This document shows, piece after piece, positions 1-64,000 of a DNA stretch of 64,000 bases. Position numbers and translations under genes: made by a program. Numbering within the stretch: the stretch's first letter is position 1; each line of letters opens with the position of its first letter. Under the pieces are notes generated by a model. That model made no database searches. It was given only the letters and a program-made list of their open reading frames with translations, and was not told the DNA's origin. The DNA comes from Halobacteriovoraceae bacterium (lineage in GTDB: Bacteria > Bdellovibrionota > Bacteriovoracia > Bacteriovoracales > Bacteriovoracaceae), in the NCBI GenBank assembly GCA_963719505.1, contig CAVRCF010000002.1, forward strand, positions 256,001 to 320,000, read 5' to 3'.

Positions 1-143
1 CTCATCTCTTTTATATCATAGACCAGGTTTTCACATTGACTACAGTGTCGACAACTATTATTAATCTTCTTCATTTGCTCCCACTTTTCATTACAAGGAG
101 AAGCTATTTCATATTGAATGTCTTTAATATTAAACTTTGTCAT
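1..143 (-). CDS. Partial CDS (runs off window start) with N-terminal Cys-rich PCxExW..M..RxCxxC..VxD motif
   Basis: Manual translation from ATG at 143: MTKFNIKDIQYEIASPCNEKWEQMKKINNSCRHCSQCENLVYDIKEM; absent from the ORF track because it is truncated. Confidence 0.65.
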   Translation of the reverse strand, partial: MTKFNIKDIQYEIASPCNEKWEQMKKINNSCRHCSQCENLVYDIKEM

Positions 144-500
144 AGGATATATTGTAGCTCAAGTATAGCTGGAGAGGATTAATTTAAATTAAGGTGATTG
201 TTGTATTTACGAATCTTCCTCATTATTAAGAACTTACATTGTTACTTCTGTTTTGGAGGTAATTCGCTCAATTCTGTTGGTGCCATTTAATGTACGCATA
301 GTTGGTCCTAGTTTTTTTATCTAGACCTTAACTAAATTCGTATAAATTTTTGACACTGTAATTATTAAAGTCAATTTTATCTCTCATCAAGATATCTTAA
401 TGCAATCTCTTAAGTACTATCGGGCACTTATTGTTCTCCATCACTATAGACTTTGGCATCACTTGTGCAAATTAAGAGTTAGAACTAACAGGGGAGATTT

Positions 501-770
501 ATGAAACTATTTACTGCATTTATTCTATTAACGTTATCTTTTAACTCTTTTTCATATAGTGTTGTTGATTCGATGTATGAATCAAAACTAGCGGATAACT
601 CATATCGACTTCCTGCTTCTGGTGTTGATCAATTTTGTCTTATGACTGATCAGAATAAACTCTTTGCTAATTCTTGTTACAGCGACGTTGATCTTTGCCA
701 AAAGAGATTGAACTTTTGGAAAAATCTACCAGGTGTAAAAAAACACACATGTGTTAAAATACAAAAATAA
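501..770 (+). CDS. Small secreted hypothetical protein with 4 Cys
   Basis: Signal-peptide-like N-terminus; GGGGAG RBS upstream. Confidence 0.7.
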   Translation: MKLFTAFILLTLSFNSFSYSVVDSMYESKLADNSYRLPASGVDQFCLMTDQNKLFANSCYSDVDLCQKRLNFWKNLPGVKKHTCVKIQK

Positions 771-792
771 ATTTTAAAAGCTAGGAAGGCTT

Positions 793-1659
793 ATGATTAA
801 ATTTCTACTCTTTTGTAGTGTGCTGTTTGTTTCTGCTGCAATTGCTCAAAACAATGAAAACTCTGATGATGTCAAAAAAGAATCAGTCGACCTGAAAGTC
901 GATGAAATAGATCTTTTGAAAAAACGAATCCAATATTTAGAGGACGTTCAGAATGAAAGCTCTGAGATCCTGAAAATGCAATTGGCTGATCAACACTTCG
1001 ATCAAAACAGCCGAGGATATTTTGAAGTCAAAATCGGTCAGTCTATGTTTTCTCCCGAAGAGATTGAGGATGAGAATGATGAATTTTACAGTAGCCTAGA
1101 CGGAGAGACAAATTGGGGCAAGTTTAGATCTGCAACAATCTTTGAATTTGAAATCGGAAAATCCTTTTTAGATCGAAATATCAATGGAAGTACCATCAAA
1201 CATGAAATTGGTATCGGTTATCAACTTTTTAAAGCTGAACAAGAAGCCAAATATAAACCTGACTCCGGTCAAACCATTAAAATTTACGAGACCGTAGATA
1301 TACATACTCTTTTTGCTCGATATGCAATGCTCTTTAGTCTTAGAGAAAATGGTAAGACGTTTTTTGGGCCAGGAGTAACGCTTGGTTATTCTCCGAAAAG
1401 TGATATCTCAATTGATTTTCGAAGTGAAGATGAAGGAGTTAAAGTTACCGGAGAGAGTACTTCATTTTTATTTGAAATCTTTGGTAAATTTAAAATGGAG
1501 CTTTCTCGCTATTCATTTTTTGTCATGAATGTTGGGTATCGGTCTCAACAGGCAGACGACTTGAGGCTTAGTGCCGCGGATATCGTAAGTATTTCGACAC
1601 AGACTGACTTAGATGCCTCAGGGCTATTTGGGACTTTAGGACTTGCGATTGCTTTTTAA
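793..1659 (+). CDS. Outer-membrane beta-barrel protein with N-terminal coiled coil
   Basis: Signal peptide, coiled segment DEIDLLKKRIQYLED, amphipathic beta-strands, C-terminal GLAIAF (terminal Phe). Confidence 0.7.
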   Translation: MIKFLLFCSVLFVSAAIAQNNENSDDVKKESVDLKVDEIDLLKKRIQYLEDVQNESSEILKMQLADQHFDQNSRGYFEVKIGQSMFSPEEIEDENDEFYSSLDGETNWGKFRSATIFEFEIGKSFLDRNINGSTIKHEIGIGYQLFKAEQEAKYKPDSGQTIKIYETVDIHTLFARYAMLFSLRENGKTFFGPGVTLGYSPKSDISIDFRSEDEGVKVTGESTSFLFEIFGKFKMELSRYSFFVMNVGYRSQQADDLRLSAADIVSISTQTDLDASGLFGTLGLAIAF

Positions 1660-1952
1660 CTGAGTTTGTTCTAGAAAATACCTTGAGAATAATCCAAAAC
1701 TAACATGCATCTAAAGAGATTCCTTTTTGTGGTCTTTCCTTAATTTAAATTAACTATTTATTTCGAAATTTGCCTCTGTCGTGTCGTATAATTAAAGAAT
1801 GATTTATAAAATAAACAGCAAACTTATTAATATTTCTTTTTTGAGAAACTATTTGAATAGATACAAAACCGACTCAGATCAGATGTATATTGATTTGTCA
1901 GGGGCTGAGTTTACTTGGGAAATCAAGATTAACTATAAATGGAGATAATATT

Positions 1953-2333
1953 ATGAAAAATTATTTAGTATCTGTTATGGCATTTTGCTCAATGTGCATG
2001 GCCATAAGTATCTTTACATTTGCATCAGGACTGCTATCCGTCCTGTCACCTGAGGCATCCTTGAGTTCCTCAGTATTCTCTAAATATAATGATATTAAAT
2101 ACTATACCCAGGTGACAGAAGAAAATAAGTACGAAAAAGACGATGAAAAAGTTGAGAAACGCTCTGATGAAGAAATTAAAGAAGAGTGGAAAACATATAA
2201 AAGAGCTAAAATCTCAGCGGAAAAGCATGATGGAATGAGTTCTATAACAAGTTCAATAGTTTCGTTGCTTGTATTCGGATCTATATTTTTATTTAAATGG
2301 TTCCTATACAGAAAAATGAAGAAAGTAAATTGA
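1953..2333 (+). CDS. Hypothetical two-TM membrane protein
   Basis: ATG 1953 after GGAG; hydrophobic helices at both ends around a charged loop. Confidence 0.65.
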   Translation: MKNYLVSVMAFCSMCMAISIFTFASGLLSVLSPEASLSSSVFSKYNDIKYYTQVTEENKYEKDDEKVEKRSDEEIKEEWKTYKRAKISAEKHDGMSSITSSIVSLLVFGSIFLFKWFLYRKMKKVN

Positions 2334-2473
2334 TATAAAACAATAATATAGAGAAGTTTATTGAAAGTATCAGGAGTTGTGTCGAACAATTAATAATTGA
2401 AAATACCGCTAATCTTTTAATCACCTGATGAATTTTCTTCAGAAGGGTATCGATTATGGTTGTTTGAAATTCT

Positions 2474-2650
2474 TTATCTTGTTTCTACTGCGATTGCTTT
2501 GTTTTCAATAGTCCACTTATAATCCATAATTTTCTTACATCCTTTATGTAAAAGAATAAGGAGTATTAGAATTAGCAGTATTGAAGTAGTTAAATTCTCA
2601 TTAAACTTCTTATTAAATTTTTTGATAATCTTTTTAAAAAAACATCTCAT
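2474..2650 (-). CDS. Possible 58-aa single-TM peptide
   Basis: Manual translation MRCFFKKIIKKFNKKFNENLTTSILLILILLILLHKGCKK...; below the ORF-track cutoff. Confidence 0.3.
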   Translation of the reverse strand: MRCFFKKIIKKFNKKFNENLTTSILLILILLILLHKGCKKIMDYKWTIENKAIAVETR

Positions 2651-2905
2651 TGTATAGTCTCATTCTAGGTTCTCTCTCATGACTCTTGTCTTATAACCTC
2701 GATCTTGTGTTAAGTGAATATTTGAAATATTAACTATGTAATACTGAAAACATCTCTTTCTCCGTCAAAGATTCTTAATTATATTTAAGGTTTGGCTCCT
2801 TATATAAGCAAATCAAACGTTTTGCAGCGGCATTGAGGAGCATTAAGATTTATTAACTAATTCTTGATCGTTTAGATGCCGAAGGGATTAAAGATAGGAG
2901 AATTA

Positions 2906-5618
2906 ATGAGATTATTTTTAACATTTTTATATATAGGACTTCTGCCACAATGCTTTGCTAGGTGGGCGACCTTTGACGATCTTAGTTATGAAATCACAAA
3001 TAATGAAACCTTCGTTGAAGTCAATAAAGACGGAAGCTATACCGAGAAAAATGAAATCTCATACAAGATACTAAAAAAAGAGGGTATTGAAGCTTTAAAA
3101 TTTCGCCAAGTGACTTTTGATGAAAATATATCAAAAGTTGTCATTACAAAAGCTGAGACAGTTAATAATGGAGTCATCTCTCCTATAGATATCACGAAAC
3201 TAACTTCTAAGTCTTTAAGTGAAAAAGATCAGGGATTTAACTCATACAAGGCCTTTAAAATAGGCTTTCATAATTTAAGTATTGGGACAACGGTACGGTA
3301 TGGGTATACAAGAACCACCAATAAGCCATCAGTTTTAGGGCATTACTCACAAAGACATGTTTTTGGTCTTTATGAATTTGAGAAATCCAGCCGGACAGTT
3401 GTGAAGTCAAAAATACCTATTAACTATTTTCTTAATGATAATAAAAAGGTCTTAGATGTTAAGAAGTATGAAAAAGATGGTCACTACTTTATTGAGTTGG
3501 CACTTAAAAAGCCAGTTCTGCGCCTACCTGTTGGGGAGTACTTCTCAAGTCTTGTAAAAGAAGAGGTCGCATTTATTGATATCTCAACAGATGATAATTG
3601 GGACTTTTTAACAAAAAGAATTGAACCTCAGTACAGATCAGTTTATGAACAGAAGATTCCTGAAGAATTCCAATATATTTTATCTAATGCATCAAAGATT
3701 ACATCTCATAAAGATAAAGTTACTTATACGTTGTCTGAAATTATAAAAAAGATTACCTATATTGGTTACTGGAATACTTCAAAGGGAAAGCTTATCCCAA
3801 GAGACCTAAGTGAAATCGCAAAAACCATGACGGGTGATTGTAAGGATTTTACGAGTCTTACTGTGTCCCTTTTGAAAGCTCAAGGAATTGTCTCGTATCC
3901 TTCCCCTAGTTTATAGAGGAATGAAGGGGAGTGGCTATTTTCCCCAGTCCTTGGCGCCATCTATGAGTGCGTTTAATCATGTGGTTGTGGCCGTGGACGC
4001 TGATGAAGGTACCTATTGGGTGGATCCTACTAATAAAGTCTCTTTTGGAGGGGCCATGGAAGATATCTCTGATAGAGAAACTTTTGTGTTAAAGCCGAAT
4101 AATAAAGATCTTGATAGAATTATTGATGGGATGACTTCTAGCATGCTCGTTAAGCAAGCTTTCGATTTTGAAGGAGATCTTGTAAAAGCTCGGGGGATAT
4201 TGAAGTACGATGGAATTTTTGCCAAAGCGTTTCATTCTGGTTCTAAGGACGAAAATGAACATGATAAATCACTACTAAAGTCATCAAACGAGAGACTGTC
4301 TCCTTTTGACTGGAAAATTTCAGGACTCAAAAGAAATTCGAATATAATTAAAAATGAGAAGGTTAATTTTACATATAGCGCAAAGAATAATTTGTTAAAA
4401 GAAGATGAATGGTTTCTTTACGAGTTTGAAAATAAGATCACTAAAGTTTATGCCCTTGCAAATAAAAAGAGAGTAACTGACTTTTATATCTCCTCTAAGC
4501 TAAAGCATAAAGAGATGACTTTTCTAAAAGGTGCAAAGATTGTCGATTCATCTTTTGCAAATTGCAATGTCAAATCGAAGTGGATTGATGTTTCGAGAAA
4601 AATTACCGAGAACAAGAAAGGCATTAAGGTTATCTCTAAATTCGAAATAAAGAAAAAAACTCTTAAGCATGAAGACTTTATTAAAGATGAATGGGAAATT
4701 TTAGTCGATAGAATTGACAGCTGTGCCAATACTAATTTTTCATTCACATTAGATAAAAATTTTATCAAAGAGGATCCATTGAAAGAGCTTTTTGCTGGCG
4801 GAAAGTTAAATTTGTCAGTACTAGAGGATCTTTCAGATAATAGGAGTAATAGAAAACTTCTTCAGGTCTCTAATAGTCTCATAAAGAAACTGCCGGATAA
4901 TCCTTATGGTTATTATTTTGCAAGCAAGGCGACAAGAATGCTTGGCTATCATAGCTATGGAACCTTTGAGGGAGACTCTCTTTCAAAAGCTCTCTCCTTA
5001 GCGGATAAAATGATAAAACTTGATCCCCGAAATGTACTTTTTATCGACTATTATTCTCAATTAAATTCAAATGCCGATAATGATGAAGTTGCTAAAAAGT
5101 ATCAAAAGATTTTGGAAAATGATTTTCCTAATCATCCGCTTACTCAATATAGAATTGCATCGATGTATACCCAAGGCTCGGAGGCCAAGGAGCGTGTCCT
5201 ACTCGACTTTGTTTTAAAAAACATTGATCAGTTAACGAGAGAGCATAAAATTGATTTTTATAGTTTTTTTGGAGACCAATTAATTAAAAAGTTGAGGCTA
5301 AAAAAAATGTTTTAAGTGGCCAATCCAGGGGGGGAAGGGAAAACAAAGGGTGGGGGAGAAGGGGAAAAAAAAAAAAGGAGAGAAATGAAAGGGGAAAATA
5401 AAAAAAAAAAAATAAAATCAGAGTCGTTTTTTAGGATAAAGGCTGAATACTTTGCTGGCAGGTTAGAATTCTTTCATGGCAAAAAGTCGAGAGAACCCGC
5501 AAGTTTGGCCAAGGCCAAAAAGCACTTTGATAGAGTTGGTGAGATTTCTCCAAAAGATAAGCACTTTGTTGAGCAGTACCTTTTAGATATTGAAAAAATG
5601 AATAAAGAATCAAAATAG
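2906..5618 (+). CDS. Secreted DUF3857/transglutaminase-like protein with C-terminal TPR region, split by a frameshift (~3905) and a low-quality patch (~5270-5430)
   Basis: Catalytic-triad motifs GDCKD, FNHVV and WVDPT are spread across ORFs 2876-3916 and 3888-5315; removing one C from CCCC near 3905 joins them; TPR-like helices follow. Confidence 0.75.
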
Positions 5619-5826
5619 CTTTGTCATAGTAAGTTTAGGGATCCTCCCTCGTGGGTTGTCTCACGATTGTCAAAGCTTTGTAGCATCTTATGTGTTTCCA
5701 CGCATTTAAAGTTCATATCCTCTTATTCTAAAAGGATCGAGACAAATACCTGAAAATTTGTTAGTATAGATGTCTTAAATTAAGTTTCTCACCATAATTA
5801 GAGTCACAATGAGCTAAGAATTGCCT

Positions 5827-7173
5827 ATGACACAAAAATTCAAAATTGTATATGCAGAGGACAATGTCATCTTAAGAGATCTTCTTGGATCGACGATTGA
5901 AGGCGAGCTGGAATGTGAGCTGGTGGAATTTGATTCTGGCAATGAGCTCATTTCATATATGAAAGAGAATGACGATGTAAAACTGGTTTTAACCGATTAC
6001 AATATGCCAGATGGTAATGGCGGCGATGTCTATGGCTATTTAAAAGAAAATGGAAACAAAGTCCCTTGTCTGTTGATTAGCTCTGATTTCCCAGAGGATC
6101 ACGCTGAATTTAGTGATTTCTACCAAACCAACAGTTATAATCATTATTTCGAAAAACCTTTTGATATTGAAAAAGTGTTGAATTTTATCAAAAAACTTGT
6201 TCCCTCTGATAGTGATCGCGAATACAAGCCAGTTAAAATTGAAAGGTTCTTTAATCACAACCCAGTAAGTGTTGACGTGTATATCCGTCTGTCTGAGCAA
6301 AAGTATGTAAAATTAATTAAAGAAGGTGATGTCTTTATTAAAGGTCAGTTACAAAGATATATTGATGATGAGAAAATTAAGTTTTTTTATGTGAAGGCGG
6401 CGGAATTTAAACACTTTATAGATTCTTTTTCTGAGCAATTGGAGTCAATCTTAAGTCAAAAAGATCTAAAATTTGAAAATAGATTTGAGACTGAACTTGT
6501 CGGTGCAGCCTTTATTCATGATATTTGTAATGATCTTGGAATTAATGAAGTCACTATTGATACAGTGAACGCAATAACGAAATCGACAGTTTCAACGATT
6601 AAAAAAAGTAACCCTAAAGTTTTTAAAATGCTTTTAGAGATGATGACTAATGACGGATTTCTCTATTCTCACAGCTTAATGACCTCTTATATTAGTTGTG
6701 AAATCGCTCAAAAAATGGAGTGGAGTACATCTTCAATTTATAAAAAATTTAGTATTGCGTCTCTTTTGCATGATATAGGTCTTAGCGAAGCTTCCTCAAG
6801 GGTCAATATACTGACGAATGAGAGTTTAAGCGATAGTTTGAGCGCGGCTGAGCTTAACTTTTTAAAGGAGCATCCTCAGCTCAATTATGAACTCGTCCAC
6901 GAGATAGAAAGTTTTCCCTCTGATGTTGGTACGTTAATCCTCACGCACCATGAAAGACCTGATGGATCTGGCTTTCCTAGAGGTTTGGGGTCTTTAAAAA
7001 CGTCTCCACTGAGTTGTACTTTTAATTTGGCCCACGAATTTGTTCATCATTTTTTTGAACACAATTGTGATAGTTCTAAAGTAGAAGATATCTTGCAGAT
7101 TTTAAAAACCGAGTTCAATGTTGGAAATTATAAGAAACCTTTTGAGGCGCTTGTTCAAATTGTCGGTAAATAA
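5827..7173 (+). CDS. Response regulator with REC and HD-GYP-like domains
   Basis: REC motifs AEDN, TDYNMP, KPF; HD-GYP motifs LLHDIG and HHERPDGSGFPRGL. Confidence 0.85.
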   Translation: MTQKFKIVYAEDNVILRDLLGSTIEGELECELVEFDSGNELISYMKENDDVKLVLTDYNMPDGNGGDVYGYLKENGNKVPCLLISSDFPEDHAEFSDFYQTNSYNHYFEKPFDIEKVLNFIKKLVPSDSDREYKPVKIERFFNHNPVSVDVYIRLSEQKYVKLIKEGDVFIKGQLQRYIDDEKIKFFYVKAAEFKHFIDSFSEQLESILSQKDLKFENRFETELVGAAFIHDICNDLGINEVTIDTVNAITKSTVSTIKKSNPKVFKMLLEMMTNDGFLYSHSLMTSYISCEIAQKMEWSTSSIYKKFSIASLLHDIGLSEASSRVNILTNESLSDSLSAAELNFLKEHPQLNYELVHEIESFPSDVGTLILTHHERPDGSGFPRGLGSLKTSPLSCTFNLAHEFVHHFFEHNCDSSKVEDILQILKTEFNVGNYKKPFEALVQIVGK

Positions 7174-7408
7174 ATTTCATATTTCACGAGCTCAATTATT
7201 TCTCAGTAGTTCTCCCGTCTTAAATTTTTCAATTCATTTTGGCTTCCATTTTGAGACCGCCATCCAATAATCTCTACTAAAGAGTCAAAGTGGGACTGTC
7301 ACTGCGCACCTTGCGGCGCGGCAAGGGCCTGAATTTTTGTTCTTTATCACTGGCTTTTAAATTGCAGACTGAAATACACAAGTATTTAAAGAATTTAAAA
7401 GGAGTGCA

Positions 7409-7825
7409 ATGAAAAGTTTAATCTGTATGGTTTTTATGTTTTCCCTGACAAGCTCTTTTGCCAGTTGTCTCTCTGATCTCAGTGGTTATTTTGGATCGAG
7501 TGAAGCGCAAAGAAGATGTCGTGGTGTAAGAGATTTTTGTTTTGATGACGCTAGAAGATCAATGGGACCTGGAAATAGTGCAAGCCACTGTCAGAGTGTT
7601 CATTCTGAATCTTGCTACGACGCTATGAGAAGATACTACGGACCTGGTCAATCGGCTAAAACGTGTAAACGTGTCTACAGCTCAGAGTGCTTTGAGACTT
7701 TAAATCGATACAAGGGACCAGTTGAGTCAGCTCAAACCTGTCAAAATGTAAGAGCGAGTTGCTTTAGTGAGCAGCGCCAAAGAGGCAAAGGCCCGGTAAC
7801 TTCAGCAAATAATTGTAAACGATAA
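7409..7825 (+). CDS. Secreted Cys-rich tandem-repeat protein
   Basis: Signal peptide; about five ~25-aa repeats C[FY]...GPxxSAxxC; AAGGAG RBS. Confidence 0.75.
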   Translation: MKSLICMVFMFSLTSSFASCLSDLSGYFGSSEAQRRCRGVRDFCFDDARRSMGPGNSASHCQSVHSESCYDAMRRYYGPGQSAKTCKRVYSSECFETLNRYKGPVESAQTCQNVRASCFSEQRQRGKGPVTSANNCKR

Positions 7826-7838
7826 TTTAGGAGAGAAA

Positions 7839-8387
7839 ATGAAATATTTAATTATAGGTCTCGTATCCCTTATGAGTTTCGCAAGCTTCGCAGCTCGTGA
7901 CTTTAATATTATAAATGGAGGGATTAATATCTCTCGAGTGCATGCCTTTGAAGGGAAGGAGCTGATGTTGTCAGAAATTCCAGCTGTTTTTTCTTATTCA
8001 AAAGACTTCACTTATTGTGGGCTTAAAGTGAATAAGACAATTCTCAAGTGTAGCTTTATTGATATGGCTTACATAATGCCAGGAATCCCTTTTATTAAGT
8101 TTGAAAAAGACGTAGCTTCAAACATCCTAAAACTGCAGGGTCTTATTGACTACCTTGATGATATCGTTGAAATCATGGCACCTCTTCCGGTAGATCCAAA
8201 TGCGTCTATGCAGCGAGTGGGCTATCCCTTTCCTTCACCAGGAAGAGATACTGATGCAGGCTTTTTTTACTATAACGACCAAAGGGGAAGCTCTGTAAGA
8301 GAAAGCGGTGAATACTACTATCCGCTAAGATTGCAAACTTATGTGCCTGAAGAGTCTTTTCATATTGAGTTTGTACCGAGCAAGTAA
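7839..8387 (+). CDS. Secreted hypothetical protein
   Basis: Signal peptide ending ASFA; AGGAG RBS; 13 bp after the previous gene. Confidence 0.7.
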   Translation: MKYLIIGLVSLMSFASFAARDFNIINGGINISRVHAFEGKELMLSEIPAVFSYSKDFTYCGLKVNKTILKCSFIDMAYIMPGIPFIKFEKDVASNILKLQGLIDYLDDIVEIMAPLPVDPNASMQRVGYPFPSPGRDTDAGFFYYNDQRGSSVRESGEYYYPLRLQTYVPEESFHIEFVPSK

Positions 8388-8508
8388 AGGTTTATTGGCG
8401 GTCTTAAAATAGAAAATTGATGACTTGCATGACTAAATGTGAAGCTTAATACATATTCTGTTCAAGCTTTTAAGAGGTGTTACTCTTTTTGATATGTCAT
8501 GTTGAAGT

Positions 8509-8640
8509 ATGAAAAATAAGCAACTCTATTTTAAAATTTTTGTTTTTATACTTATTATCTTGGGTCTTGTGGTTACTTTTAATTCAAATCAGCAAAGTAA
8601 TATTTCTCCTGAAAGTAACCCGCCAACCTTTTCTCAATAG
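8509..8640 (+). CDS. Possible 43-aa membrane-anchored peptide
   Basis: Manual translation MKNKQLYFKIFVFILIILGLVVTFNSNQQSNISPESNPPTFSQ; stops just before a hairpin. Confidence 0.35.
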   Translation: MKNKQLYFKIFVFILIILGLVVTFNSNQQSNISPESNPPTFSQ

Positions 8641-8642
8641 AT

Positions 8643-8671
8643 AAAAAAACCCTCGTCTATAAAAGACGAGG
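8643..8671 (-). terminator. Intrinsic terminator of the BON gene (possibly bidirectional)
   Basis: CCTCGTCT-ATAAA-AGACGAGG stem preceded by A7 on + (U-tract on -). Confidence 0.75.
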
Positions 8672-8696
8672 CTTAAAGCTTTTTTCGAATAGTTAT

Positions 8697-9017
8697 CTAT
8701 TCTGCCATTTCATCTTTGATATCTTTTCTTACGAAGATTGCATCCTTGACTTCGGTCACGCCCTTAGTCTCATTTGCGATCTCAAGTGCTCTGTCTTTTT
8801 GCTCTTGAGTCTTAACAAAACCTGCAAGAATTACGGTTCCCTTGTAAGACTCGACATCAATATTAGTAGCAGCTGTTAGGCTCGATGCAACTAATTTTGA
8901 TTTAATCTTACCTGAAATCGCTGAATTACTTAAGTACTGAGATGTTGATTCTCTGTCTTGAGTACTACTACATGCTGCAATCCCTAGCATTAACATCATT
9001 GTCATAAAAATTTTCAT
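8697..9017 (-). CDS. BON-domain lipoprotein (OsmY-like)
   Basis: Lipobox IAAC; BON pattern IKSKL...IDVESYKGTVILAGFV...A.EIA..TKGVTEV. Confidence 0.9.
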   Translation of the reverse strand: MKIFMTMMLMLGIAACSSTQDRESTSQYLSNSAISGKIKSKLVASSLTAATNIDVESYKGTVILAGFVKTQEQKDRALEIANETKGVTEVKDAIFVRKDIKDEMAE

Positions 9018-9201
9018 ATTAACTCCTTTGTTTGTTACGAAGAAGATTACGCTTGATCAAATTAAAATTCTTTTAAGTTATTTAGCTTAAATGTGTAGCT
9101 TTATATAAATAGAATCAAAGTCGTTTGGGCAATCTTTGAATTTGTTAAAGCTGTTCTTCCTTGCTATGTTGAGAAATTAACTTTTATCTAAAGGCAGGGG
9201 T

Positions 9202-9699
9202 ATGGAGAATTCAGAATATATTAGAATTATTGCTACAGCGATAATTATTGTCGTCTACTTGATCATTCTTGTTCGAATTTGCGGTCTTAGAAGTTTTAGT
9301 AAAATGACGGGATTTGATTTTGCCATCACAATTGCAACAGGGACTTTAATGGCAAGTCCCATAATAAATTCTAAAATTTCTTTATTGCATGGCCTCGTTT
9401 CAGTGACAGCTCTTTTTGTCATACAGTGGACGGTAAGTAAGCTTAGAAAAAGAATCAAGTTTTTCTCTAAACTTATAGATAATGAACCTAAGCTTCTCTT
9501 TAAAAATGGAAAGTTTTTAGATGATAATCTGTCTAAATCAAGAGTCACAAAGGCTGACATCGTTGCCAAGATGAGAGAGGCCAATGCAACTGATCTTAGT
9601 AAGATCACTGCTGTAGTACTTGAATCGACTGGGGACATTAGTGTTTTACACGGTGATAAAGAGGTCGATAGTCTAATGCTTGAGGGTGTCAAATCCTAG
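9202..9699 (+). CDS. DUF421/YetF family membrane protein
   Basis: GLRSFSKMTGFDF and VLESTGDISV motifs; three TM helices. Confidence 0.9.
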   Translation: MENSEYIRIIATAIIIVVYLIILVRICGLRSFSKMTGFDFAITIATGTLMASPIINSKISLLHGLVSVTALFVIQWTVSKLRKRIKFFSKLIDNEPKLLFKNGKFLDDNLSKSRVTKADIVAKMREANATDLSKITAVVLESTGDISVLHGDKEVDSLMLEGVKS

Positions 9700-9835
9700 T
9701 CTTTATTAGGAAGTGAGCTAGCGTGTCAAAGAATCACATCAATATCAAGGCGTGGAGTCCTTTTACTGTTTTGAGACAAAAACGAATCAAGTTTTACCAA
9801 TATTTCCCATGACTCATTTTCTTTTAGCTGATACC

Positions 9836-9867
9836 TTGACTCTGTACCATAGTACGGAGTGTATAGT
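9836..9867 (+). promoter_or_regulatory. MerR-type promoter/operator
   Basis: -35 TTGACT (9836-9841), 20-bp spacer, -10 TATAGT (9862-9867); dyad ACTCTGTAC-CATA-GTACGGAGT (9839-9860), closely resembling the mer operator. Confidence 0.85.
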
Positions 9868-9873
9868 ATGAGC

Positions 9874-10278
9874 ATGAACGAAAAACTTACCATTGGAAAA
9901 CTGGCCGAAGCCTCTGAAGTGGAGTGGAAACGATTCGTTTTTATGAACGAAAAGGATTTATCAAACAACCCAAGAAACAGGGATCATTTCGGTATTATTC
10001 CCCAGAATTAATTGATCGGATCAGGTTTATTAAAAGCTCACAGGAACTTGGATTTACTCTAAAAGAGGTAAAAGAGCTTTTAGATCTTAAAATTAAAAAT
10101 CAGTCCAGGTGCAGTGATGTCCTAGAAAAAACCAATAAAAATTATTGAAATAAATGAAAAAATTAAAGACTTAAAGAAAATGAAAAAATCTCTTGAAGGT
10201 CTTGCTAAGTGTTGCAGATCTAGTGAAATGCCTTTAAGTGATTGTCCGATTCTTGAGTGTTTTTTGGAGAATAGATGA
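9874..10278 (+). pseudogene. MerR-family metal-responsive regulator, two apparent frameshifts (probably sequencing errors)
   Basis: Rejoined protein MNEKLTIGKLAEASEV-VETIRFYERKG...GFTLKEVKELL...RCSDV...AKCCRSSEMPLSDCPILEC; breaks at ~9920 and ~10140. Confidence 0.85.
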
Positions 10279-10699
10279 AAAATGTTTTATTTTTATGCAC
10301 AGGAAATTCATGTCGATCTCAGATGGCGGAAGGTTGGGGAAAGAATCTCATGGGGAATAAGTTTAATTTCTATTCCGCTGGAACCAAAAAACATGGTCTA
10401 AATGAAAGAGCTGTAAAGGTTATGACGGAAGCAGACGTTGATATCTCAAGCATGAATCAAACACCACTAGTGAGCTACCAGAGTCACATATGGATTTTGT
10501 ATTTACTGTTTGTTCTGATGCTCATGAGAATTGTCCCTTTTTTCCAGGAGGAAAAGTTATTCACGTTGGGTTTGATGATCCACCAAGACTTACAAAAGAG
10601 ATGAGCGATGAAGAAGAAATTCTGAATGTTTACCGCAGAGTTCGAGATGAAATTAAAGAGGTTGTCACAAATATAGAAACATATATGGAGAAAAAATAA
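10275..10699 (+). pseudogene. arsC: Arsenate reductase, thioredoxin-coupled LMWP type, one apparent frameshift at ~10448
   Basis: [17 protein letters not shown]-loop; [15 protein letters not shown] and FDDP in the second frame. Confidence 0.9.
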
Positions 10700-11703
10700 T
10701 GGGCTTGTTTGAGCGTTATCTAAGTATTTGGGTTGCTCTGTGTATTGTCGGAGGGATCATTCTCGGGAAAATACTGGGAAGCTCTATTACTGTTTTAAGT
10801 GAGATGAATATTGCGACAGTAAATATTCCTGTAGCGATTTTAGTATGGCTTATGATTTTTCCTATGATGGTTCAGATTGACTTTAGCTCAATTAAAGATG
10901 TTGGGAGAAATCCCAAAGGCTTGCTTTAACACTAATTATAAATTGGATTATTAAACCATTTACAATGGCTTTTTTTGCATGGATCTTTTTTGATAAAATA
11001 TTTTCGGCTTATCTAACACCAGAACTTGCGAGTGAGTATATAGCTGGAGCAATACTCTTAGGAGCAGCTCCATGTACGGCAATGGTTTTTGTATGGTCAT
11101 ACCTTACAAAAGGAGATCCAGAGTATACACTGGTTCAAGTCGCTATAAATGACTTAGTTCTTCTGATGGCATTTATTCCCATCGTTAAATTTCTACTAGG
11201 AGTAACAAATATTGTGATTCCTTATGACACTCTAATCACTCAGTTGTCATTTTTGTCGTTGTACCACTAGTTGCTGGATATATTTGCAATAAAGTTCTGA
11301 TTAAATCATTCGGAGAAATGTGGTTTAAGACTGTTTTTATGGCAAAATTTAAACCTGTTTCAATTTTGGCGCTTTTATCAACTTTGTATTACTGTTTGCT
11401 TTTCAAGGCGAGAAAATTATTGCGACTCCATTTAATATTTTACTAATTGCGATTCCTTTAACTATTCAGACTTATTTTATCTTTTTTGTTGCTTGGGGAA
11501 TTGGAAAGAAAATGAAACTTCCTCACTGTGTGCTCTCTCCAGGATCGATGATTGGAGCAAGTAACTTTTTTGAACTCGCAGTTGCTGTTGCGATTGCGCT
11601 ATTTGGACTAAATTCTGGAGCGGCCTTGTTACTGTTGTAGGTGTTCTTATCGAAGTTCCTGTAATGTTAAGCTTGGTAAATTTCAAATAAGTGGAGATAC
11701 TAG
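10699..11703 (+). pseudogene. acr3: ACR3-family arsenite efflux transporter, several apparent frameshifts
   Basis: FERYLSIWVALC, GAAPCTAMVFVWS, GASNFFELAVAVAI and VGVLIEVPVML in successive frames. Confidence 0.9.
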
Positions 11704-11718
11704 TGGAGTATTTAAAGA

Positions 11719-12322
11719 ATGAACAATTTAACTTAATCCCTCATGGAATTGATGTCAGTGAACACAAACCTAGAATTTTAATTCTCTATGGCTCTCTTCG
11801 AGAAAGATCCTACTCAAAACTTCTTGCACAAGAAGCGGGAAGAATTCTAGAATTTATGGGAGCGAAGTTAAATTTTTTAATCCTGAAGGTCTGCCTCTCT
11901 TCGATAATGGTAAGTCGGATGATCATCCAAAAGTTCAAGAACTTAGAGAACTGAGCTTATGGTCTGAAGGGCAAGTTTGGTCATCTCCTGAGCTTCATGG
12001 AAACATATCAGGACTTATGAAAACGCAAATCGATTGGATTCCACTTACATTGGGGCTGTTAGACCAACTCAGGGAAGAACACTTAGCTGTTATGCAAGTA
12101 AGCGGAGGGTCTCAAAGTTTTAATGCTGTAAACAGATGAGACTTCTTGGACGATGGATGCGGATGATTACTATTCCCAACCAATCATCTGTGGCCAAGGC
12201 TTACTCAAGAATTTAATGAAGACGGTACAATGAAAGACTCGGCTTTTAGAGATAGAGTGGTTGATGTCATGGAAGAGCTTATTGCAGCTTTGATTCTTTT
12301 GTTAAAACCTACACATTTTTAA
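11719..12322 (+). pseudogene. arsH: Arsenical resistance NADPH-dependent FMN reductase, several apparent frameshifts; start uncertain (11691-11719)
   Basis: [69 protein letters not shown]. Confidence 0.88.
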
Positions 12323-12398
12323 GAAGGGATGTTTATGTTTATCTTCTTAAATTCCTCTACATTTGAAGGTCAGAATACTTAATATAGAGGAGAGTTAT

Positions 12399-13076
12399 AT
12401 GAGTGATAAAGTTTTATTAATTACAGGTGCATCGAGTGGAATTGGTCGAGCAACGGCTTTTATGGCCGCTAAAAATGGATATAAACTCGCTTTGCTTGCC
12501 AGAAGAGAAGATAAATTAAACGAAATCGTAAGTGAAGTTGGTGAAGATAACGCCATCGCAATTGCCACTGATGTCACTAATATGCAACAGCTAGGGACAG
12601 CGATTCACAAAACGGTTGATAAATTTGGAAGAATCGATGCAGTCTTTGCTAATGCAGGTAAAGGTCTTAATAAAGCTGGAACAGAAAATGGCGATCCAGG
12701 AGAGTGGGATGAGATGATTGATCTAAATGTAAAATCTCTTCTATGGACGGCGAAGATGACATTGCCACATTTGAGAAAGACCAAAGGACATTTTCTTATA
12801 ACGAGTTCGGTGGCCGGAAAGATTCATATGGCGGGCTCTGTTTACGGCGCTTCTAAATGGTTTGCTTCAGGCTTTGGGCATAATTTAGCAAGAGAGATGA
12901 AAGAGTGGGGTGGCAGGTGCACAACTATCTGTCCAGGAATGGTAGATACTGAATTCTTTGATGAACCAAAGTCAGATAAGTTAAAACCAAATGATATTGC
13001 AGACGCTGTGGTTTTTGCCTTAAATTCTCCTCCTCATACGACGATAAGAGAGATTGAAGTCATGCCAACTAATTAA
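12399..13076 (+). CDS. Short-chain dehydrogenase/reductase
   Basis: TGASSGIG, NAG and YGASK motifs; RBS favours ATG 12399. Confidence 0.92.
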   Translation: MSDKVLLITGASSGIGRATAFMAAKNGYKLALLARREDKLNEIVSEVGEDNAIAIATDVTNMQQLGTAIHKTVDKFGRIDAVFANAGKGLNKAGTENGDPGEWDEMIDLNVKSLLWTAKMTLPHLRKTKGHFLITSSVAGKIHMAGSVYGASKWFASGFGHNLAREMKEWGGRCTTICPGMVDTEFFDEPKSDKLKPNDIADAVVFALNSPPHTTIREIEVMPTN

Positions 13077-13135
13077 ACTTAAAGTTAACAGGTGAAGAGT
13101 TTTACTTATTAACGCTTTAGGCCTTAAAATAGTTC

Positions 13136-14029
13136 ATGAATAAATTCCTCATCGCGCTTATCCTTCTCATTCCTTTGGCCCAAGCTGAGTTTAATATAAA
13201 TTACGACTTAGATATCCAAAAGGTTTCAGGTGGAATAAAAGAAGGAATTGCAGCTCAAGGTAACTTATTTTTAATTTATGATCACGACGAGAAAAATCAT
13301 AGGTGGAGAGGGTCAATAATTGGAACTCACGGAAATTCACCCGCCGATCTCGTAGGGGATTTGCAGACAACCTCTAATTTAGATATTGGTGGTATAAATA
13401 CTCTAAAGGTTTTTGAGCTTTTTTATGATTTTAATGTCAATAAGCTAAAAGTTTTAGGTGGAATGTTTGATCTGGCCAGTGAGTTTAATGTGACTGATCC
13501 AGCATCTCTTTTTATTCATTCCTCTCCTGGTACTTCTGCCGGTCTGGCCAGTGCTGGAGAATTTGGAACTGCCTTTAATCCATTTTCAGCTTTAAGTGTG
13601 AGAGCGCATTACGATCTTTCTAGTAAATCATATTTAAAAAGTGCCACGACTGATGCAACTCCTTTTCATCCAGATAATCCTTTTGGAACTCAATTTTCAG
13701 TTAATGAAGATGAGGGGTACTTCTTTATTCATGAGTTTGGTTTTTTTAGTGAGGATAAATATAAATTTGCCATGGGCCTTTGGCACTTCTCTAAAAACGC
13801 AGAAAGAGGATACTATCTAAATCTAGACTATAAAGTCTCAAATGCCTTTCACCCTTTTTTACGGTATGGAAAAGTTAATGAGGATGCACAGGTCTTTGAA
13901 TCCAATAGTGTTATCGGCTTTACCTCTATGAACTGGGGAGTGATGTATTCTAGTGTGAATTTAGCACCTGCGGTTAATTCCTCAAAAGTAGAAGAGGCAC
14001 TGGAGATTAGTTCAAAAACTACCCGTTGA
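13136..14029 (+). CDS. OprB-family carbohydrate-selective porin, apparently C-terminally truncated
   Basis: LVGDLQTTSNLD, GMFDLASEF and FIHSSPG motifs; lacks the final barrel strands and terminal aromatic residue. Confidence 0.7.
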   Translation: MNKFLIALILLIPLAQAEFNINYDLDIQKVSGGIKEGIAAQGNLFLIYDHDEKNHRWRGSIIGTHGNSPADLVGDLQTTSNLDIGGINTLKVFELFYDFNVNKLKVLGGMFDLASEFNVTDPASLFIHSSPGTSAGLASAGEFGTAFNPFSALSVRAHYDLSSKSYLKSATTDATPFHPDNPFGTQFSVNEDEGYFFIHEFGFFSEDKYKFAMGLWHFSKNAERGYYLNLDYKVSNAFHPFLRYGKVNEDAQVFESNSVIGFTSMNWGVMYSSVNLAPAVNSSKVEEALEISSKTTR

Positions 14030-14259
14030 GACAGGGAATTTCTCTATATCCTTATATGCACAGCGAGTTCCTAGAAGTTCAGGAAGAGGCGCTTGCGCTT
14101 TTTAAAAGTCTGATGGGGATGAGAAGACGTTAAATTTTGAAAAAGCTCACCGTGATATTATTGAACGATTTGGAAGATACCCTCATCGCAATAAAATTCT
14201 TGGGCGAGTATCGTCCCAACAGGAATTAGACTTCTTAGCTCAACCGGGCGATCTTTTAG
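14013..14259 (+). pseudogene. 3' fragment of a DUF924-family gene, frameshifted
   Basis: Manual translation: PYMHSEFLEVQEEALALF, then FEKAHRDIIERFGRYPHRNKILGRVSSQQELDFLAQPG in another frame. Confidence 0.8.
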
Positions 14260-14322
14260 GCCAATTCGCTAAATACTACAGGGTCCTTTATTTTCCAAAG
14301 CCTTCGTGTTACTTGCATGCCC

Positions 14323-14703
14323 ATGAAAACATTATCATTTTTATTTCTTCTGACTTTTAGTGCCTTTGGGCAAGCTTCTACTTTGGCCGATGATTTTTCC
14401 TCCTCAGAAATTGAGGTTATGGGGGGAAATTATATGAGTGAGCTGTATTTGTTTCTAGATGACGTTTACTGCGATAGTAGTGAAGTTCGTTTTGCTATTA
14501 CTCGCGACTACTGCATTCAATCTTATCTAAAAGAGCTTCTTTTAATTAAGAAAAATAACTGGGCGGGCTACTTTATCAAAGAAGCCCCTGGGATTTACTC
14601 AAAGCTTGATATTATGCTGGAAGGGTCACCCATCTCGTGTGAAGTGACTCTTGAAGTTTTTGATTCAAAAAAACACCAGTTTAATATTTACTGCGATCAC
14701 TAA
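14323..14703 (+). CDS. Secreted hypothetical protein
   Basis: Signal peptide; 4 Cys. Confidence 0.65.
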   Translation: MKTLSFLFLLTFSAFGQASTLADDFSSSEIEVMGGNYMSELYLFLDDVYCDSSEVRFAITRDYCIQSYLKELLLIKKNNWAGYFIKEAPGIYSKLDIMLEGSPISCEVTLEVFDSKKHQFNIYCDH

Positions 14704-14798
14704 GCCCATTCATCAGTATAATATTTACACCTTGCACTAGATAAGAGTCCTCATTTAGGGTACTTGATAGGGAAACTTCTTATTAAAGGTGCCTTTTT

Positions 14799-15230
14799 AT
14801 GAAAATCTTTCTCGCAAGCTTATTGGTGATCTCTTTTGCTTTTGCTCAAGATAACTACCACGCCGAGCCGGCTCCATTTACTTGTTCTTTAGATGCTTGT
14901 TTAGTTGATTCTGAGGGATCTCAAATTGGCTTTTACCAAGTTGAAGATAGAGATGGATCCCCTTATCTAAAACTGAGCACAGAAAGCTCGATCTTTGATA
15001 TCGATACTAATAGTTTATGTTTTACAGGAAACCCTTTGAAGGCTTCCAATATTTTAGATGGACTTATTGGTAATACAAATGCTGATTTTTATAATGGCGG
15101 TCATATCAATGTTCTATCGAGTACAGATGTTAAAGTGGACGCTCAAGTTGTGCAAAAACTTTTGGTCTTTGCTGATGACTATGAAACAGGTGATCAAGAA
15201 GAACTTGTCTCTGTTAAAAAATGTAAATAA
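14799..15230 (+). CDS. Secreted hypothetical protein
   Basis: Signal peptide ending AFA; 4 Cys. Confidence 0.7.
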   Translation: MKIFLASLLVISFAFAQDNYHAEPAPFTCSLDACLVDSEGSQIGFYQVEDRDGSPYLKLSTESSIFDIDTNSLCFTGNPLKASNILDGLIGNTNADFYNGGHINVLSSTDVKVDAQVVQKLLVFADDYETGDQEELVSVKKCK

Positions 15231-15242
15231 TTGGAGAATAGT

Positions 15243-15680
15243 ATGAATAAAAAAGCCTTAACTTCTTTACTCGCACTTAGTTCTTTAAGCTCGTTTTCTG
15301 CGGACATTCAATCTCTTCAAAATAGAGAAAGAGATAGTTTTTTTAGCTATGCTGAAGTTTATGACTGCAGCGCTGTAACGACATCATTTTTTGGAACCGT
15401 AAGAGAGTATAGAGCTTCTCTAGATCTAGATGCAAAGAGCTTACTTGTGACTTATATAAAAGATGGCGTCGCAAAGAGAAAGAGCTTTGATGTTCAGATG
15501 GATATGACAACGAGTGATAACAAAGTTGCTATCGTAACAAAAATTGCAGGAACCAGTCTCTCAAACATCTCTTCAGTTGTTATGGGGGTCTTTAATAAAA
15601 GAGAAAATAAAATAGAGAAGCTAAACCTCACTCTTATTAATGGTAAGTACGCCACTATCGACCTTGATTGTAGAGACTAG
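15243..15680 (+). CDS. Secreted hypothetical protein
   Basis: GGAG RBS, signal peptide, one Cys pair. Confidence 0.7.
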   Translation: MNKKALTSLLALSSLSSFSADIQSLQNRERDSFFSYAEVYDCSAVTTSFFGTVREYRASLDLDAKSLLVTYIKDGVAKRKSFDVQMDMTTSDNKVAIVTKIAGTSLSNISSVVMGVFNKRENKIEKLNLTLINGKYATIDLDCRD

Positions 15681-15796
15681 ATCTGAAAATATCCGACTTT
15701 CTTCCAAGTCATAGTCAAAAAGAGCAGTTCCTTTTAGAAGAAATAAAAGGGCTGCAAAAGAAAATCAAAAAAGACTTTTCTGATCAAGACCAACTT

Positions 15797-16315
15797 GTGC
15801 TTCTAAAATTAAAAGTTGGGTCTTCTCAAACACTCCTTCATGATAAAGAGGCACGGGCCTGTTGGATAAAAGCGGCTTCTTTTATAGAGGAGTCGGAAAA
15901 TATCTTTAGAATCGATGAGATTTTAAAACTTCATTTGCTTTTAAATCAAGAAGCAGGATTTAGGCAGGTCGATGTAGAAGCTGGTTTTTCTCAGTTTCCA
16001 ACTCCAGATAAGATTGAGCCTCTGTTTTCACAGTTTCTTGAACACTTAAAGACGATTGAATCAGATATATCTAAAGCCGCTTTTATTTATCAAGTCATCT
16101 GCAGTATTCATCCATTTGTAGATGCCAATGCGAGGATTGCTAGGTTAATGGCCAACTCGGTTTTGATAAAGACGGGAAATCTAGCGGTCATCTTTCCTGA
16201 TCAAGCTTCAGGATTTGTTATTCCAAAAGATCATCATCAGGACTATCATGCAATGGCATTAAAAAGAGTCTTACAAAGCGCGAATTGGATTTATCAATTG
16301 TTTTCAAGACAGTAG
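15797..16315 (+). CDS. Fic-domain protein with variant motif; frame is open upstream to 15674
   Basis: HPFVDANARIAR matches HPFxDGNGRxxR except two Gly-to-Ala changes; GFRQVDV flap motif. Confidence 0.8.
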   Translation: MLLKLKVGSSQTLLHDKEARACWIKAASFIEESENIFRIDEILKLHLLLNQEAGFRQVDVEAGFSQFPTPDKIEPLFSQFLEHLKTIESDISKAAFIYQVICSIHPFVDANARIARLMANSVLIKTGNLAVIFPDQASGFVIPKDHHQDYHAMALKRVLQSANWIYQLFSRQ

Positions 16316-16350
16316 TATAAAAATGGGTACAAATTTTACGGGGAAATAAT

Positions 16351-16692
16351 ATGTGGTTAACAATAGGAAAGACGGTCGTGGCAGCGCTACTTATTAGTTA
16401 TGTTTCTTGGCTATCAGGAAAGAAAACGGGGTTAGCGGGTTTTCTCACAGCTTTACCACTAACAACCTTACTTGCTTTGGCGTTTTCTCAAATGGAGTGG
16501 GGTGATGGCAAGCAATCTGTTGAGTATGCCAAAAGTGTTTTTGTTGCCATACCGGTATCGTTATTATTTTTTATTCCATTTTTATTCGCACAGAAGCTCA
16601 ATTTAGGCTTTTGGTCTTGTTATATCTCTGGTGTTGTTCTTTTGGGTGTTGGATATTTTATCCATTCTCAGATTACTAAGTTTATTGTCTGA
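16351..16692 (+). CDS. DUF3147-like small membrane protein
   Basis: LAGFLTALPLTTLLAL motif; four TM helices. Confidence 0.7.
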   Translation: MWLTIGKTVVAALLISYVSWLSGKKTGLAGFLTALPLTTLLALAFSQMEWGDGKQSVEYAKSVFVAIPVSLLFFIPFLFAQKLNLGFWSCYISGVVLLGVGYFIHSQITKFIV

Positions 16693-16755
16693 GAGAAAGA
16701 AATGGATTCTTAATCGAAATATGTTCTCCGGTGGGAAGTTAAAGATAGGGTTAAT

Positions 16756-17724
16756 ATGTTATTATTTTTTGTCTCCATCGTAGCGGGTCTCATTCTTCTG
16801 GTGTGGAGCGCTGATAAGTTTGTAGATGGGGCATCAAATGTGGCCCGGCACTATGGAATGCCTCCACTGCTTGTGGGAATGGTCATTATTGGTTTTGGAA
16901 CTTCTGCTCCGGAGATGGTTGTTTCAGCTTTGGCTTCTTTTCAAGGAAATCCTGGTATCGCTTTAGGTAATGCCTATGGATCAAATATTGCCAATATCGC
17001 TTTAATACTTGGGATTACAGCGCTTTTAAAACCTATATCAGTTCATTCTCAAGTCCTTAAAAAAGAACTTCCCATTTTAACGCTCATCACTTTTTTAACG
17101 GTCTTTCTTCTATGGGACTTAAGTCTTTCTGTCCTGGATGCTGGTCTCCTTCTCATCGTTTTTCTTGGCTTTATGGTATGGACGATAAAAACAGGTTTGA
17201 AAAATAAAGATGATGCTTTTGCACAGGGAGTGGAGTTAGAGACAAAGAACGAAGATATCTCGATGAAAAAGTCTTATGTTTTTCTGACCTTTGGCTTTTT
17301 ACTTTTAATAGGAAGTTCTCGGTTACTTGTTTATGGAGCTGTTGGGGTTGCTTCGACGCTTGGAGTTTCAGATATTATTATAGGGTTAACTGTGGTTGCT
17401 GTTGGAACATCTCTTCCTGAACTTGCCTCATCTGTCATCGCCGCGCGAAAAGGTGAGTCAGATATTGCTTTAGGAAATATTCTTGGATCAAATTTATTCA
17501 ATACCCTCGCGGTGGTTGGGATTGCGGGCGTTGTGAATCCAATCTCGATTGATAAAGAGATTTATTACCGCGACCTAACAACGATGACTGTTTTAACTCT
17601 TACTCTTTTTATCTTCGGTTACGGTTTTAAAAAACAAGGGCGGATCAATAGGCTTGAAGGAGGACTTCTCTTGACGGCTTATATTACTTATACTGGCTAC
17701 CTGATTTTAAAAACCTTGCCATAG
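16756..17724 (+). CDS. Calcium/sodium antiporter (YrbG-like, CaCA family)
   Basis: Alpha repeats GTSAPE...GNAYGSN and GTSLPE...GNILGSN. Confidence 0.93.
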   Translation: MLLFFVSIVAGLILLVWSADKFVDGASNVARHYGMPPLLVGMVIIGFGTSAPEMVVSALASFQGNPGIALGNAYGSNIANIALILGITALLKPISVHSQVLKKELPILTLITFLTVFLLWDLSLSVLDAGLLLIVFLGFMVWTIKTGLKNKDDAFAQGVELETKNEDISMKKSYVFLTFGFLLLIGSSRLLVYGAVGVASTLGVSDIIIGLTVVAVGTSLPELASSVIAARKGESDIALGNILGSNLFNTLAVVGIAGVVNPISIDKEIYYRDLTTMTVLTLTLFIFGYGFKKQGRINRLEGGLLLTAYITYTGYLILKTLP

Positions 17725-17753
17725 AAATTTTTTAATACGTATGCTTTAAACCC

Positions 17754-18416
17754 TTACTCAACTACCACGTCTAAATAAACTTTCTTATTTGGCTCATCGA
17801 CTAAGGTGTAATGCCACCATTCTTTCGAGTAGTTTTTAAAACCAGCTAAGGCCATAATATCGACCAGGGTTTTTCTATTGTTAAGAGCTTCCTGAGAGAT
17901 ACTAGGATTAAGAGTATTAGATAAAGGGTCCAGATAATCATAAATCGTTCCCATATCTAGTGGGGATTTTTCTTTCTTATCATACAAAGTTAGATCCACA
18001 GTGCTTCCACGACTATGACCCGATTTAGTCGCTATATAGCCAAGTTTAAAGAGCTTATTCTTTTTTATATTGGGATAGTACTTTGACTTAGTTTTGAGAT
18101 CTTTTGCTTTTTTAGACCAGGCGATAAAGTGATCAACTCCTCTTTGTGGACGATAACAGTCGTGAACAAGGAGGCTTAAGTTCTTCGCCTCTGCAAGTTT
18201 TTGAGCTTTCCCCAAGGCCATGGCTGCAGATCTTGTGAGAAGACATTTATTAGCTTTATAGCCGTTAACCACACTTCCAACAAAATTATCAGTTGTGAAG
18301 TATTTCATCTGCACTTTAATATTTGAATCAACTGACTTCACATCAATAAGCTTTATGTTCGGCTCTTTAGCAAAAAGGGAGAAGCAAAACAGACAGAGGA
18401 CAAGTATTTTTGGCAT
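17754..18416 (-). CDS. ddpX: D-Ala-D-Ala dipeptidase (peptidase M15D, VanX/DdpX family), with signal peptide
   Basis: DCYRPQR, SGHSRGSTVDLT and EWWHY motifs. Confidence 0.9.
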   Translation of the reverse strand: MPKILVLCLFCFSLFAKEPNIKLIDVKSVDSNIKVQMKYFTTDNFVGSVVNGYKANKCLLTRSAAMALGKAQKLAEAKNLSLLVHDCYRPQRGVDHFIAWSKKAKDLKTKSKYYPNIKKNKLFKLGYIATKSGHSRGSTVDLTLYDKKEKSPLDMGTIYDYLDPLSNTLNPSISQEALNNRKTLVDIMALAGFKNYSKEWWHYTLVDEPNKKVYLDVVVE

Positions 18417-18873
18417 GGGTGAATCCTAAGAGTGATGAAAGTTTAAAATCAAACCAATCATTATCATTTTGTTCAAGCTCACAGTCAAAGAAGGTGATTT
18501 TATTACTTTCGGTTAGCTTTATAATGAGCTCACCTCTTTTTATTTTTCTAAGCTCCACAGATAAAGCTGACGTTTGAAAGCTAAAGGTTTTTGAATCGAT
18601 TTGCTCTAAAACGAGTTGATCGAGTTTATGGGCGGCTAAATTGAGTTTTACTTTGTTGGATCTTCTTAAATACTTCTTTATGCGCAGAGAGTTTTTAAGC
18701 TCGATTTGAGATAAAAGCCCAACTTGTTCACATTCATAGTTATCATTTGTAATGAACTTTCTACTGGTGTTGATCGCTTGGTTTTCGAACTTATCTTCTA
18801 GTTCATAATAGTCGCCAGAGGCAAGTACTGATCCCGATAGAACGAGAGCACAGAGAAGAATATTAAATTTCAT
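18367..18873 (-). CDS. Secreted hypothetical protein
   Basis: Signal peptide; overlaps the ddpX start by 50 bp, so its 3' end may be mis-framed. Confidence 0.55.
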   Translation of the reverse strand: MKFNILLCALVLSGSVLASGDYYELEDKFENQAINTSRKFITNDNYECEQVGLLSQIELKNSLRIKKYLRRSNKVKLNLAAHKLDQLVLEQIDSKTFSFQTSALSVELRKIKRGELIIKLTESNKITFFDCELEQNDNDWFDFKLSSLLGFTHAKNTCPLSVLLLPFC

Positions 18874-19012
18874 GTTAATCCTTTGGTATTTCTATAGAAG
18901 CAGGATTTAACAAGTAAAGAGGGGGAATTCAAGGAAAAAGGTTGAGAGTGTGAAGGGATGACCCATGATTTATGCATGATGAGAGATATCCTCACCATGC
19001 ATAATCTTAGAG

Positions 19013-19258
19013 CTATTTGTTAAAAGTTGAAGGTGAACCCATGATGGCATGTCTTGGTACTTCGAATCCCACTTCTGGAGATTCTACAACACTTGCAGTT
19101 GATCTCTCTGATGGCTTCGGTGACACTTTTTCACTGTGCTTTTCGCACTTTTGTCCGCTTTTTTTCATTTTACAAGCCTCTTTCTTAACACCAGAGCTAA
19201 AAGCAAAGGCACCTGTTGAGAAACTTGCGACAATCATAAAGGTTAAAAGACGTTTCAT
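19013..19258 (-). CDS. Small secreted protein
   Basis: ATG 19258 after AAGGAG; signal peptide ending AFA; downstream hairpin at ~18972-19002. Confidence 0.65.
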   Translation of the reverse strand: MKRLLTFMIVASFSTGAFAFSSGVKKEACKMKKSGQKCEKHSEKVSPKPSERSTASVVESPEVGFEVPRHAIMGSPSTFNK

Positions 19259-19468
19259 TAAATCTCCTTGGGTTATCATCGAAGTGTTATCACCCGGCAA
19301 ACACACTGATTGATTTCTCAGCCATTGCCCTATCGATAGAAGACTTCTCGGATATATTTAAAATTTAGTTTAATAATTCTTTTGAAAGAGCCTAAGGCCA
19401 TGTCTTTGAAATCTGGTTAAAAAAGTGAACTGTCTAATTGATGTGAAAAGGTTTAAAGCCTTGGGGAG

Positions 19469-20164
19469 CTACTTTCTGAATCTTAGCTTAAGCAAATCGA
19501 GAATCATTTGCATTCCGTCGCGAATAATACTTACGCGACTTCCGTCTTTTTGAACCCATTGGACGGGCATCTGCTTAATCTTATATTTGGGCTCAGCTTT
19601 TAATAGAATTTCCAAATCAAAACTAAAACCAAGAAAATGGAGATTGGAAAATAAATCTATCGCCACTTTTGTTTTAAAAAGCTTAAAGCCACACTGCGTG
19701 TCTTGTGTTTTAAAATTTACGATGGAGTGGACGATCGTATAGAAGACTTTTGAACTTAATCTTCTTTTTAAAGAACTGGTAACTTGGCTTTGAGAGTGAA
19801 AGCGATTGGCCACAACGAGATCGACATCTGTTTGAGTCATTTCTTCATAAAAATGATTAATACATTTCAAAGAAGTAGAAAGATCGAGGTCCATGATGAG
19901 AACCTGGTCAGTTTCAACTTGTTTTATACCTGCGGCAATGGCGCCACCTTTACCTGAATTCTGTGTTAAGGATATAACCTGAATATCGATGGGAAAGTCT
20001 TGCGCGAGGGCTTTGGTCTCATCTGTCGACCCATCATCGACGATGATGAATTTTACAGGAATGGATGAATTTGTCTCAGTCCAAGCTTTAAGTTGCAAAA
20101 GTGAACTAGGAAGTCGCTTCGCTTCATTGTAGCAAGGAATAAGCAAGGTAAGCGTTGGCTTCAA
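19469..20164 (-). CDS. GT2 polyprenol-phosphate glycosyltransferase (DPM/ALG5-like)
   Basis: IPCYNE, VDDGSTD, NSGKGGA, DLD, DTQCGFKLF and FSFDLE motifs. Confidence 0.9.
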   Translation of the reverse strand: MKPTLTLLIPCYNEAKRLPSSLLQLKAWTETNSSIPVKFIIVDDGSTDETKALAQDFPIDIQVISLTQNSGKGGAIAAGIKQVETDQVLIMDLDLSTSLKCINHFYEEMTQTDVDLVVANRFHSQSQVTSSLKRRLSSKVFYTIVHSIVNFKTQDTQCGFKLFKTKVAIDLFSNLHFLGFSFDLEILLKAEPKYKIKQMPVQWVQKDGSRVSIIRDGMQMILDLLKLRFRK

Positions 20165-20234
20165 TATGAGTCCTTTAAATCATTAATTATACACTTTTTA
20201 TTTAAAGCAGCAAAACTTTGTTCTATAATGGGTT

Positions 20235-21647
20235 ATGACCTTTAAAGAAATACTGCACAGAGACTGGTGCTATTTTTTATTTATCCCTCTTCTGATAGCG
20301 GCTTTTTCCTTCAAAGTTGGTAGTGGGTGGTACTTCCATAATGATGGAGTCTCTTTGGCTTGTTCAATGGAGTCATTTTCAGATTTAATACATCCAGGGA
20401 AATGGGCCGTAAAAGGTTGCACGTATGATCATCAACCTCTTTATTCTCTCTTTGTTAAAGTCGTAACTTTCGTTTTTGGATCAGATCTCAAGATCTTTCA
20501 GTGGATAAATGTCCTTTTTCATCTACTGGCTTGGTTCACTTTGACTAAAACTTTGGCCAAGAAATCAAATATCCTTTTTGCTGGTGCAGTCGTCTTTTTT
20601 TTCATGAGCTCTTTTTCCATTTTATACTGGATTCAAGAACTAAGAATGTACAGTCTGTATTTGTTGGGGTGTTTTTTTGTCGTGGCCGAGATTGAAAAAG
20701 TTGATCTCTCTCAAAGAATTTCGACAAAGAAAAAGGTACTTCATCTTTTAAGTTATTTTAATTTCTTTCTCTATTTGATCCCTTTGGGAGCTTACATCTT
20801 TACTCATATACGTCTTTATAAAAAGGCTGTCTCTCGCTCTTTTCTTTTTTTTGTAGGAGTTCTGTGCCTTTTTGTTTTTATTAAGCTGCCCTCAATGTAT
20901 TGGTGGCGAGTCATTATGAGAAGCGGAGGGCAAAATGCGGCCTTTGAGGATGTCGTCAGTATTTTTGACAAGGGATTCTTTCAAGGGGGAAGTCTCTATA
21001 TCATCTGTGCTTGTATCCTTACTCTCTTTAGTCTTTTATGGAGTCTTTTAAAAGATCGAAAAAATATTAAAACTCAAACTTACTATCTTTTGATTCTCGC
21101 CACTTTTACTGTGGCCTTTGTTACTTCAGTAGGACTTCAAATGCACGAGATAGAGCTGAGATATTTTCTCTACTTGTATCCCATTGTTATCGTTTTTTCT
21201 TTTAAAGCTTTGAGTCATATACTTTCAAATAAAGGGGCAAAGATATTTGTCTCAGTAGCATTAATGGCAATGGGGTTTTTCAACTCAACTCAGATGCATC
21301 GGAGAGGGGAGCTTAACGGCGGAGAGATAAAAGCCAGTGCACAGTTTGTCTCAAACCTTCTTGTGAACCAAGATGAAGTTTGGACAAATGATCCGTATTT
21401 TTATTTTAATTATTTAGGTGTTTATGCTGGCTTGATAAATAAAAAAACAACTCAAGTCAAAGATATAAAGAACTTAAAAAAAGTGGATAAAAAGTCTTAT
21501 TTTATTACGGTTCTTTTAAATAAAAAAGAGCATATTAAAAGACTAGAGGATAAGAAAATTAATTATAAAATGATCTATCACAAAGAAAACTTTCTTGGAT
21601 TCATGAGTATAGTGAGTGAAATTACTGGGGACAAGACTCAACAGTAA
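20235..21647 (+). CDS. GT-C fold membrane glycosyltransferase (ArnT/PMT-like)
   Basis: Multi-TM; HQPLY, ELRMYSL and RYF motifs typical of PMT_2-like enzymes. Confidence 0.7.
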   Translation: MTFKEILHRDWCYFLFIPLLIAAFSFKVGSGWYFHNDGVSLACSMESFSDLIHPGKWAVKGCTYDHQPLYSLFVKVVTFVFGSDLKIFQWINVLFHLLAWFTLTKTLAKKSNILFAGAVVFFFMSSFSILYWIQELRMYSLYLLGCFFVVAEIEKVDLSQRISTKKKVLHLLSYFNFFLYLIPLGAYIFTHIRLYKKAVSRSFLFFVGVLCLFVFIKLPSMYWWRVIMRSGGQNAAFEDVVSIFDKGFFQGGSLYIICACILTLFSLLWSLLKDRKNIKTQTYYLLILATFTVAFVTSVGLQMHEIELRYFLYLYPIVIVFSFKALSHILSNKGAKIFVSVALMAMGFFNSTQMHRRGELNGGEIKASAQFVSNLLVNQDEVWTNDPYFYFNYLGVYAGLINKKTTQVKDIKNLKKVDKKSYFITVLLNKKEHIKRLEDKKINYKMIYHKENFLGFMSIVSEITGDKTQQ

Positions 21648-23202
21648 CTTTCTCTACGTTGATCCCACTATTAGAACTCGACTTTGCTGTTACTATTACT
21701 TCCTTGAGCTTTTTTCGAAGTGAGAGAATAAGTTTGAGTTCAGAGTCAATCTTATCTTCAATTCGGCTTTCGTTATCGATTTCAATCATAAATTCTGAAG
21801 GTTCATTAGAATAGTTTTGAAGGTTAATGGTCACGCATTGACCTGGGACAAATTTTTGATTTATCTTTGTGAATTTAAGTGCAGCCCCTTTAGGTAATAC
21901 AATCTCTTTTTTTAAATCACTATAGGGAATAGAGAATTGAGCTTGAGGAATATTTTTGAGAGAATTGCTGGCATCGATTTTCAAGTCAAACCCAATTAAA
22001 TGGTATTGAAGCCCCTTTGCAAGAAGGAGGTGGTCTCCAAATCTTGTGCATTTTCCTTCTTCACCTAAACTAGTAGAAGCCCAAATATGGTCGGGCTTGT
22101 AGGTGTGCTGTTTTAGAATCGAGAGCATAGGAATCGTCCATCTGGGAGGAGACCATTTGTTTTCTTGTGAGGGCAAAATTCGACATCCGATAAAAGAGGT
22201 GTCGGGGATAGAGAAACTGGACCATATGACGAAAGCTTTTAAACTTAGAAGGACCAAGATAACGGGGCAAAAAAGCAGGTAGCCTTTTGGAATAATGAAT
22301 GATGGTAAAAATCGAAAGAGGGCAAAGATGATGATCACTGTCGGCACGAGAAAGAGTCTGATGGAGAAGATATTTAAATAATAAGCCTCTGGCGTTCTCT
22401 TTAGCATCGCGATCGAAAGATAAAAAAGGACTGTTGCGGCAAGAATCTTCGCAAGCTTTGATTTTGAAGACAGCAGTAAGATTCCTGATACGAGAACGAC
22501 ACTCAATGAGAAACGACTAAAGAGATCATTTGAAAGACTTAAACTCGATATATAGGATTGATTGGCGACGAATAATTTATATTTGAAGGCGATAAATAAA
22601 AGGAGAAAGAAAAATTCAAACCCAAGAAACTTACGCATGGGAGAGTCTTTAACCTTTAATAAATAATGTCCAATAAGGCACAAAATAAAAAGGATGCCCA
22701 GGTCATGGCCAAAAAGAATAACGAGATGACAAAGGAGAAAGAGGACGATCTCCCAACTTTTGAGTCGATCTTTTAAAGCCAATCCTAAGGTCATGGTACC
22801 AAAGGTTACCGAGAGGTTTATAGTACCTATTGGGAACATTAAACCAAAAGGAATGACTAAAAAGAGCACGGCCCAGGCAAATTTCTTTGTGCGTGGCTCT
22901 TGAGATTTACTACTTGCAAAAAGGCCTAAAGAAATTAGCGGGATAAAGTATAAAGTTGCTTTAAAAACCCAATAAGAAAAGGGGCTTGGTCCAAAAACCT
23001 TTAAAGATAGGATGGTTGGGATTTGGAAGATAAAATCACTATAGCGATTCCATAAATGATCAATAAAGAAGCCCTTATTGACCAATTGATAGAGAAAATG
23101 AGTTCCATCATTCCAAAGAGCGGCATCGGTAAAGGTGAGAAGAAAAAAGAAGAGTAAATAGATTAAAAAGACTCGTCTTTCTTTGACATTTATAAGTTCC
23201 AC
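21622..23202 (-). CDS. Polytopic membrane protein, possibly a second GT-C
   Basis: About 10 TM helices, LWNDG in the first loop, soluble C-terminal domain; glycosylation context. Confidence 0.55.
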   Translation of the reverse strand: MELINVKERRVFLIYLLFFFLLTFTDAALWNDGTHFLYQLVNKGFFIDHLWNRYSDFIFQIPTILSLKVFGPSPFSYWVFKATLYFIPLISLGLFASSKSQEPRTKKFAWAVLFLVIPFGLMFPIGTINLSVTFGTMTLGLALKDRLKSWEIVLFLLCHLVILFGHDLGILFILCLIGHYLLKVKDSPMRKFLGFEFFFLLLFIAFKYKLFVANQSYISSLSLSNDLFSRFSLSVVLVSGILLLSSKSKLAKILAATVLFYLSIAMLKRTPEAYYLNIFSIRLFLVPTVIIIFALFRFLPSFIIPKGYLLFCPVILVLLSLKAFVIWSSFSIPDTSFIGCRILPSQENKWSPPRWTIPMLSILKQHTYKPDHIWASTSLGEEGKCTRFGDHLLLAKGLQYHLIGFDLKIDASNSLKNIPQAQFSIPYSDLKKEIVLPKGAALKFTKINQKFVPGQCVTINLQNYSNEPSEFMIEIDNESRIEDKIDSELKLILSLRKKLKEVIVTAKSSSNSGINVEKVTVESCPQ

Positions 23203-23217
23203 GATTCTAATATAACA

Positions 23218-24315
23218 ATGGAATCAAAAAAAGAATACTTTAAAGTTTTAGATGTCTTAAGGGTCTGGGCAATTGTTGAAATTGTTCTTCATCACGCTAG
23301 ACTAGGAGACTTTTTTCATCTTAGAGCTTATATCTTTGCTGATTTCTTTTTTATTCTAAGTGGTTTTATTCTTTTTAAAAACGATTTTATAAAAGAAACG
23401 TTCTCTTTTGATGGCTTTGTTATAAAGCGCTTAATGAGACTTTATCCTCTTCACCTTGCAGCGACAATAGCTCTGTGTATCCACTTTCTGCTTTTGTCTC
23501 AAGGTATACCCGTTTTCAAAGATGGATCTCTTTACACTTTCTTTAACTATGTCTTTTTTTTACAGGGGCTAGGATTTAGAAAAATTTCAGATGGTGATTG
23601 GAATTATCCTTCCTGGGCCATCAGTGTAGAGTTTTGGTCAAATGTCATCTTTGCCTTGTTCTTAAGATATAAAAACAAAATAACATATTTGCTATTGGCC
23701 ATGCTGGGCTACTTGGTCATTTATTCAATAGAGGGACATCTCAATACTTTTACTTACAACTACTTTGGCTTTTTAAATTCAGGTATGGTGCGAGGGCTTT
23801 CAGGGATGTGCCTTGGGGCATTTTTGGCCACACTCAATTTTCATAAAGAGAAAGAGGCGTCAGTCTATATATGGACTTTGGCTGAAGTTCTGTCCGTTGC
23901 TGGGATCGTTTTATTATTAAAGTCTTCTCAGGACGAAACTTCACTCTATTTTGATTTTTTGGCCATGCCAGTTTTTGCTCTTATGATTCTTTATTTCTCA
24001 CAAGCTCAGGGACTTGTCTCTAAGCTTGTATTAAAGCTAAGAATTAATAAATTATCTATTTATGTTTTTGCTGCTTATCTTTTTCATATTCCAGCGTTGA
24101 AGATTATGTACGAAGGATTAAGGATTGGTGAAAAATACCAGGTTCCAACCTATATTGGACTGGTGGCCCTTTTAGCTGTGCTCTCTCATCACTTTGTTGA
24201 GAAGCCCTTTCGAAGGCTTGATCCAAATCAAGGAAAATTGAACTCATTCTGGGTTTTTAGTATTTTTGTTTTGCTCCTTATGGTTGTGGGGCTTATCGTA
24301 AAATTGATTGCTTAA
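23218..24315 (+). CDS. Acyltransferase-3 family O-acyltransferase (OafA-like)
   Basis: LDVLR, DFFFILSGF, KRLMRLYP, WAISVEF, YLFH and VEKPF motifs. Confidence 0.9.
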   Translation: MESKKEYFKVLDVLRVWAIVEIVLHHARLGDFFHLRAYIFADFFFILSGFILFKNDFIKETFSFDGFVIKRLMRLYPLHLAATIALCIHFLLLSQGIPVFKDGSLYTFFNYVFFLQGLGFRKISDGDWNYPSWAISVEFWSNVIFALFLRYKNKITYLLLAMLGYLVIYSIEGHLNTFTYNYFGFLNSGMVRGLSGMCLGAFLATLNFHKEKEASVYIWTLAEVLSVAGIVLLLKSSQDETSLYFDFLAMPVFALMILYFSQAQGLVSKLVLKLRINKLSIYVFAAYLFHIPALKIMYEGLRIGEKYQVPTYIGLVALLAVLSHHFVEKPFRRLDPNQGKLNSFWVFSIFVLLLMVVGLIVKLIA

Positions 24316-24366
24316 AATAGTTTATGTTTTTAGACAACGAAGTCTTTTTGTAATACGGTTGTACTC

Positions 24367-25749
24367 ATGATGCGCATCTTCCTTTTTCTATTACTCTTAA
24401 GCACTGTGTGCTTTTCCAAAGTAAAAATGTCTAAAAATGATTATAGCTATGCTCTTCTTGACCTAAGCACCAATAAGCTCAAAGTAAAACACAACCAAGA
24501 TAAGCCTATGGTTCTAGCTTCAGTGAGTAAGCTCTTCACGATGCACTACGCTTTATCTCAGTTGGGTGGTGATTTTCAGTTCACCACAAATGTTTATTTC
24601 GATGGGAAAATTGATGGTGGAGTAGGCAGGGGAAAGTTGTATCTCGTGGGCTCTGGTGATCCCTATTTAGTAGTGCCAAATTTAATTTTCTTAATTCAAC
24701 AATTAAAAAAAGCTGGAATAAAAAAGCTCGATGGTGAGTTCTTCTATGATGACAGCCAGTTGGCATTTACCAAGAGACTTTCAAGCTTAGGCTTAGAGGA
24801 CCAGCCGGATAATCCATCAATGGGGGCTCTCAATATTGAATTTAATCGTTTTAAAATTTGGGGCAAAGGGGCATTGATTCACCCTCCACTTGAAAGCATA
24901 GAGCTTCAAAGTGCAGACAAAAGCTCCCATGGTCTAAAATTTGATTTTTTAGAAGATAAAAAAGTCGAGACGTGGCAAGTTCATAAAAAAGAAGACCTTC
25001 GCTATATTGAAGATCTTCCCATTCGAGATAGCTCTATTTTTACGGCGGAGTTTTTTCGCTTCCTGGGGAATCGTCATGGGCTAGAACTTCCTAAAGCTAA
25101 AACCGGGCTATGGGATAATAAAGGAGACCTCTTAGCTGTCCATTCAAGCTTGCCCTTGAGTAGACTTGCTTATTTAGGTCTGGAATACAGTAATAATCTC
25201 ATCGCTGAAACACTGTTAAAAAGGGCCGCTAAAGAGCAGTCTAAAAAAACTCTCAATAGTGAAGAAGCCTCAAAGGTTATGTATAAATGGCTTAAAGAGA
25301 ATTTTGGCAAAGTAGCTTGGAAGAATTCAAGTTTTAAAAATGGCTCTGGGTTAACGATTGATAATCAAGTAAGTGCCAAGACGATGGTGGAATATCTAAG
25401 AGACTTAGCAAATCACCAGTATGAGAAACAATCCTTTATGTCTCTTTTATCTATCAATTCTCATAGCGGAGGTTTGGCCAAAAGACTGCGCCATCCAAAG
25501 CATGCCTATAGAGTTTTTGGAAAAACAGGCTCTCTTTATTATGTTAGTAATTTAGCTGGCTATGTTATTGCTGACTCTGGTAAAAAGTACGCTTTTGCAA
25601 TTATGATGACTGATAAAGATAAAAGAGATCAATTAAATACTAAAAATTCATCTCAAAATAATGAGCTTAGACAAAAAAATAAAAGCTGGTTCTCTTCTTC
25701 AATTGGTCGACAGGATAAATTACTACAAAGTTGGATAAGCAATTTTTAG
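24367..25749 (+). CDS. dacB: D-Ala-D-Ala carboxypeptidase/endopeptidase (peptidase S13, PBP4)
   Basis: ASVSK (SxxK), GSGDP, SNN (SxN), NGSGL and KTG motifs; signal peptide. Confidence 0.92.
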   Translation: MMRIFLFLLLLSTVCFSKVKMSKNDYSYALLDLSTNKLKVKHNQDKPMVLASVSKLFTMHYALSQLGGDFQFTTNVYFDGKIDGGVGRGKLYLVGSGDPYLVVPNLIFLIQQLKKAGIKKLDGEFFYDDSQLAFTKRLSSLGLEDQPDNPSMGALNIEFNRFKIWGKGALIHPPLESIELQSADKSSHGLKFDFLEDKKVETWQVHKKEDLRYIEDLPIRDSSIFTAEFFRFLGNRHGLELPKAKTGLWDNKGDLLAVHSSLPLSRLAYLGLEYSNNLIAETLLKRAAKEQSKKTLNSEEASKVMYKWLKENFGKVAWKNSSFKNGSGLTIDNQVSAKTMVEYLRDLANHQYEKQSFMSLLSINSHSGGLAKRLRHPKHAYRVFGKTGSLYYVSNLAGYVIADSGKKYAFAIMMTDKDKRDQLNTKNSSQNNELRQKNKSWFSSSIGRQDKLLQSWISNF

Positions 25750-25778
25750 GTCGTTTTTATTTTTACGTGAGGGATAGA

Positions 25779-25806
25779 TGTCAGCCCTATATTGCAAGGG
25801 CTGACA
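25779..25806. terminator. Hairpin between convergent dacB and HPF-like genes
   Basis: TGTCAGCCCT-N8-AGGGCTGACA perfect 10-bp stem. Confidence 0.7.
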
Positions 25807-25815
25807 GTGGTATTT

Positions 25816-26166
25816 TTAAATTTGTGTTTCAACTAAAATTTCATTTGGACTTTTGTGATTCGTGAGCTTTCCAGCCGTTTTGTCTAGAGACTTTAAAAGC
25901 TTCTGTCTCGCAGAGGTGATAGCTTTATGGATAGTATCAGACTCTGCACTTACACTTAGTGGCTTGTGGTTAGAAAGTCTTGCCTCTAAAAGGCATCTTT
26001 TGTCGTTTGGACCAGATTTGGCCGCATTCTCATCGCTTAGGTGAACTTCAATGCGAGTGAGGGCATTTTCGTATCTTTCAAAGGTAGAAGAAAAGCTCTC
26101 ATTGATAAACTCGTTAAGTTCAGCGCTTCCTTTGATATTGTGTCCTGTGTTAACTTGAATCTTCAT
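25816..26166 (-). CDS. HPF/RaiA family ribosome-associated protein
   Basis: MKIQVNT...LTRIEVHLSDEN..KSGPNDKRCLLEARL pattern. Confidence 0.85.
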   Translation of the reverse strand: MKIQVNTGHNIKGSAELNEFINESFSSTFERYENALTRIEVHLSDENAAKSGPNDKRCLLEARLSNHKPLSVSAESDTIHKAITSARQKLLKSLDKTAGKLTNHKSPNEILVETQI

Positions 26167-26376
26167 GCTATCTCCTTGTTGTTATTCATCCAGACTATTA
26201 TAGCACCTTGATCGGGGCAATTAAGTGTGTAGATAATCTAGTTTATGAATAGAAATCGTAACATTTAGGCTCTAGGCCTGATACAGCTTGGACATAAAAG
26301 AGTCGTTTGTAATAATTTACACAGCTTCTGTTAGTCTCTTTAAAGTTATCGAGCTTTAAATTGGATAAAATTCACT

Positions 26377-26748
26377 ATGATGACGTTTAACTATTTTATT
26401 TATTCACATCTTTTAAGCTCTTTTTTAGTCGTTGCTTTCTTTGGCTTTACTTTGAGATTTTGGCGTCCTGAATTAGATCGGGCCCAAAAACGCAGAGTCT
26501 TTCGCATTTCAACTTTTATCTATATTCCAGTGGCACTGCTTATCGCTTATCAAAAATCGGCTCATCTAAGCTATGATATTAATTTGATAACTGCTTTGCT
26601 GATCAGTTTAGCCTTTGGTGGTGCAATGACGTTAAAAAATAAAGACTGGGCTTTTTGTTCAACTTTAATAGGTATGTTTTTAGGGATGCATTTTATTTGG
26701 GTCAAATATGTCGGAGAGGTCCTTTTGAGCTTTAGTATCTTGAGATAG
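26377..26748 (+). CDS. Hypothetical four-TM membrane protein
   Basis: Hydrophobic ORF filling the intergenic gap. Confidence 0.6.
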   Translation: MMTFNYFIYSHLLSSFLVVAFFGFTLRFWRPELDRAQKRRVFRISTFIYIPVALLIAYQKSAHLSYDINLITALLISLAFGGAMTLKNKDWAFCSTLIGMFLGMHFIWVKYVGEVLLSFSILR

Positions 26749-26810
26749 TCTCATGCTAAAAAGCTTGGCATCAACCAAGGAGATGTTAAGATCTATCAAG
26801 GAGAAATTGT

Positions 26811-27143
26811 ATGCCCCATATAGTCATTCAACATGATAAAAAAATAAAAGATGAAGTTAATCTTCCTAGGTTAGCTCAAGACCTTCACGATAAACTCGCA
26901 GACCAAGAGACGATTAGTCTTGAAGCGATTAAGACGCGAACGATTCAGATCGAAAATGTTATCATCGCTGATGGGTCAAATAATAAAATGATCCATATTG
27001 AGGTTCAGCTTCTGGCCGGAAGATCTCATGATCTTAAAGAGCATATGGCCTTAGAGCTGTTTACTACGGCCCAAAAGTCCCTGGAAAATAATGATTGTGC
27101 TCTAACAGTGAATATTTCAGAACTTGGAGTTTATAAAAAGTAG
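26811..27143 (+). CDS. 5-carboxymethyl-2-hydroxymuconate isomerase-like tautomerase
   Basis: N-terminal MPH (catalytic Pro1), IKTR and LLAGRS motifs. Confidence 0.85.
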   Translation: MPHIVIQHDKKIKDEVNLPRLAQDLHDKLADQETISLEAIKTRTIQIENVIIADGSNNKMIHIEVQLLAGRSHDLKEHMALELFTTAQKSLENNDCALTVNISELGVYKK

Positions 27144-27147
27144 ATTT

Positions 27148-28608
27148 CTATTTCGTATAAACCCTTCTGTGAGCAATGATAAGTAAGACAAGAGCTGTTA
27201 AACCCACAGCGAATCCAATGGGTTTACTGACAGACTCAGAGAGCCCAAATCCAATTCCTGCGGTCATAATATATGAAGCTGTCACAGCTGTTCCAATAAT
27301 GGCAGGGATGCTTGCAATCCAGTGAAATGTCTTTTTCACAAAGAGATACTTTACCGCAAGCCAAAGAACACTTGTCGATAAAAGCATATTTGAAAAAGCA
27401 AAGTAGCGCCAAATAAGAGAGAAATCAATCTTAGTCATAAAGTAGGCGATAATTAAAATAGGGATGGAGACAAGAAGTCTATTTTTTAAACTTTGAGAGA
27501 TATTAAAAGCATCAATGATGGTAAGGCGTAAAGATCTAAAGGCGGTATCTCCAGAAGTAATAGGAAAAATCGCAACAGATAATATGGCCATCACTCCTCC
27601 AAAAACACCTAAATATGAAGTGGCCACTTGTTTGACAACGAGACCAGGTCCACCCAGATCGAGAACACTTTTTAATTCAGCATAGCCATCTGGAAAAGCT
27701 GCAATACCAGCAAGGGCCCAAACACAAGCGACGACACCTTCAGCGAGCATCGCTCCATAATAGACCGGACGAACATATTTCTCATTGGTCAGACAGCGCG
27801 CGATTATAGGAGCTTGAGTAGAGTGAAATCCACTGATGGCACCACAGGTGATGGTGACAAAAAGAAGAGGCCAAATTGGTGGTCCATCGGGAGCTCTGGT
27901 TAAAAGATCACTCGTGAGATGATTGTGGTCAAGGAAGCTAAAGATATTTTTTATCTCTGGAAGCGCAGGCGCATTGATTAATAAAGAGATTGCAATAGAG
28001 ACTGTCATCAGCACCATGAGAAGTCCAAATGCGGGATAAAATTTAGTGATGATTTTATCAATAGGAAGAAGTGTAGCCAAAAAGTAGTAGGCCAAAATAA
28101 GGAGAACCCAAAAAGTATTATTTGAGAACATGGTATTACTAAAAATATCGAGATTACTAATCAGCCCTGCTGGAGACATGATAAAAACAACACCAACAAA
28201 AAATAAAAGCATCGCTGTAAAAAGCAGCATAATCGCTTTGAAATAGATATTAAAATAGTGCCCCGCAATTTCAGGTAAACTCTTACCGTCCTCTTTAATA
28301 CTTAAGACACCGGAGAAAAAATCGTGAACCGACCCTCCAATAATATTTCCAAGAACAATCCACACAAGGGCCACTGGACCGTAGAGGGCTCCGAGAATCG
28401 GACCAAAGATTGGTCCGACACCTGCGATATTTAAAAATTGAATAAGAAAGGCTTTTAGGGGAGAGACGGGAACATAATCAACTCCATCTTCAAAACGAGA
28501 AAGGGGAGTCTGGGCTTTGGGATCAATTTTCGCCTGCTTTTCCACAAAGGGACTGTAGAACTTGTAGGCCAAGGCCAAAAGAGTAAGGCAGAGTATAAAG
28601 ATCAGCAT
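27148..28608 (-). CDS. cstA: Carbon starvation CstA family transporter
   Basis: DGVDYVP, IAGVGPIFGP, CGAISGFHSTQ and TSGDTAFR motifs. Confidence 0.92.
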   Translation of the reverse strand: MLIFILCLTLLALAYKFYSPFVEKQAKIDPKAQTPLSRFEDGVDYVPVSPLKAFLIQFLNIAGVGPIFGPILGALYGPVALVWIVLGNIIGGSVHDFFSGVLSIKEDGKSLPEIAGHYFNIYFKAIMLLFTAMLLFFVGVVFIMSPAGLISNLDIFSNTMFSNNTFWVLLILAYYFLATLLPIDKIITKFYPAFGLLMVLMTVSIAISLLINAPALPEIKNIFSFLDHNHLTSDLLTRAPDGPPIWPLLFVTITCGAISGFHSTQAPIIARCLTNEKYVRPVYYGAMLAEGVVACVWALAGIAAFPDGYAELKSVLDLGGPGLVVKQVATSYLGVFGGVMAILSVAIFPITSGDTAFRSLRLTIIDAFNISQSLKNRLLVSIPILIIAYFMTKIDFSLIWRYFAFSNMLLSTSVLWLAVKYLFVKKTFHWIASIPAIIGTAVTASYIMTAGIGFGLSESVSKPIGFAVGLTALVLLIIAHRRVYTK

Positions 28609-28709
28609 TATTTACATCCGTTATCAAAAGTTTTACTTTATTATAACGATAACAGAGTCGATTGTTCAAATGAAAGCTCAGGTTAAGAAAGTTTTAAAAG
28701 AGGACAATG

Positions 28710-29426
28710 ATGTGTATCGCCTTCATTAAAAAATCTAAATTAAAAACCATTGTTCTTTTCAATAGGGATGAATCTTACCTTCGCCAAACAAGTCCTATGA
28801 CCGTGGAGTCTTGTTATATTGCCGGAAGAGATATAAAAGCGGGGGGAACTTGGCTTGCTGTTGATAAGAAAAGCGGTAACTTTTCATTTGTAACAAATAT
28901 AAGAGACAAGTCTTTGGTAAAAGATGATAAGAAATCCAGAGGAGAGATCCCTTTGTCTTTACTCTCAAAGGAAAATGTCTACGGAGAAGATTACAATCCT
29001 TTTAATGCTATTGTTGGAGATAAAGATTCCTTTTTTTATCAAAACTATCTGATGAATAAACCTGTCCCCTTAGTTATTGAAAAAGGGGGCTTTGGTATCT
29101 CCAATGAAATTCTTCCAAGTTTGTGGCCCAAGATAGAACTTGGAAAAAAGAAATTAGATGAACTTGATGAATATGACTCTAATGAAAACCTTATCCCAAA
29201 GCTTCTCGATTTAATGGGCAACTCTTTAACTTTTGATTTTACTCCTATAGGAACTGGCTTTTCAAAGGAGCAGGAGCATCTTTTATCTTCTATCTTTATC
29301 AAGTCTAGAGATTATGGAACGGTTTCTACGACTATTCTTATCTATGAAAAGAAAACTGTAGCAATTTTTGAGAAAGACTATATAAACAAGGTCGAGTTCT
29401 ATCATCAGCTAAGACTTGAAGATTAG
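28710..29426 (+). CDS. NRDE/TANGO2 family Ntn-hydrolase-like protein
   Basis: Starts MC; NRDE, GGTWL, SRG and YGT motifs. Confidence 0.9.
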   Translation: MCIAFIKKSKLKTIVLFNRDESYLRQTSPMTVESCYIAGRDIKAGGTWLAVDKKSGNFSFVTNIRDKSLVKDDKKSRGEIPLSLLSKENVYGEDYNPFNAIVGDKDSFFYQNYLMNKPVPLVIEKGGFGISNEILPSLWPKIELGKKKLDELDEYDSNENLIPKLLDLMGNSLTFDFTPIGTGFSKEQEHLLSSIFIKSRDYGTVSTTILIYEKKTVAIFEKDYINKVEFYHQLRLED

Positions 29427-29437
29427 AAGTATTTTTC

Positions 29438-30457
29438 TTAACGCCTATTCTTGTTCCAAGAAATTCCTAATGTGAGAAGCTTTGAGATAAGCTCTTTGTA
29501 TTTGAGTCCATGGGCTTCTGCCGCTTCAGGAAACTCATCTCCACATTGAATTCCAGGATTTGGATTGGCCTCTAGAAAATAGGGTTTCCCATTTTCGTGA
29601 AATCTAAAATCTAGTCTTGCATAACCGGACAGTCCCAGTGCTTTATAGACTTTTTTTGTGAGTTTCATTAATTGATCAATTTCTTCAGGAGTTAAGTTGG
29701 AAGCCTCAACGGATTGGATTCCATACTTTTCCCGGTAGTCATCATCCCACTTGACTTTTTCTGTCGCGAACTTCTTTGTGCCTTTAGGAAGTTTGGAAAA
29801 TTCAAGTTCCCACACAGGAAAGGTCGTGACTCTTTGATTGCCCATGATTCCCACATAGAGCTCTCGTCCTTTAATATATTGCTCCGCTATCGCATCTGTT
29901 TCCACACTTTCATGAATAAAGGAGACTCGCTCTTTAAGAGCTTCAAAATTATTAACCACAGAAGCCTGTGCAATTCCTGTTGATGATTCGGCCGTGGTGG
30001 ACTTTACAATAAGAGGATAGATGAGCTTTTTTGTGTCTCTTATTTTTTGGTTTTTAGGAAAAACAAAAAACTTAGGAACGGGAATCTTATGATAGGCCAA
30101 AATCTTTTTACTGAGCGCTTTATCTCTAGCAAGGGTAAGCCCACGAGGATTGCATCCTGTATAGGCTTGTTTTTTAAGTTCTAGGTAAGAGACTATATGC
30201 TGGTCGAAAGTGGGCTCACTATCAAATTCTTCCAGAAGATTGAAAACAATATGAGGCTTAAAGTCATTGAGTGCATTTCTTAGAAGCTCTAAATTTCCGA
30301 TAAGACCCAAAGGCTCGACGGTATGACCTAACTCTGTAAGGGTCTGCATGACATCGTATTCTGTTTTCCAATCTGCACTAATATACTCTTTTTGCGTAAA
30401 TTCTTTGGGAGGAATTAAATCTGTATGCATTAAAACCAAGACTTTTAACTTCGCCAT
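29438..30457 (-). CDS. D-Ala-D-Ala ligase-like ATP-grasp protein
   Basis: VFNL, YTG, DKALSK, YPLIVK, EQYIKGRE, GYARLDFR and LEANPNP motifs; N-terminus differs from canonical Ddl. Confidence 0.85.
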   Translation of the reverse strand: MAKLKVLVLMHTDLIPPKEFTQKEYISADWKTEYDVMQTLTELGHTVEPLGLIGNLELLRNALNDFKPHIVFNLLEEFDSEPTFDQHIVSYLELKKQAYTGCNPRGLTLARDKALSKKILAYHKIPVPKFFVFPKNQKIRDTKKLIYPLIVKSTTAESSTGIAQASVVNNFEALKERVSFIHESVETDAIAEQYIKGRELYVGIMGNQRVTTFPVWELEFSKLPKGTKKFATEKVKWDDDYREKYGIQSVEASNLTPEEIDQLMKLTKKVYKALGLSGYARLDFRFHENGKPYFLEANPNPGIQCGDEFPEAAEAHGLKYKELISKLLTLGISWNKNRR

Positions 30458-30460
30458 TTC

Positions 30461-31504
30461 TTATCTCGCTATTCGGTGACTACCGTTGTGGATATATTCA
30501 ATTGTAACGACTGATAACATTGATATAAATTGGTTTTTAGATTCCTCAGCAGGAAATCTTAATTTTAATCCAAGCTTGTCACATCTTGCGATAATTTGTT
30601 GGAGTATCTCGTTGATGGTGTACTGATAAGCACCCGTCCAAGGTGAGACACTTTTTCTAACATCTTTTTTAATTTTTCGAATAAATGTCGACGCTTTTGT
30701 CTTGAGACAAAGCTCCGGGTTATTGGTGAAAAGTTTTAAAAGGTGAACATCGTACACATCCTGGTAATCAAGTCCGTAGTGTTTCACCTTTTGGGCAAAG
30801 TGATCTTCCAGTTTAATTTTTAACGAAGACTGTGGGTCGATCTTTCTTTTGGTGCTGATAGCAGGTTTGACTTCAATCAGCTCGCTCATAAGCTCATCCA
30901 TATAAAGGAGCTTTTGATAAGCTCCCTTCCAGTCTTTGTATTTTTTTTGCCACGCTGACCTTGGATTGAGCCATACCGCAAAAGTTTCAGCAAAGTCCTC
31001 ATCGGGGTGACTTTGAGCGTACCAACCGTTGACGTGAGTCACATACTTTTTACTAAAAGGTTTTGGTGCATACGAGTCTTCATATTTATCGGTCGACTTT
31101 CCAAAAATTTGTTGGCGTTTTCTCTTTCTTCTTAACTTGAAAGCGTTATCTATAGCGTGACCACATTCGTGACGAAGAAGTTTCATAAAGGTTGCCGGAG
31201 ATCCACCTTCGACATCAAAGAGAAATTTCTCTTGCAGTTTTGCTATTTTTTTATGGGAGAGATAAAAAGGGATCGCAATACCTGTATGTCCATCGGGAGT
31301 AAACCACTCATCTGAAAACCAAAAATAGGGTTTAAATTTATGAAGCCCTTTTGCATCGAGCTCTTCTTGAAGCTTCTCTAAATAGGGGGCAAGGCCTGTT
31401 TTTTCGACCGGGATATAGATGTCTTTTAAGCGAAGGCTTAGCAGTTCGCTACTGCTTTTCTTTGTCCAGGCCGGACTATTTTCAAGTTTCTTAAATAGAC
31501 TCAT
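30461..31504 (-). CDS. Putative zinc-binding metallopeptidase
   Basis: HECGH (HExxH) plus YAQSHPDEDFAETFAVW; stop lies 3 bp before the ATP-grasp start. Confidence 0.85.
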   Translation of the reverse strand: MSLFKKLENSPAWTKKSSSELLSLRLKDIYIPVEKTGLAPYLEKLQEELDAKGLHKFKPYFWFSDEWFTPDGHTGIAIPFYLSHKKIAKLQEKFLFDVEGGSPATFMKLLRHECGHAIDNAFKLRRKRKRQQIFGKSTDKYEDSYAPKPFSKKYVTHVNGWYAQSHPDEDFAETFAVWLNPRSAWQKKYKDWKGAYQKLLYMDELMSELIEVKPAISTKRKIDPQSSLKIKLEDHFAQKVKHYGLDYQDVYDVHLLKLFTNNPELCLKTKASTFIRKIKKDVRKSVSPWTGAYQYTINEILQQIIARCDKLGLKLRFPAEESKNQFISMLSVVTIEYIHNGSHRIAR

Positions 31505-31637
31505 AGTATTCCCCCGGCTGCGAAAGTTTATCAATTTAGTAGACCATAAATATTTAAGTCATTCAAGGAATTGGACTTTTGGGATCTTTGATTCATTAAA
31601 AAGAGCACAGATTTAAAATATTGGTTTAAACTTTATT

Positions 31638-31847
31638 ATGGATCAAAATCAATTGATGAAACTGGCCAATACAACGATGCCTTTTGGAAAACATAAAGGG
31701 GAGATTCTCATTGATCTTCCTGAAAACTATATCGTTTGGTTCTACTCTCAAGGGCTTCCAGATGGGGAAATAGGTCAGCTTCTGGGGCTTTTGTACGAGA
31801 TAAAGCTCAACGGCCTTGAGTATCTAGTGAAGCCTCTTAAGAGGTAG
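31638..31847 (+). CDS. DUF3820 family protein
   Basis: MPFGKHKG..LIDLPE.Y..WF...G.P.G...YEIKLNGL. Confidence 0.9.
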   Translation: MDQNQLMKLANTTMPFGKHKGEILIDLPENYIVWFYSQGLPDGEIGQLLGLLYEIKLNGLEYLVKPLKR

Positions 31848-31946
31848 AAGGGATTTCTTTGTTGCGCTGCTTTAGAAAATAGACTGAATGAGTGATTAGT
31901 ACTATAGTATAGTTTATTAGTTACGAAAAAGAGACGAAGGATAGAG

Positions 31947-33272
31947 ATGAAAGATTTAGCCTCAAATTATAAAAAACATATTGAAACAAAGATGGCCAAT
32001 GCCAGAATTATTATGGAGCGAGCTGGTCTTGATTCTCTAGTGATTCACTCCGGAGAGCTTAAATATTTATTTGAAGATGATATGACCTATCCCTTTAAGG
32101 CCAACCCTCTTTTTTTAGAATGGGTTCCCATTGTCGATAACCCAAATTGCTGGATTGTTATCGATAAGGCACAGAAGCCAAAACTTATCTTTTTTCAACC
32201 AGTAGATTTTTGGCATTCTGTGCCTGAGGATCCAACTGATTACTGGGTCGATTCATTTGATTTTGTAAAACTGGCCAGTAAAGATGATGTTGATGATCTT
32301 CTTCCTGGTGATAAATCAAAGTCGGTTTATTTAGGAGAGTTGACTGAGCTAGCGCAGTCTTTAGGTTTTACAAAAATCAACGACAAGAGTGTTCTCGATT
32401 TTCTCTATTTTCACAGAGCTTACAAGACAGACTATCAAATGGACTGTTTACGGGAAGCCAGTCGAATCGGAGTTCTAGGTCACCAAGCGGCGAAAAAGGC
32501 TTTTTTAAGTGGTTGTAGTGAATTTGAAATCCACCTCGAGTATCTAAGAGCTGTTGCTCAAACTCAAGAAGAGCTTCCTTACTCCCTTATTATGGGGATG
32601 AATAAAAATGCAGCCGTTCTTCATTATCATGGCTTTGATAGAAAAAAATATTCTAAAGAGAATACACATTCATTTCTAATTGATGCAGGAGCTCGTTTTA
32701 ATGGTTTTGCCTCTGATATCACAAGAACCTATGCCTTTCGTGATGGAGAGTTTAAAGACTTAATAAAGAGAATGACGACTGATCAAATTGAATTAGTAAA
32801 AGCTTTAAAGCTTGGTGAAAGTTATGCTCAAGCCCATTATAAATCTTTAGAAGCGATTGCAAAAGTGTTGATCGATTTTGATTTTGTTCGTGCCTCGCAA
32901 GAAGAATTACTAGAGAAAGATTTAGTAAAACCATTTTATCCTCACGGACTTGGTCATCATCTTGGTATTCAAGTCCATGATCTTGGATCAAATCTTCAGG
33001 ACGATAATGGAGTAAATGCTCCCAAGTCTGAAAAGTACCCCACTTTAAGGGCCACAAGAGTTCTCGAGCCTAGAATGGTGCACACAGTTGAGCCAGGACT
33101 TTATTTTATCGATAGTCTCCTTGATGAAGTCAAAAATAGTGATAACTCAAAGCTCTTTAATTGGTCTCGCATAGAAGAATTTAAAAAGTACGGCGGCATA
33201 AGAATTGAGGACGATGTTATTCTTCATTCTGACCGAATTGAGAATATGACAAGAGATCTTGGACTAGAGTAA
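31947..33272 (+). CDS. pepQ: Xaa-Pro dipeptidase (prolidase)
   Basis: LIDAGA, SDITRT, HGLGH, TVEPGLYF and GGIRIED motifs; gammaproteobacterial-style N-domain. Confidence 0.93.
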   Translation: MKDLASNYKKHIETKMANARIIMERAGLDSLVIHSGELKYLFEDDMTYPFKANPLFLEWVPIVDNPNCWIVIDKAQKPKLIFFQPVDFWHSVPEDPTDYWVDSFDFVKLASKDDVDDLLPGDKSKSVYLGELTELAQSLGFTKINDKSVLDFLYFHRAYKTDYQMDCLREASRIGVLGHQAAKKAFLSGCSEFEIHLEYLRAVAQTQEELPYSLIMGMNKNAAVLHYHGFDRKKYSKENTHSFLIDAGARFNGFASDITRTYAFRDGEFKDLIKRMTTDQIELVKALKLGESYAQAHYKSLEAIAKVLIDFDFVRASQEELLEKDLVKPFYPHGLGHHLGIQVHDLGSNLQDDNGVNAPKSEKYPTLRATRVLEPRMVHTVEPGLYFIDSLLDEVKNSDNSKLFNWSRIEEFKKYGGIRIEDDVILHSDRIENMTRDLGLE

Positions 33273-33323
33273 AGGGCCACGATTACTTTTTAAATTTTCA
33301 ATCACTAGTCAAAAGGCTCATCT

Positions 33324-35057
33324 GTGTCGATTAAACAATTCTCAAAGCTTTTTAAACTCAGTAGACAAGAGTGGCCTCTTTTAATAAAAGGACTCATCTT
33401 TTTAGCGATTAGTAGCGCGGCTCTTCTTTTTTATCCATCGACGATTAAAAATATTATCGATCAAGCACTATCTGATAAAAACCAGACTCAGTTAAATCAT
33501 CTGGCCATTTTAGTTCTTGGTATCTTTATTATTCAATCAATTAGTTCCGCTCTCAGATACTACTTCTTCACCCTCGCTGGAGAAAAAACGGTGAAGAGAC
33601 TTAGAGGGACTTTATTTGGTCAAATCTTAGATCAAGAGATGCCTTTTTTTGACAGACAAAAAACAGGGGAATTAATCGGTCGTCTCTCAAGTGATACAGC
33701 AGTTATTCAAAATGCATTGAGCGTAAATATTTCTATGCTGGTGAGAAGTTTCGTTCAAGCCATTGGGGCGCTTGGGATGCTTTTTGTTACCTCAAGTAAG
33801 CTTGCAGCTTTTATTCTTCTTTTGGTTCCACCGATGGCTTTTATAGCTGCTCGCTTTGGAAAAAAAGTAAAGGCCATATCCAAAAAGACTCAAGACCGCC
33901 TGGCCCAATCAACAGCCGTGGCAGAAGAGGGAATTTCTGGAATAAGAACAGTTAAGGCTTTTGCACAAGAAGACTTTGAAAAAAGTCGCTATGAAAGTAA
34001 ACTTGAAGATTCTTTTCTTTTGTCAAAATCAAGAATCGTTGAAGTCGCAAAATTTAGTAATCTCGTCACTCTTTTGGGAATGACAGTTGTGGTTTTTATT
34101 ATTTGGTATGGTGGAACACTCGTTTTAAAAGGTGAACTCAGTGTCGGGACGCTCACTTCGTTTATCCTTTATGTGATGACTTTGTCGATGTCTGTTGGGA
34201 TGCTTGGGAGTTTGTGGACGGATTTTATGGCCGCACTTGGGGCCAGTAGTCGAATATTCGAGCTTCTTGAACTTCCTGTAAGCCCTATCATTAATAAAGA
34301 TGGTCTTGATGTCATAAATGAAGGGAATATTGAATTTAAAGATGTCTTTTTTTCTTATCCAGGAAGAGCGGATATCTCGGTTTTAAAAGGCGTGAGTTTT
34401 TCGGTGAAGGCAAATGAGACGGTAGCAATTGTGGGATCTTCCGGCGGAGGAAAATCTACTATAGCACAGTTAATGATGAATTTTTATGAACTCAGCAGTG
34501 GAGAGATAACTATTGATCACCATCCTATAAAGAACTATAAAACCAAAGCTCTTAGGGAATCTGTTGGTCTGGTTTCTCAAGAGCCGATTCTTATTTCCGA
34601 GTCCATTTACGATAATATCTGCTATTCAAATCCCAAGGCTTCAGAGCAGGAAGTTGAATCAGCTGCCAAGCTGGCTTTTGCCCATGACTTTATCGTAAAC
34701 TTCCCAGAAGGTTATAAGACCTTAGTAGGTGAGAAGGGAATTCAACTCTCTGGTGGGCAAAAACAAAGAATTGCTATTGCTAGGGCCATTTTAAAAGACC
34801 CTAAACTTCTTATTCTCGATGAAGCCACCAGTGCCCTGGATGCTGAAAGTGAATCGATTGTGCAAAAAGCACTGGATAATATTATGAGTCATCGCTCAAC
34901 GGTCGTGATCGCCCATAGGCTCTCAACTGTTAAAAAAGCCCATCGAATCCTTGTTTTAGATCGGGGAGTTATCTCACAAGAAGGCACTCACGAAGAACTC
35001 TTACAAAGTCCTAATGGGTTTTATAAAAAATTAATTGAACATCAGTTTGAAAAATAA
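33324..35057 (+). CDS. ABC exporter, fused TMD and NBD (ABCB/MdlB-like)
   Basis: GSSGGGKS, LSGGQKQR, LDEATSALD and IAHRL motifs; six TM helices. Confidence 0.93.
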   Translation: MSIKQFSKLFKLSRQEWPLLIKGLIFLAISSAALLFYPSTIKNIIDQALSDKNQTQLNHLAILVLGIFIIQSISSALRYYFFTLAGEKTVKRLRGTLFGQILDQEMPFFDRQKTGELIGRLSSDTAVIQNALSVNISMLVRSFVQAIGALGMLFVTSSKLAAFILLLVPPMAFIAARFGKKVKAISKKTQDRLAQSTAVAEEGISGIRTVKAFAQEDFEKSRYESKLEDSFLLSKSRIVEVAKFSNLVTLLGMTVVVFIIWYGGTLVLKGELSVGTLTSFILYVMTLSMSVGMLGSLWTDFMAALGASSRIFELLELPVSPIINKDGLDVINEGNIEFKDVFFSYPGRADISVLKGVSFSVKANETVAIVGSSGGGKSTIAQLMMNFYELSSGEITIDHHPIKNYKTKALRESVGLVSQEPILISESIYDNICYSNPKASEQEVESAAKLAFAHDFIVNFPEGYKTLVGEKGIQLSGGQKQRIAIARAILKDPKLLILDEATSALDAESESIVQKALDNIMSHRSTVVIAHRLSTVKKAHRILVLDRGVISQEGTHEELLQSPNGFYKKLIEHQFEK

Positions 35058-35067
35058 GGACTACAAA

Positions 35068-35409
35068 ATGCAAAGAAAAGTTTTAGAACATGAAAGTATG
35101 AGTCAGCCGGCTCTTGATAAAATCTACTCTTTTCATTCCGATGTGGTGGAACAAGTTATAGAAGCCGTATTACAGCACAAAGTTGTGGTCGTTGGTATGA
35201 GTGTTAACCCGGTAGTAAAGAAGGCCAAAAACCTTCTCCATCAAAAGGGGATGGAATATAAATATCTTGAGTACGGAAGTTATCTTGTGGGGTGGCATAA
35301 GAGGCTAGCGATAAAATTGTGGTCGGGATGGCCAACTTATCCGCAAATTTTTATAGATGGAAAGCTTATTGGTGGATTTACGGAATTAAAAGACAAGCTC
35401 TCTGAGTAA
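35068..35409 (+). CDS. Glutaredoxin-like protein without Cys
   Basis: SGWPTYPQIFIDGKLIGG motif; AAGGA RBS before ATG 35068. Confidence 0.8.
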   Translation: MQRKVLEHESMSQPALDKIYSFHSDVVEQVIEAVLQHKVVVVGMSVNPVVKKAKNLLHQKGMEYKYLEYGSYLVGWHKRLAIKLWSGWPTYPQIFIDGKLIGGFTELKDKLSE

Positions 35410-35414
35410 GAGCT

Positions 35415-35876
35415 TTATCTTTTGACGACTTTCACACCTCGGGCCAAAAAGCTGTATTCAAAAGTAGAACTTGTTACAGCTTCTATCTGGGCTTTTGAGG
35501 CGCCTGCATCCTCAAGGTAGTGGCGAGTATCAGCAATAGAGACTTCTTTACGAGAGATCTCTCCATCTAGCCACACCGTTTTTCCAATAAGGCTTAGGGG
35601 AACAAAAAACTTATAGTCTTTAAACTTTACCCTTAAATCACCCTTGGCTCCTTTGAGTATCATCCAGCATCCTTTGGATGTGCAGACTTTATCGACTTGA
35701 GCTTCCATAACGAGATTTTTATTTTTGTATTTTGAAAATTCTGCAACGACTGACTCAACCTCAATCGCCTTTGGTGCAGTTATCTTCTCGCCGTAAAAAG
35801 GTTTCTCACTCACTGTGTTTTTGGCCACAGCATTAAACGACAAAAGGATTAGAAAAAGGTATTTCATTGTTTTCAT
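35415..35876 (-). CDS. DUF4920-like periplasmic protein
   Basis: VCTSKGCWM and VKFKDYKFFVP motifs; signal peptide. Confidence 0.8.
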   Translation of the reverse strand: MKTMKYLFLILLSFNAVAKNTVSEKPFYGEKITAPKAIEVESVVAEFSKYKNKNLVMEAQVDKVCTSKGCWMILKGAKGDLRVKFKDYKFFVPLSLIGKTVWLDGEISRKEVSIADTRHYLEDAGASKAQIEAVTSSTFEYSFLARGVKVVKR

Positions 35877-35886
35877 TCTTTTTTTC

Positions 35887-36354
35887 CTACATTTGAGATT
35901 GGTAATAGTTTTGCTCACCAACTTTTTCAATAAGACCAAGCTGGATTTCAATCCACTTGATGTGATCTTCTTCAGTATCTTTTAAAAGAGTGAGAAGAAT
36001 ATTTCTTGTTTCATAATCTTTTTCTGTTTCACATAAACTTATGAGGTCTTTGAGCTGGGCACAGTTTTCAAGTTCATACTTTAAAGACTGCTCAAGCATC
36101 CCTTTGACACTCATGTCGACTTTGAATCCCTCTCTTGAAGCAACATCAGGTTGTCCTTCTAGAAATAAAATTCTTTTAATAACCATATCGGCATGCAGGC
36201 CTTCGTGATCTTTTTCACCATTAATATGAGCATATAGTTTTGTTAAACCCCAGTCTTCATAAATACGAGAATGTAAAAAGTAGATATCCACTGATGTTAA
36301 TTCTTTGGTGAGAAGCTTATTTAAACCATCAATTATTTTTTTATTTCCCTGCAT
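35887..36354 (-). CDS. bfr: Bacterioferritin-family iron storage protein (BfrA/FtnA-like)
   Basis: E18, E51, H54, RILFLEG and DTEEDH; Gly at the heme-ligand Met52 position. Confidence 0.9.
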   Translation of the reverse strand: MQGNKKIIDGLNKLLTKELTSVDIYFLHSRIYEDWGLTKLYAHINGEKDHEGLHADMVIKRILFLEGQPDVASREGFKVDMSVKGMLEQSLKYELENCAQLKDLISLCETEKDYETRNILLTLLKDTEEDHIKWIEIQLGLIEKVGEQNYYQSQM

Positions 36355-36399
36355 TTTGAATCCTTTCTTTTAAGTTTAACATTTTTATTTCAGATGGCA

Positions 36400-39300
36400 T
36401 TAAGCTTTTCGATAACTTTGTATCTTTCTAAGGTATGTCTGCGGTGCATTTAAATAGTAAGCACCTGAATAGACGAGCCACTCATAGATTTTTGTTGGCG
36501 CGATATCAGGTTTTTTATCAATGACATCATAGGCAAAACAATGAAACTTTTGACCATTGTCGTCATAGGCGTCAATTTCAATTCTCTGGTAACCATTGTC
36601 ATCGCACTCAATTTTATCTAAAAAGGCGAGGTCATAGTCGTCGATACTGATCACAAGGCCATAGACTTCATGGCCAGAAGCTTCATACATATCGGCCACG
36701 CCACCGCCTCGGATATCAGAATAGCGAGTATAGCGAATTTCTTTATCGAGCACTTTTGCCTTACAGATAAGTTCTGAACTTGGACAACGATTTTTTATTT
36801 GTGAAAGATCCATGTTTGAGCCAAAACCAAAAACAAGATTTTTTAAAATGGGTTTACTCTTTGCATATCCGCCGCCTCCAGGAGTGCTAATGAAGATAGC
36901 TTCATCCGTCAAAAAGTCCCTTTGAAAACTCTCTGGAAGTTCAATAAGTTTTCCCGCCTCTTCAATTTGATTAAGCCCTCTTTTTGCCATGCCTCCGCCT
37001 TTTATTCCATGAGGAGGAATTTCTCTGGCCTGAGTCAGCATGCTCACTTGCATAGGTTCTAAAAATCGTAGACGTCTGTATATTCCATCGCCACCGTTAA
37101 ATTGTCCTGCACCACCACTTCCATGTCTAATCGCCATCAGCTCCAGTCTAACCGGATAGCGCATCTCTAAAACTTCAGGGTCTGTTAATAGGGAGTTGGT
37201 CATATTGACTTGAACAGCTGAGGCACCATGATTTGTTTGAGAGGCCCCACTTCCTCCGCCAATCGTTTCATAGTACTGATGGTTATCATTTCCAAAAGTT
37301 AAATTATTCATTGTCCCCTGACAGTGGGCTTTTATGTCGAGGACTTCAAAAATGACGTCACATAGGGCTTGAGATGTTTCTACATTCCCCGCCACGATGG
37401 CGCTATCAAGACTGGGGGACAGCAGGCTATCTTTAGGAATAAGAAGCTCCACGGCCTGCATGATTCCATTATTGAGGGGAATATTCTCATTGATCAAGCA
37501 GCGCAGACAAAAAAGTAATGTGGCTTTAACAACCGGTATAGGAGCATTAAAATTATTATCTTGAATAGGAGAGGTCCCATTGAAATCAAAGATAAACTTA
37601 TCCTGTGACTTTTTAATCTCTAAAGTAATTTGTCTTTGGTCGGTGATATGTTTAGTAATTTTTTTGGGTTTAATATCTTTTAGCGCCAATTGAATTTTTT
37701 TAAAAGAGTAGGACAGAATCTCGTTAGACATTGTGTCGAGATAATCACTGCCATAGAGTTTCGCGAGATCTTTAATCTCTTGTGCCCCTTTTAAATTAGC
37801 AGAGAGCTTGGCCTGTATATCGTGCTTATTGAGTTGGTAGTTTCTAACGGGGTACTCAACTTGCGTGAGAATACTTTTTAATTTTTCTTTGTTTAGTTTT
37901 CCAAAATCAGAAATCAAAGTTGGGGCAATCACCACGCCCTCTTCGGAGAGTTTTTTGCTATCTCCTGGCATTGAGCCCGGAGTGGTTCCGCCAATATCAG
38001 CGTGATGTCCTCTTGAAGCCACCCACATAATGAGTTTATTGTTTTCAAAAATAGGGGTTATAATTGTAATATCTGGTAGGTGAGTTCCTCCATAATGGGG
38101 AGAGTTTGTAATAAAACTATCACCTTCTTTGAAAGAGAAATCTTTTATCAGTGACTTTACAGCATCTCCCATGGATCCCAAATGAACAGGGATATGAGGA
38201 GCATTGGCCACAAGTTCTCCCCCAGCAGTGAAAAGAGCGCAAGAGAAGTCCGCCCTCTCTTTTATATTAACGGAACGTGCGAGCTTTTGAAGACTTTGTC
38301 CCATCTGCTCTGCGATAAATTGAAAGCGCTGATAAAAAATTTCAAGCTCAACGGCTTTATCTCTTTTTTGCGCTTTATTTTTTGTTTCAATATTTTGTAT
38401 TTTCCATGAACCGTCACTAAAGTTTTTCGCCTGCCAGCCGCGCTCCACAATAATGGAGGTGTTATTTTCGGCCAAGGAATGAAAACCATTTATTTCCTTT
38501 TCAGGATTGGATGGAAGATTTACAGGTTGAGTTACAGACTTTAAAATCCTGACACTAATTGTTTCGCACTCAACCTGTGTTGGCGCTTCAAGTCCGAAAG
38601 TTCTCTCATATTCTTTTTGAAAAAGAGTTTTTGCAGACTCTAAGTTTTCAGCTTTTATGGGGATTTCGTGATCACTTCCAATGGATTTAAGCATGAAAAT
38701 ATTTTCAAAACTAAATTCAGAAAAAGCAAAGGCGCCCTTCGCTCTCTCTCGAAGGACTTTATGTCCCACCTCAAGCTTATCGCTAAAGACCATTGCATGA
38801 TCGGCCACGCCGATGCCATAAGCTGATAAAACGGCGCTGAAGGGGTGAGTGAAGACTTCTTTTATACTGAGGCTTTCAGCAACTTTTATCGCAAGTTGCC
38901 CACCGGCTCCACCAAAACTGACCAGACAGAAATCTTGGGGATCAAAGCCCGACTCAATAGAGACTTTCCTAATCGCGCGAGACATGGTCTCCACAGCAAC
39001 ATCTAAAAATCCCTGGGCAATATCTTTGGGATCCATTTGGGTGGTTAAAGAAAGCTCTTGGAATTTTTCTTCAACGATTTTTATATCTAATCCTTGATCT
39101 CTTTTTGGTCCAAAGACTTTTGGAAACTTTTCTGGATCAAGACGCTTTAAAAAAAGATTGGCATCAGTGACAGTAAGGGGACCACCATTTCTGTAACAAG
39201 CAGGTCCTGGGTAGGCACCGGCTGAATCAGGTCCCACGATAAAGCGTCCATGATCAATGGATAAAACGGATCCACCACCAGCGGCAACCGTATGAATGTC

Positions 39301-40233
39301 GGCCATCGGGGTGAGAAGTTTATGGCCGTAAAAATTTGGTTCAGAATTAATTTTTAAATCCCCATGATAGAGGGCCACATCAGTTGAGGTACCACCCATA
39401 TCAAAAGTGATAATTTTATCTATTCCCTTATCTTTTGCCGCTTTGATAGCGCCAATTAATCCTCCAGCAGGACCAGACAAAAGAGCGCTGTAGCCTTTTA
39501 AGTCTTCACCTCGACAAAGACTTCCATCCGATTGCATATAGTAGATATTTTCAATTCCTAAAAGGTTAGATAGCTCACTGGTGTATTGCTGTAAAAAGGG
39601 AGTGAGATAACTATCGATCACGGTGGTCTCGGTGCGACTAATATATTTTGCTTTAGGACTAACCTCACAGGAGACACTGACAAAATCAAATCCCATCTCA
39701 GTGGCCAATTCTTTTAGCGCCATTTCATGTTGAGGATTTACTGTTGAGTGCATCAAAGAGATGGCCAGTGATTTTATCCCAAGGTCAAGAATTCTTTGAA
39801 ACTCAAAACGAGCGATATCTAAATCTAGAGGAATAAGCACTTTACCATTAGCATCCATTCTTCCTTGAATATGTGTGACTTCTTTATAGAGAGGTTTTTT
39901 CTTTTTTATATCAATAGCAAAAAGATCATCTCTATTTTGTTGTTTAATCTCTAAAACATCTCGGTGACCTAAAGTGGTGACAAGCGCACAGTCGATCCCT
40001 TTTTTTTCTAAGAAGGCATTTGTTGCGATAGTCGTTCCAAGTCTGAGCTCTTTGATACTGTCTTTGAAGTTATTGTGTCCAAGGATATCTTCAATGCCCT
40101 GAGCGACGACTGATTTGTAGTGGGGGGATTTTGACAGGAGCTTATGCACCTTGTGCGCTCCAGCATTGTTTACCGCAATAATATCGGTGAAGGTTCCTCC
40201 GCAGTCAATCCAGAATGTCCATTGATCTTTCAT
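36400..40233 (-). CDS. oplA: ATP-dependent 5-oxoprolinase (hydantoinase A+B) fused to a C-terminal gamma-glutamylcyclotransferase domain
   Basis: DCGGTFTD, SGPAGG, DMGGTSTD, HIPVHLGSM, GGTHLPD and TPGGGGY, then FGFGSNM...RCP...GGGVAD...LDKIE. Confidence 0.9.
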   Translation of the reverse strand: MKDQWTFWIDCGGTFTDIIAVNNAGAHKVHKLLSKSPHYKSVVAQGIEDILGHNNFKDSIKELRLGTTIATNAFLEKKGIDCALVTTLGHRDVLEIKQQNRDDLFAIDIKKKKPLYKEVTHIQGRMDANGKVLIPLDLDIARFEFQRILDLGIKSLAISLMHSTVNPQHEMALKELATEMGFDFVSVSCEVSPKAKYISRTETTVIDSYLTPFLQQYTSELSNLLGIENIYYMQSDGSLCRGEDLKGYSALLSGPAGGLIGAIKAAKDKGIDKIITFDMGGTSTDVALYHGDLKINSEPNFYGHKLLTPMADIHTVAAGGGSVLSIDHGRFIVGPDSAGAYPGPACYRNGGPLTVTDANLFLKRLDPEKFPKVFGPKRDQGLDIKIVEEKFQELSLTTQMDPKDIAQGFLDVAVETMSRAIRKVSIESGFDPQDFCLVSFGGAGGQLAIKVAESLSIKEVFTHPFSAVLSAYGIGVADHAMVFSDKLEVGHKVLRERAKGAFAFSEFSFENIFMLKSIGSDHEIPIKAENLESAKTLFQKEYERTFGLEAPTQVECETISVRILKSVTQPVNLPSNPEKEINGFHSLAENNTSIIVERGWQAKNFSDGSWKIQNIETKNKAQKRDKAVELEIFYQRFQFIAEQMGQSLQKLARSVNIKERADFSCALFTAGGELVANAPHIPVHLGSMGDAVKSLIKDFSFKEGDSFITNSPHYGGTHLPDITIITPIFENNKLIMWVASRGHHADIGGTTPGSMPGDSKKLSEEGVVIAPTLISDFGKLNKEKLKSILTQVEYPVRNYQLNKHDIQAKLSANLKGAQEIKDLAKLYGSDYLDTMSNEILSYSFKKIQLALKDIKPKKITKHITDQRQITLEIKKSQDKFIFDFNGTSPIQDNNFNAPIPVVKATLLFCLRCLINENIPLNNGIMQAVELLIPKDSLLSPSLDSAIVAGNVETSQALCDVIFEVLDIKAHCQGTMNNLTFGNDNHQYYETIGGGSGASQTNHGASAVQVNMTNSLLTDPEVLEMRYPVRLELMAIRHGSGGAGQFNGGDGIYRRLRFLEPMQVSMLTQAREIPPHGIKGGGMAKRGLNQIEEAGKLIELPESFQRDFLTDEAIFISTPGGGGYAKSKPILKNLVFGFGSNMDLSQIKNRCPSSELICKAKVLDKEIRYTRYSDIRGGGVADMYEASGHEVYGLVISIDDYDLAFLDKIECDDNGYQRIEIDAYDDNGQKFHCFAYDVIDKKPDIAPTKIYEWLVYSGAYYLNAPQTYLRKIQSYRKA

Positions 40234-40285
40234 GCAACTATCTTAAGGCCCAAAAGAGGGATTGTCTAAAATTTGGGGGGCTCTT

Positions 40286-41149
40286 TTACTGTGACCAGAT
40301 ATTTAAAAATCTAAAGATCTCGTCATAAACTGTCTGACTTGTTTCATTCATATTCTTTTTATTGATAGCAACAGAGATTGTGTGGAGGCCTAATTTAAAA
40401 CTTGAAAACTCCTCATCTTGCACCATCATCCCTTTGGCCACACTTTGATAGGCCACCTTGGTAGGAATAAGACCCACTCCTAAGCCTGAATTGATAAGAC
40501 TTACGACTGTTTCAAGGTTTTCACAGATATGGTGATGAGGAAAACTTTTTAAGATGCTGGTGGTGTCTTGCTCAATACTTTGGGGAAAAAGAATAAGATG
40601 ATCTTTAAATTGTGGTGCTAGTGACTTACTTCTGTAAAAAGAGAAGTGATCTTCATAGACAACTTTGGAGATGATATTTTTATCCGTTATTGCTCCTACG
40701 TAAACGGCTAAATCAATCTCCATCTTCTTTAACTTTTTTATAATCTGAGCACTTCTGGTGGTGTAGAGGGAGAGTTCAAGGTCAGAACTTAAAGTTTTTA
40801 AATATTTGATGAAGTCAGGGAAAAAGTATCTTGAGATACTATCGTAAGTTCCAACGCTAATTTGTCCTTTGAGGCTCGTTTGTTGTGACTTTAAGGTAAA
40901 TTCAAACTTGTCTGTTTGATTGAGAAAATCCTTACTAAAGTCATAAACTCTCTGGCCTTCAGCGGTCATCTCAATCCCTTTTTGTGATCGAACAATGAGC
41001 TGGGTGCCAAGTATTTCTTCTAACTGTTTGATGACTTTAGTCATTTGAGGTTGGCCTATTTTAGCAGCTCGAGCACCTTGGCTAATGGAACCTTTTTCAA
41101 TAGCTAAAACATAGTAGTTCAGTTTTTCAATATGATCTCTCAGTCTCAC
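40286..41149 (-). CDS. LysR-family transcriptional regulator
   Basis: GSISQGA...IGQPQMTKVIKQLEEILGTQLIVR helix-turn-helix; 287 aa. Confidence 0.9.
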   Translation of the reverse strand: MRLRDHIEKLNYYVLAIEKGSISQGARAAKIGQPQMTKVIKQLEEILGTQLIVRSQKGIEMTAEGQRVYDFSKDFLNQTDKFEFTLKSQQTSLKGQISVGTYDSISRYFFPDFIKYLKTLSSDLELSLYTTRSAQIIKKLKKMEIDLAVYVGAITDKNIISKVVYEDHFSFYRSKSLAPQFKDHLILFPQSIEQDTTSILKSFPHHHICENLETVVSLINSGLGVGLIPTKVAYQSVAKGMMVQDEEFSSFKLGLHTISVAINKKNMNETSQTVYDEIFRFLNIWSQ

Positions 41150-41167
41150 ACAAGCCTTCTTTTTTGT

Positions 41168-41182
41168 ATTCGTTAAAAGAAT
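41168..41182. promoter_or_regulatory. Candidate LysR autoregulatory box
   Basis: ATTC-N7-GAAT dyad (T-N11-A) about 19 bp upstream of the LysR start. Confidence 0.45.
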
Positions 41183-41219
41183 GTACCTGTATCACTTTTA
41201 AAAGAGCATTAGCAATAAT

Positions 41220-41265
41220 AAAAAAAGATCGCTTAAATCTAAAACTTAGAGGCGATCATTTTTTT
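41220..41265. terminator. Intrinsic terminator downstream of the general stress protein gene
   Basis: A-run, GATCGC...GCGATC stem, T-run. Confidence 0.6.
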
Positions 41266-41276
41266 ATCATTTAATT

Positions 41277-41747
41277 TTAAAACGTTTCGTGTTCGGTCAC
41301 ATCAGGTGTTTTAGAGCTGTGAATCGATTTTTTCACTTCCTCTTTAAAAGTTTCTTTGTCGACCTTCCTGTCCCAGTGTTCTCCATGATCAACTTTCATC
41401 TCAATAAGAGCAACATTTTCTTCATCTTCATACCAAGCACTGGCGTAATCGTTCCAAAGTTTCGAAGTCAAATTGCTATTGGAAACAAGTTTTGCTTCCC
41501 CAGACATGGAAACAAACGTTCCATCTTTTGGGCAAGAAAATGTAATATTGGCACTTTTATGATCGCTCAAAAGAGCTGCTTGAGATGATTTTTTATTGGT
41601 GAAAAACCAAAGCTTGTTGTCGTAATCATTTTGAATGATCTGCATGGGTCTTGTGTCTAGATGAGTCTTATCTTGAATGGTTAACATCCCCACACCGATT
41701 GGATTAATTAAGTTCCAGATTTTTTCTTTGTGAGCTTTTGTTCCCAT
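41277..41747 (-). CDS. Pyridoxamine 5'-phosphate oxidase-like general stress protein
   Basis: GMLT...TRPM...LWFFT...FVSMSGEA...LWN..ASAWY pattern. Confidence 0.88.
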   Translation of the reverse strand: MGTKAHKEKIWNLINPIGVGMLTIQDKTHLDTRPMQIIQNDYDNKLWFFTNKKSSQAALLSDHKSANITFSCPKDGTFVSMSGEAKLVSNSNLTSKLWNDYASAWYEDEENVALIEMKVDHGEHWDRKVDKETFKEEVKKSIHSSKTPDVTEHETF

Positions 41748-41874
41748 TTTATTCTCCTTGGTTGTTTTAAGTTATTACAACCTTATAAGAGGACTGGGAG
41801 TGATTCAAGCCAACAGGTTAAATGTGTACAAAACTACGAAAGGTCTAAATTAAAGAAATATATCGATAGAGTTT

Positions 41875-42123
41875 TTATTGGGAGTCCAACCTAGGTCTAC
41901 CTTTTTTCGTCGATCTTTTCTGTTGTCTAAGCTTCCACCGTCTAAACCTTGATTCACCTAATTCTTTTAAGAGAAATTTTTCAACCTCTCCTGGAGTAAG
42001 GTCAAAGAGTTTTTTTATCTCAAGAAAAGAGACTTTGTCTTCAATAGACATTTTGACAAGTTTTTCTTTCTCTTTAAGACCGAGGCTGTCGATTTTTAAT
42101 TTTAACTCTTTTGATAAACCCAT
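41875..42123 (-). CDS. DUF2805/TIGR03643-like small protein
   Basis: MSIEDKVSF.EI...F.L...EV...FRRW pattern. Confidence 0.6.
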   Translation of the reverse strand: MGLSKELKLKIDSLGLKEKEKLVKMSIEDKVSFLEIKKLFDLTPGEVEKFLLKELGESRFRRWKLRQQKRSTKKGRPRLDSQ

Positions 42124-42163
42124 CCCTCAAATTAACATAGAGAAAGAGGCTTTGATATGGTGT

Positions 42164-43031
42164 CTAAGTTTTACTCAACAACGCACGGGCAAGTTTGTAG
42201 GAGCTGCAAAAAATAGCCCCTTTGTGATTCATAAAGGTTGAGTCCGCTCTATTTAAGTCTAAAGGTCTAAAATGGTAGTCGCTATTATGTCCGCCTGCTT
42301 CTGATTGGATGATGGAGCTGGCCGCAAAATCCCAAAGACTTCCACCGCCCAAAGTGCTCTTGGGGTGTTTGTAGTAAATTGCCGGTGCAAATTCAATTGT
42401 AGAGATGCCATTCATAACAGCGCCGCCCAGAGGATGGAGTTCTACTTGGTCTAGTCCGAAACTCTTCGCATTTTTTAAAAGCATCTGTCTTTGTTGTTCA
42501 TAATTTGAAAGTTTTAAAAAGCTTTGATCAAATAATAACGTAAGTGTGTGAGACTTCTCTTTTACCCTAAAAGGGGATGAGTTTTTGAAAGCGCCTTGAC
42601 CTTTTATCGCGTGATAAAGAGTCTCAGACCTAGGGTTGTAGACAACACCGATTACGGGCGTTCCATCTTTTGAAACCAAGGCAATAGATGTGCTGTACCC
42701 ATCTTGGTTTTGGCTAAAGGCCAAAGTACCATCGAGGGGATCGATGCACCAAAAATAGTCTTTTGACAATCTTGAGTTATCATCTGTACTTTCTTCAGTT
42801 AAAAGCCCGATGTCATATTTTTTTAAGAGTTGGTGTGAGTCCCTCTAAAATCGTGTTTTGAGCTTTTATATCAGTTTCAGTAACGACACAAGAAGCTAAA
42901 TTTTCACCCCCTTCTTTGGAATGCACTTGTACTTTTTGACCTTGCTTGAGACCTATAATCTTTCCAGCGTTAAGAGCCGCCGTTTTAGCGACTTCGCATA
43001 AAATAGTTAAATCATCATTTGATAAGATCAT
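42164..43031 (-). CDS. Inositol monophosphatase/CysQ family phosphatase, split by one extra A in an A7 run (~42820)
   Basis: VVTETD, LTEES, WCIDPLDGT and WDFAA motifs; removing one A gives LKKYDIGLLTEES. Confidence 0.88.
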
Positions 43032-43971
43032 TTAAAACCTTCTCCTTCATTTTTTCAGAATATGCATTTATTTTAGCATGATGAGGTGACCATCCTTTGA
43101 GAAATCGGTAGAAGTCGCACCATGCATAGGGATAGAGTTCTCTCCACTGGTCCTCTAGTTGCTGGCCATCGAGATGGGGATGAAAAAAAGAGAGCGCAGT
43201 TTTTAATTCTTCAAAGTAGACTTTAAGACAATCTTGGTCGCGATCAAAAAGTTCTGTCTCATAGTAAATACTACTAAGGAAATAAGCGAGATCTTTTACA
43301 CCCACTCCGGATCCGACGTATTGAAAATCGACAGCACTTACACTCGTTGATCCAAAGAGGAAGTTTGAAAGCTTTGCATCCCCGTGAACAATGGTCTGGT
43401 GTTTTGAGGATGAAAGTTTTTTATCAATTGAATAGGCGAGATCTTTGAGTTGTAAATCCTCCAGGACTTCTAACTCCTCAGGCCTTGTTTCAAGATGCCA
43501 GTAGGTTCCTGTGCTCCATAGATCATCATACTTTACTCCCATGTATTTTGCGTGAAAAGTGGCCAGCCATTTTAAACATAGCTTTACATCACTCCAGTCA
43601 AGAGAGTCTTTAGGGTGTTGATCACGATCTTTTAAATCTTCTAGGATCAAAAAATGAGAGTCATTAACTTCTCCCTTGCCGATTAACTGAGGGGAGTAGG
43701 CATGCTCAATAATCGTGTTGTGATTGGCGTACCAGTTCATCTCGACTTGGTAGGATTTGACCTTTCTTTGATGAGAGAGATTCGAATTCCAACCACGAGG
43801 ATGATCGAGATGATTGGGAAATTTAATTAATTTTAAAATAACAGACCGATCATCAAGGGTAAGTCTTTGAACAGTGCCGTATCCACTCCAAAGATTTTGT
43901 ATCAACTCTTGCTTTAAAATTTTTTGGCAACCAGTGAGTTTTAAGACCTCCGATTGAATATTTTTTTCCAT
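43015..43971 (-). CDS. APH/choline/ecdysteroid-kinase-like phosphotransferase
   Basis: LWSGYG, ILEDL, HGDAKLSNF and VDFQYVG motifs. Confidence 0.88.
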   Translation of the reverse strand: MEKNIQSEVLKLTGCQKILKQELIQNLWSGYGTVQRLTLDDRSVILKLIKFPNHLDHPRGWNSNLSHQRKVKSYQVEMNWYANHNTIIEHAYSPQLIGKGEVNDSHFLILEDLKDRDQHPKDSLDWSDVKLCLKWLATFHAKYMGVKYDDLWSTGTYWHLETRPEELEVLEDLQLKDLAYSIDKKLSSSKHQTIVHGDAKLSNFLFGSTSVSAVDFQYVGSGVGVKDLAYFLSSIYYETELFDRDQDCLKVYFEELKTALSFFHPHLDGQQLEDQWRELYPYAWCDFYRFLKGWSPHHAKINAYSEKMKEKVLNDLIK

Positions 43972-44070
43972 GGCCCAGCTTAATAAACTAAAGAACCAAA
44001 GGCCACAGCAAGGGCATCTTCAACCTTAAGAAAAAAGTGGTTAAAGTCTTTTTCATTTTATGAAATTTTC

Positions 44071-44098
44071 TTAAGAAAACGCCTGTAACTACCGATAA
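44071..44098 (+). promoter_or_regulatory. Sigma28 (FliA)-like promoter
   Basis: TTAAG-N15-ACCGATAA upstream of the large lipoprotein gene. Confidence 0.5.
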
Positions 44099-44287
44099 GT
44101 AGGTATATTTAAAGCCAGATTTTAGGCCAAAATGGCCAGTTAACTTGGCACTATGGTGAGGACTTCTTAAGAACGTTACGCCAGCTTTAAATTAAGTTAT
44201 GAATAAAATCAGATACTTATGATCTTTCTTAAGAAGAAAGACAAAAACTTAAGAAAACTAAAGGGAAGGGAGTTAAAATTAATTGAA

Positions 44288-46973
44288 ATGATTAGAACCT
44301 TAATTTTTATCCATTTTCTTATAGCTTTTAGCTCCTGTTCGAGTCCTTCGACTGAAGGGGATGATGGACTTATCACCGGTGGTGATACCAATATGGGAAC
44401 TATTTCTAAAATTGATGGGATCTATCTTTTAGAGCCACTTGTAAGTCCTGGTGCAGATCCAACTCCCTTAATTAATATCACAGGTGTCGCCTCTGGCGAT
44501 ACCGTTTCAGTTTTTAGCGATATTACATGTTCTACTTTGGTAACGTCTGAAATGGCGACGGGGGAGACGGTTGAAGTCTCTATTCCGACATTAACGATTG
44601 GAACGCATAGATTCTATGCCAAAAGAACAAAAGAGTCAGAGAGTAGAAGCTCAGACTGTTCCACTTTATTTTTAGACTACACTTTGGAAGGTATTTCAAT
44701 TACCGGCGTAGAGGATGATCTTACAGCTGCCATGAGCAAAACCTTCACATGGGGTTGTGCAGGAACCGCTTCGTGTGAGTATCGATTTGCTGTGAATACC
44801 AGTGAAACTTTTGAGTTCTCAACTGAAAGCTTTGATGCCACTACAACCACGACATACTCAAGTGGCTCCGGAGATTTTTATATTCATCTTCAAGCCCGCG
44901 ACTCAAGTGACAACACTATTGAAAGTGGAGTTTATAGTTATCAATTTGTTTTGGATAATACCTCTCCAGTCGTTACAGCGAACACTATTGCAGCTGGTAC
45001 TTATGGAGTTACAGATATGGTCGAAGTCAGTGTTAATTTTGACGAGAATATTCTCGTGACAGGAAGCCCTAGAATTCAATTAAATTTTGAAACTGAATCT
45101 GCTTCACCGACCTACGCCGTTTATGCAAGCGGTAGCGGATCACAGACACTTGTTTTTCAATACACTGTCGCTTTAGGTGACGAAGATACAAATAATATTT
45201 CAAGCCAAGCTTCAATTGATGTAAACGATGGGACTCTCACTGACGAATTAGGAAATGAACTCAACTATACTTTAGCGACAACAAGCTACAGTGATGCTTT
45301 TGTCGATGGAATCTCTCCAAGCATAATAAGTATAACAGTTCCGGCCAATACTTACTTCTTTGGGAGAAACGCTACCTATTACTGTGAATTACTCAGAAGC
45401 GGTTGTGGTTACTGGTGAACCAAGAATTGAATTAAACTTTGAATCACAGTCGAGTTCTCCCATTTTTGCCACATACGGGGCAGGCAGCGGAACAAGCTCT
45501 TTAACTTTTAATTATATTATCGCCAGTGGTGACTTTGATGCCAACGGAATTGATCTTGTCTCGACCATAGATTTAAACGGTGGCTCACTGGCTGATTCTG
45601 CTGGAAACAATGCGACGACAACCTTAACATCGACAAATTTCTCAAGTGTTTTAGTCGACTCACAAGCTCCCTACATAACCTCTTTTGTCGAGCCGGCCAA
45701 TGGAACTTACGCCAATGGGGGAGAGCTTTTATTTCAAGTCAACTTCTCTGAAGCCGTCACTATTAGTGGAACTCCAAAAATTGGTATTAACCTTGGCGGA
45801 TCAACTGTCTTTGCCACTTATCAATCGGGTTCAGGCAGTACGGGACTCGAGTTTAGCTATGCCATTGTTGCTGGAGACTCAGACAGTGATGGTATTACAC
45901 TCATAAGCACTAGTGTCGACGTAAGCACAGGTTCAATAACGGCAGTGAGCGATTCTAATCCTTCGGCACTAGACTTTCAAGCTTACCTAAACTCCATGAG
46001 TGGAGTCCTTATTGATACAAGTGGTACTATTACCGCTCCCGATCAGGTTATGGGGGTAACAACAGCTCCGACAACTGATAGTAGTGAGCTGAGGGTTTCT
46101 TGGTTAAAAGCAAATGGAAATGGCTTTGATATTATTAATTATAGTGTTCAATATCGTGAACAGGGAACGAGTACGTGGAATAGTTTAAATCCTAATCCAG
46201 TAAATAACTCGGCGACCATTAGTGGGCTCTCCGCTGGTGTGATTTATCAGATCAGAGTCGCAGCAAATAACGGACTTCTCGGTGCATACTCAGCGATATC
46301 AAATGCTGAGATTTTTGATATTCTTCAACTCAATCCTATCGCCTGGTTAAGTGCTACAGATATAACTAATGGTGGGAGTGAACCTTTAAACGATGAAAAA
46401 ATTGATCAGTGGGAAGACATTACGGGGGCTGCAAGTGCGGCAACAGAGACGAACCCAGCCAATCAGCCAGTTTACAAAACAAATGTTCAAAACGGTCTTC
46501 CAGGAGTTCGCTTTGATAATTTAGCGACGGGACTGCAGGGAACGTTTAATCGAAGTATAGGGACGGATTTAACTTTTGTTATCGTCGGTCAGTTCGATAC
46601 AGGCTCAAATGATAAATGTCTTTTTGAGTTCAGTAACGGTGGAAATGCCAGAGGATTTTTTATCGACAGAAGATATGCTAGTAACAACATGTTTTCTCCG
46701 GCTTTAACTCGAGGTGAATTTAAACTTTGGAGAATTCAAGATACAGGAACCACAGCGAAGGTAACCGAAAATGGAGTTACCGAGCTCTTTTCTGGTGGCA
46801 CAAACTTTAATACCGATTTCACTGGGACGGGTAGCTATACTCTTGGAGATGACCAAACAGGTGGAAATAGAATGAATGGCTTTATTGGAGAGTTTTTAAT
46901 TTTCGACAAAGCTCTTTCAGCTTCAGAGATTTCAAAGCTTGAAACCTACCTAAAAAATAAGTGGGGCCTTTAG
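44288..46973 (+). CDS. Large surface lipoprotein with Ig-like repeats, Fn3 and LamG/ConA-like C-terminus; one frameshift at ~45360
   Basis: Lipobox FSSC; three ~117-aa repeats (V.F.E.V...G.P.I...A.Y.SGSG...L.F.Y...GD.D); Fn3 W...YSVQYR...YQIRVAA; C-terminal GFIGEFLIFDKALS..EI..LE.YL..KWG. Confidence 0.8.
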
Positions 46974-48184
46974 TGGTTGAGTTTAAAATACTGACTTGTC
47001 ATCTCTTGTAGTTGGGGTGTCCACTGAGGTGAGAATCCATTCATAAGAGCTTTTTTTCTTAAGTCTACAATAATCGGTAACAGCTTTGTTTGAAGCTTTC
47101 TGTAGTACTTATTTTTAAACTGATTATTATAAGCAAAAAACTCCTCCATAATTTTACTTTCCCAAAGTTCAAAAAAGATAAGAGGAGACACACTGGTTGG
47201 CAGGTTTGAAAACAAGTGTTGGGTGTGTTCTGGAGAGTTGGAGTTGAGGAGGCTAGAAACCCACAGGGTTAGCTCTTCTCCTAGGCTTCGGGACTCTAAG
47301 TCAATTTTTGCTCTTTCAAATCTATCCGTAAGCTCATCTGTTTGGCCAAGCTTGAGAAGTTCATCAAGGATTAATTTGGCTTTAAGTTGTTTATTAATCT
47401 TAGCTTCTTTTATGAGCTTCAGTCTTGTTGTTTTAATTTCATTTTTTCGCATAAAGATCATGAGGTTTTTATAGTCGAGTCTATTTCGATACAGTCCAAC
47501 GATCTTTAAAGTGTCGTTAAAAATATTACTGGGTTTTACAATATAATTTTCTTCATCCAAAGTGTATGAGATGTCATTACTTCCCTTCTTTAGTTTGAGC
47601 TCTTTTTTTACTTTTCTTTCTGAGTCTTTCCACTTTCTATAAAGGACTTTGTTGTTAAAAAGTCTTTTCATCTTTATTGTTTTTGCGATATTTTTAATAC
47701 CAATGATTATAGCTGGTATTAGTATTCCCGGCTGTAAAACCTCATACAAAACGATGAGGACTGGAGAACCAATACTAACGGCCAAAGCTTTCATCGGAAT
47801 TTCTGTGATCTCTATAGTCATAATAATAATAGAGATGGCCAATCCATTTTTCCGGCTAAGAATTTTAGCTTCTTCTTTTATATGGTGAACCATCTCTTTG
47901 ACTTTTTCCCAGGCTGAGCTTTTTTGGTAATGAGAATTTGATTCTATGTCGGCCATAATTTTTTGGGCCAGGGAGTCGATGATAGCATCGTTATACTTTG
48001 GATCGATACTGTCTTCAATTCCTTTGATACTCTCGTATTGTTTATGAAGAATCTCGTTTTGAAGTTTTATTCTCTCAAGGCTCAAGAGGAGATCGTCATC
48101 AATTGGAGCATGAGAATAACTACCAGCAAAACTAGATGAGATAAGCGATAGGAATAAGGCCAACTTGATAAAAATATTTAACAT
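46970..48184 (-). CDS. Hypothetical membrane-associated protein
   Basis: 404-aa ORF with signal peptide and central hydrophobic segments. Confidence 0.7.
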   Translation of the reverse strand: MLNIFIKLALFLSLISSSFAGSYSHAPIDDDLLLSLERIKLQNEILHKQYESIKGIEDSIDPKYNDAIIDSLAQKIMADIESNSHYQKSSAWEKVKEMVHHIKEEAKILSRKNGLAISIIIMTIEITEIPMKALAVSIGSPVLIVLYEVLQPGILIPAIIIGIKNIAKTIKMKRLFNNKVLYRKWKDSERKVKKELKLKKGSNDISYTLDEENYIVKPSNIFNDTLKIVGLYRNRLDYKNLMIFMRKNEIKTTRLKLIKEAKINKQLKAKLILDELLKLGQTDELTDRFERAKIDLESRSLGEELTLWVSSLLNSNSPEHTQHLFSNLPTSVSPLIFFELWESKIMEEFFAYNNQFKNKYYRKLQTKLLPIIVDLRKKALMNGFSPQWTPQLQEMTSQYFKLNH

Positions 48185-48327
48185 AAAACAAATCTAATGC
48201 TTTGCGTTAAAATAGAGAAGCTATTTACCCTAGGCGTGTAAAAAGTACTGACTTCTGTTGCCCATTCAATAATGATTTTAAGGGGTTGTGTACATATAAT
48301 AAAAAAATAGAGTATATACTTGGGGTT

Positions 48328-49461
48328 ATGATGATCGAATGTGAAGCTTTTAATTCTAACAGGTGCAAATCTTGTGACCTTATAAAACTCCCCTATGAAA
48401 GTGGGCTCCAATCTAAAATAAAGGACTTGTCCTCGCTTTTTGAAGGTGTAGAGATTCTTGCTCCTATCAAATCCAGTATGCTCAAGGAGTACAGAAATAA
48501 AGCCAAGTTCGTTATTGGTGGAACCTTAGATGAACCTATAATTGGAATTCCAAGTCCCATCAATAAGAAGTCTATCTCAGCCCTTCTAGATTGTCCTTTG
48601 CACTCAAATAAAATGAATGAGATTGCCACTTTTATCAAAGAAAATATTAAAACTTTTGGACTCACTCCTTATGATATCCAACAAAGAGCGGGAGAGTTTA
48701 AGTATCTTTTTATTTCCGAAGGACATAAAACAGGACAGATAAGTTTGAGGTTTGGAATGAGAAGTATGGAGAGTTTTGAGAGAGTGAAAAAACTCTTTCA
48801 CTCTTTGAAGACCAAGTACCCCAAAATTGAAGTATGCTCGTTTGAGATTCAACCTAAGCATGCGGCTCTTTTTGAAGGGGAGCAGAGGCTTCTTACAACT
48901 TCCAAATATATTCAACACGACCTAACACAGATGCAGCTTTCATCTTCAACCACCAATTTTTTCCAGGTTAACGCTCCAGTTGCTCAAAAACTTTATGAAA
49001 CTGTTTTTACAAAATTTAAAGATGAGGGCATTAGTATAGGAGTTGATCTTTTTTGTGGTGTTGGCGGGTTTGCACAGCAAATTTCACGTTTTTGCAAAAA
49101 GGTATATGCTATAGAGATCAACCAAGTGGCCATTGACTGCGCTAGGTTTTCGTTAGAAATAAATAAGATTCAAAATATAGAGTTTATTTGTGACGATGCT
49201 AATAACTTCCAAGATCATATAAAAGATAAAGTTGACCTTCTTGTCGTTAATCCTCCTCGAAGAGGAGTGGGGAAAGACTTGTGCCAAACCATCATTAAAA
49301 TAGATCCTCAATTTATCGTCTACTCTTCTTGTCACGCCAAAAATCTAGCGACAGATATTGAAACACTTAAAAACCATTACCAGATCGAGTCCCTCACTCC
49401 GGTCGATATGTTTCCTTTGACGAAGCATTTAGAGGTTTTATGTATTCTAAAAAGAAGATAA
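48328..49461 (+). CDS. rlmC: 23S rRNA (uracil-C5)-methyltransferase, RlmC/RumB-like (no TRAM domain)
   Basis: Fe-S Cys cluster C..RCKSC; RNKAK, FFQVN, DLFCGVGGF, VNPPRRG, YSSC and DMFP.T.H.E motifs. Confidence 0.85.
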   Translation: MMIECEAFNSNRCKSCDLIKLPYESGLQSKIKDLSSLFEGVEILAPIKSSMLKEYRNKAKFVIGGTLDEPIIGIPSPINKKSISALLDCPLHSNKMNEIATFIKENIKTFGLTPYDIQQRAGEFKYLFISEGHKTGQISLRFGMRSMESFERVKKLFHSLKTKYPKIEVCSFEIQPKHAALFEGEQRLLTTSKYIQHDLTQMQLSSSTTNFFQVNAPVAQKLYETVFTKFKDEGISIGVDLFCGVGGFAQQISRFCKKVYAIEINQVAIDCARFSLEINKIQNIEFICDDANNFQDHIKDKVDLLVVNPPRRGVGKDLCQTIIKIDPQFIVYSSCHAKNLATDIETLKNHYQIESLTPVDMFPLTKHLEVLCILKRR

Positions 49462-49469
49462 ATCTCTCT

Positions 49470-49494
49470 TTTCGCCTTTAAAAGGCAAAATTTT
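49470..49494 (+). terminator. Probable terminator after the methyltransferase
   Basis: GCCTTT/AAAGGC inverted repeat with T/A flanks. Confidence 0.45.
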
Positions 49495-49580
49495 CCCATC
49501 CTCATCCAAATAGAGTAGTAATTGCCGAATATGAAGAAAACTTAATTTCCAGTATTCTTATAGGGATAGGAAGTTAACAT

Positions 49581-50183
49581 ATGAAAAAAGTCCATTTTTT
49601 ACTATTTTTATTATTTGTCGGATGTGGTCATGGCAAATTGGAATTTCAATCTTTTCCTGAGAAGGCTGATGTCTCTTTCGTAGAACGAGACGGGCAGGTT
49701 AAAAAGCTTGGTCAAACACCCTTAGACCTTAAGATGGAAGACGACTTCTTTAGAGACGGTGCGGTAAAGCTTATCTTTTCTAAAGTTGGTTATAGGGATG
49801 AAGTTGTTTATTTAACCAAGCCAGCTCTTCAGTCTAATGTGAAAATTTCCACAAAGATGCAAGAAGCCGGAAGTGCCAAAGAAATTATTTCAAATCAAAG
49901 GTTGGAGGAACTTTCAAATAAAATAGCTGAAGCTCAAAGATTTAGTTTTGGAAAAAACTATAAAAGAGCTGAGACGATTTTAATAAAAGTTATTGATGAC
50001 TTTCCAGACGTCAGTGTTCCTTATGATCTTTTAGCAAATATTTACTATTTATCTAATCAGACTAATAAAGCTTTGTACTTTTATGAAAAGGCAAAGGGGA
50101 TTGCTCCGGGCAACCCTCAAAGAGACTATTTAATTAATAAGCTGAAACGCGTTGATGGAAGCTTAGAGGACACGCAACTATGA
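49581..50183 (+). CDS. Lipoprotein with PEGA-like domain and TPR repeats
   Basis: Lipobox FVGC; SFPEKADV...LGQTPL...FSKVGY; TPR PYDLLANIYY...KALYFYEKA. Confidence 0.8.
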   Translation: MKKVHFLLFLLFVGCGHGKLEFQSFPEKADVSFVERDGQVKKLGQTPLDLKMEDDFFRDGAVKLIFSKVGYRDEVVYLTKPALQSNVKISTKMQEAGSAKEIISNQRLEELSNKIAEAQRFSFGKNYKRAETILIKVIDDFPDVSVPYDLLANIYYLSNQTNKALYFYEKAKGIAPGNPQRDYLINKLKRVDGSLEDTQL

Positions 50184-50953
50184 AAATCATTTTAGGTTTT
50201 TTCATTATCTCAACCGGCTTTTATATAGCTTTGGATCACTTAAATCAAAGTATTGGTCAGTTTTGGGACGTCATTGCTTTTGCAATGGTTGTCTTTGGAA
50301 CGGTAGCCGTTAGTGTTATGACGATGCCTTCTTTAAAGATTAGACATACCCTTAATATATTTCTCAAAGGTGTTGGAAATAACCACGGTCTCAGAGAAGA
50401 CTGTATTCAAAACTCTTTAAATCTGATTAAAGGTCATGAGCCAAGTGGTGATATTAAGAGAATAGATCAAAAGATTTTAGTCGATGGTCTTGAACTTTTA
50501 CGTTTGGGATTTTCAACTGAAAAAATTCAAGACATCCTCGTCGAAAGAATTGAAAAGTACACCGATGATAGCGTTACAGTGGCTCAGTGGATTAGAGGTT
50601 TATCAAAGTATCCACCAGCTTTTGGTCTTGCAGGAACGGTCATTGGGCTTATCCACCTTATGCAAGGTTTGAGTGAAGGTGCTGACCCAAAAGAGTCTGG
50701 TATAAGAATGGCCGTTGCGCTGGTCGCAACTTTCTATGGAATTGTCATGGCCAATATTTTGATCAACCCAGTTGGGGACAGAATGATGAGTAATATAAAA
50801 GAGGACCAAAACTTAGCAGAAATTTCTTTAAATGCGATTGTTATGATTAGTCAGAGAACAAACTATGTCGAGGCAATGGAGCAGATGAACAACCATGTAC
50901 CAAACCAGCATAAGAAGCTTAGCTTCAATTATGGTGCACTTGAGGCTTCATAG
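50180..50953 (+). CDS. motA: MotA/PomA-family stator subunit
   Basis: VVFGT, DGLELL, PPAFGLAGTVIGLI and MAVALVATFYGIVMAN...P motifs; ATGA overlap with upstream gene. Confidence 0.88.
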   Translation: MKIILGFFIISTGFYIALDHLNQSIGQFWDVIAFAMVVFGTVAVSVMTMPSLKIRHTLNIFLKGVGNNHGLREDCIQNSLNLIKGHEPSGDIKRIDQKILVDGLELLRLGFSTEKIQDILVERIEKYTDDSVTVAQWIRGLSKYPPAFGLAGTVIGLIHLMQGLSEGADPKESGIRMAVALVATFYGIVMANILINPVGDRMMSNIKEDQNLAEISLNAIVMISQRTNYVEAMEQMNNHVPNQHKKLSFNYGALEAS

Positions 50954-50955
50954 AT

Positions 50956-51642
50956 ATGAGAAAAGCTAAGATAAAAAAAATTCAAGCGCACGAAACTGAT
51001 ACTGAGGGATCCTGGGCCATAAGCTATGGGGATATGATTACTCTTCTTCTTAGTTTCTTTGTTATCTTTTTCTCTTTTGACTTCAAAAAAGAAAAGGAAG
51101 ATATCCTTGAAGAAAGTGCGATAAAGAATATTGCTGTGATGGATACATTTAAGGATAAAGAGACTGGTATTCATGAGAAACCATCAGAAACTATTGAAGA
51201 GCTTAACGAAATTACGACGATAGTAAAAAAAGAAAAAGATGGAAAGTTAGTTGTCTTTTTTAAAGGGGCAAACTTTTTTGACAGTGGTGACACTTCAGTT
51301 AATGAGTTTGGGCAAGTCTTGCTGACAAAATTTATTAAAAAATATACTCCTTACGCAGGTAAGTTTAGGGTGAAAATTCAAGCCTTCACTGATAGTCAGC
51401 CAGTTTCAAATCCAAGTCATCGCTATAAAGACAATGTCGAATTAAGTGCCTTGAGATCCATTTCAGTTATGAGATACCTTCAAAACAATGGAGTGCCTCT
51501 AAACCGAGTTGAGATTGGCGGAATGGGAATAATGTCAAAGAGAGCTTTAGCTGTGCTTGGACTTGAATCAAATAATGTTGAAGAAGTACGAAAAATGTCT
51601 AGAACAATAGCTTTAATATTGTTTCGCGAGGATGCATCATGA
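50956..51642 (+). CDS. motB: MotB/PomB-family stator subunit with OmpA-like peptidoglycan-binding domain
   Basis: WAISYGDMITLLLSFF with the conserved Asp; FDSG, FTD and NVELSALRS motifs. Confidence 0.9.
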   Translation: MRKAKIKKIQAHETDTEGSWAISYGDMITLLLSFFVIFFSFDFKKEKEDILEESAIKNIAVMDTFKDKETGIHEKPSETIEELNEITTIVKKEKDGKLVVFFKGANFFDSGDTSVNEFGQVLLTKFIKKYTPYAGKFRVKIQAFTDSQPVSNPSHRYKDNVELSALRSISVMRYLQNNGVPLNRVEIGGMGIMSKRALAVLGLESNNVEEVRKMSRTIALILFREDAS

Positions 51643-53345
51643 TGAATAAATTTACAACCTTTGCCTTTTTATTACTGGCCACTTTTGGCATGAGTAGTGC
51701 GAAAGCGGATAATGCACGGGTTATTGAAATCCAAGAGAAAATTAAAAGTGATATTTCTAGTTTTCTAGAAAAATTCTCTCCTAACACAAAGTATTCTGTG
51801 CAGGTTAAGGTTAAGCCGTTGAGGCGTCGATTTGATAAGTCTTCGCAAAGTGATAGTCTCCCTTTTATGGAATACCAAGATGATCTGATTTTAGATGAAT
51901 GGGACGACCCTAATACTAATATCTATTCACTTTACAGTCGTATTGCAGAAGCTCGTGTGTCAATCTTAATTGAAGACAAAGTTAAAATAGATAATAGAAG
52001 AAAGTTTAAAGAGGCGATCTTACAAGATGTGAATCTAATTCCAGGTAGAGATACTGTTGAGATTGAAGCCATTTCAACTCCTGTTTTAGAGAGCACTTTT
52101 AATTGGAAAGACCAAACTGAAATACTTCTCCTGGGTGTGATGCTTATTATTGCTGTGGTTTTAGGCGTAGGACTAAATTCCCTTTCAAAGAAGATCGTTC
52201 CCCAACAAGTAAGAAATGCTAGTGATAGTAAAGAATCAGCTCCATCATTTTCTGGAGCTGCTCCCGCTATGGCGTCAGCTCCTCAAAGTTCCGGGCCTAG
52301 TAAAAACAATTCTTTTGGTGAATTGAAAGGTGATCTCAATATTCAAGATCCCTCTAAAATAAATGAAGTCGTCGGAAAAAAGATTAACAAGTTATTAGAG
52401 TCAGAGGTTTTTCCTACGCTTGGAGATATGGTTATTCTTGAAGAGCTTTTAAAGAATGATCCTTCAAGTTTCAGTTACCTCGCTTTTGAATTCCCCCTAG
52501 AAGTTCAAAAGAGCATCTATCAGTTAGGACGAGGGGAGCAATGGTTTAAAGGTTTCTCTGAAGTAGGTTTCCCAAGTAAGGTGGTTTTAATTTCTCTAGA
52601 TAAAATGTTAAGAAATCGAACTGTTCATCAAAGTGAAAACTTTGAAAGCTTGCTTATTCACTCTTGGAGATTAGCAGCAAATTTAACACCATTTATTAAG
52701 ACGATGTCTAAGGAAGATGCATTTTCAATTCTTTATTTTCTTCCTAAAGATATATCAATACCTGTTGCTAGAGATTGCTTTCCTGGTTCGTGGGGAAGTA
52801 TCTTTGAAGAAAGAGCAACAACAACTTTAAAAGATGGACAAAAAATTCAAAAACTTCTAACTGAAGCTCTTAAACTTCAGCCTTACTTAAACTACGATTC
52901 ACTTCAGGTTTTTAAAAATAGAAAAGATCTTCTGTCCTATCTCGATACTGTTGAGCCACAAGATGAAAGAGACATCTATGCGGTCATGGGCGAACAAAAT
53001 GATCTTTCCTCTATTCGACCACCATTTTATACTTTTTTCGAATTAGAAAAAGAAGTCAGACAAAAAGTGTACTCAAAATTCTCTATGCAGGAATGGGCCG
53101 TGGCTTGTTTTAATATTGGGAGGCACGATAAAGATAAACTTACAGATCTGATGGATGAAAAAGAAAAATATCTTTTTAGTCATATTCTGAAAAATATTGA
53201 TCAAAATTCTCATCTTGCAGAAAACAAGGTTGAGATTAGGCATTCGATCGCCCATTTTGTTCATGAGAATCATTCACATAAAATGGTTGTGCCCGTTAAA
53301 GAAGTTGAAGGGATAGTCCAAGATGAACAAAATAATGTTGCCTAG
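51639..53345 (+). CDS. Putative FliF-like ring domain / FliG-like rotor fusion protein
   Basis: Signal peptide; aa ~28-146 resemble the FliF RBM3; TM at aa 162-179; aa ~345-545 resemble FliG middle and C-terminal domains (aligned by eye). Confidence 0.65.
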   Translation: MMNKFTTFAFLLLATFGMSSAKADNARVIEIQEKIKSDISSFLEKFSPNTKYSVQVKVKPLRRRFDKSSQSDSLPFMEYQDDLILDEWDDPNTNIYSLYSRIAEARVSILIEDKVKIDNRRKFKEAILQDVNLIPGRDTVEIEAISTPVLESTFNWKDQTEILLLGVMLIIAVVLGVGLNSLSKKIVPQQVRNASDSKESAPSFSGAAPAMASAPQSSGPSKNNSFGELKGDLNIQDPSKINEVVGKKINKLLESEVFPTLGDMVILEELLKNDPSSFSYLAFEFPLEVQKSIYQLGRGEQWFKGFSEVGFPSKVVLISLDKMLRNRTVHQSENFESLLIHSWRLAANLTPFIKTMSKEDAFSILYFLPKDISIPVARDCFPGSWGSIFEERATTTLKDGQKIQKLLTEALKLQPYLNYDSLQVFKNRKDLLSYLDTVEPQDERDIYAVMGEQNDLSSIRPPFYTFFELEKEVRQKVYSKFSMQEWAVACFNIGRHDKDKLTDLMDEKEKYLFSHILKNIDQNSHLAENKVEIRHSIAHFVHENHSHKMVVPVKEVEGIVQDEQNNVA

Positions 53346-53886
53346 TAAAAAGATCTTTCTTTTAGCCTTAAGTTTTTTAAGCTTAAGTGCGTTTGGTCAA
53401 AAGTTGTCACTTGGTGCTGGGGCTTATTCTTTAAGTGCAAAAGTTGGAGATAACGAAACATCCGTTTCAAATATAGGGGCTTATAGAATACAGTTCCATT
53501 CTAAAATCCAAGAGCAATTTGAATTTCTCCTTGGGTATAATATTCTTATAGAAAATATTTATAGTGGAGATAAAGCTTTCGGTCCATTTGTGGGCTTTAG
53601 CTACTATCCTTTTGGATCAGAGACTTCCTCTCATTCTTCTTTGTCTAATTTATCTATTTCGAGCATTAAACTTTTAAACCCTTATCTCTATACTGGTTTT
53701 AACCAGCGACAGTATCAATCGGTGAAGGCGACTTATTCTGGCTTCTCTTTTGGTGGTGGCGCAGAGATAGGTTTTAACAAAGAGGTGGCGTTCTTTGCAG
53801 ATATGCAGTACGCGATGCTTGATGGGCCAAACGAGGGTGAGGCGACTGAGTTTATGGGGATCGCTGGAATTATGTATCACTACTAG
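53323..53886 (+). CDS. Small outer-membrane beta-barrel protein (about 8 strands)
   Basis: Signal peptide; PYLYTG, GFSFGGGAEIGF, FFADMQY; ends GIMYHY. Confidence 0.75.
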   Translation: MNKIMLPSKKIFLLALSFLSLSAFGQKLSLGAGAYSLSAKVGDNETSVSNIGAYRIQFHSKIQEQFEFLLGYNILIENIYSGDKAFGPFVGFSYYPFGSETSSHSSLSNLSISSIKLLNPYLYTGFNQRQYQSVKATYSGFSFGGGAEIGFNKEVAFFADMQYAMLDGPNEGEATEFMGIAGIMYHY

Positions 53887-53969
53887 TCTTTTAGAAGAGG
53901 CAATTGCCACGATAAAATGGCAATAAAAGAGATGGTTTAGAGGTCTAAACTCTCTAAATTGTTGATAAC

Positions 53970-53997
53970 TTAAGAGAAACTTAATTCTAGCCGAAAG
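53970..53997 (+). promoter_or_regulatory. Sigma28 (FliA)-like promoter
   Basis: TTAAG-N15-GCCGAAAG immediately upstream of the 1214-aa lipoprotein. Confidence 0.5.
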
Positions 53998-54005
53998 GTC
54001 TTATA

Positions 54006-57000
54006 ATGAAAAATATGAAAATAATATCGTTACTCTTTTTTACTCTTTTCCTAACCGCTTCTTGTCAAGAAGGTGGGGATAAAGGGTTCTCAGGTCTTGA
54101 GGATTCTGTTGAAACAGTTGGTGACAGCACACCTACTGAGGTCGCAGTAGAAATTCGTTCGGTTTCACCAACGGTGAATCCCATCGTTCTAGTGGCCAAC
54201 AACACTCAAACTTTTGCCGTTCAAGTCAACAGTGGAGCGGGAGAGGTGACTTATACTTTTAAATTAGATGGATCTCTTTTACAAAACTCTAATTCACCTT
54301 TCTATAATTTAGAAGCTTCTGGACTTACATCTGGTAGCCATACTCTTGAAGTGACAGCAACAAACTCTCTTTCTAGTGATTCTCATACTTTTAACTTGAG
54401 AAAAAATACGGCTCCAGTCATAAGTTTAGATTCAAATACTTCACAAACAATCAGTTGTGTTTCGGATTCATTTCAATTGGATATTACAGCAGCTGATGCT
54501 GATGGGGATAGTTTAAGTTATGACTTTTATCTCAATGGCTCTGCCGGAAGTTCTTATTTAACGACAAGTACGGGGTTGAGTTCGGCGACTTTAGTCTTTA
54601 CTCCAAATTGTACTTTATCTGGCACAAGTAATGTCACTATTCGAGTGACAGACTCCCATGGAGAGTATGACGAATACACTATGGCCGTGACGGTTAGTAA
54701 TCCAAATATCGCGACCGTTGATTCTTATTCTCCAAGTGCAGACCCCGTTCAAGTTTTAAGTTCGGCCAGTCAAACTTTTAGTATCAGTGCTTCAGGAAAA
54801 GCGCCTCTCACTTACCAGTGGGAGCTTGATGGAGTTATCATAGGAACTGCTTTGGGTGCCATTCATACCCTTGCCTCTGGAGATATTACGGCAGGTGCTC
54901 ACACTTTAAAAGTAACGGTTAGTGATTCGGATAGTAGTGACTCCCATACTTTTAATATCGTTAAAAACGTGGCTCCAGTAATTTCTGGAGAGAGCCCCTC
55001 AGAGTCGTCAATAAAACAAAATTACGAAATTATAAAAACATTTTCGGTTGATGCAACTGATGCCAATAGCGATGCTCTAACCTTTACTTGGACCCTCAAT
55101 GGTGGTTCGAGCTCGACAATTGCAACCAGTAGATCAGGCAATACATCGTCCGCGATTTTTACCCCCACGGAATTAATTATCGGGAACCATACTTTAGCCG
55201 TAACAGTTAGTGATGGACTTGAAACAGACACTCATTCTTGGACTATTGCTGTCAATAGGTTTAGTACAGCCTGTAATGAACTTTCTCAAGGTGAGGTTTG
55301 TACAGTGGTTGGGCCAGTTGGTTTTAATAGTGGGGGAAGCACCGAAACAGCAAAAGCTCTAAGAGGTATTCCTCGATACATGACGAAAGACTCATTTGAT
55401 AATATGTATATTGCCGATACAGATAATCATGTCATTTGGTATTACAACTTCTCAATTGTGGACAGAACTGTTCATGGTATTGATGTGCCTGCTTATACAG
55501 CTAAAATTATCCTAGGAAATGGTGTTGCCGGACAAACGGTCGATGGAAGAAAAAATTCTGACTTTAAACTCAATAGCCCAAGAGACCTCGTTTATGATTC
55601 TGAGACTGATTCTCTCTTTGTTGCAGATTATTCAAATAACAGAGTTGTTCAACTTCTTTCGGATGGATCAGCAAGACAAGCCTTGTGTTACGGTGGAACG
55701 GCAAATAACGAAGCTTATAATGAAGATGGACTGGCGCTCACAAGATCTTGTTATGCTCCCATTGGTTTGGCATTAGATACGACTAATAGAAAAATTTATG
55801 TTGCCGTCTATGGCCACCATAATATTAAACAATTCGATATTAGTGATTCAGATTATACAAACTGGACCGGTGGTGTTTTGATTGGTCGAAAAAATGGCAA
55901 TGGCTCTGTTGCAGCTGGATACGATGATAATGGAGTTGCCTTTGGTTATACGGCTGGTGGTGCTCGTACTCAAAATCCTTGGGACCTCGAGTTGAATGCG
56001 GATGGATCGCTCTTATTTTTCACTGAATATGCTGGAGATAGATTAAAGGTTGCCAACCTCTCAAACTCAACAAAAACCCTCATCAATGGGACTCTCAGTA
56101 TTAGTGCTGGGCATATTAAAAAAGTAGTTGGAAATGGAGCCGGTGTTACCGAGGGAAATTATACTTCAGCGAAGATAGATCAGCCTATGGGGATAGCGCT
56201 GTTTGAAGATGCAGGAACTTTAAAAGGTATTTTTGTTGTCTCTTATAATAGACATGTTGTGAATTTCATCAACAACACGGCTTCAACTATCACCATCGGA
56301 GATACCGATGTCGCAGTAGAGCAACTTGGCTGGGTTTTTGGGGATAGAGGTGCCTATTATAATGGAGATGGAAATACTGGACGTCTCACAAGTATTTGGT
56401 CACCTCGCGGACTCGAAGTTATTGGAGACACATTGTATGTTTCAACTCTTTCAACGGCAATGGTGAGATCATTGGATATAAGTGTCAACGATGGAGATGT
56501 GGGGACAAAAGTTCACGCGGATGTTATTGAAGACTTTGTTAGTTCAAACAATCCAAATTCAGTTAGGCTTTTTAATCCAACTTATCTAGCTTCTCACCCA
56601 ACAAATAAAGAAATTTTTTGGGGAGAGGAAGGCAGTGGAAAGATTAGAAAATTTAACACTCAAACCGGCACTGTTAATGAAGTATTAGGACTTGGGCGCT
56701 CTCATCAAGATCAAGATATGCAAACAGCTGATAATATTTATAATCAAGGAATCAAAGGTCTCTCATTTCACAATGGACAACTCCTTTATGTCGATAGAAA
56801 TAATCCAACGGGAGTGGACCGTGCTTGTCGAGTGAGAGCTTTTAATCAATCTGGAAGCACTTCGACTTTCTTCGGTACTCCGATAGGGAATGGTTTAATT
56901 GGTATTGTTGCCGGAGACTGGACTAAAGGGTGTAATAATTGGGAAAATCTTGTTGGTGCCCAAGCGACAAGTGTTGCTATTAAATCACCCGAATCCATCG

Positions 57001-57650
57001 TTTCAGATGGAACAAATTTATATATTTCTAACCCTTATTCACATTGTATATTAAAAGTAGACTCTTCAGGTGTGATCTCTGAATTTTCAGGAGACTGTGA
57101 TTCTGCTGGTGATGTTCCTGGAGCAATAGGATCTACCTCAGTTCGCTACAGTTATCCTTCAGGTCTGTTTATGGATCCTGAATATCCAGGAAACATGTTT
57201 GTCGTAGATAGATCAAATATTTTTAACAGCAGTTATCTTAAATATATAAATCAATCAGGCTCTGACATAACAATCGCGGGAACTACCGTGCCAGCAGGTG
57301 ACGTTGCAACGATTTTTACGACCTCTGGTTTTACATCTACAGTGGCCGCTTACGGAAACTGGATTTGCTATAATTCAACCTATTTTCTAGGATATAACGA
57401 CGCCCGCGCTAACGATAACGTCAATTGTTTTGATAGAACGAATAATTTAGGCGTTGTGGCTTTCAGAATTGGAAATAGCGACAGCGATACAATTAAAGGT
57501 GGAAGGCAGTTGTCGGACGAATACGAAGGGGCCAACTCCTTATCAGTGAGACTTGCTAAACCGCTGGGGCTAGCTTTTGACGCCGACGGAAACCTTTACA
57601 TAACTGAAGTTATTGGAAACACCATCAAGATGGTTAAGCGCTGGTACTAA
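54006..57650 (+). CDS. Large surface lipoprotein/adhesin with four Ig/cadherin-like domains and NHL beta-propeller repeats
   Basis: Lipobox LTASC; repeated G.HTL.VT.S....D.HT[FW]; NHL repeats such as LNSPRDL..D...LFVADYSNNRV and LAKPLGLAFDADGNLYITE. Confidence 0.85.
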   Translation: MKNMKIISLLFFTLFLTASCQEGGDKGFSGLEDSVETVGDSTPTEVAVEIRSVSPTVNPIVLVANNTQTFAVQVNSGAGEVTYTFKLDGSLLQNSNSPFYNLEASGLTSGSHTLEVTATNSLSSDSHTFNLRKNTAPVISLDSNTSQTISCVSDSFQLDITAADADGDSLSYDFYLNGSAGSSYLTTSTGLSSATLVFTPNCTLSGTSNVTIRVTDSHGEYDEYTMAVTVSNPNIATVDSYSPSADPVQVLSSASQTFSISASGKAPLTYQWELDGVIIGTALGAIHTLASGDITAGAHTLKVTVSDSDSSDSHTFNIVKNVAPVISGESPSESSIKQNYEIIKTFSVDATDANSDALTFTWTLNGGSSSTIATSRSGNTSSAIFTPTELIIGNHTLAVTVSDGLETDTHSWTIAVNRFSTACNELSQGEVCTVVGPVGFNSGGSTETAKALRGIPRYMTKDSFDNMYIADTDNHVIWYYNFSIVDRTVHGIDVPAYTAKIILGNGVAGQTVDGRKNSDFKLNSPRDLVYDSETDSLFVADYSNNRVVQLLSDGSARQALCYGGTANNEAYNEDGLALTRSCYAPIGLALDTTNRKIYVAVYGHHNIKQFDISDSDYTNWTGGVLIGRKNGNGSVAAGYDDNGVAFGYTAGGARTQNPWDLELNADGSLLFFTEYAGDRLKVANLSNSTKTLINGTLSISAGHIKKVVGNGAGVTEGNYTSAKIDQPMGIALFEDAGTLKGIFVVSYNRHVVNFINNTASTITIGDTDVAVEQLGWVFGDRGAYYNGDGNTGRLTSIWSPRGLEVIGDTLYVSTLSTAMVRSLDISVNDGDVGTKVHADVIEDFVSSNNPNSVRLFNPTYLASHPTNKEIFWGEEGSGKIRKFNTQTGTVNEVLGLGRSHQDQDMQTADNIYNQGIKGLSFHNGQLLYVDRNNPTGVDRACRVRAFNQSGSTSTFFGTPIGNGLIGIVAGDWTKGCNNWENLVGAQATSVAIKSPESIVSDGTNLYISNPYSHCILKVDSSGVISEFSGDCDSAGDVPGAIGSTSVRYSYPSGLFMDPEYPGNMFVVDRSNIFNSSYLKYINQSGSDITIAGTTVPAGDVATIFTTSGFTSTVAAYGNWICYNSTYFLGYNDARANDNVNCFDRTNNLGVVAFRIGNSDSDTIKGGRQLSDEYEGANSLSVRLAKPLGLAFDADGNLYITEVIGNTIKMVKRWY

Positions 57651-57877
57651 GGAGTCTTACTCTTTTGTAATTTAATAAAAAGGTTTTCAACTTTTGTTCT
57701 CGCCCAAGGAGTCTTACGCAAAAAGGTGAGACTTGATTTTATACTGGGGTCAGTTGTAAAACAGCGAATATCGATACGTGCTCCCAGCTGTTCAAAGCCA
57801 TAATTTTCAACAAGCTGTTCGAGTATCATTTTTAACGTGACGCCATCTAAAAAATTATGTCTCTCAGAGTTTTTCAT
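57647..57877 (-). CDS. VF530/DUF2132 family small protein
   Basis: LDGVTLKMILEQLV..YG...CF..DPSIKSSLTFLRKTPWARTKVE. Confidence 0.9.
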   Translation of the reverse strand: MKNSERHNFLDGVTLKMILEQLVENYGFEQLGARIDIRCFTTDPSIKSSLTFLRKTPWARTKVENLFIKLQKSKTP

Positions 57878-58074
57878 ATCTCTATATAAGCCTTTAAATT
57901 GATTGTTCTGCATGAATTTATCGAATCTCACTAAGTTCTTCAAGTGAATTCTAATAACTCTGGCTCTTCTATAAGTCTCCTTCTTTCATTGCGTTGATCT
58001 GGCTTTTAACACAGAGAACACTTTAAACAATGAGCAGTTTCTTGTATAGTAATCTCAAGCGAAAAGGTGACCGT

Positions 58075-59910
58075 ATGATTGATGAAAAGACAGTAAGTTT
58101 TGTAAAAGAAGTTCTCGAAAATATGCCAGCGGATTGGGTCAATCTGACAACGCATCGATTAGACATCTATAATGAAAAATTGGCCAAAGTGGAATTTCTC
58201 ACTCAGTTTGAAAATTTACTGGGAAGCCAACAAGATGAGCTTAAAGCTCAGTTAGAAGAATTACCAACGGCTTTCGATTATATCAGATTAGGGCATCCAC
58301 TTTCTTGTATTCTTGAATGGGTGATTGCTAAATCTCAAAAAGCGAATATTGAAAGTGTAATCTCCTTCTCTTCTCAAAGTATGCCCATACTGGCCATTTT
58401 AAGAAAAAATTCTTTGGAAAATACAAAAACTCGTATCCTCCATCAAGGTCATCTACCCCATCATTTTGACCATGAGCTTTTACAGAAGGTTTACGATTAT
58501 AAGTTTGAACTGTCGAAAGTAGAGGGGCCACTAACTGAATTTGATGGTTCGACTATTTTGATAAAGAGCTTCGATGATTTAGATCAAACAAATATCCATG
58601 GAGATGTCGATTTCGTCGTGGCCCTTAATGATCAAGGTAGCATAACCATCGTTAACCGAGACAAAAATAAAGAGTATATCTCTGAAATTCAGCACGTAAG
58701 AAGAAGAGAGTCTATTGCGATGACTCCTCATGACTGCTTGTCCTTTCTTGAAAAGATTATAGGACAAAGTACTATGGTTAAAAGTCTTAACCCAGATAGG
58801 GAATCTTTAGTTAAAACCATTCAAAGTATTACGAATACATCCACCATGCCCTCTATTGGGTCATGTGGTTTATCAGTTCAGTATGCAATTATGATGGGTC
58901 TTATTCACCACTGCCTAGACACTCATCCAGGTAAAGCGATTAAGTTTTTAGTCCCACCAAACTGCTACGGAGGAACGAATGATCAAGCCAGACGAGTGGC
59001 CGCGGTTGTTCCGAATGTTGAGATCGTTGATCTTCCGGTTGATAGTGGCAATGACATGGTTCAAAGTCTTGATAGAGTATTAGGAGAAGTTGCCAAAGAA
59101 GATGCTCTGGCTTTTATTATTGCTGAGATTCCAACGAATCCCAGAGTTGAAGTTCCAGATCTTATTCAGCTAAAAGAGGTTTTAACACTCACTCGTAAGA
59201 CTTCGACCGGGGCACAAGCCACTGCTCCCGTTTTTATTTTGGACCAAACCTTTTGTCCTAATGTTAAGTTTTTAGGAGAAGGGGATTTTCTCTCAAGCGT
59301 TGCCACTATTTCTTATGTTAGTGGATCAAAATTCCCAAGTGGTGGCCTTTGTACAGCGGGGTATAGTGTCGCAAACAAAAAAGCTGAGCATCTAGTGAAT
59401 TATGTCGAGAGACATCTTAAGCTTTGTGATAACGTTGCGACAGATTTTCAGATCGATGTCTTATCAAAACAGATGCCATCGATGAATAAAAGAATAGAAG
59501 ACGCTTACAAAAACACCAGAGAGTTTGTGGATTATATTCAATCAACTCTTCCTACGGCCAAGATTAATTTTGTTTCACGGCAGTTAGCTCAAGATGGTTT
59601 TACACCATCAGTTTTCTCTCTCGATCTTCCAACTATTGGTGATTCTCATGCGGAGCGAGAATTACATAAAAGAGATTTAAATTTAAAGCTTATTAAATTA
59701 ATGATTAAGGAGATACCAACTGAGAGTAAATTCTGTGTGAGTTATGGTCAACTTCAAGGATGCTACTGGACTATACCTGCAACATCTACTCAGGGAACAA
59801 CAAAAGAAGGAGATAAGGACTATATTGTCAGGGTCTCTCTTTCTCCAAAGCTAGATGTTAATAGGCACAAGGAAGTATTTTCACTTTTTTGTCGTCAATA
59901 TATTAATTAA
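58075..59910 (+). CDS. Extended Cys/Met-metabolism PLP-dependent enzyme
   Basis: YIRLGHP, CYGGT, EIPTNP, LDQTF and SGSKFPSGG (PLP lysine) motifs. Confidence 0.8.
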   Translation: MIDEKTVSFVKEVLENMPADWVNLTTHRLDIYNEKLAKVEFLTQFENLLGSQQDELKAQLEELPTAFDYIRLGHPLSCILEWVIAKSQKANIESVISFSSQSMPILAILRKNSLENTKTRILHQGHLPHHFDHELLQKVYDYKFELSKVEGPLTEFDGSTILIKSFDDLDQTNIHGDVDFVVALNDQGSITIVNRDKNKEYISEIQHVRRRESIAMTPHDCLSFLEKIIGQSTMVKSLNPDRESLVKTIQSITNTSTMPSIGSCGLSVQYAIMMGLIHHCLDTHPGKAIKFLVPPNCYGGTNDQARRVAAVVPNVEIVDLPVDSGNDMVQSLDRVLGEVAKEDALAFIIAEIPTNPRVEVPDLIQLKEVLTLTRKTSTGAQATAPVFILDQTFCPNVKFLGEGDFLSSVATISYVSGSKFPSGGLCTAGYSVANKKAEHLVNYVERHLKLCDNVATDFQIDVLSKQMPSMNKRIEDAYKNTREFVDYIQSTLPTAKINFVSRQLAQDGFTPSVFSLDLPTIGDSHAERELHKRDLNLKLIKLMIKEIPTESKFCVSYGQLQGCYWTIPATSTQGTTKEGDKDYIVRVSLSPKLDVNRHKEVFSLFCRQYIN

Positions 59911-59922
59911 GGCTATTTAGAA

Positions 59923-61002
59923 ATGAATATCATTTTTTTTATCTGTAGCTTTTTAATACTATGTACTTTGGTCTTTCCTCTTATAAGATCAACATTTTGG
60001 TTTATTAGAGCTTTTGACTTTCCACGATTTCAAATCGTGCTTTTGGTTCTGCTCTATCTTTTAACCACACCCTTTTATATTGAAAATAAAATTTATATAA
60101 GTATTGCAGTTGTCTTGAGTCTTTTAAGTCTTGTTCTTGATATTTACCGTGTTGGTCCGTATATTTCTCTATGGAAAATTGAATCGAAAATTAGTGGGAA
60201 AACACAAAAGCCTCAGATCAAAATTCTATCCGCCAACGTCTTTGTGAATAATACTAACTACGAAAGTCTTCTAAAAGCTGTCGAAAAGTCAGATCCAGAT
60301 ATCGTCCTGCTTCTTGAACCCGATAAAGAGTGGGAAAATGGTGTCAAAAAATTAGAGCAAACGTTTGAGCATGTGAAACTGGTACCTAAAGATAATACTT
60401 ATGGAATGCTATTGTATTCAAAGTTTGAGCTAATTGATACCGAAGTAAAATACCTTATTGATGAAAAAGTTCCTTCAATATTTACCAAAGTGAAATTGGA
60501 TAATGGGCAAAAGGTAGAACTCATTTGTGTTCATCCAAGACCGCCACGTCCAAGCGAGTCTTCAAGTTTACAAAGAGATGCAGAGCTTATCACCGTCGCG
60601 AATTATGTTAAAGAGAAAGAAGGTACGCCTATACTTATTTTGGGTGATCTTAATGATGTCGCCTGGTCCCATACGACAAGACTTTTCAAAAGAGTAAGTG
60701 GAACTCTTGATCCAAGAATCGGTCGTGGTTTTTACAATACATTTCCAGTTAAATGGCCTTTTTTACGGGTTCCACTTGATCATATCTTTCATACCCCAGT
60801 TCTAAGTATGAGAGAAATCAAAGTGCTCAAATCCATTGGCTCTGATCATTTCCCCATTACTGTCTCTTTTGATCTTAATAATAAAGACAGTGGAAAAGCT
60901 AATCCAGAAGATGAAAGTGATAGGGAAGAGTCTAAAGAAGTTTTAAATAAGGGCAAAAAGTATAAAGGACCCGACGAGGAAGTAAAGAAAGAGAATGAGT
61001 AG
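59923..61002 (+). CDS. Membrane-anchored endonuclease/exonuclease/phosphatase family protein
   Basis: SANV, PDIVLLLE, GDLND, LDHIF and GSDHFP motifs; N-terminal TM helices. Confidence 0.9.
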   Translation: MNIIFFICSFLILCTLVFPLIRSTFWFIRAFDFPRFQIVLLVLLYLLTTPFYIENKIYISIAVVLSLLSLVLDIYRVGPYISLWKIESKISGKTQKPQIKILSANVFVNNTNYESLLKAVEKSDPDIVLLLEPDKEWENGVKKLEQTFEHVKLVPKDNTYGMLLYSKFELIDTEVKYLIDEKVPSIFTKVKLDNGQKVELICVHPRPPRPSESSSLQRDAELITVANYVKEKEGTPILILGDLNDVAWSHTTRLFKRVSGTLDPRIGRGFYNTFPVKWPFLRVPLDHIFHTPVLSMREIKVLKSIGSDHFPITVSFDLNNKDSGKANPEDESDREESKEVLNKGKKYKGPDEEVKKENE

Positions 61003-61182
61003 TCACGATTGCTAATATATCTAGTGTCCCTTCAACATGTATAGGCGTATCGACTCCTTTAAAATCCAAAGAGTGTTTAAAGACGAAAAGAGAGGAAGGA
61101 GCAGAAAGGTTCCTCTCTCATTATTTAAAAGGTGAGCAGTTACAGTCATTTAGAGATAAAAGAGCATTTATATTAATGGTTG

Positions 61183-61211
61183 TTGCTATTAACCCGATAA
61201 GTATGTACAGT
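61183..61211 (+). promoter_or_regulatory. Sigma70-like promoter of the RRM gene, implying a ~175-nt 5' UTR
   Basis: TTGCTA-N17-TACAGT with TG just upstream of the -10. Confidence 0.45.
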
Positions 61212-61390
61212 AGTTATAGTTAAAGTATTTATTTTCGGTTTCAGTATCTTATCAAGTAATTAAAATCCAAAACAAATTCATCTTTATAACAAAAAATCTC
61301 GGGCTAGAACGATCTAGCAGGGAAGACAAAGCACTCGTTTCGCTTGGAGCGAATGGGGCTTTAGCACTCACTATATTCAAGGAGAATCAA

Positions 61391-61660
61391 ATGAGTAATA
61401 AAATATATGTAGGTAATTTATCTTTTAATGTCTTAGACGAAGTTCTATCAGAGATGTTTGCAAAATTTGGAACTGTTTCATCGTGTAAAATTATTACCGA
61501 TAGAGACAGCGGAAGAAGCAAAGGTTTTGGTTTTGTTGAGATGGCTACAGCTGCCGAAGCTCAAGAAGCTATTTCAAATCTTGATGGAAATGGTTTAGAT
61601 GGAAGAAACCTAAAAGTGAATGAAGCTAAACCACAAGAAAAAAGAGAGAGTAACTGGTAG
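61391..61660 (+). CDS. RRM RNA-binding protein
   Basis: RNP2 IYVGNL and RNP1 KGFGFVEM. Confidence 0.95.
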   Translation: MSNKIYVGNLSFNVLDEVLSEMFAKFGTVSSCKIITDRDSGRSKGFGFVEMATAAEAQEAISNLDGNGLDGRNLKVNEAKPQEKRESNW

Positions 61661-61841
61661 TCAATAGACTTTTCAGGTTACTGAGAGGAAATGTCTCTTG
61701 AGTCTTTTACCGTGATCGGGAATAGATGATCCTTGAGAGAAAGAGAGACTTTTTTTTTAACAAAAACAAATAAACTAAAAATATATCTCGCTCGTTTTAG
61801 TGAGATTCAAGTTGCCTTAAGAAAAGGCCAAAGGAATAAAT

Positions 61842-62036
61842 ATGCAAAATGGAACAGTTAAGTTTTTTAATGATGAGAAAGGATTTGGATTTATTACACC
61901 TGATAACGGAGGAGCTGATCTTTTTGTTCACGTTTCTGCGATTTCAAGAGGAACACTAAGTAGTGATGATAAAGTTTCTTTTGAAACAAGTGAAGGTCAA
62001 AAAGGACCTTGTGCTACAGACGTTCAAGTTCTTTAG
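61842..62036 (+). CDS. cspA: Cold-shock protein
   Basis: [21 protein letters not shown] and GQKGP motifs. Confidence 0.95.
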
Positions 62037-62047
62037 TCCAATCCACT

Positions 62048-62101
62048 AAATTTCAAGGTAGATATTATAGGAATAACTATTAATGGCTACCTTTGAAATT
62101 T
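62048..62101. terminator. Long hairpin after cspA
   Basis: AAATTTCAAGGTAG ... CTACCTTTGAAATTT inverted repeat between convergent genes. Confidence 0.6.
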
Positions 62102-62153
62102 CACTTCTTTTGTGTTTCCGGAGTGAGACTCAAATGAACAAAACTACAATTTC

Positions 62154-62486
62154 TTAAATATCTCTACAAGCCTCACCATTTTTCCATTCAACAACATAGT
62201 CCGGTGTCGTGCAACTTGAAATAAAGTATAGACCTTGACTATCTTTTTGCATTTCTATTGTTGCGTAGTAATGATCAGATGCATCTGTGTAAGAGATACT
62301 GGCAACTTGAATTATGTCATTGATAGCACTTTTGAAATGCACTTGGACATGTTGTGAGTCAACATTAATAGCTTGATTGTCACTTGAGAAGACCACCGAG
62401 CCAAAGTCTTTGGCCATATCTATTAAACCAGTATTAGCAAATGATGATAGCGAGCAAAGCATAAAAATAAGTGCAATTGTTTTCAT
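62154..62486 (-). CDS. Secreted hypothetical protein
   Basis: GGAG RBS, signal peptide ending SFA, C-terminal Cys pair. Confidence 0.7.
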   Translation of the reverse strand: MKTIALIFMLCSLSSFANTGLIDMAKDFGSVVFSSDNQAINVDSQHVQVHFKSAINDIIQVASISYTDASDHYYATIEMQKDSQGLYFISSCTTPDYVVEWKNGEACRDI

Positions 62487-62652
62487 AAAAAAATCTCCAG
62501 TGCTGAAATATTAATGGATATCTAAAAATTCTGATAGGAGCGTTGAAACTTTTACCTGTTTGGATAGTTTAAGTTTTTGAAATAAATAGGCTTTTCAATA
62601 AAATGAGAGCTTAAATTGCTAATAATACGAAATTAAGGTAGATTTTAAGTAT

Positions 62653-62970
62653 ATGAAAATCGTTGTTACCGTTTTGCTCATATTTACAATCTTTAGTGAT
62701 TTCACTTCATCTTCTTTTTTTGAGGAAGATTTAGGGCTTTGCGAGTCGAAATGTATAGGTTCAGATTCCCACACACAAAATGATGAGCACGGTCACTCTG
62801 AAGGCGATGAACACCATTGTCATCAAGGTCACACCCACACTTCCATTTTTGAGAAGGCACTTATAGTGACCTTCCATTATAAAAACGAATTCACCCTCTC
62901 ATTTCTGGCTTTTCAAGTTGGAAACCCAAATAAATACCTCCACGATATTGTTCGACCTCCTATTGCTTAA
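62653..62970 (+). CDS. His-rich exported protein (CzcI-like)
   Basis: HTQNDEHGHSEGDEHHCHQGHTH; C-terminal RPPI; lies upstream of a TolC-like gene. Confidence 0.7.
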   Translation: MKIVVTVLLIFTIFSDFTSSSFFEEDLGLCESKCIGSDSHTQNDEHGHSEGDEHHCHQGHTHTSIFEKALIVTFHYKNEFTLSFLAFQVGNPNKYLHDIVRPPIA

Positions 62971-63017
62971 TTAACTGAGTTTTCTAAAGTTTAATTAAAA
63001 AATATTGAGGATCAAAT

Positions 63018-64000
63018 ATGAACAGCAAACTAGTGATAGTTCTGTTTCTTATTAGCTTTTTGAGTATGGCTCAAGAAGACTGTGAGATTAGTACCATCAA
63101 AAATTTTTACCATAGGGTCAAAGCCAAAGGGCCTCTACTGACCCAAGCTTATAAAAGAAAAGAGCAGATCTCTTCTGCGGTAGATTTGGCAAAACAGAGA
63201 CCAAATCCAGAAATGGATATTCAGTATCTCCGAGGTGAACAATTTGGCCAAAACATAAATACTTACTCCCTTACGGCAAAGCATGTTATTGAACTTGGAT
63301 CTAAAAGAGACAAAAGAATCGAGAAGGCTAAAAGTTATAAAAAATTGAAAGATTCTGAAATTGACCTTTCTCTTTTTGAGTCAAACCTTAAAGCCACAAT
63401 TGGATATCAAAGAGTCGCTCAGCTAAATCAGACCATTTATACTGTCAAAGAGGCAATTCAAACCTTTGATAATATAATAAAAAAATTAACATCTCGAAAA
63501 CGACTGAATCCCGAAGAAACTGTCTCTCTGTCGACTTTGAAACTTGCATCTAATCATTACAGTGCTCAACTTAACGATTTAGAAAATGAGAGAACTATTC
63601 TGCTTGGTAAGATTTCTTTTTTATCTCACTGCAAAGGACTTGATGTTAATTATGAATATATTAATTATAACAAGATTCAATTTCAGAAAAATAGTTTAAA
63701 AAATGTTGGATTAAAAAAACTTGAGGATCTCAAGGTTGATGTTGAAAGGGGCGAACTCGCTATTCAAGATTCAATTGGATATTCGAATCTTTCCATCGGC
63801 CCATCTTTTCAATACCAAGGACAAGATGGAGATGCATCCCTTGCAGCTGGTGTTGCATTGTCTTTCTCTCTCCCTCTCTTTCAAACAAACGATGGTGGGA
63901 AACTCAGTGCTTTGAAAGGGCTTGCTTCTCAGAAAACAGAAACTAGAAATAGAAAAGAGTTGCTCGAAATAGAAAGAGGGAACCTCATAGAGAAATTCAA
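63018..64000 (+). CDS. TolC/CzcC-family outer-membrane efflux protein (runs off window end)
   Basis: Manual translation from ATG 63018: signal peptide, AKQRPNPE, IELGSKRDKR, SLPLFQTNDG. Confidence 0.85.
   Translation, partial: MNSKLVIVLFLISFLSMAQEDCEISTIKNFYHRVKAKGPLLTQAYKRKEQISSAVDLAKQRPNPEMDIQYLRGEQFGQNINTYSLTAKHVIELGSKRDKRIEKAKSYKKLKDSEIDLSLFESNLKATIGYQRVAQLNQTIYTVKEAIQTFDNIIKKLTSRKRLNPEETVSLSTLKLASNHYSAQLNDLENERTILLGKISFLSHCKGLDVNYEYINYNKIQFQKNSLKNVGLKKLEDLKVDVERGELAIQDSIGYSNLSIGPSFQYQGQDGDASLAAGVALSFSLPLFQTNDGGKLSALKGLASQKTETRNRKELLEIERGNLIEKF

Follow-up and report, generated by a model that had tools for sequence, protein, structure and literature searches.

A conserved gene cassette pairing a flagellar-type stator with a FliF/FliG-like fusion protein in a Halobacteriovoraceae bacterium

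An operon of a Halobacteriovoraceae bacterium, a Bdellovibrio-like predator, joins a flagellar-type MotA/MotB stator to a 568-aa protein that is a natural fusion of a FliF RBM3-like domain, one transmembrane (TM) helix, and a FliG-like domain ending in the FliG_C torque domain. The five core genes of this cassette, coding for a TPR lipoprotein, MotA, MotB, the fusion, and a small beta-barrel, are inherited as a unit and are followed by the gene of a large Ig/NHL lipoprotein. We put at a little better than even the chance that the operon is a self-contained rotor-stator module made from flagellar motor parts and acting outside the flagellum. Since MotA/MotB, a fused FliF/FliG, and three outer-envelope proteins are encoded together with no other flagellar part, the cassette has the look of a small, as yet undescribed rotary machine working beside the flagellum. 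If this is true, predatory bacteria would possess in it an envelope machine of a new kind, which would also be either a living relative of a pre-flagellar rotor or a stripped-down re-use of the flagellar rotor, and the six-gene module makes the proposal directly testable.

The cassette, its conservation and its genome

The window, that is, the whole stretch of 64,000 nucleotides that was analysed, contains the six genes in a compact arrangement on one strand (Table 1). Neighbouring genes overlap by 4 nt at 50180 and 51639, where the shared sequence is ATGA because the ATG start sits over a stop beginning with TG, and by 23 nt at 53323, while gaps of 2 nt (50954-50955) and 119 nt (ahead of 54006) separate the others. 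A sequence-only reading of this DNA had listed five same-strand genes with these overlaps and the 2-bp gap and a sixth gene 119 bp further on, with which the ORF coordinates agree, and had described the core products as a PEGA/TPR lipoprotein, MotA, MotB with its conserved Asp, a single-TM protein, and a small beta-barrel, assignments that are upheld by the domain and family searches given for each protein below. The same reading had noted the absence of flagellar and che genes from the window; indeed, flagellar, export, hook, flagellin, FliM/N, and Che families were found in none of the 53 window ORFs of at least 110 aa scanned with Pfam (11 at E<=0.01 and 42 at E<=1e-5). Nothing in the window reaches the gathering score in Rfam, and promoter-like and terminator-like sites are not more frequent than in shuffled sequences.

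Table 1. Genes of the cassette and domains of the fusion protein, in window coordinates.
Feature	Position	Strand	Basis
TPR lipoprotein gene, 200 aa	49581..50183	+	ORF list
MotA-type gene, 257 aa	50180..50953	+	ORF list, Pfam
MotB-type gene, 228 aa	50956..51642	+	ORF list, Pfam
FliF/FliG-like fusion gene, 568 aa	51639..53345	+	AF2 model, fold and profile searches
RBM domain of the fusion (RBM3-like)	51708..52082	+	structure match to FliF, hhalign
FliG_C-like domain of the fusion, residues 460-548	53016..53282	+	match to 1qc7, PDB profile search
Small outer-membrane beta-barrel gene, 187 aa	53323..53886	+	family Pfam matches
Ig/NHL lipoprotein gene, 1214 aa	54006..57650	+	Pfam, signal peptide and Cys

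Conservation of the gene order had been set as a test of the proposal. The order TPR lipoprotein, MotA, MotB, fusion, and barrel is kept in all 13 related loci compared, which come from eight families of the phylum, and a homologue of the Ig/NHL lipoprotein adjoins the core in 12 of them, in varying place and strand. The genes that flank the cassette in the window are not retained in the related loci, and neither the window nor any of the 13 loci has a flagellar gene near the cassette. The distribution is patchy: of 35 genomes belonging to the same family, 4 have the cassette, and of 200 in a phylum sample, 17 do. In related cassettes of the phylum, MotAB and a TPR lipoprotein are accompanied by bitopic proteins in which both FliG_M and FliG_C score above the Pfam cut-offs. 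Related cassettes are also present in cultured-type genomes of the phylum. A 512-aa protein encoded at a second cassette-like locus has no demonstrable homology to the 568-aa protein (BLASTP E 1.3, hhalign E 0.033), and a phylum search returned weak matches only.

Whether the genome has a separate canonical fliF/fliG/motAB set was the subject of a further check proposed with the sequence-only reading, and such a set is found elsewhere. Specifically, canonical fliF (C3:23351), fliG (C3:25610), and fliM (C3:293519) lie on a contig other than that of the cassette, and a separate flagellar-type stator is encoded at C5:1149751. The genome thus has a complete fliF, fliG, and fliM set and a flagellar stator apart from the cassette, so that the MotAB of the cassette has its rotor partner in its own operon. 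Canonical FliF is present in all 17 cassette-bearing genomes examined, compared with 27 of 41 in a phylum sample.

The stator and the fused rotor-like protein

The MotA-type protein matches MotA_ExbB (PF01618, 1.3e-19) in Pfam and has four TM segments and, by alignment, a cytoplasmic loop of PomA length. In a quick IQ-TREE phylogeny of 41 rows (LG+G4), built without AglRQS, GldLM, and ZorA reference sequences and with a resolution that stops at the MotA group and does not extend to the order inside it, the cassette MotAs are grouped with E. coli MotA and with the flagellar stator of the same genome, apart from TolQ/ExbB (SH-aLRT 99). The prolines equivalent to P173 and P222 of E. coli MotA are retained; conservation is lacking at the positions aligned to R90 and E98 of E. 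coli, in a stretch where the alignment is unreliable. The MotB-type protein matches MotB_plug (2.1e-10) and OmpA (2.9e-10) in Pfam and is composed of a TM segment that carries the conserved Asp (D26, in YGDMITLL), a plug region, and an OmpA-like peptidoglycan-binding domain. As far as sequence can tell, the two proteins are a flagellar-type stator (FIT group of PMC12505986), given the channel prolines, the Asp, the plug, the OmpA-like domain, and the place in the tree. The best NCBIfam matches of MotA are flagellar motor and PomA models, far below the cut-offs (89.1 bits against 237 for MotA and 76 against 283 for MotB); these equivalog cut-offs are missed, and the pair is therefore to be seen as a separate lineage and not as an ordinary flagellar stator orthologue.

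As a single sequence, the 568-aa protein matches no family in Pfam (E<=0.01), NCBIfam, or PADLOC. An AF2 model was built from 117 sequences (pLDDT 85.4), and the layout of the protein comprises a signal peptide or N-terminal anchor (1-23), the periplasmic RBM3-like domain (24-148), the one TM helix (156-186), and, on the cytoplasmic side, a disordered linker (187-237) followed by the FliG-like helical domain (238-549). In a fold search of 48,161 PDB representatives, independent of Foldseek, all seven chains with Z of at least 8 are FliF or FliG, and further proteins that build rings come directly below them (SpoIIIAF 7.7, EscJ 7.5, PrgK, and SpoIIIAG). Foldseek ranks 1-22 are likewise all FliG or FliF, with weak E-values (best 0.04). 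Profile comparisons by hhalign agree with the folds, with E of 8e-5 for the periplasmic part against FliF, 2.5e-4 for the C part against FliG, and 1.4e-3 for the whole cytoplasmic part against FliG; the cross controls stand at 0.22 and 0.45, column shuffles reach the real score in 0/60, 0/60, and 0/40 cases, and the probabilities are moderate (61, 43 and 17%). The FliG signal emerged only with the 117-sequence profile, in that a 31-sequence profile of the family retrieved no FliG from the PDB and hhalign against 10 sequences of FliG did not reach significance (E 0.086), and a repeated homologue search with the A2 family profile brought no further relatives. The protein-language-model neighbours of the homologue P0029, all with FliG or FliF_C families, are taken as a lead only.

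A single domain, some 125 residues long, makes up the periplasmic part and shows the alpha-beta-beta-alpha-beta elements of an RBM: a helix (26-46), a strand (52-60), a loop (61-94) with an LPF...DEWDDP motif, a helix (95-101), a strand (102-112), a helix (120-130), and a strand (138-145). Residues 19-148 of the model match Salmonella FliF 228-438 with Z of 9.4-9.9 and an rmsd of 3.0-3.4 A over 94-100 residues, and Vibrio FliF 255-452 is matched with Z of 10.4; all FliF RBM3 matches together range from 9.4 to 10.4 in Z and from 3.0 to 3.6 A in rmsd over 94-100 residues. The hhalign match pairs residues 100-151 with the RBM3 end of E. coli FliF (372-433), placing the invariant R137-D138 of the fusion over the FliF "RGD", and a weak collinear match to E. 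coli FliF 238-264 accompanies it. A 34-residue loop occupies the place of the FliF collar, and the domain corresponds to FliF RBM3 minus the beta-collar insert. PF01514 (YscJ_FliF), which covers the RBM1-RBM2 region, has no Pfam match on the 568-aa protein, and the search of the whole genome detects the canonical fliF only.

On the cytoplasmic side, the first six matches of the family profile (A2) among 177,635 PDB sequences are FliG C-terminal domains (best E 1.6e-4). Among 15 distant homologues of full length, FliG_C (PF01706) scores above the gathering threshold of Pfam in 4 (reaching 31.0 bits, 3.3e-7) and is the top Pfam match in 12; at E<=1 it also appears in 11 of the 31 members that are closer, FliG being visible in this subfamily only through profile and fold. 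Residues 460-548 superpose on T. maritima FliG_C (1qc7) with Z of 9.8 and an rmsd of 2.4 A over 87 of 101 residues, and FliG_C is retrieved with Z of 8.3 in the wide fold search. Residues 329-550 match FliG structures of the middle and C-terminal domains with Z of about 10, which for a helical repeat is below the tool's caution line of 13, and with a large rmsd that comes from domain orientation. Within the cytoplasmic domain, the fold searches covered the part behind the first subdomain (238-328); by hhalign, the middle part alone has no significant similarity to FliG (E 0.056-0.097), and MgtE_N or FliG_M are weakly matched in a few family members. Position 508, a lysine in this protein aligned to E. 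coli FliG R281, is K/R in 116 of 117 sequences, and position 515, aligned to FliG D288, is E/D in 77 of 117 and His in this protein; the position aligned to FliG D289 is variable, and that of EHPQ, from the FliM-binding EHPQR motif, is not conserved in a low-confidence alignment. A fused rotor had been proposed from the letters of the DNA, with likeness to FliF and FliG as its test, and this likeness is present in fold (Z of 9.4-10.4 for RBM3 and 9.8 for FliG_C) and in profile (E 8e-5 and 1.6e-4).

Outer-envelope partners and the proposed machine

The 200-aa lipoprotein alone has weak TPR matches in Pfam; in its family, TPR is matched in 14/14 members and PEGA, weakly, in 7/14 (best E 0.0083), and Cys15 behind the signal peptide is invariant (14/14). 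The AF2 model (pLDDT 84.7) has a beta domain (19-92), which is PEGA-like, and TPR helices (99-198); the fold search, which covered the TPR part, returned generic matches only, to TPR chains both designed and natural (Z 12-14). The protein is probably anchored in the outer membrane. The 187-aa protein has a signal peptide, alternating strand patterns, and an OMP_b-brl match (E 0.0044 alone; 10/14 in the family, best 5.9e-7) together with Opacity in 5/14 members, from which it is probably a small outer-membrane beta-barrel of the 8-stranded OmpA/Opa kind. Lastly, the 1214-aa protein contains PKD, Big_9, Cadherin_5, Ig_3, NHL, and TEN_NHL domains in Pfam and is regarded as an accessory part in this cassette subfamily. 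Its signal peptide ends in Cys, a feature shared by each of the 12 homologues that adjoin related cassettes.

In the machine proposed here, copies of the fusion would be brought together by the RBM domain in a ring in the inner membrane, after the model of RBM3 in the S-ring of FliF, whose ring has about 33-34 subunits, and a ring of FliG_C domains would hang beneath the membrane. The peptidoglycan-anchored MotAB, perhaps with the MotA5B2 stoichiometry, would use ion flow to push the torque helix and turn the ring, through contacts that may involve K/R508 and E515 on the rotor (His515 in this protein) and the conserved D102, E105, and R123 of MotA. On the side of the outer membrane, the machine would consist of the TPR lipoprotein and the small barrel, as a stator scaffold or a link to the load; MotX/MotY, PflA/PflB, and FlgO/FlgP are accessories of polar motors and a possible parallel to these two proteins. 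In this subfamily, the best candidate for a load or client would be the large Ig/NHL lipoprotein, and the output may be movement of, or force on, an outer-membrane or surface protein. The sequence-only reading had named the large lipoprotein a surface adhesin and surface motility, prey attachment, or adhesin export as outputs, all of which are hypothetical. Ring formation and contact with MotA would follow for the fusion from homology alone, and we infer the rotation and the output of the cassette. The earlier claim that the operon carries its own stator and rotor holds in that a flagellar-type MotAB and a FliF-RBM3/FliG fusion share one operon, with their rotation as the conditional part. The complete picture of a working non-flagellar miniature motor, in which an RBM3-FliG ring spun by MotAB is coupled via the TPR lipoprotein and the barrel to the Ig/NHL lipoprotein, is a tentative one, to which we give somewhat less than even credence; the fusion has a single RBM and the cassette no RBM1, RBM2, beta-collar, rod, export gate, or FliM/N, so that there is no known route for the torque outwards.

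The presence of parts in every envelope layer with no rod or axle, the single small periplasmic domain of the fusion, and the co-location of a client-like large lipoprotein in 12/13 loci would also suit a non-rotary energy transducer, in which the FliG-like domain only anchors or adapts MotAB and the bitopic protein relays the proton-driven motion of the stator to the barrel and the TPR lipoprotein. Much as Tol-Pal or ExbBD-TonB do, such a device would supply energy for a process at the outer membrane, be it surface exposure of lipoproteins, tethering, or remodelling, without turning a ring. We hold it to be unlikely, considering that MotA falls in the MotA clade and not with TolQ/ExbB, that the B subunit is a peptidoglycan-anchored MotB and not of the TolR/ExbD type, that the cassette is without a TolA- or TonB-like protein, and that the partner retains exactly those two modules, RBM3 and FliG_C, by which the flagellum builds and drives its ring, the residue aligned to R281 being basic in 116/117 sequences.

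It is distinctly unlikely that the cassette is a flagellar accessory which tunes the single polar flagellum, whether through an alternative stator plus a rotor serving as decoy or store, or through a structure of the pole or sheath. The cassette has its own FliF/FliG-like partner, its five genes travel together away from any flagellar gene, in the window as in the 13 loci, its contig differs from that of fliF, fliG, and fliM, and its patchiness (4/35 in the family, 17/200 in the phylum sample) is at odds with the commonness of flagella; in favour of this reading are the flagellar type of MotA, the canonical FliF of all 17 cassette-bearing genomes examined, and the occurrence of several stators per flagellum in the group, Bdellovibrio being reported to drive its one flagellum with three pairs of motAB (Morehouse 2011, as cited in PMC13689555). 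The sequence-only reading had itself named as a refutation the case in which this MotAB simply serves the flagellum. The partner in the same operon and the separate flagellar set argue against that case, and a flagellum-linked role of some kind keeps a small probability because the 17 cassette-bearing genomes are all flagellated.

A Zorya-like anti-phage system on a MotAB-type channel, suggested by ZorB models of PADLOC that match MotB (best 2e-13), is very improbable, as these are generic ZorB/MotB matches, no ZorA model matches the 257-aa MotA, which lacks the long tail, ZorC, ZorD, ZorE, and other effectors are absent from all six proteins in PADLOC, and the partner is FliF/FliG-like.

Meaning of the module and comparison with known systems

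To our knowledge, FliG with MotAB is the sole rotor-stator pair known for the flagellar motor, and it has been assumed to be confined to flagella. A rotor-stator module made of a stator, a fused RBM3/FliG, and outer-membrane partners without export apparatus, rod, switch, and filament would mean that the torque core can stand alone and do another job. This bears on the origin of the flagellar motor, that is, rotor first or secretion first, and on the unexplained envelope machinery of predatory bacteria at the prey surface. No description of such a cassette was found in the literature searched; the supplements or neighbourhood tables of PMC12505986 might list the MotAB lineage.

A MotA/ExbB-family channel coupled to envelope partners is shared with Tol-Pal (TolQR), ExbBD-TonB, AglRQS-Glt, GldLM-T9SS, and Zorya. 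In contrast to Tol-Pal and ExbBD-TonB, the cassette has a MotA outside the TolQ/ExbB clade and, as B subunit, a MotB with a peptidoglycan-binding domain, and TolA, TonB, Glt, Gld, and Zor partner families were not found on the six proteins with Pfam, NCBIfam, and PADLOC. Tol/Ton, the gliding systems, and Zorya were each weighed as the identity of the cassette and set aside.

A shortened FliF periplasmic region covalently joined to a FliG-like cytoplasmic domain also occurs in the natural FliF-FliG fusion of Chlamydiaceae, which, in the accessible portion of its description, is a protein of some 330 aa that crosses the membrane with two TM segments and combines an RBM2-like part with a FliG part limited to a FliG_M-like one, in an injectisome-bearing bacterium and with no MotAB partner described in that portion (Bergeron 2016, PMC4768692). 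With respect to the fusion so described, the 568-aa protein differs in being RBM3-like, in having FliG_C, and in being encoded in the same operon as MotAB. Engineered FliF-FliG fusions of Salmonella and Vibrio, in which FliF is likewise joined covalently to the FliG-like domain, form rings and function in flagella according to their descriptions.

A close likeness is to the flagellar motor's core, with which the cassette shares an RBM3-like domain ahead of a TM helix, a FliG-like helical domain whose terminal FliG_C conserves a basic residue where FliG has R281, and a flagellar-type MotA/MotB with channel prolines, Asp, plug, and OmpA-like domain. Unlike the flagellum, however, the cassette has the rotor ring and FliG as one polypeptide without RBM1, RBM2, and the beta-collar, is devoid of FliM/FliN, export apparatus, rod, hook, and filament genes, and has as its partners a PEGA/TPR lipoprotein, a small outer-membrane barrel, and a large Ig/NHL lipoprotein.

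The cassette and its envelope proteins

The six ORFs of the cassette lie exactly where the sequence-only reading had placed them, with adjacent genes sharing 4 nt at 50180 and at 51639 and 23 nt at 53323, 2 nt separating MotA from MotB at 50954 and 119 nt preceding the 1214-aa gene, and their GC content (0.36-0.41) is like that of the remainder of the window. The family and domain assignments made there for the stator, the two lipoproteins and the barrel are likewise borne out. Specifically, MotA and MotB are recognized by Pfam, and MotB carries the conserved transmembrane aspartate (Asp26 in YGDMITLL); the 200-aa protein is a lipoprotein whose Cys15 is invariant in the family and which joins a seven-strand beta domain to a TPR domain, with generic TPR matches only in the fold search; the 187-aa protein is a member of small outer-membrane beta-barrel families; and the 1214-aa lipoprotein contains PKD/Ig-like domains as well as NHL repeats, and all of its homologues have a Cys at the end of their N-terminal signal peptide, most of them also an NHL blade with ...KRW[YWF] at the C-terminal end. 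Moreover, no flagellar, chemotaxis or type III family is found by Pfam among the 53 window ORFs of at least 110 aa, in agreement with the same reading, and an Rfam scan of the window gives zero matches reaching the gathering score.

Closely upstream of the cassette are encoded a 537-aa fibronectin-III/LamG-like protein (45360-46973, +) and a 404-aa protein that matches no family (46970-48184, -), which adjoin the cassette in 0/13 related loci. The window also contains a 1277-aa ORF (36400-40233, -) with hydantoinase/oxoprolinase A and B domains and a C-terminal GGACT/AIG2 gamma-glutamyl cyclotransferase-like domain.

Coordinates of the cassette genes (window positions), of the predicted elements of the 568-aa protein and of related genes on contigs C2 and C3 of the same genome
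Feature	Location	Strand	Details
200-aa lipoprotein gene	49581-50183	+	signal peptide Cys, TPR
MotA gene (257 aa)	50180-50953	+	Pfam MotA_ExbB 1.3e-19
MotB gene (228 aa)	50956-51642	+	Pfam MotB_plug 2.1e-10, OmpA 2.9e-10
568-aa putative fusion protein gene	51639-53345	+	FliF RBM3-like/FliG-like by profile and fold
187-aa small barrel gene	53323-53886	+	small outer-membrane beta-barrel families
1214-aa lipoprotein gene	54006-57650	+	Pfam PKD/Ig-like, NHL
N-terminal hydrophobic helix	568-aa protein		AlphaFold2 model
Ring-building motif alpha-beta-beta-alpha-beta	helix 26-46, strand 52-60, helix 95-101, strand 102-112, helix 120-130, strand 138-145		AlphaFold2 model
Transmembrane helix	residues 156-186		AlphaFold2 model
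Disordered linker	residues 187-237		AlphaFold2 model
All-helical domain	residues 238-549		AlphaFold2 model
Second locus, genes	C2:12781-20996		179-aa barrel-like, 196-aa signal-peptide protein, MotA 240 aa, MotB 198 aa
Second locus, further ORFs	C2:12781-20996		168-aa on opposite strand; 1101-aa TIG/Ig protein
Second locus, 512-aa protein	C2:12781-20996		signal peptide, periplasmic part, transmembrane segment, cytoplasmic part; -VA end
Canonical fliG	C3:25610
Canonical fliM	C3:293519

Domain make-up of the 568-aa protein

As a single query, the 568-aa protein matches no family in Pfam, NCBIfam or PADLOC. It has 48 homologues in a 90%-clustered collection and 203 representative clusters at E<=0.001 (137 at E<=1e-30) in a 50%-clustered library; nearly all homologues are 550-600 aa long, and the few named ones are from Halobacteriovoraceae or Bdellovibrionales. 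A PDB search with a profile of 31 family sequences (A1) yielded no FliG, after which the alignment was enlarged to 117 sequences (A2). Searched against 177,635 PDB sequences, the A2 profile gives 12 matches at E<=10, the first six of which are all FliG (1qc7, E 1.6e-4; 1lkv, 4fhr, 3ajc, 3usy, 3usw) and cover profile positions 464-545. In Pfam, FliG_C is the top match for 12 of the 15 most distant full-length homologues and exceeds the gathering cut-off in four of them (24.1-31.0 bits, best 3.3e-7), always at about residues 450-560, and it appears at E<=1 in 11 of 31 closer family members. The protein-language-model neighbours of one homologue (P0029), all with FliG_C, FliG_M, FliG_N, MgtE_N or YscJ_FliF_C, are taken as a lead only.

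Moreover, hhalign comparisons were made with a FliF alignment (11 sequences) and a FliG alignment (12 sequences) drawn from the phylum plus E. coli. The periplasmic part matches FliF (E 8e-5, probability 61%): residues 100-151 align to E. coli FliF 372-433, where RBM3 has its last strand-helix-strand, the family-invariant R137-D138 falls on R-G-D of FliF, and a second, weak match is collinear (residues 31-57 on FliF 238-264). The C-terminal part matches FliG at E 2.5e-4 and the whole cytoplasmic part at E 1.4e-3. Two cross controls give E 0.22 and 0.45, and the real scores (37.5, 31.3 and 31.9) are never reached by column shuffles, the maxima of which are 20.2, 18.3 and 19.3 (60, 60 and 40 shuffles).

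The AlphaFold2 model built from A2 has a mean pLDDT of 85.4, and 394 of its residues score at least 90. Foldseek with the whole model returns weak E-values (best 0.04), with FliG/FliF at all of ranks 1-22 of 350,542 chains, and the top 27 rows of VIA-align over Foldseek's list are likewise all FliG or FliF. According to VIA-align, Salmonella FliF 228-438 (Z 9.4-9.9; 94-100 residues at rmsd 3.0-3.4 A) and Vibrio FliF 255-452 (Z 10.4) both superpose on residues 19-148 of the model, T. maritima FliG_C (Z 9.8; 87 residues at rmsd 2.4 A) on residues 460-548, and structures of the FliG middle and C-terminal domains (Z about 10) on residues 329-550. A wide search independent of Foldseek finds Z>=8 in 7 of 48,161 representatives, all seven FliG or FliF, followed by other ring-building proteins (SpoIIIAF 7.7, EscJ 7.5, PrgK 6.8, SpoIIIAG 6.7). 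Since Pfam, the PDB profile search, hhalign and the AlphaFold2-based fold searches agree, we conclude that the protein is, by profile and predicted fold, a naturally occurring fusion in which a transmembrane helix joins a FliF RBM3-like domain to a FliG-like domain, as its proposed likeness to FliF and FliG had implied. In contrast to FliF, at the site of the beta-collar it has a 34-residue loop with a conserved LP[FY]...DEWDDP motif.

The C-terminal end of the protein is cytoplasmic, and its last residue is Ala in 107 of the 117 A2 members (AA 77, VA 20, SA 7, IA 2, TA 1; last codon in the window at 53343-53345). These -AA/-VA termini are reminiscent of ssrA-like ClpXP tags. Several MotAs of related cassettes likewise terminate in -AA or -VA.

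Conservation and related loci

In 200 further genomes of the phylum the A1 profile gives 16 clear matches and a marginal one (G193, E 7.9e-4), and 4 of the 35 genomes of the window's own family have a homologue. Thirteen of the 16 clear loci were compared, with omission of G086 and G087, where the match is at a contig end, and of G111, where it is partial and has a stop codon. The expected co-conservation of all six genes holds for the first five, with the order TPR lipoprotein, MotA, MotB, fusion, barrel kept in 13/13 loci, and only in part for the large lipoprotein, a homologue of which adjoins this core in 12/13 loci at varying place: downstream in seven, first in the operon in two and divergent upstream in two, with two copies in one locus and a split into two ORFs in one. 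The split gene (genome G098, L027:12180-15184, -) consists of a 623-aa and a 421-aa ORF that overlap, and may reflect a frameshift or an assembly error. The genes that flank the cassette in the window are not kept in the 13 related loci.

In other genomes of the phylum, a bitopic protein (554, 773 or 628 aa) with Pfam-significant FliG_M and FliG_C adjoins a TPR lipoprotein, MotA and MotB, and A2 aligns with two of these bitopic proteins, with E 3.2e-4 over 182 columns and with E 1.8e-3. In genome G008, the gene for a cNMP-binding protein (7.2e-16; L069:7039-7557, -) separates that of the FliG-domain membrane protein from that of MotA, which hints at second-messenger control of this variant.

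Outside the window, the same genome has a second locus (C2:12781-20996, L032:5782-13997) with a cassette-like layout and almost no sequence likeness. Its MotA (8.7e-20) and MotB (1.5e-17) are the nearest paralogues of those of the cassette, and homology between its 512-aa protein and the 568-aa protein is not demonstrated by BLASTP (E 1.3) or hhalign (E 0.033). A 2.5-kb repeat of 98.6% identity (C2:15986-18472 and C2:29667-32153, 13.7 kb apart) contains the 512-aa gene together with the beginning of the gene for the Ig protein. Lastly, contig C1 encodes FliG_C-only proteins of about 140 aa (L034:5041-5463, +, 1.4e-15; L035:5440-5865, -, 4.2e-11), one of which adjoins a cNMP-binding protein; comparable short FliG_C proteins are found repeatedly in the phylum, as are long ones of 570-805 aa.

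Stator lineage, candidate mechanism and alternatives

The genome, which is 83.5% complete, has 10 MotA/ExbB-family matches. In a tree of 41 rows (these 10, 13 cassette MotAs, three from FliG-domain cassettes, 12 from other genomes of the phylum, and the E. coli proteins MotA, TolQ and ExbB), the split into two groups has SH-aLRT 99, and the cassette MotAs group with E. coli MotA and the genome's own flagellar stator (C5:1149751), apart from TolQ/ExbB; within the MotA group the branching order is without resolution and several branches are long. The cassette MotA retains prolines equivalent to E. coli MotA P173 and P222; the R90 and E98 columns, which lie in an unreliably aligned region, are not conserved. 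NCBIfam flagellar models match the cassette stator far under their cut-offs, which argues that this MotAB is, as judged from sequence, a separate lineage of flagellar-type stator. That the cassette is a non-rotary Tol/Ton-like energy transducer appears unlikely.

On the rotor side, K508 aligns with E. coli FliG R281 in both hhalign and HMMER alignments, with a basic residue (K or R) at this column in 116 of the 117 family sequences; at the D288 column, 77/117 have E or D and the window's protein has His, and the D289 column is variable across the 117. The cytoplasmic D102, E105, R123 and K143 show complete or near-complete conservation in 14 cassette MotAs, and these charged residues may pair with the rotor residues.

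Beyond its domain make-up, stator type and co-inheritance, which are demonstrated, we lean towards a reading of the cassette as a ring of the fusion protein turned by MotAB. The RBM domain would assemble an inner-membrane ring, MotAB would be tethered to peptidoglycan via MotB, and ion flow through MotAB would act on FliG_C and rotate the ring; the TPR lipoprotein and the barrel would form an outer-membrane scaffold or coupling, with the large lipoprotein as the load.

An accessory role in the flagellum, which we consider improbable, is favoured by the occurrence of canonical FliF elsewhere in all 17 cassette-bearing genomes, the present one included (27 of 41 in a phylum sample), and by three motAB pairs reported on one Bdellovibrio flagellum, as cited in PMC13689555. 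The sequence-only reading had set the presence of separate canonical flagellar genes as a check; this genome has FliF, fliG, fliM and a flagellar stator outside the cassette. A Zorya-like defence system is very improbable and has no support in the PADLOC results.

Engineered FliF-FliG fusions of Salmonella and Vibrio are among the nearest described items. In the full-text literature, as far as accessible, no non-flagellar FliF-FliG/MotAB cassette was found, and the supplements of PMC12505986 may list the lineage. The nearest described items also include the FIT/GIT classification of MotAB homologues (PMC12505986) and the FliF-FliG fusion of Chlamydiaceae (PMC4768692).
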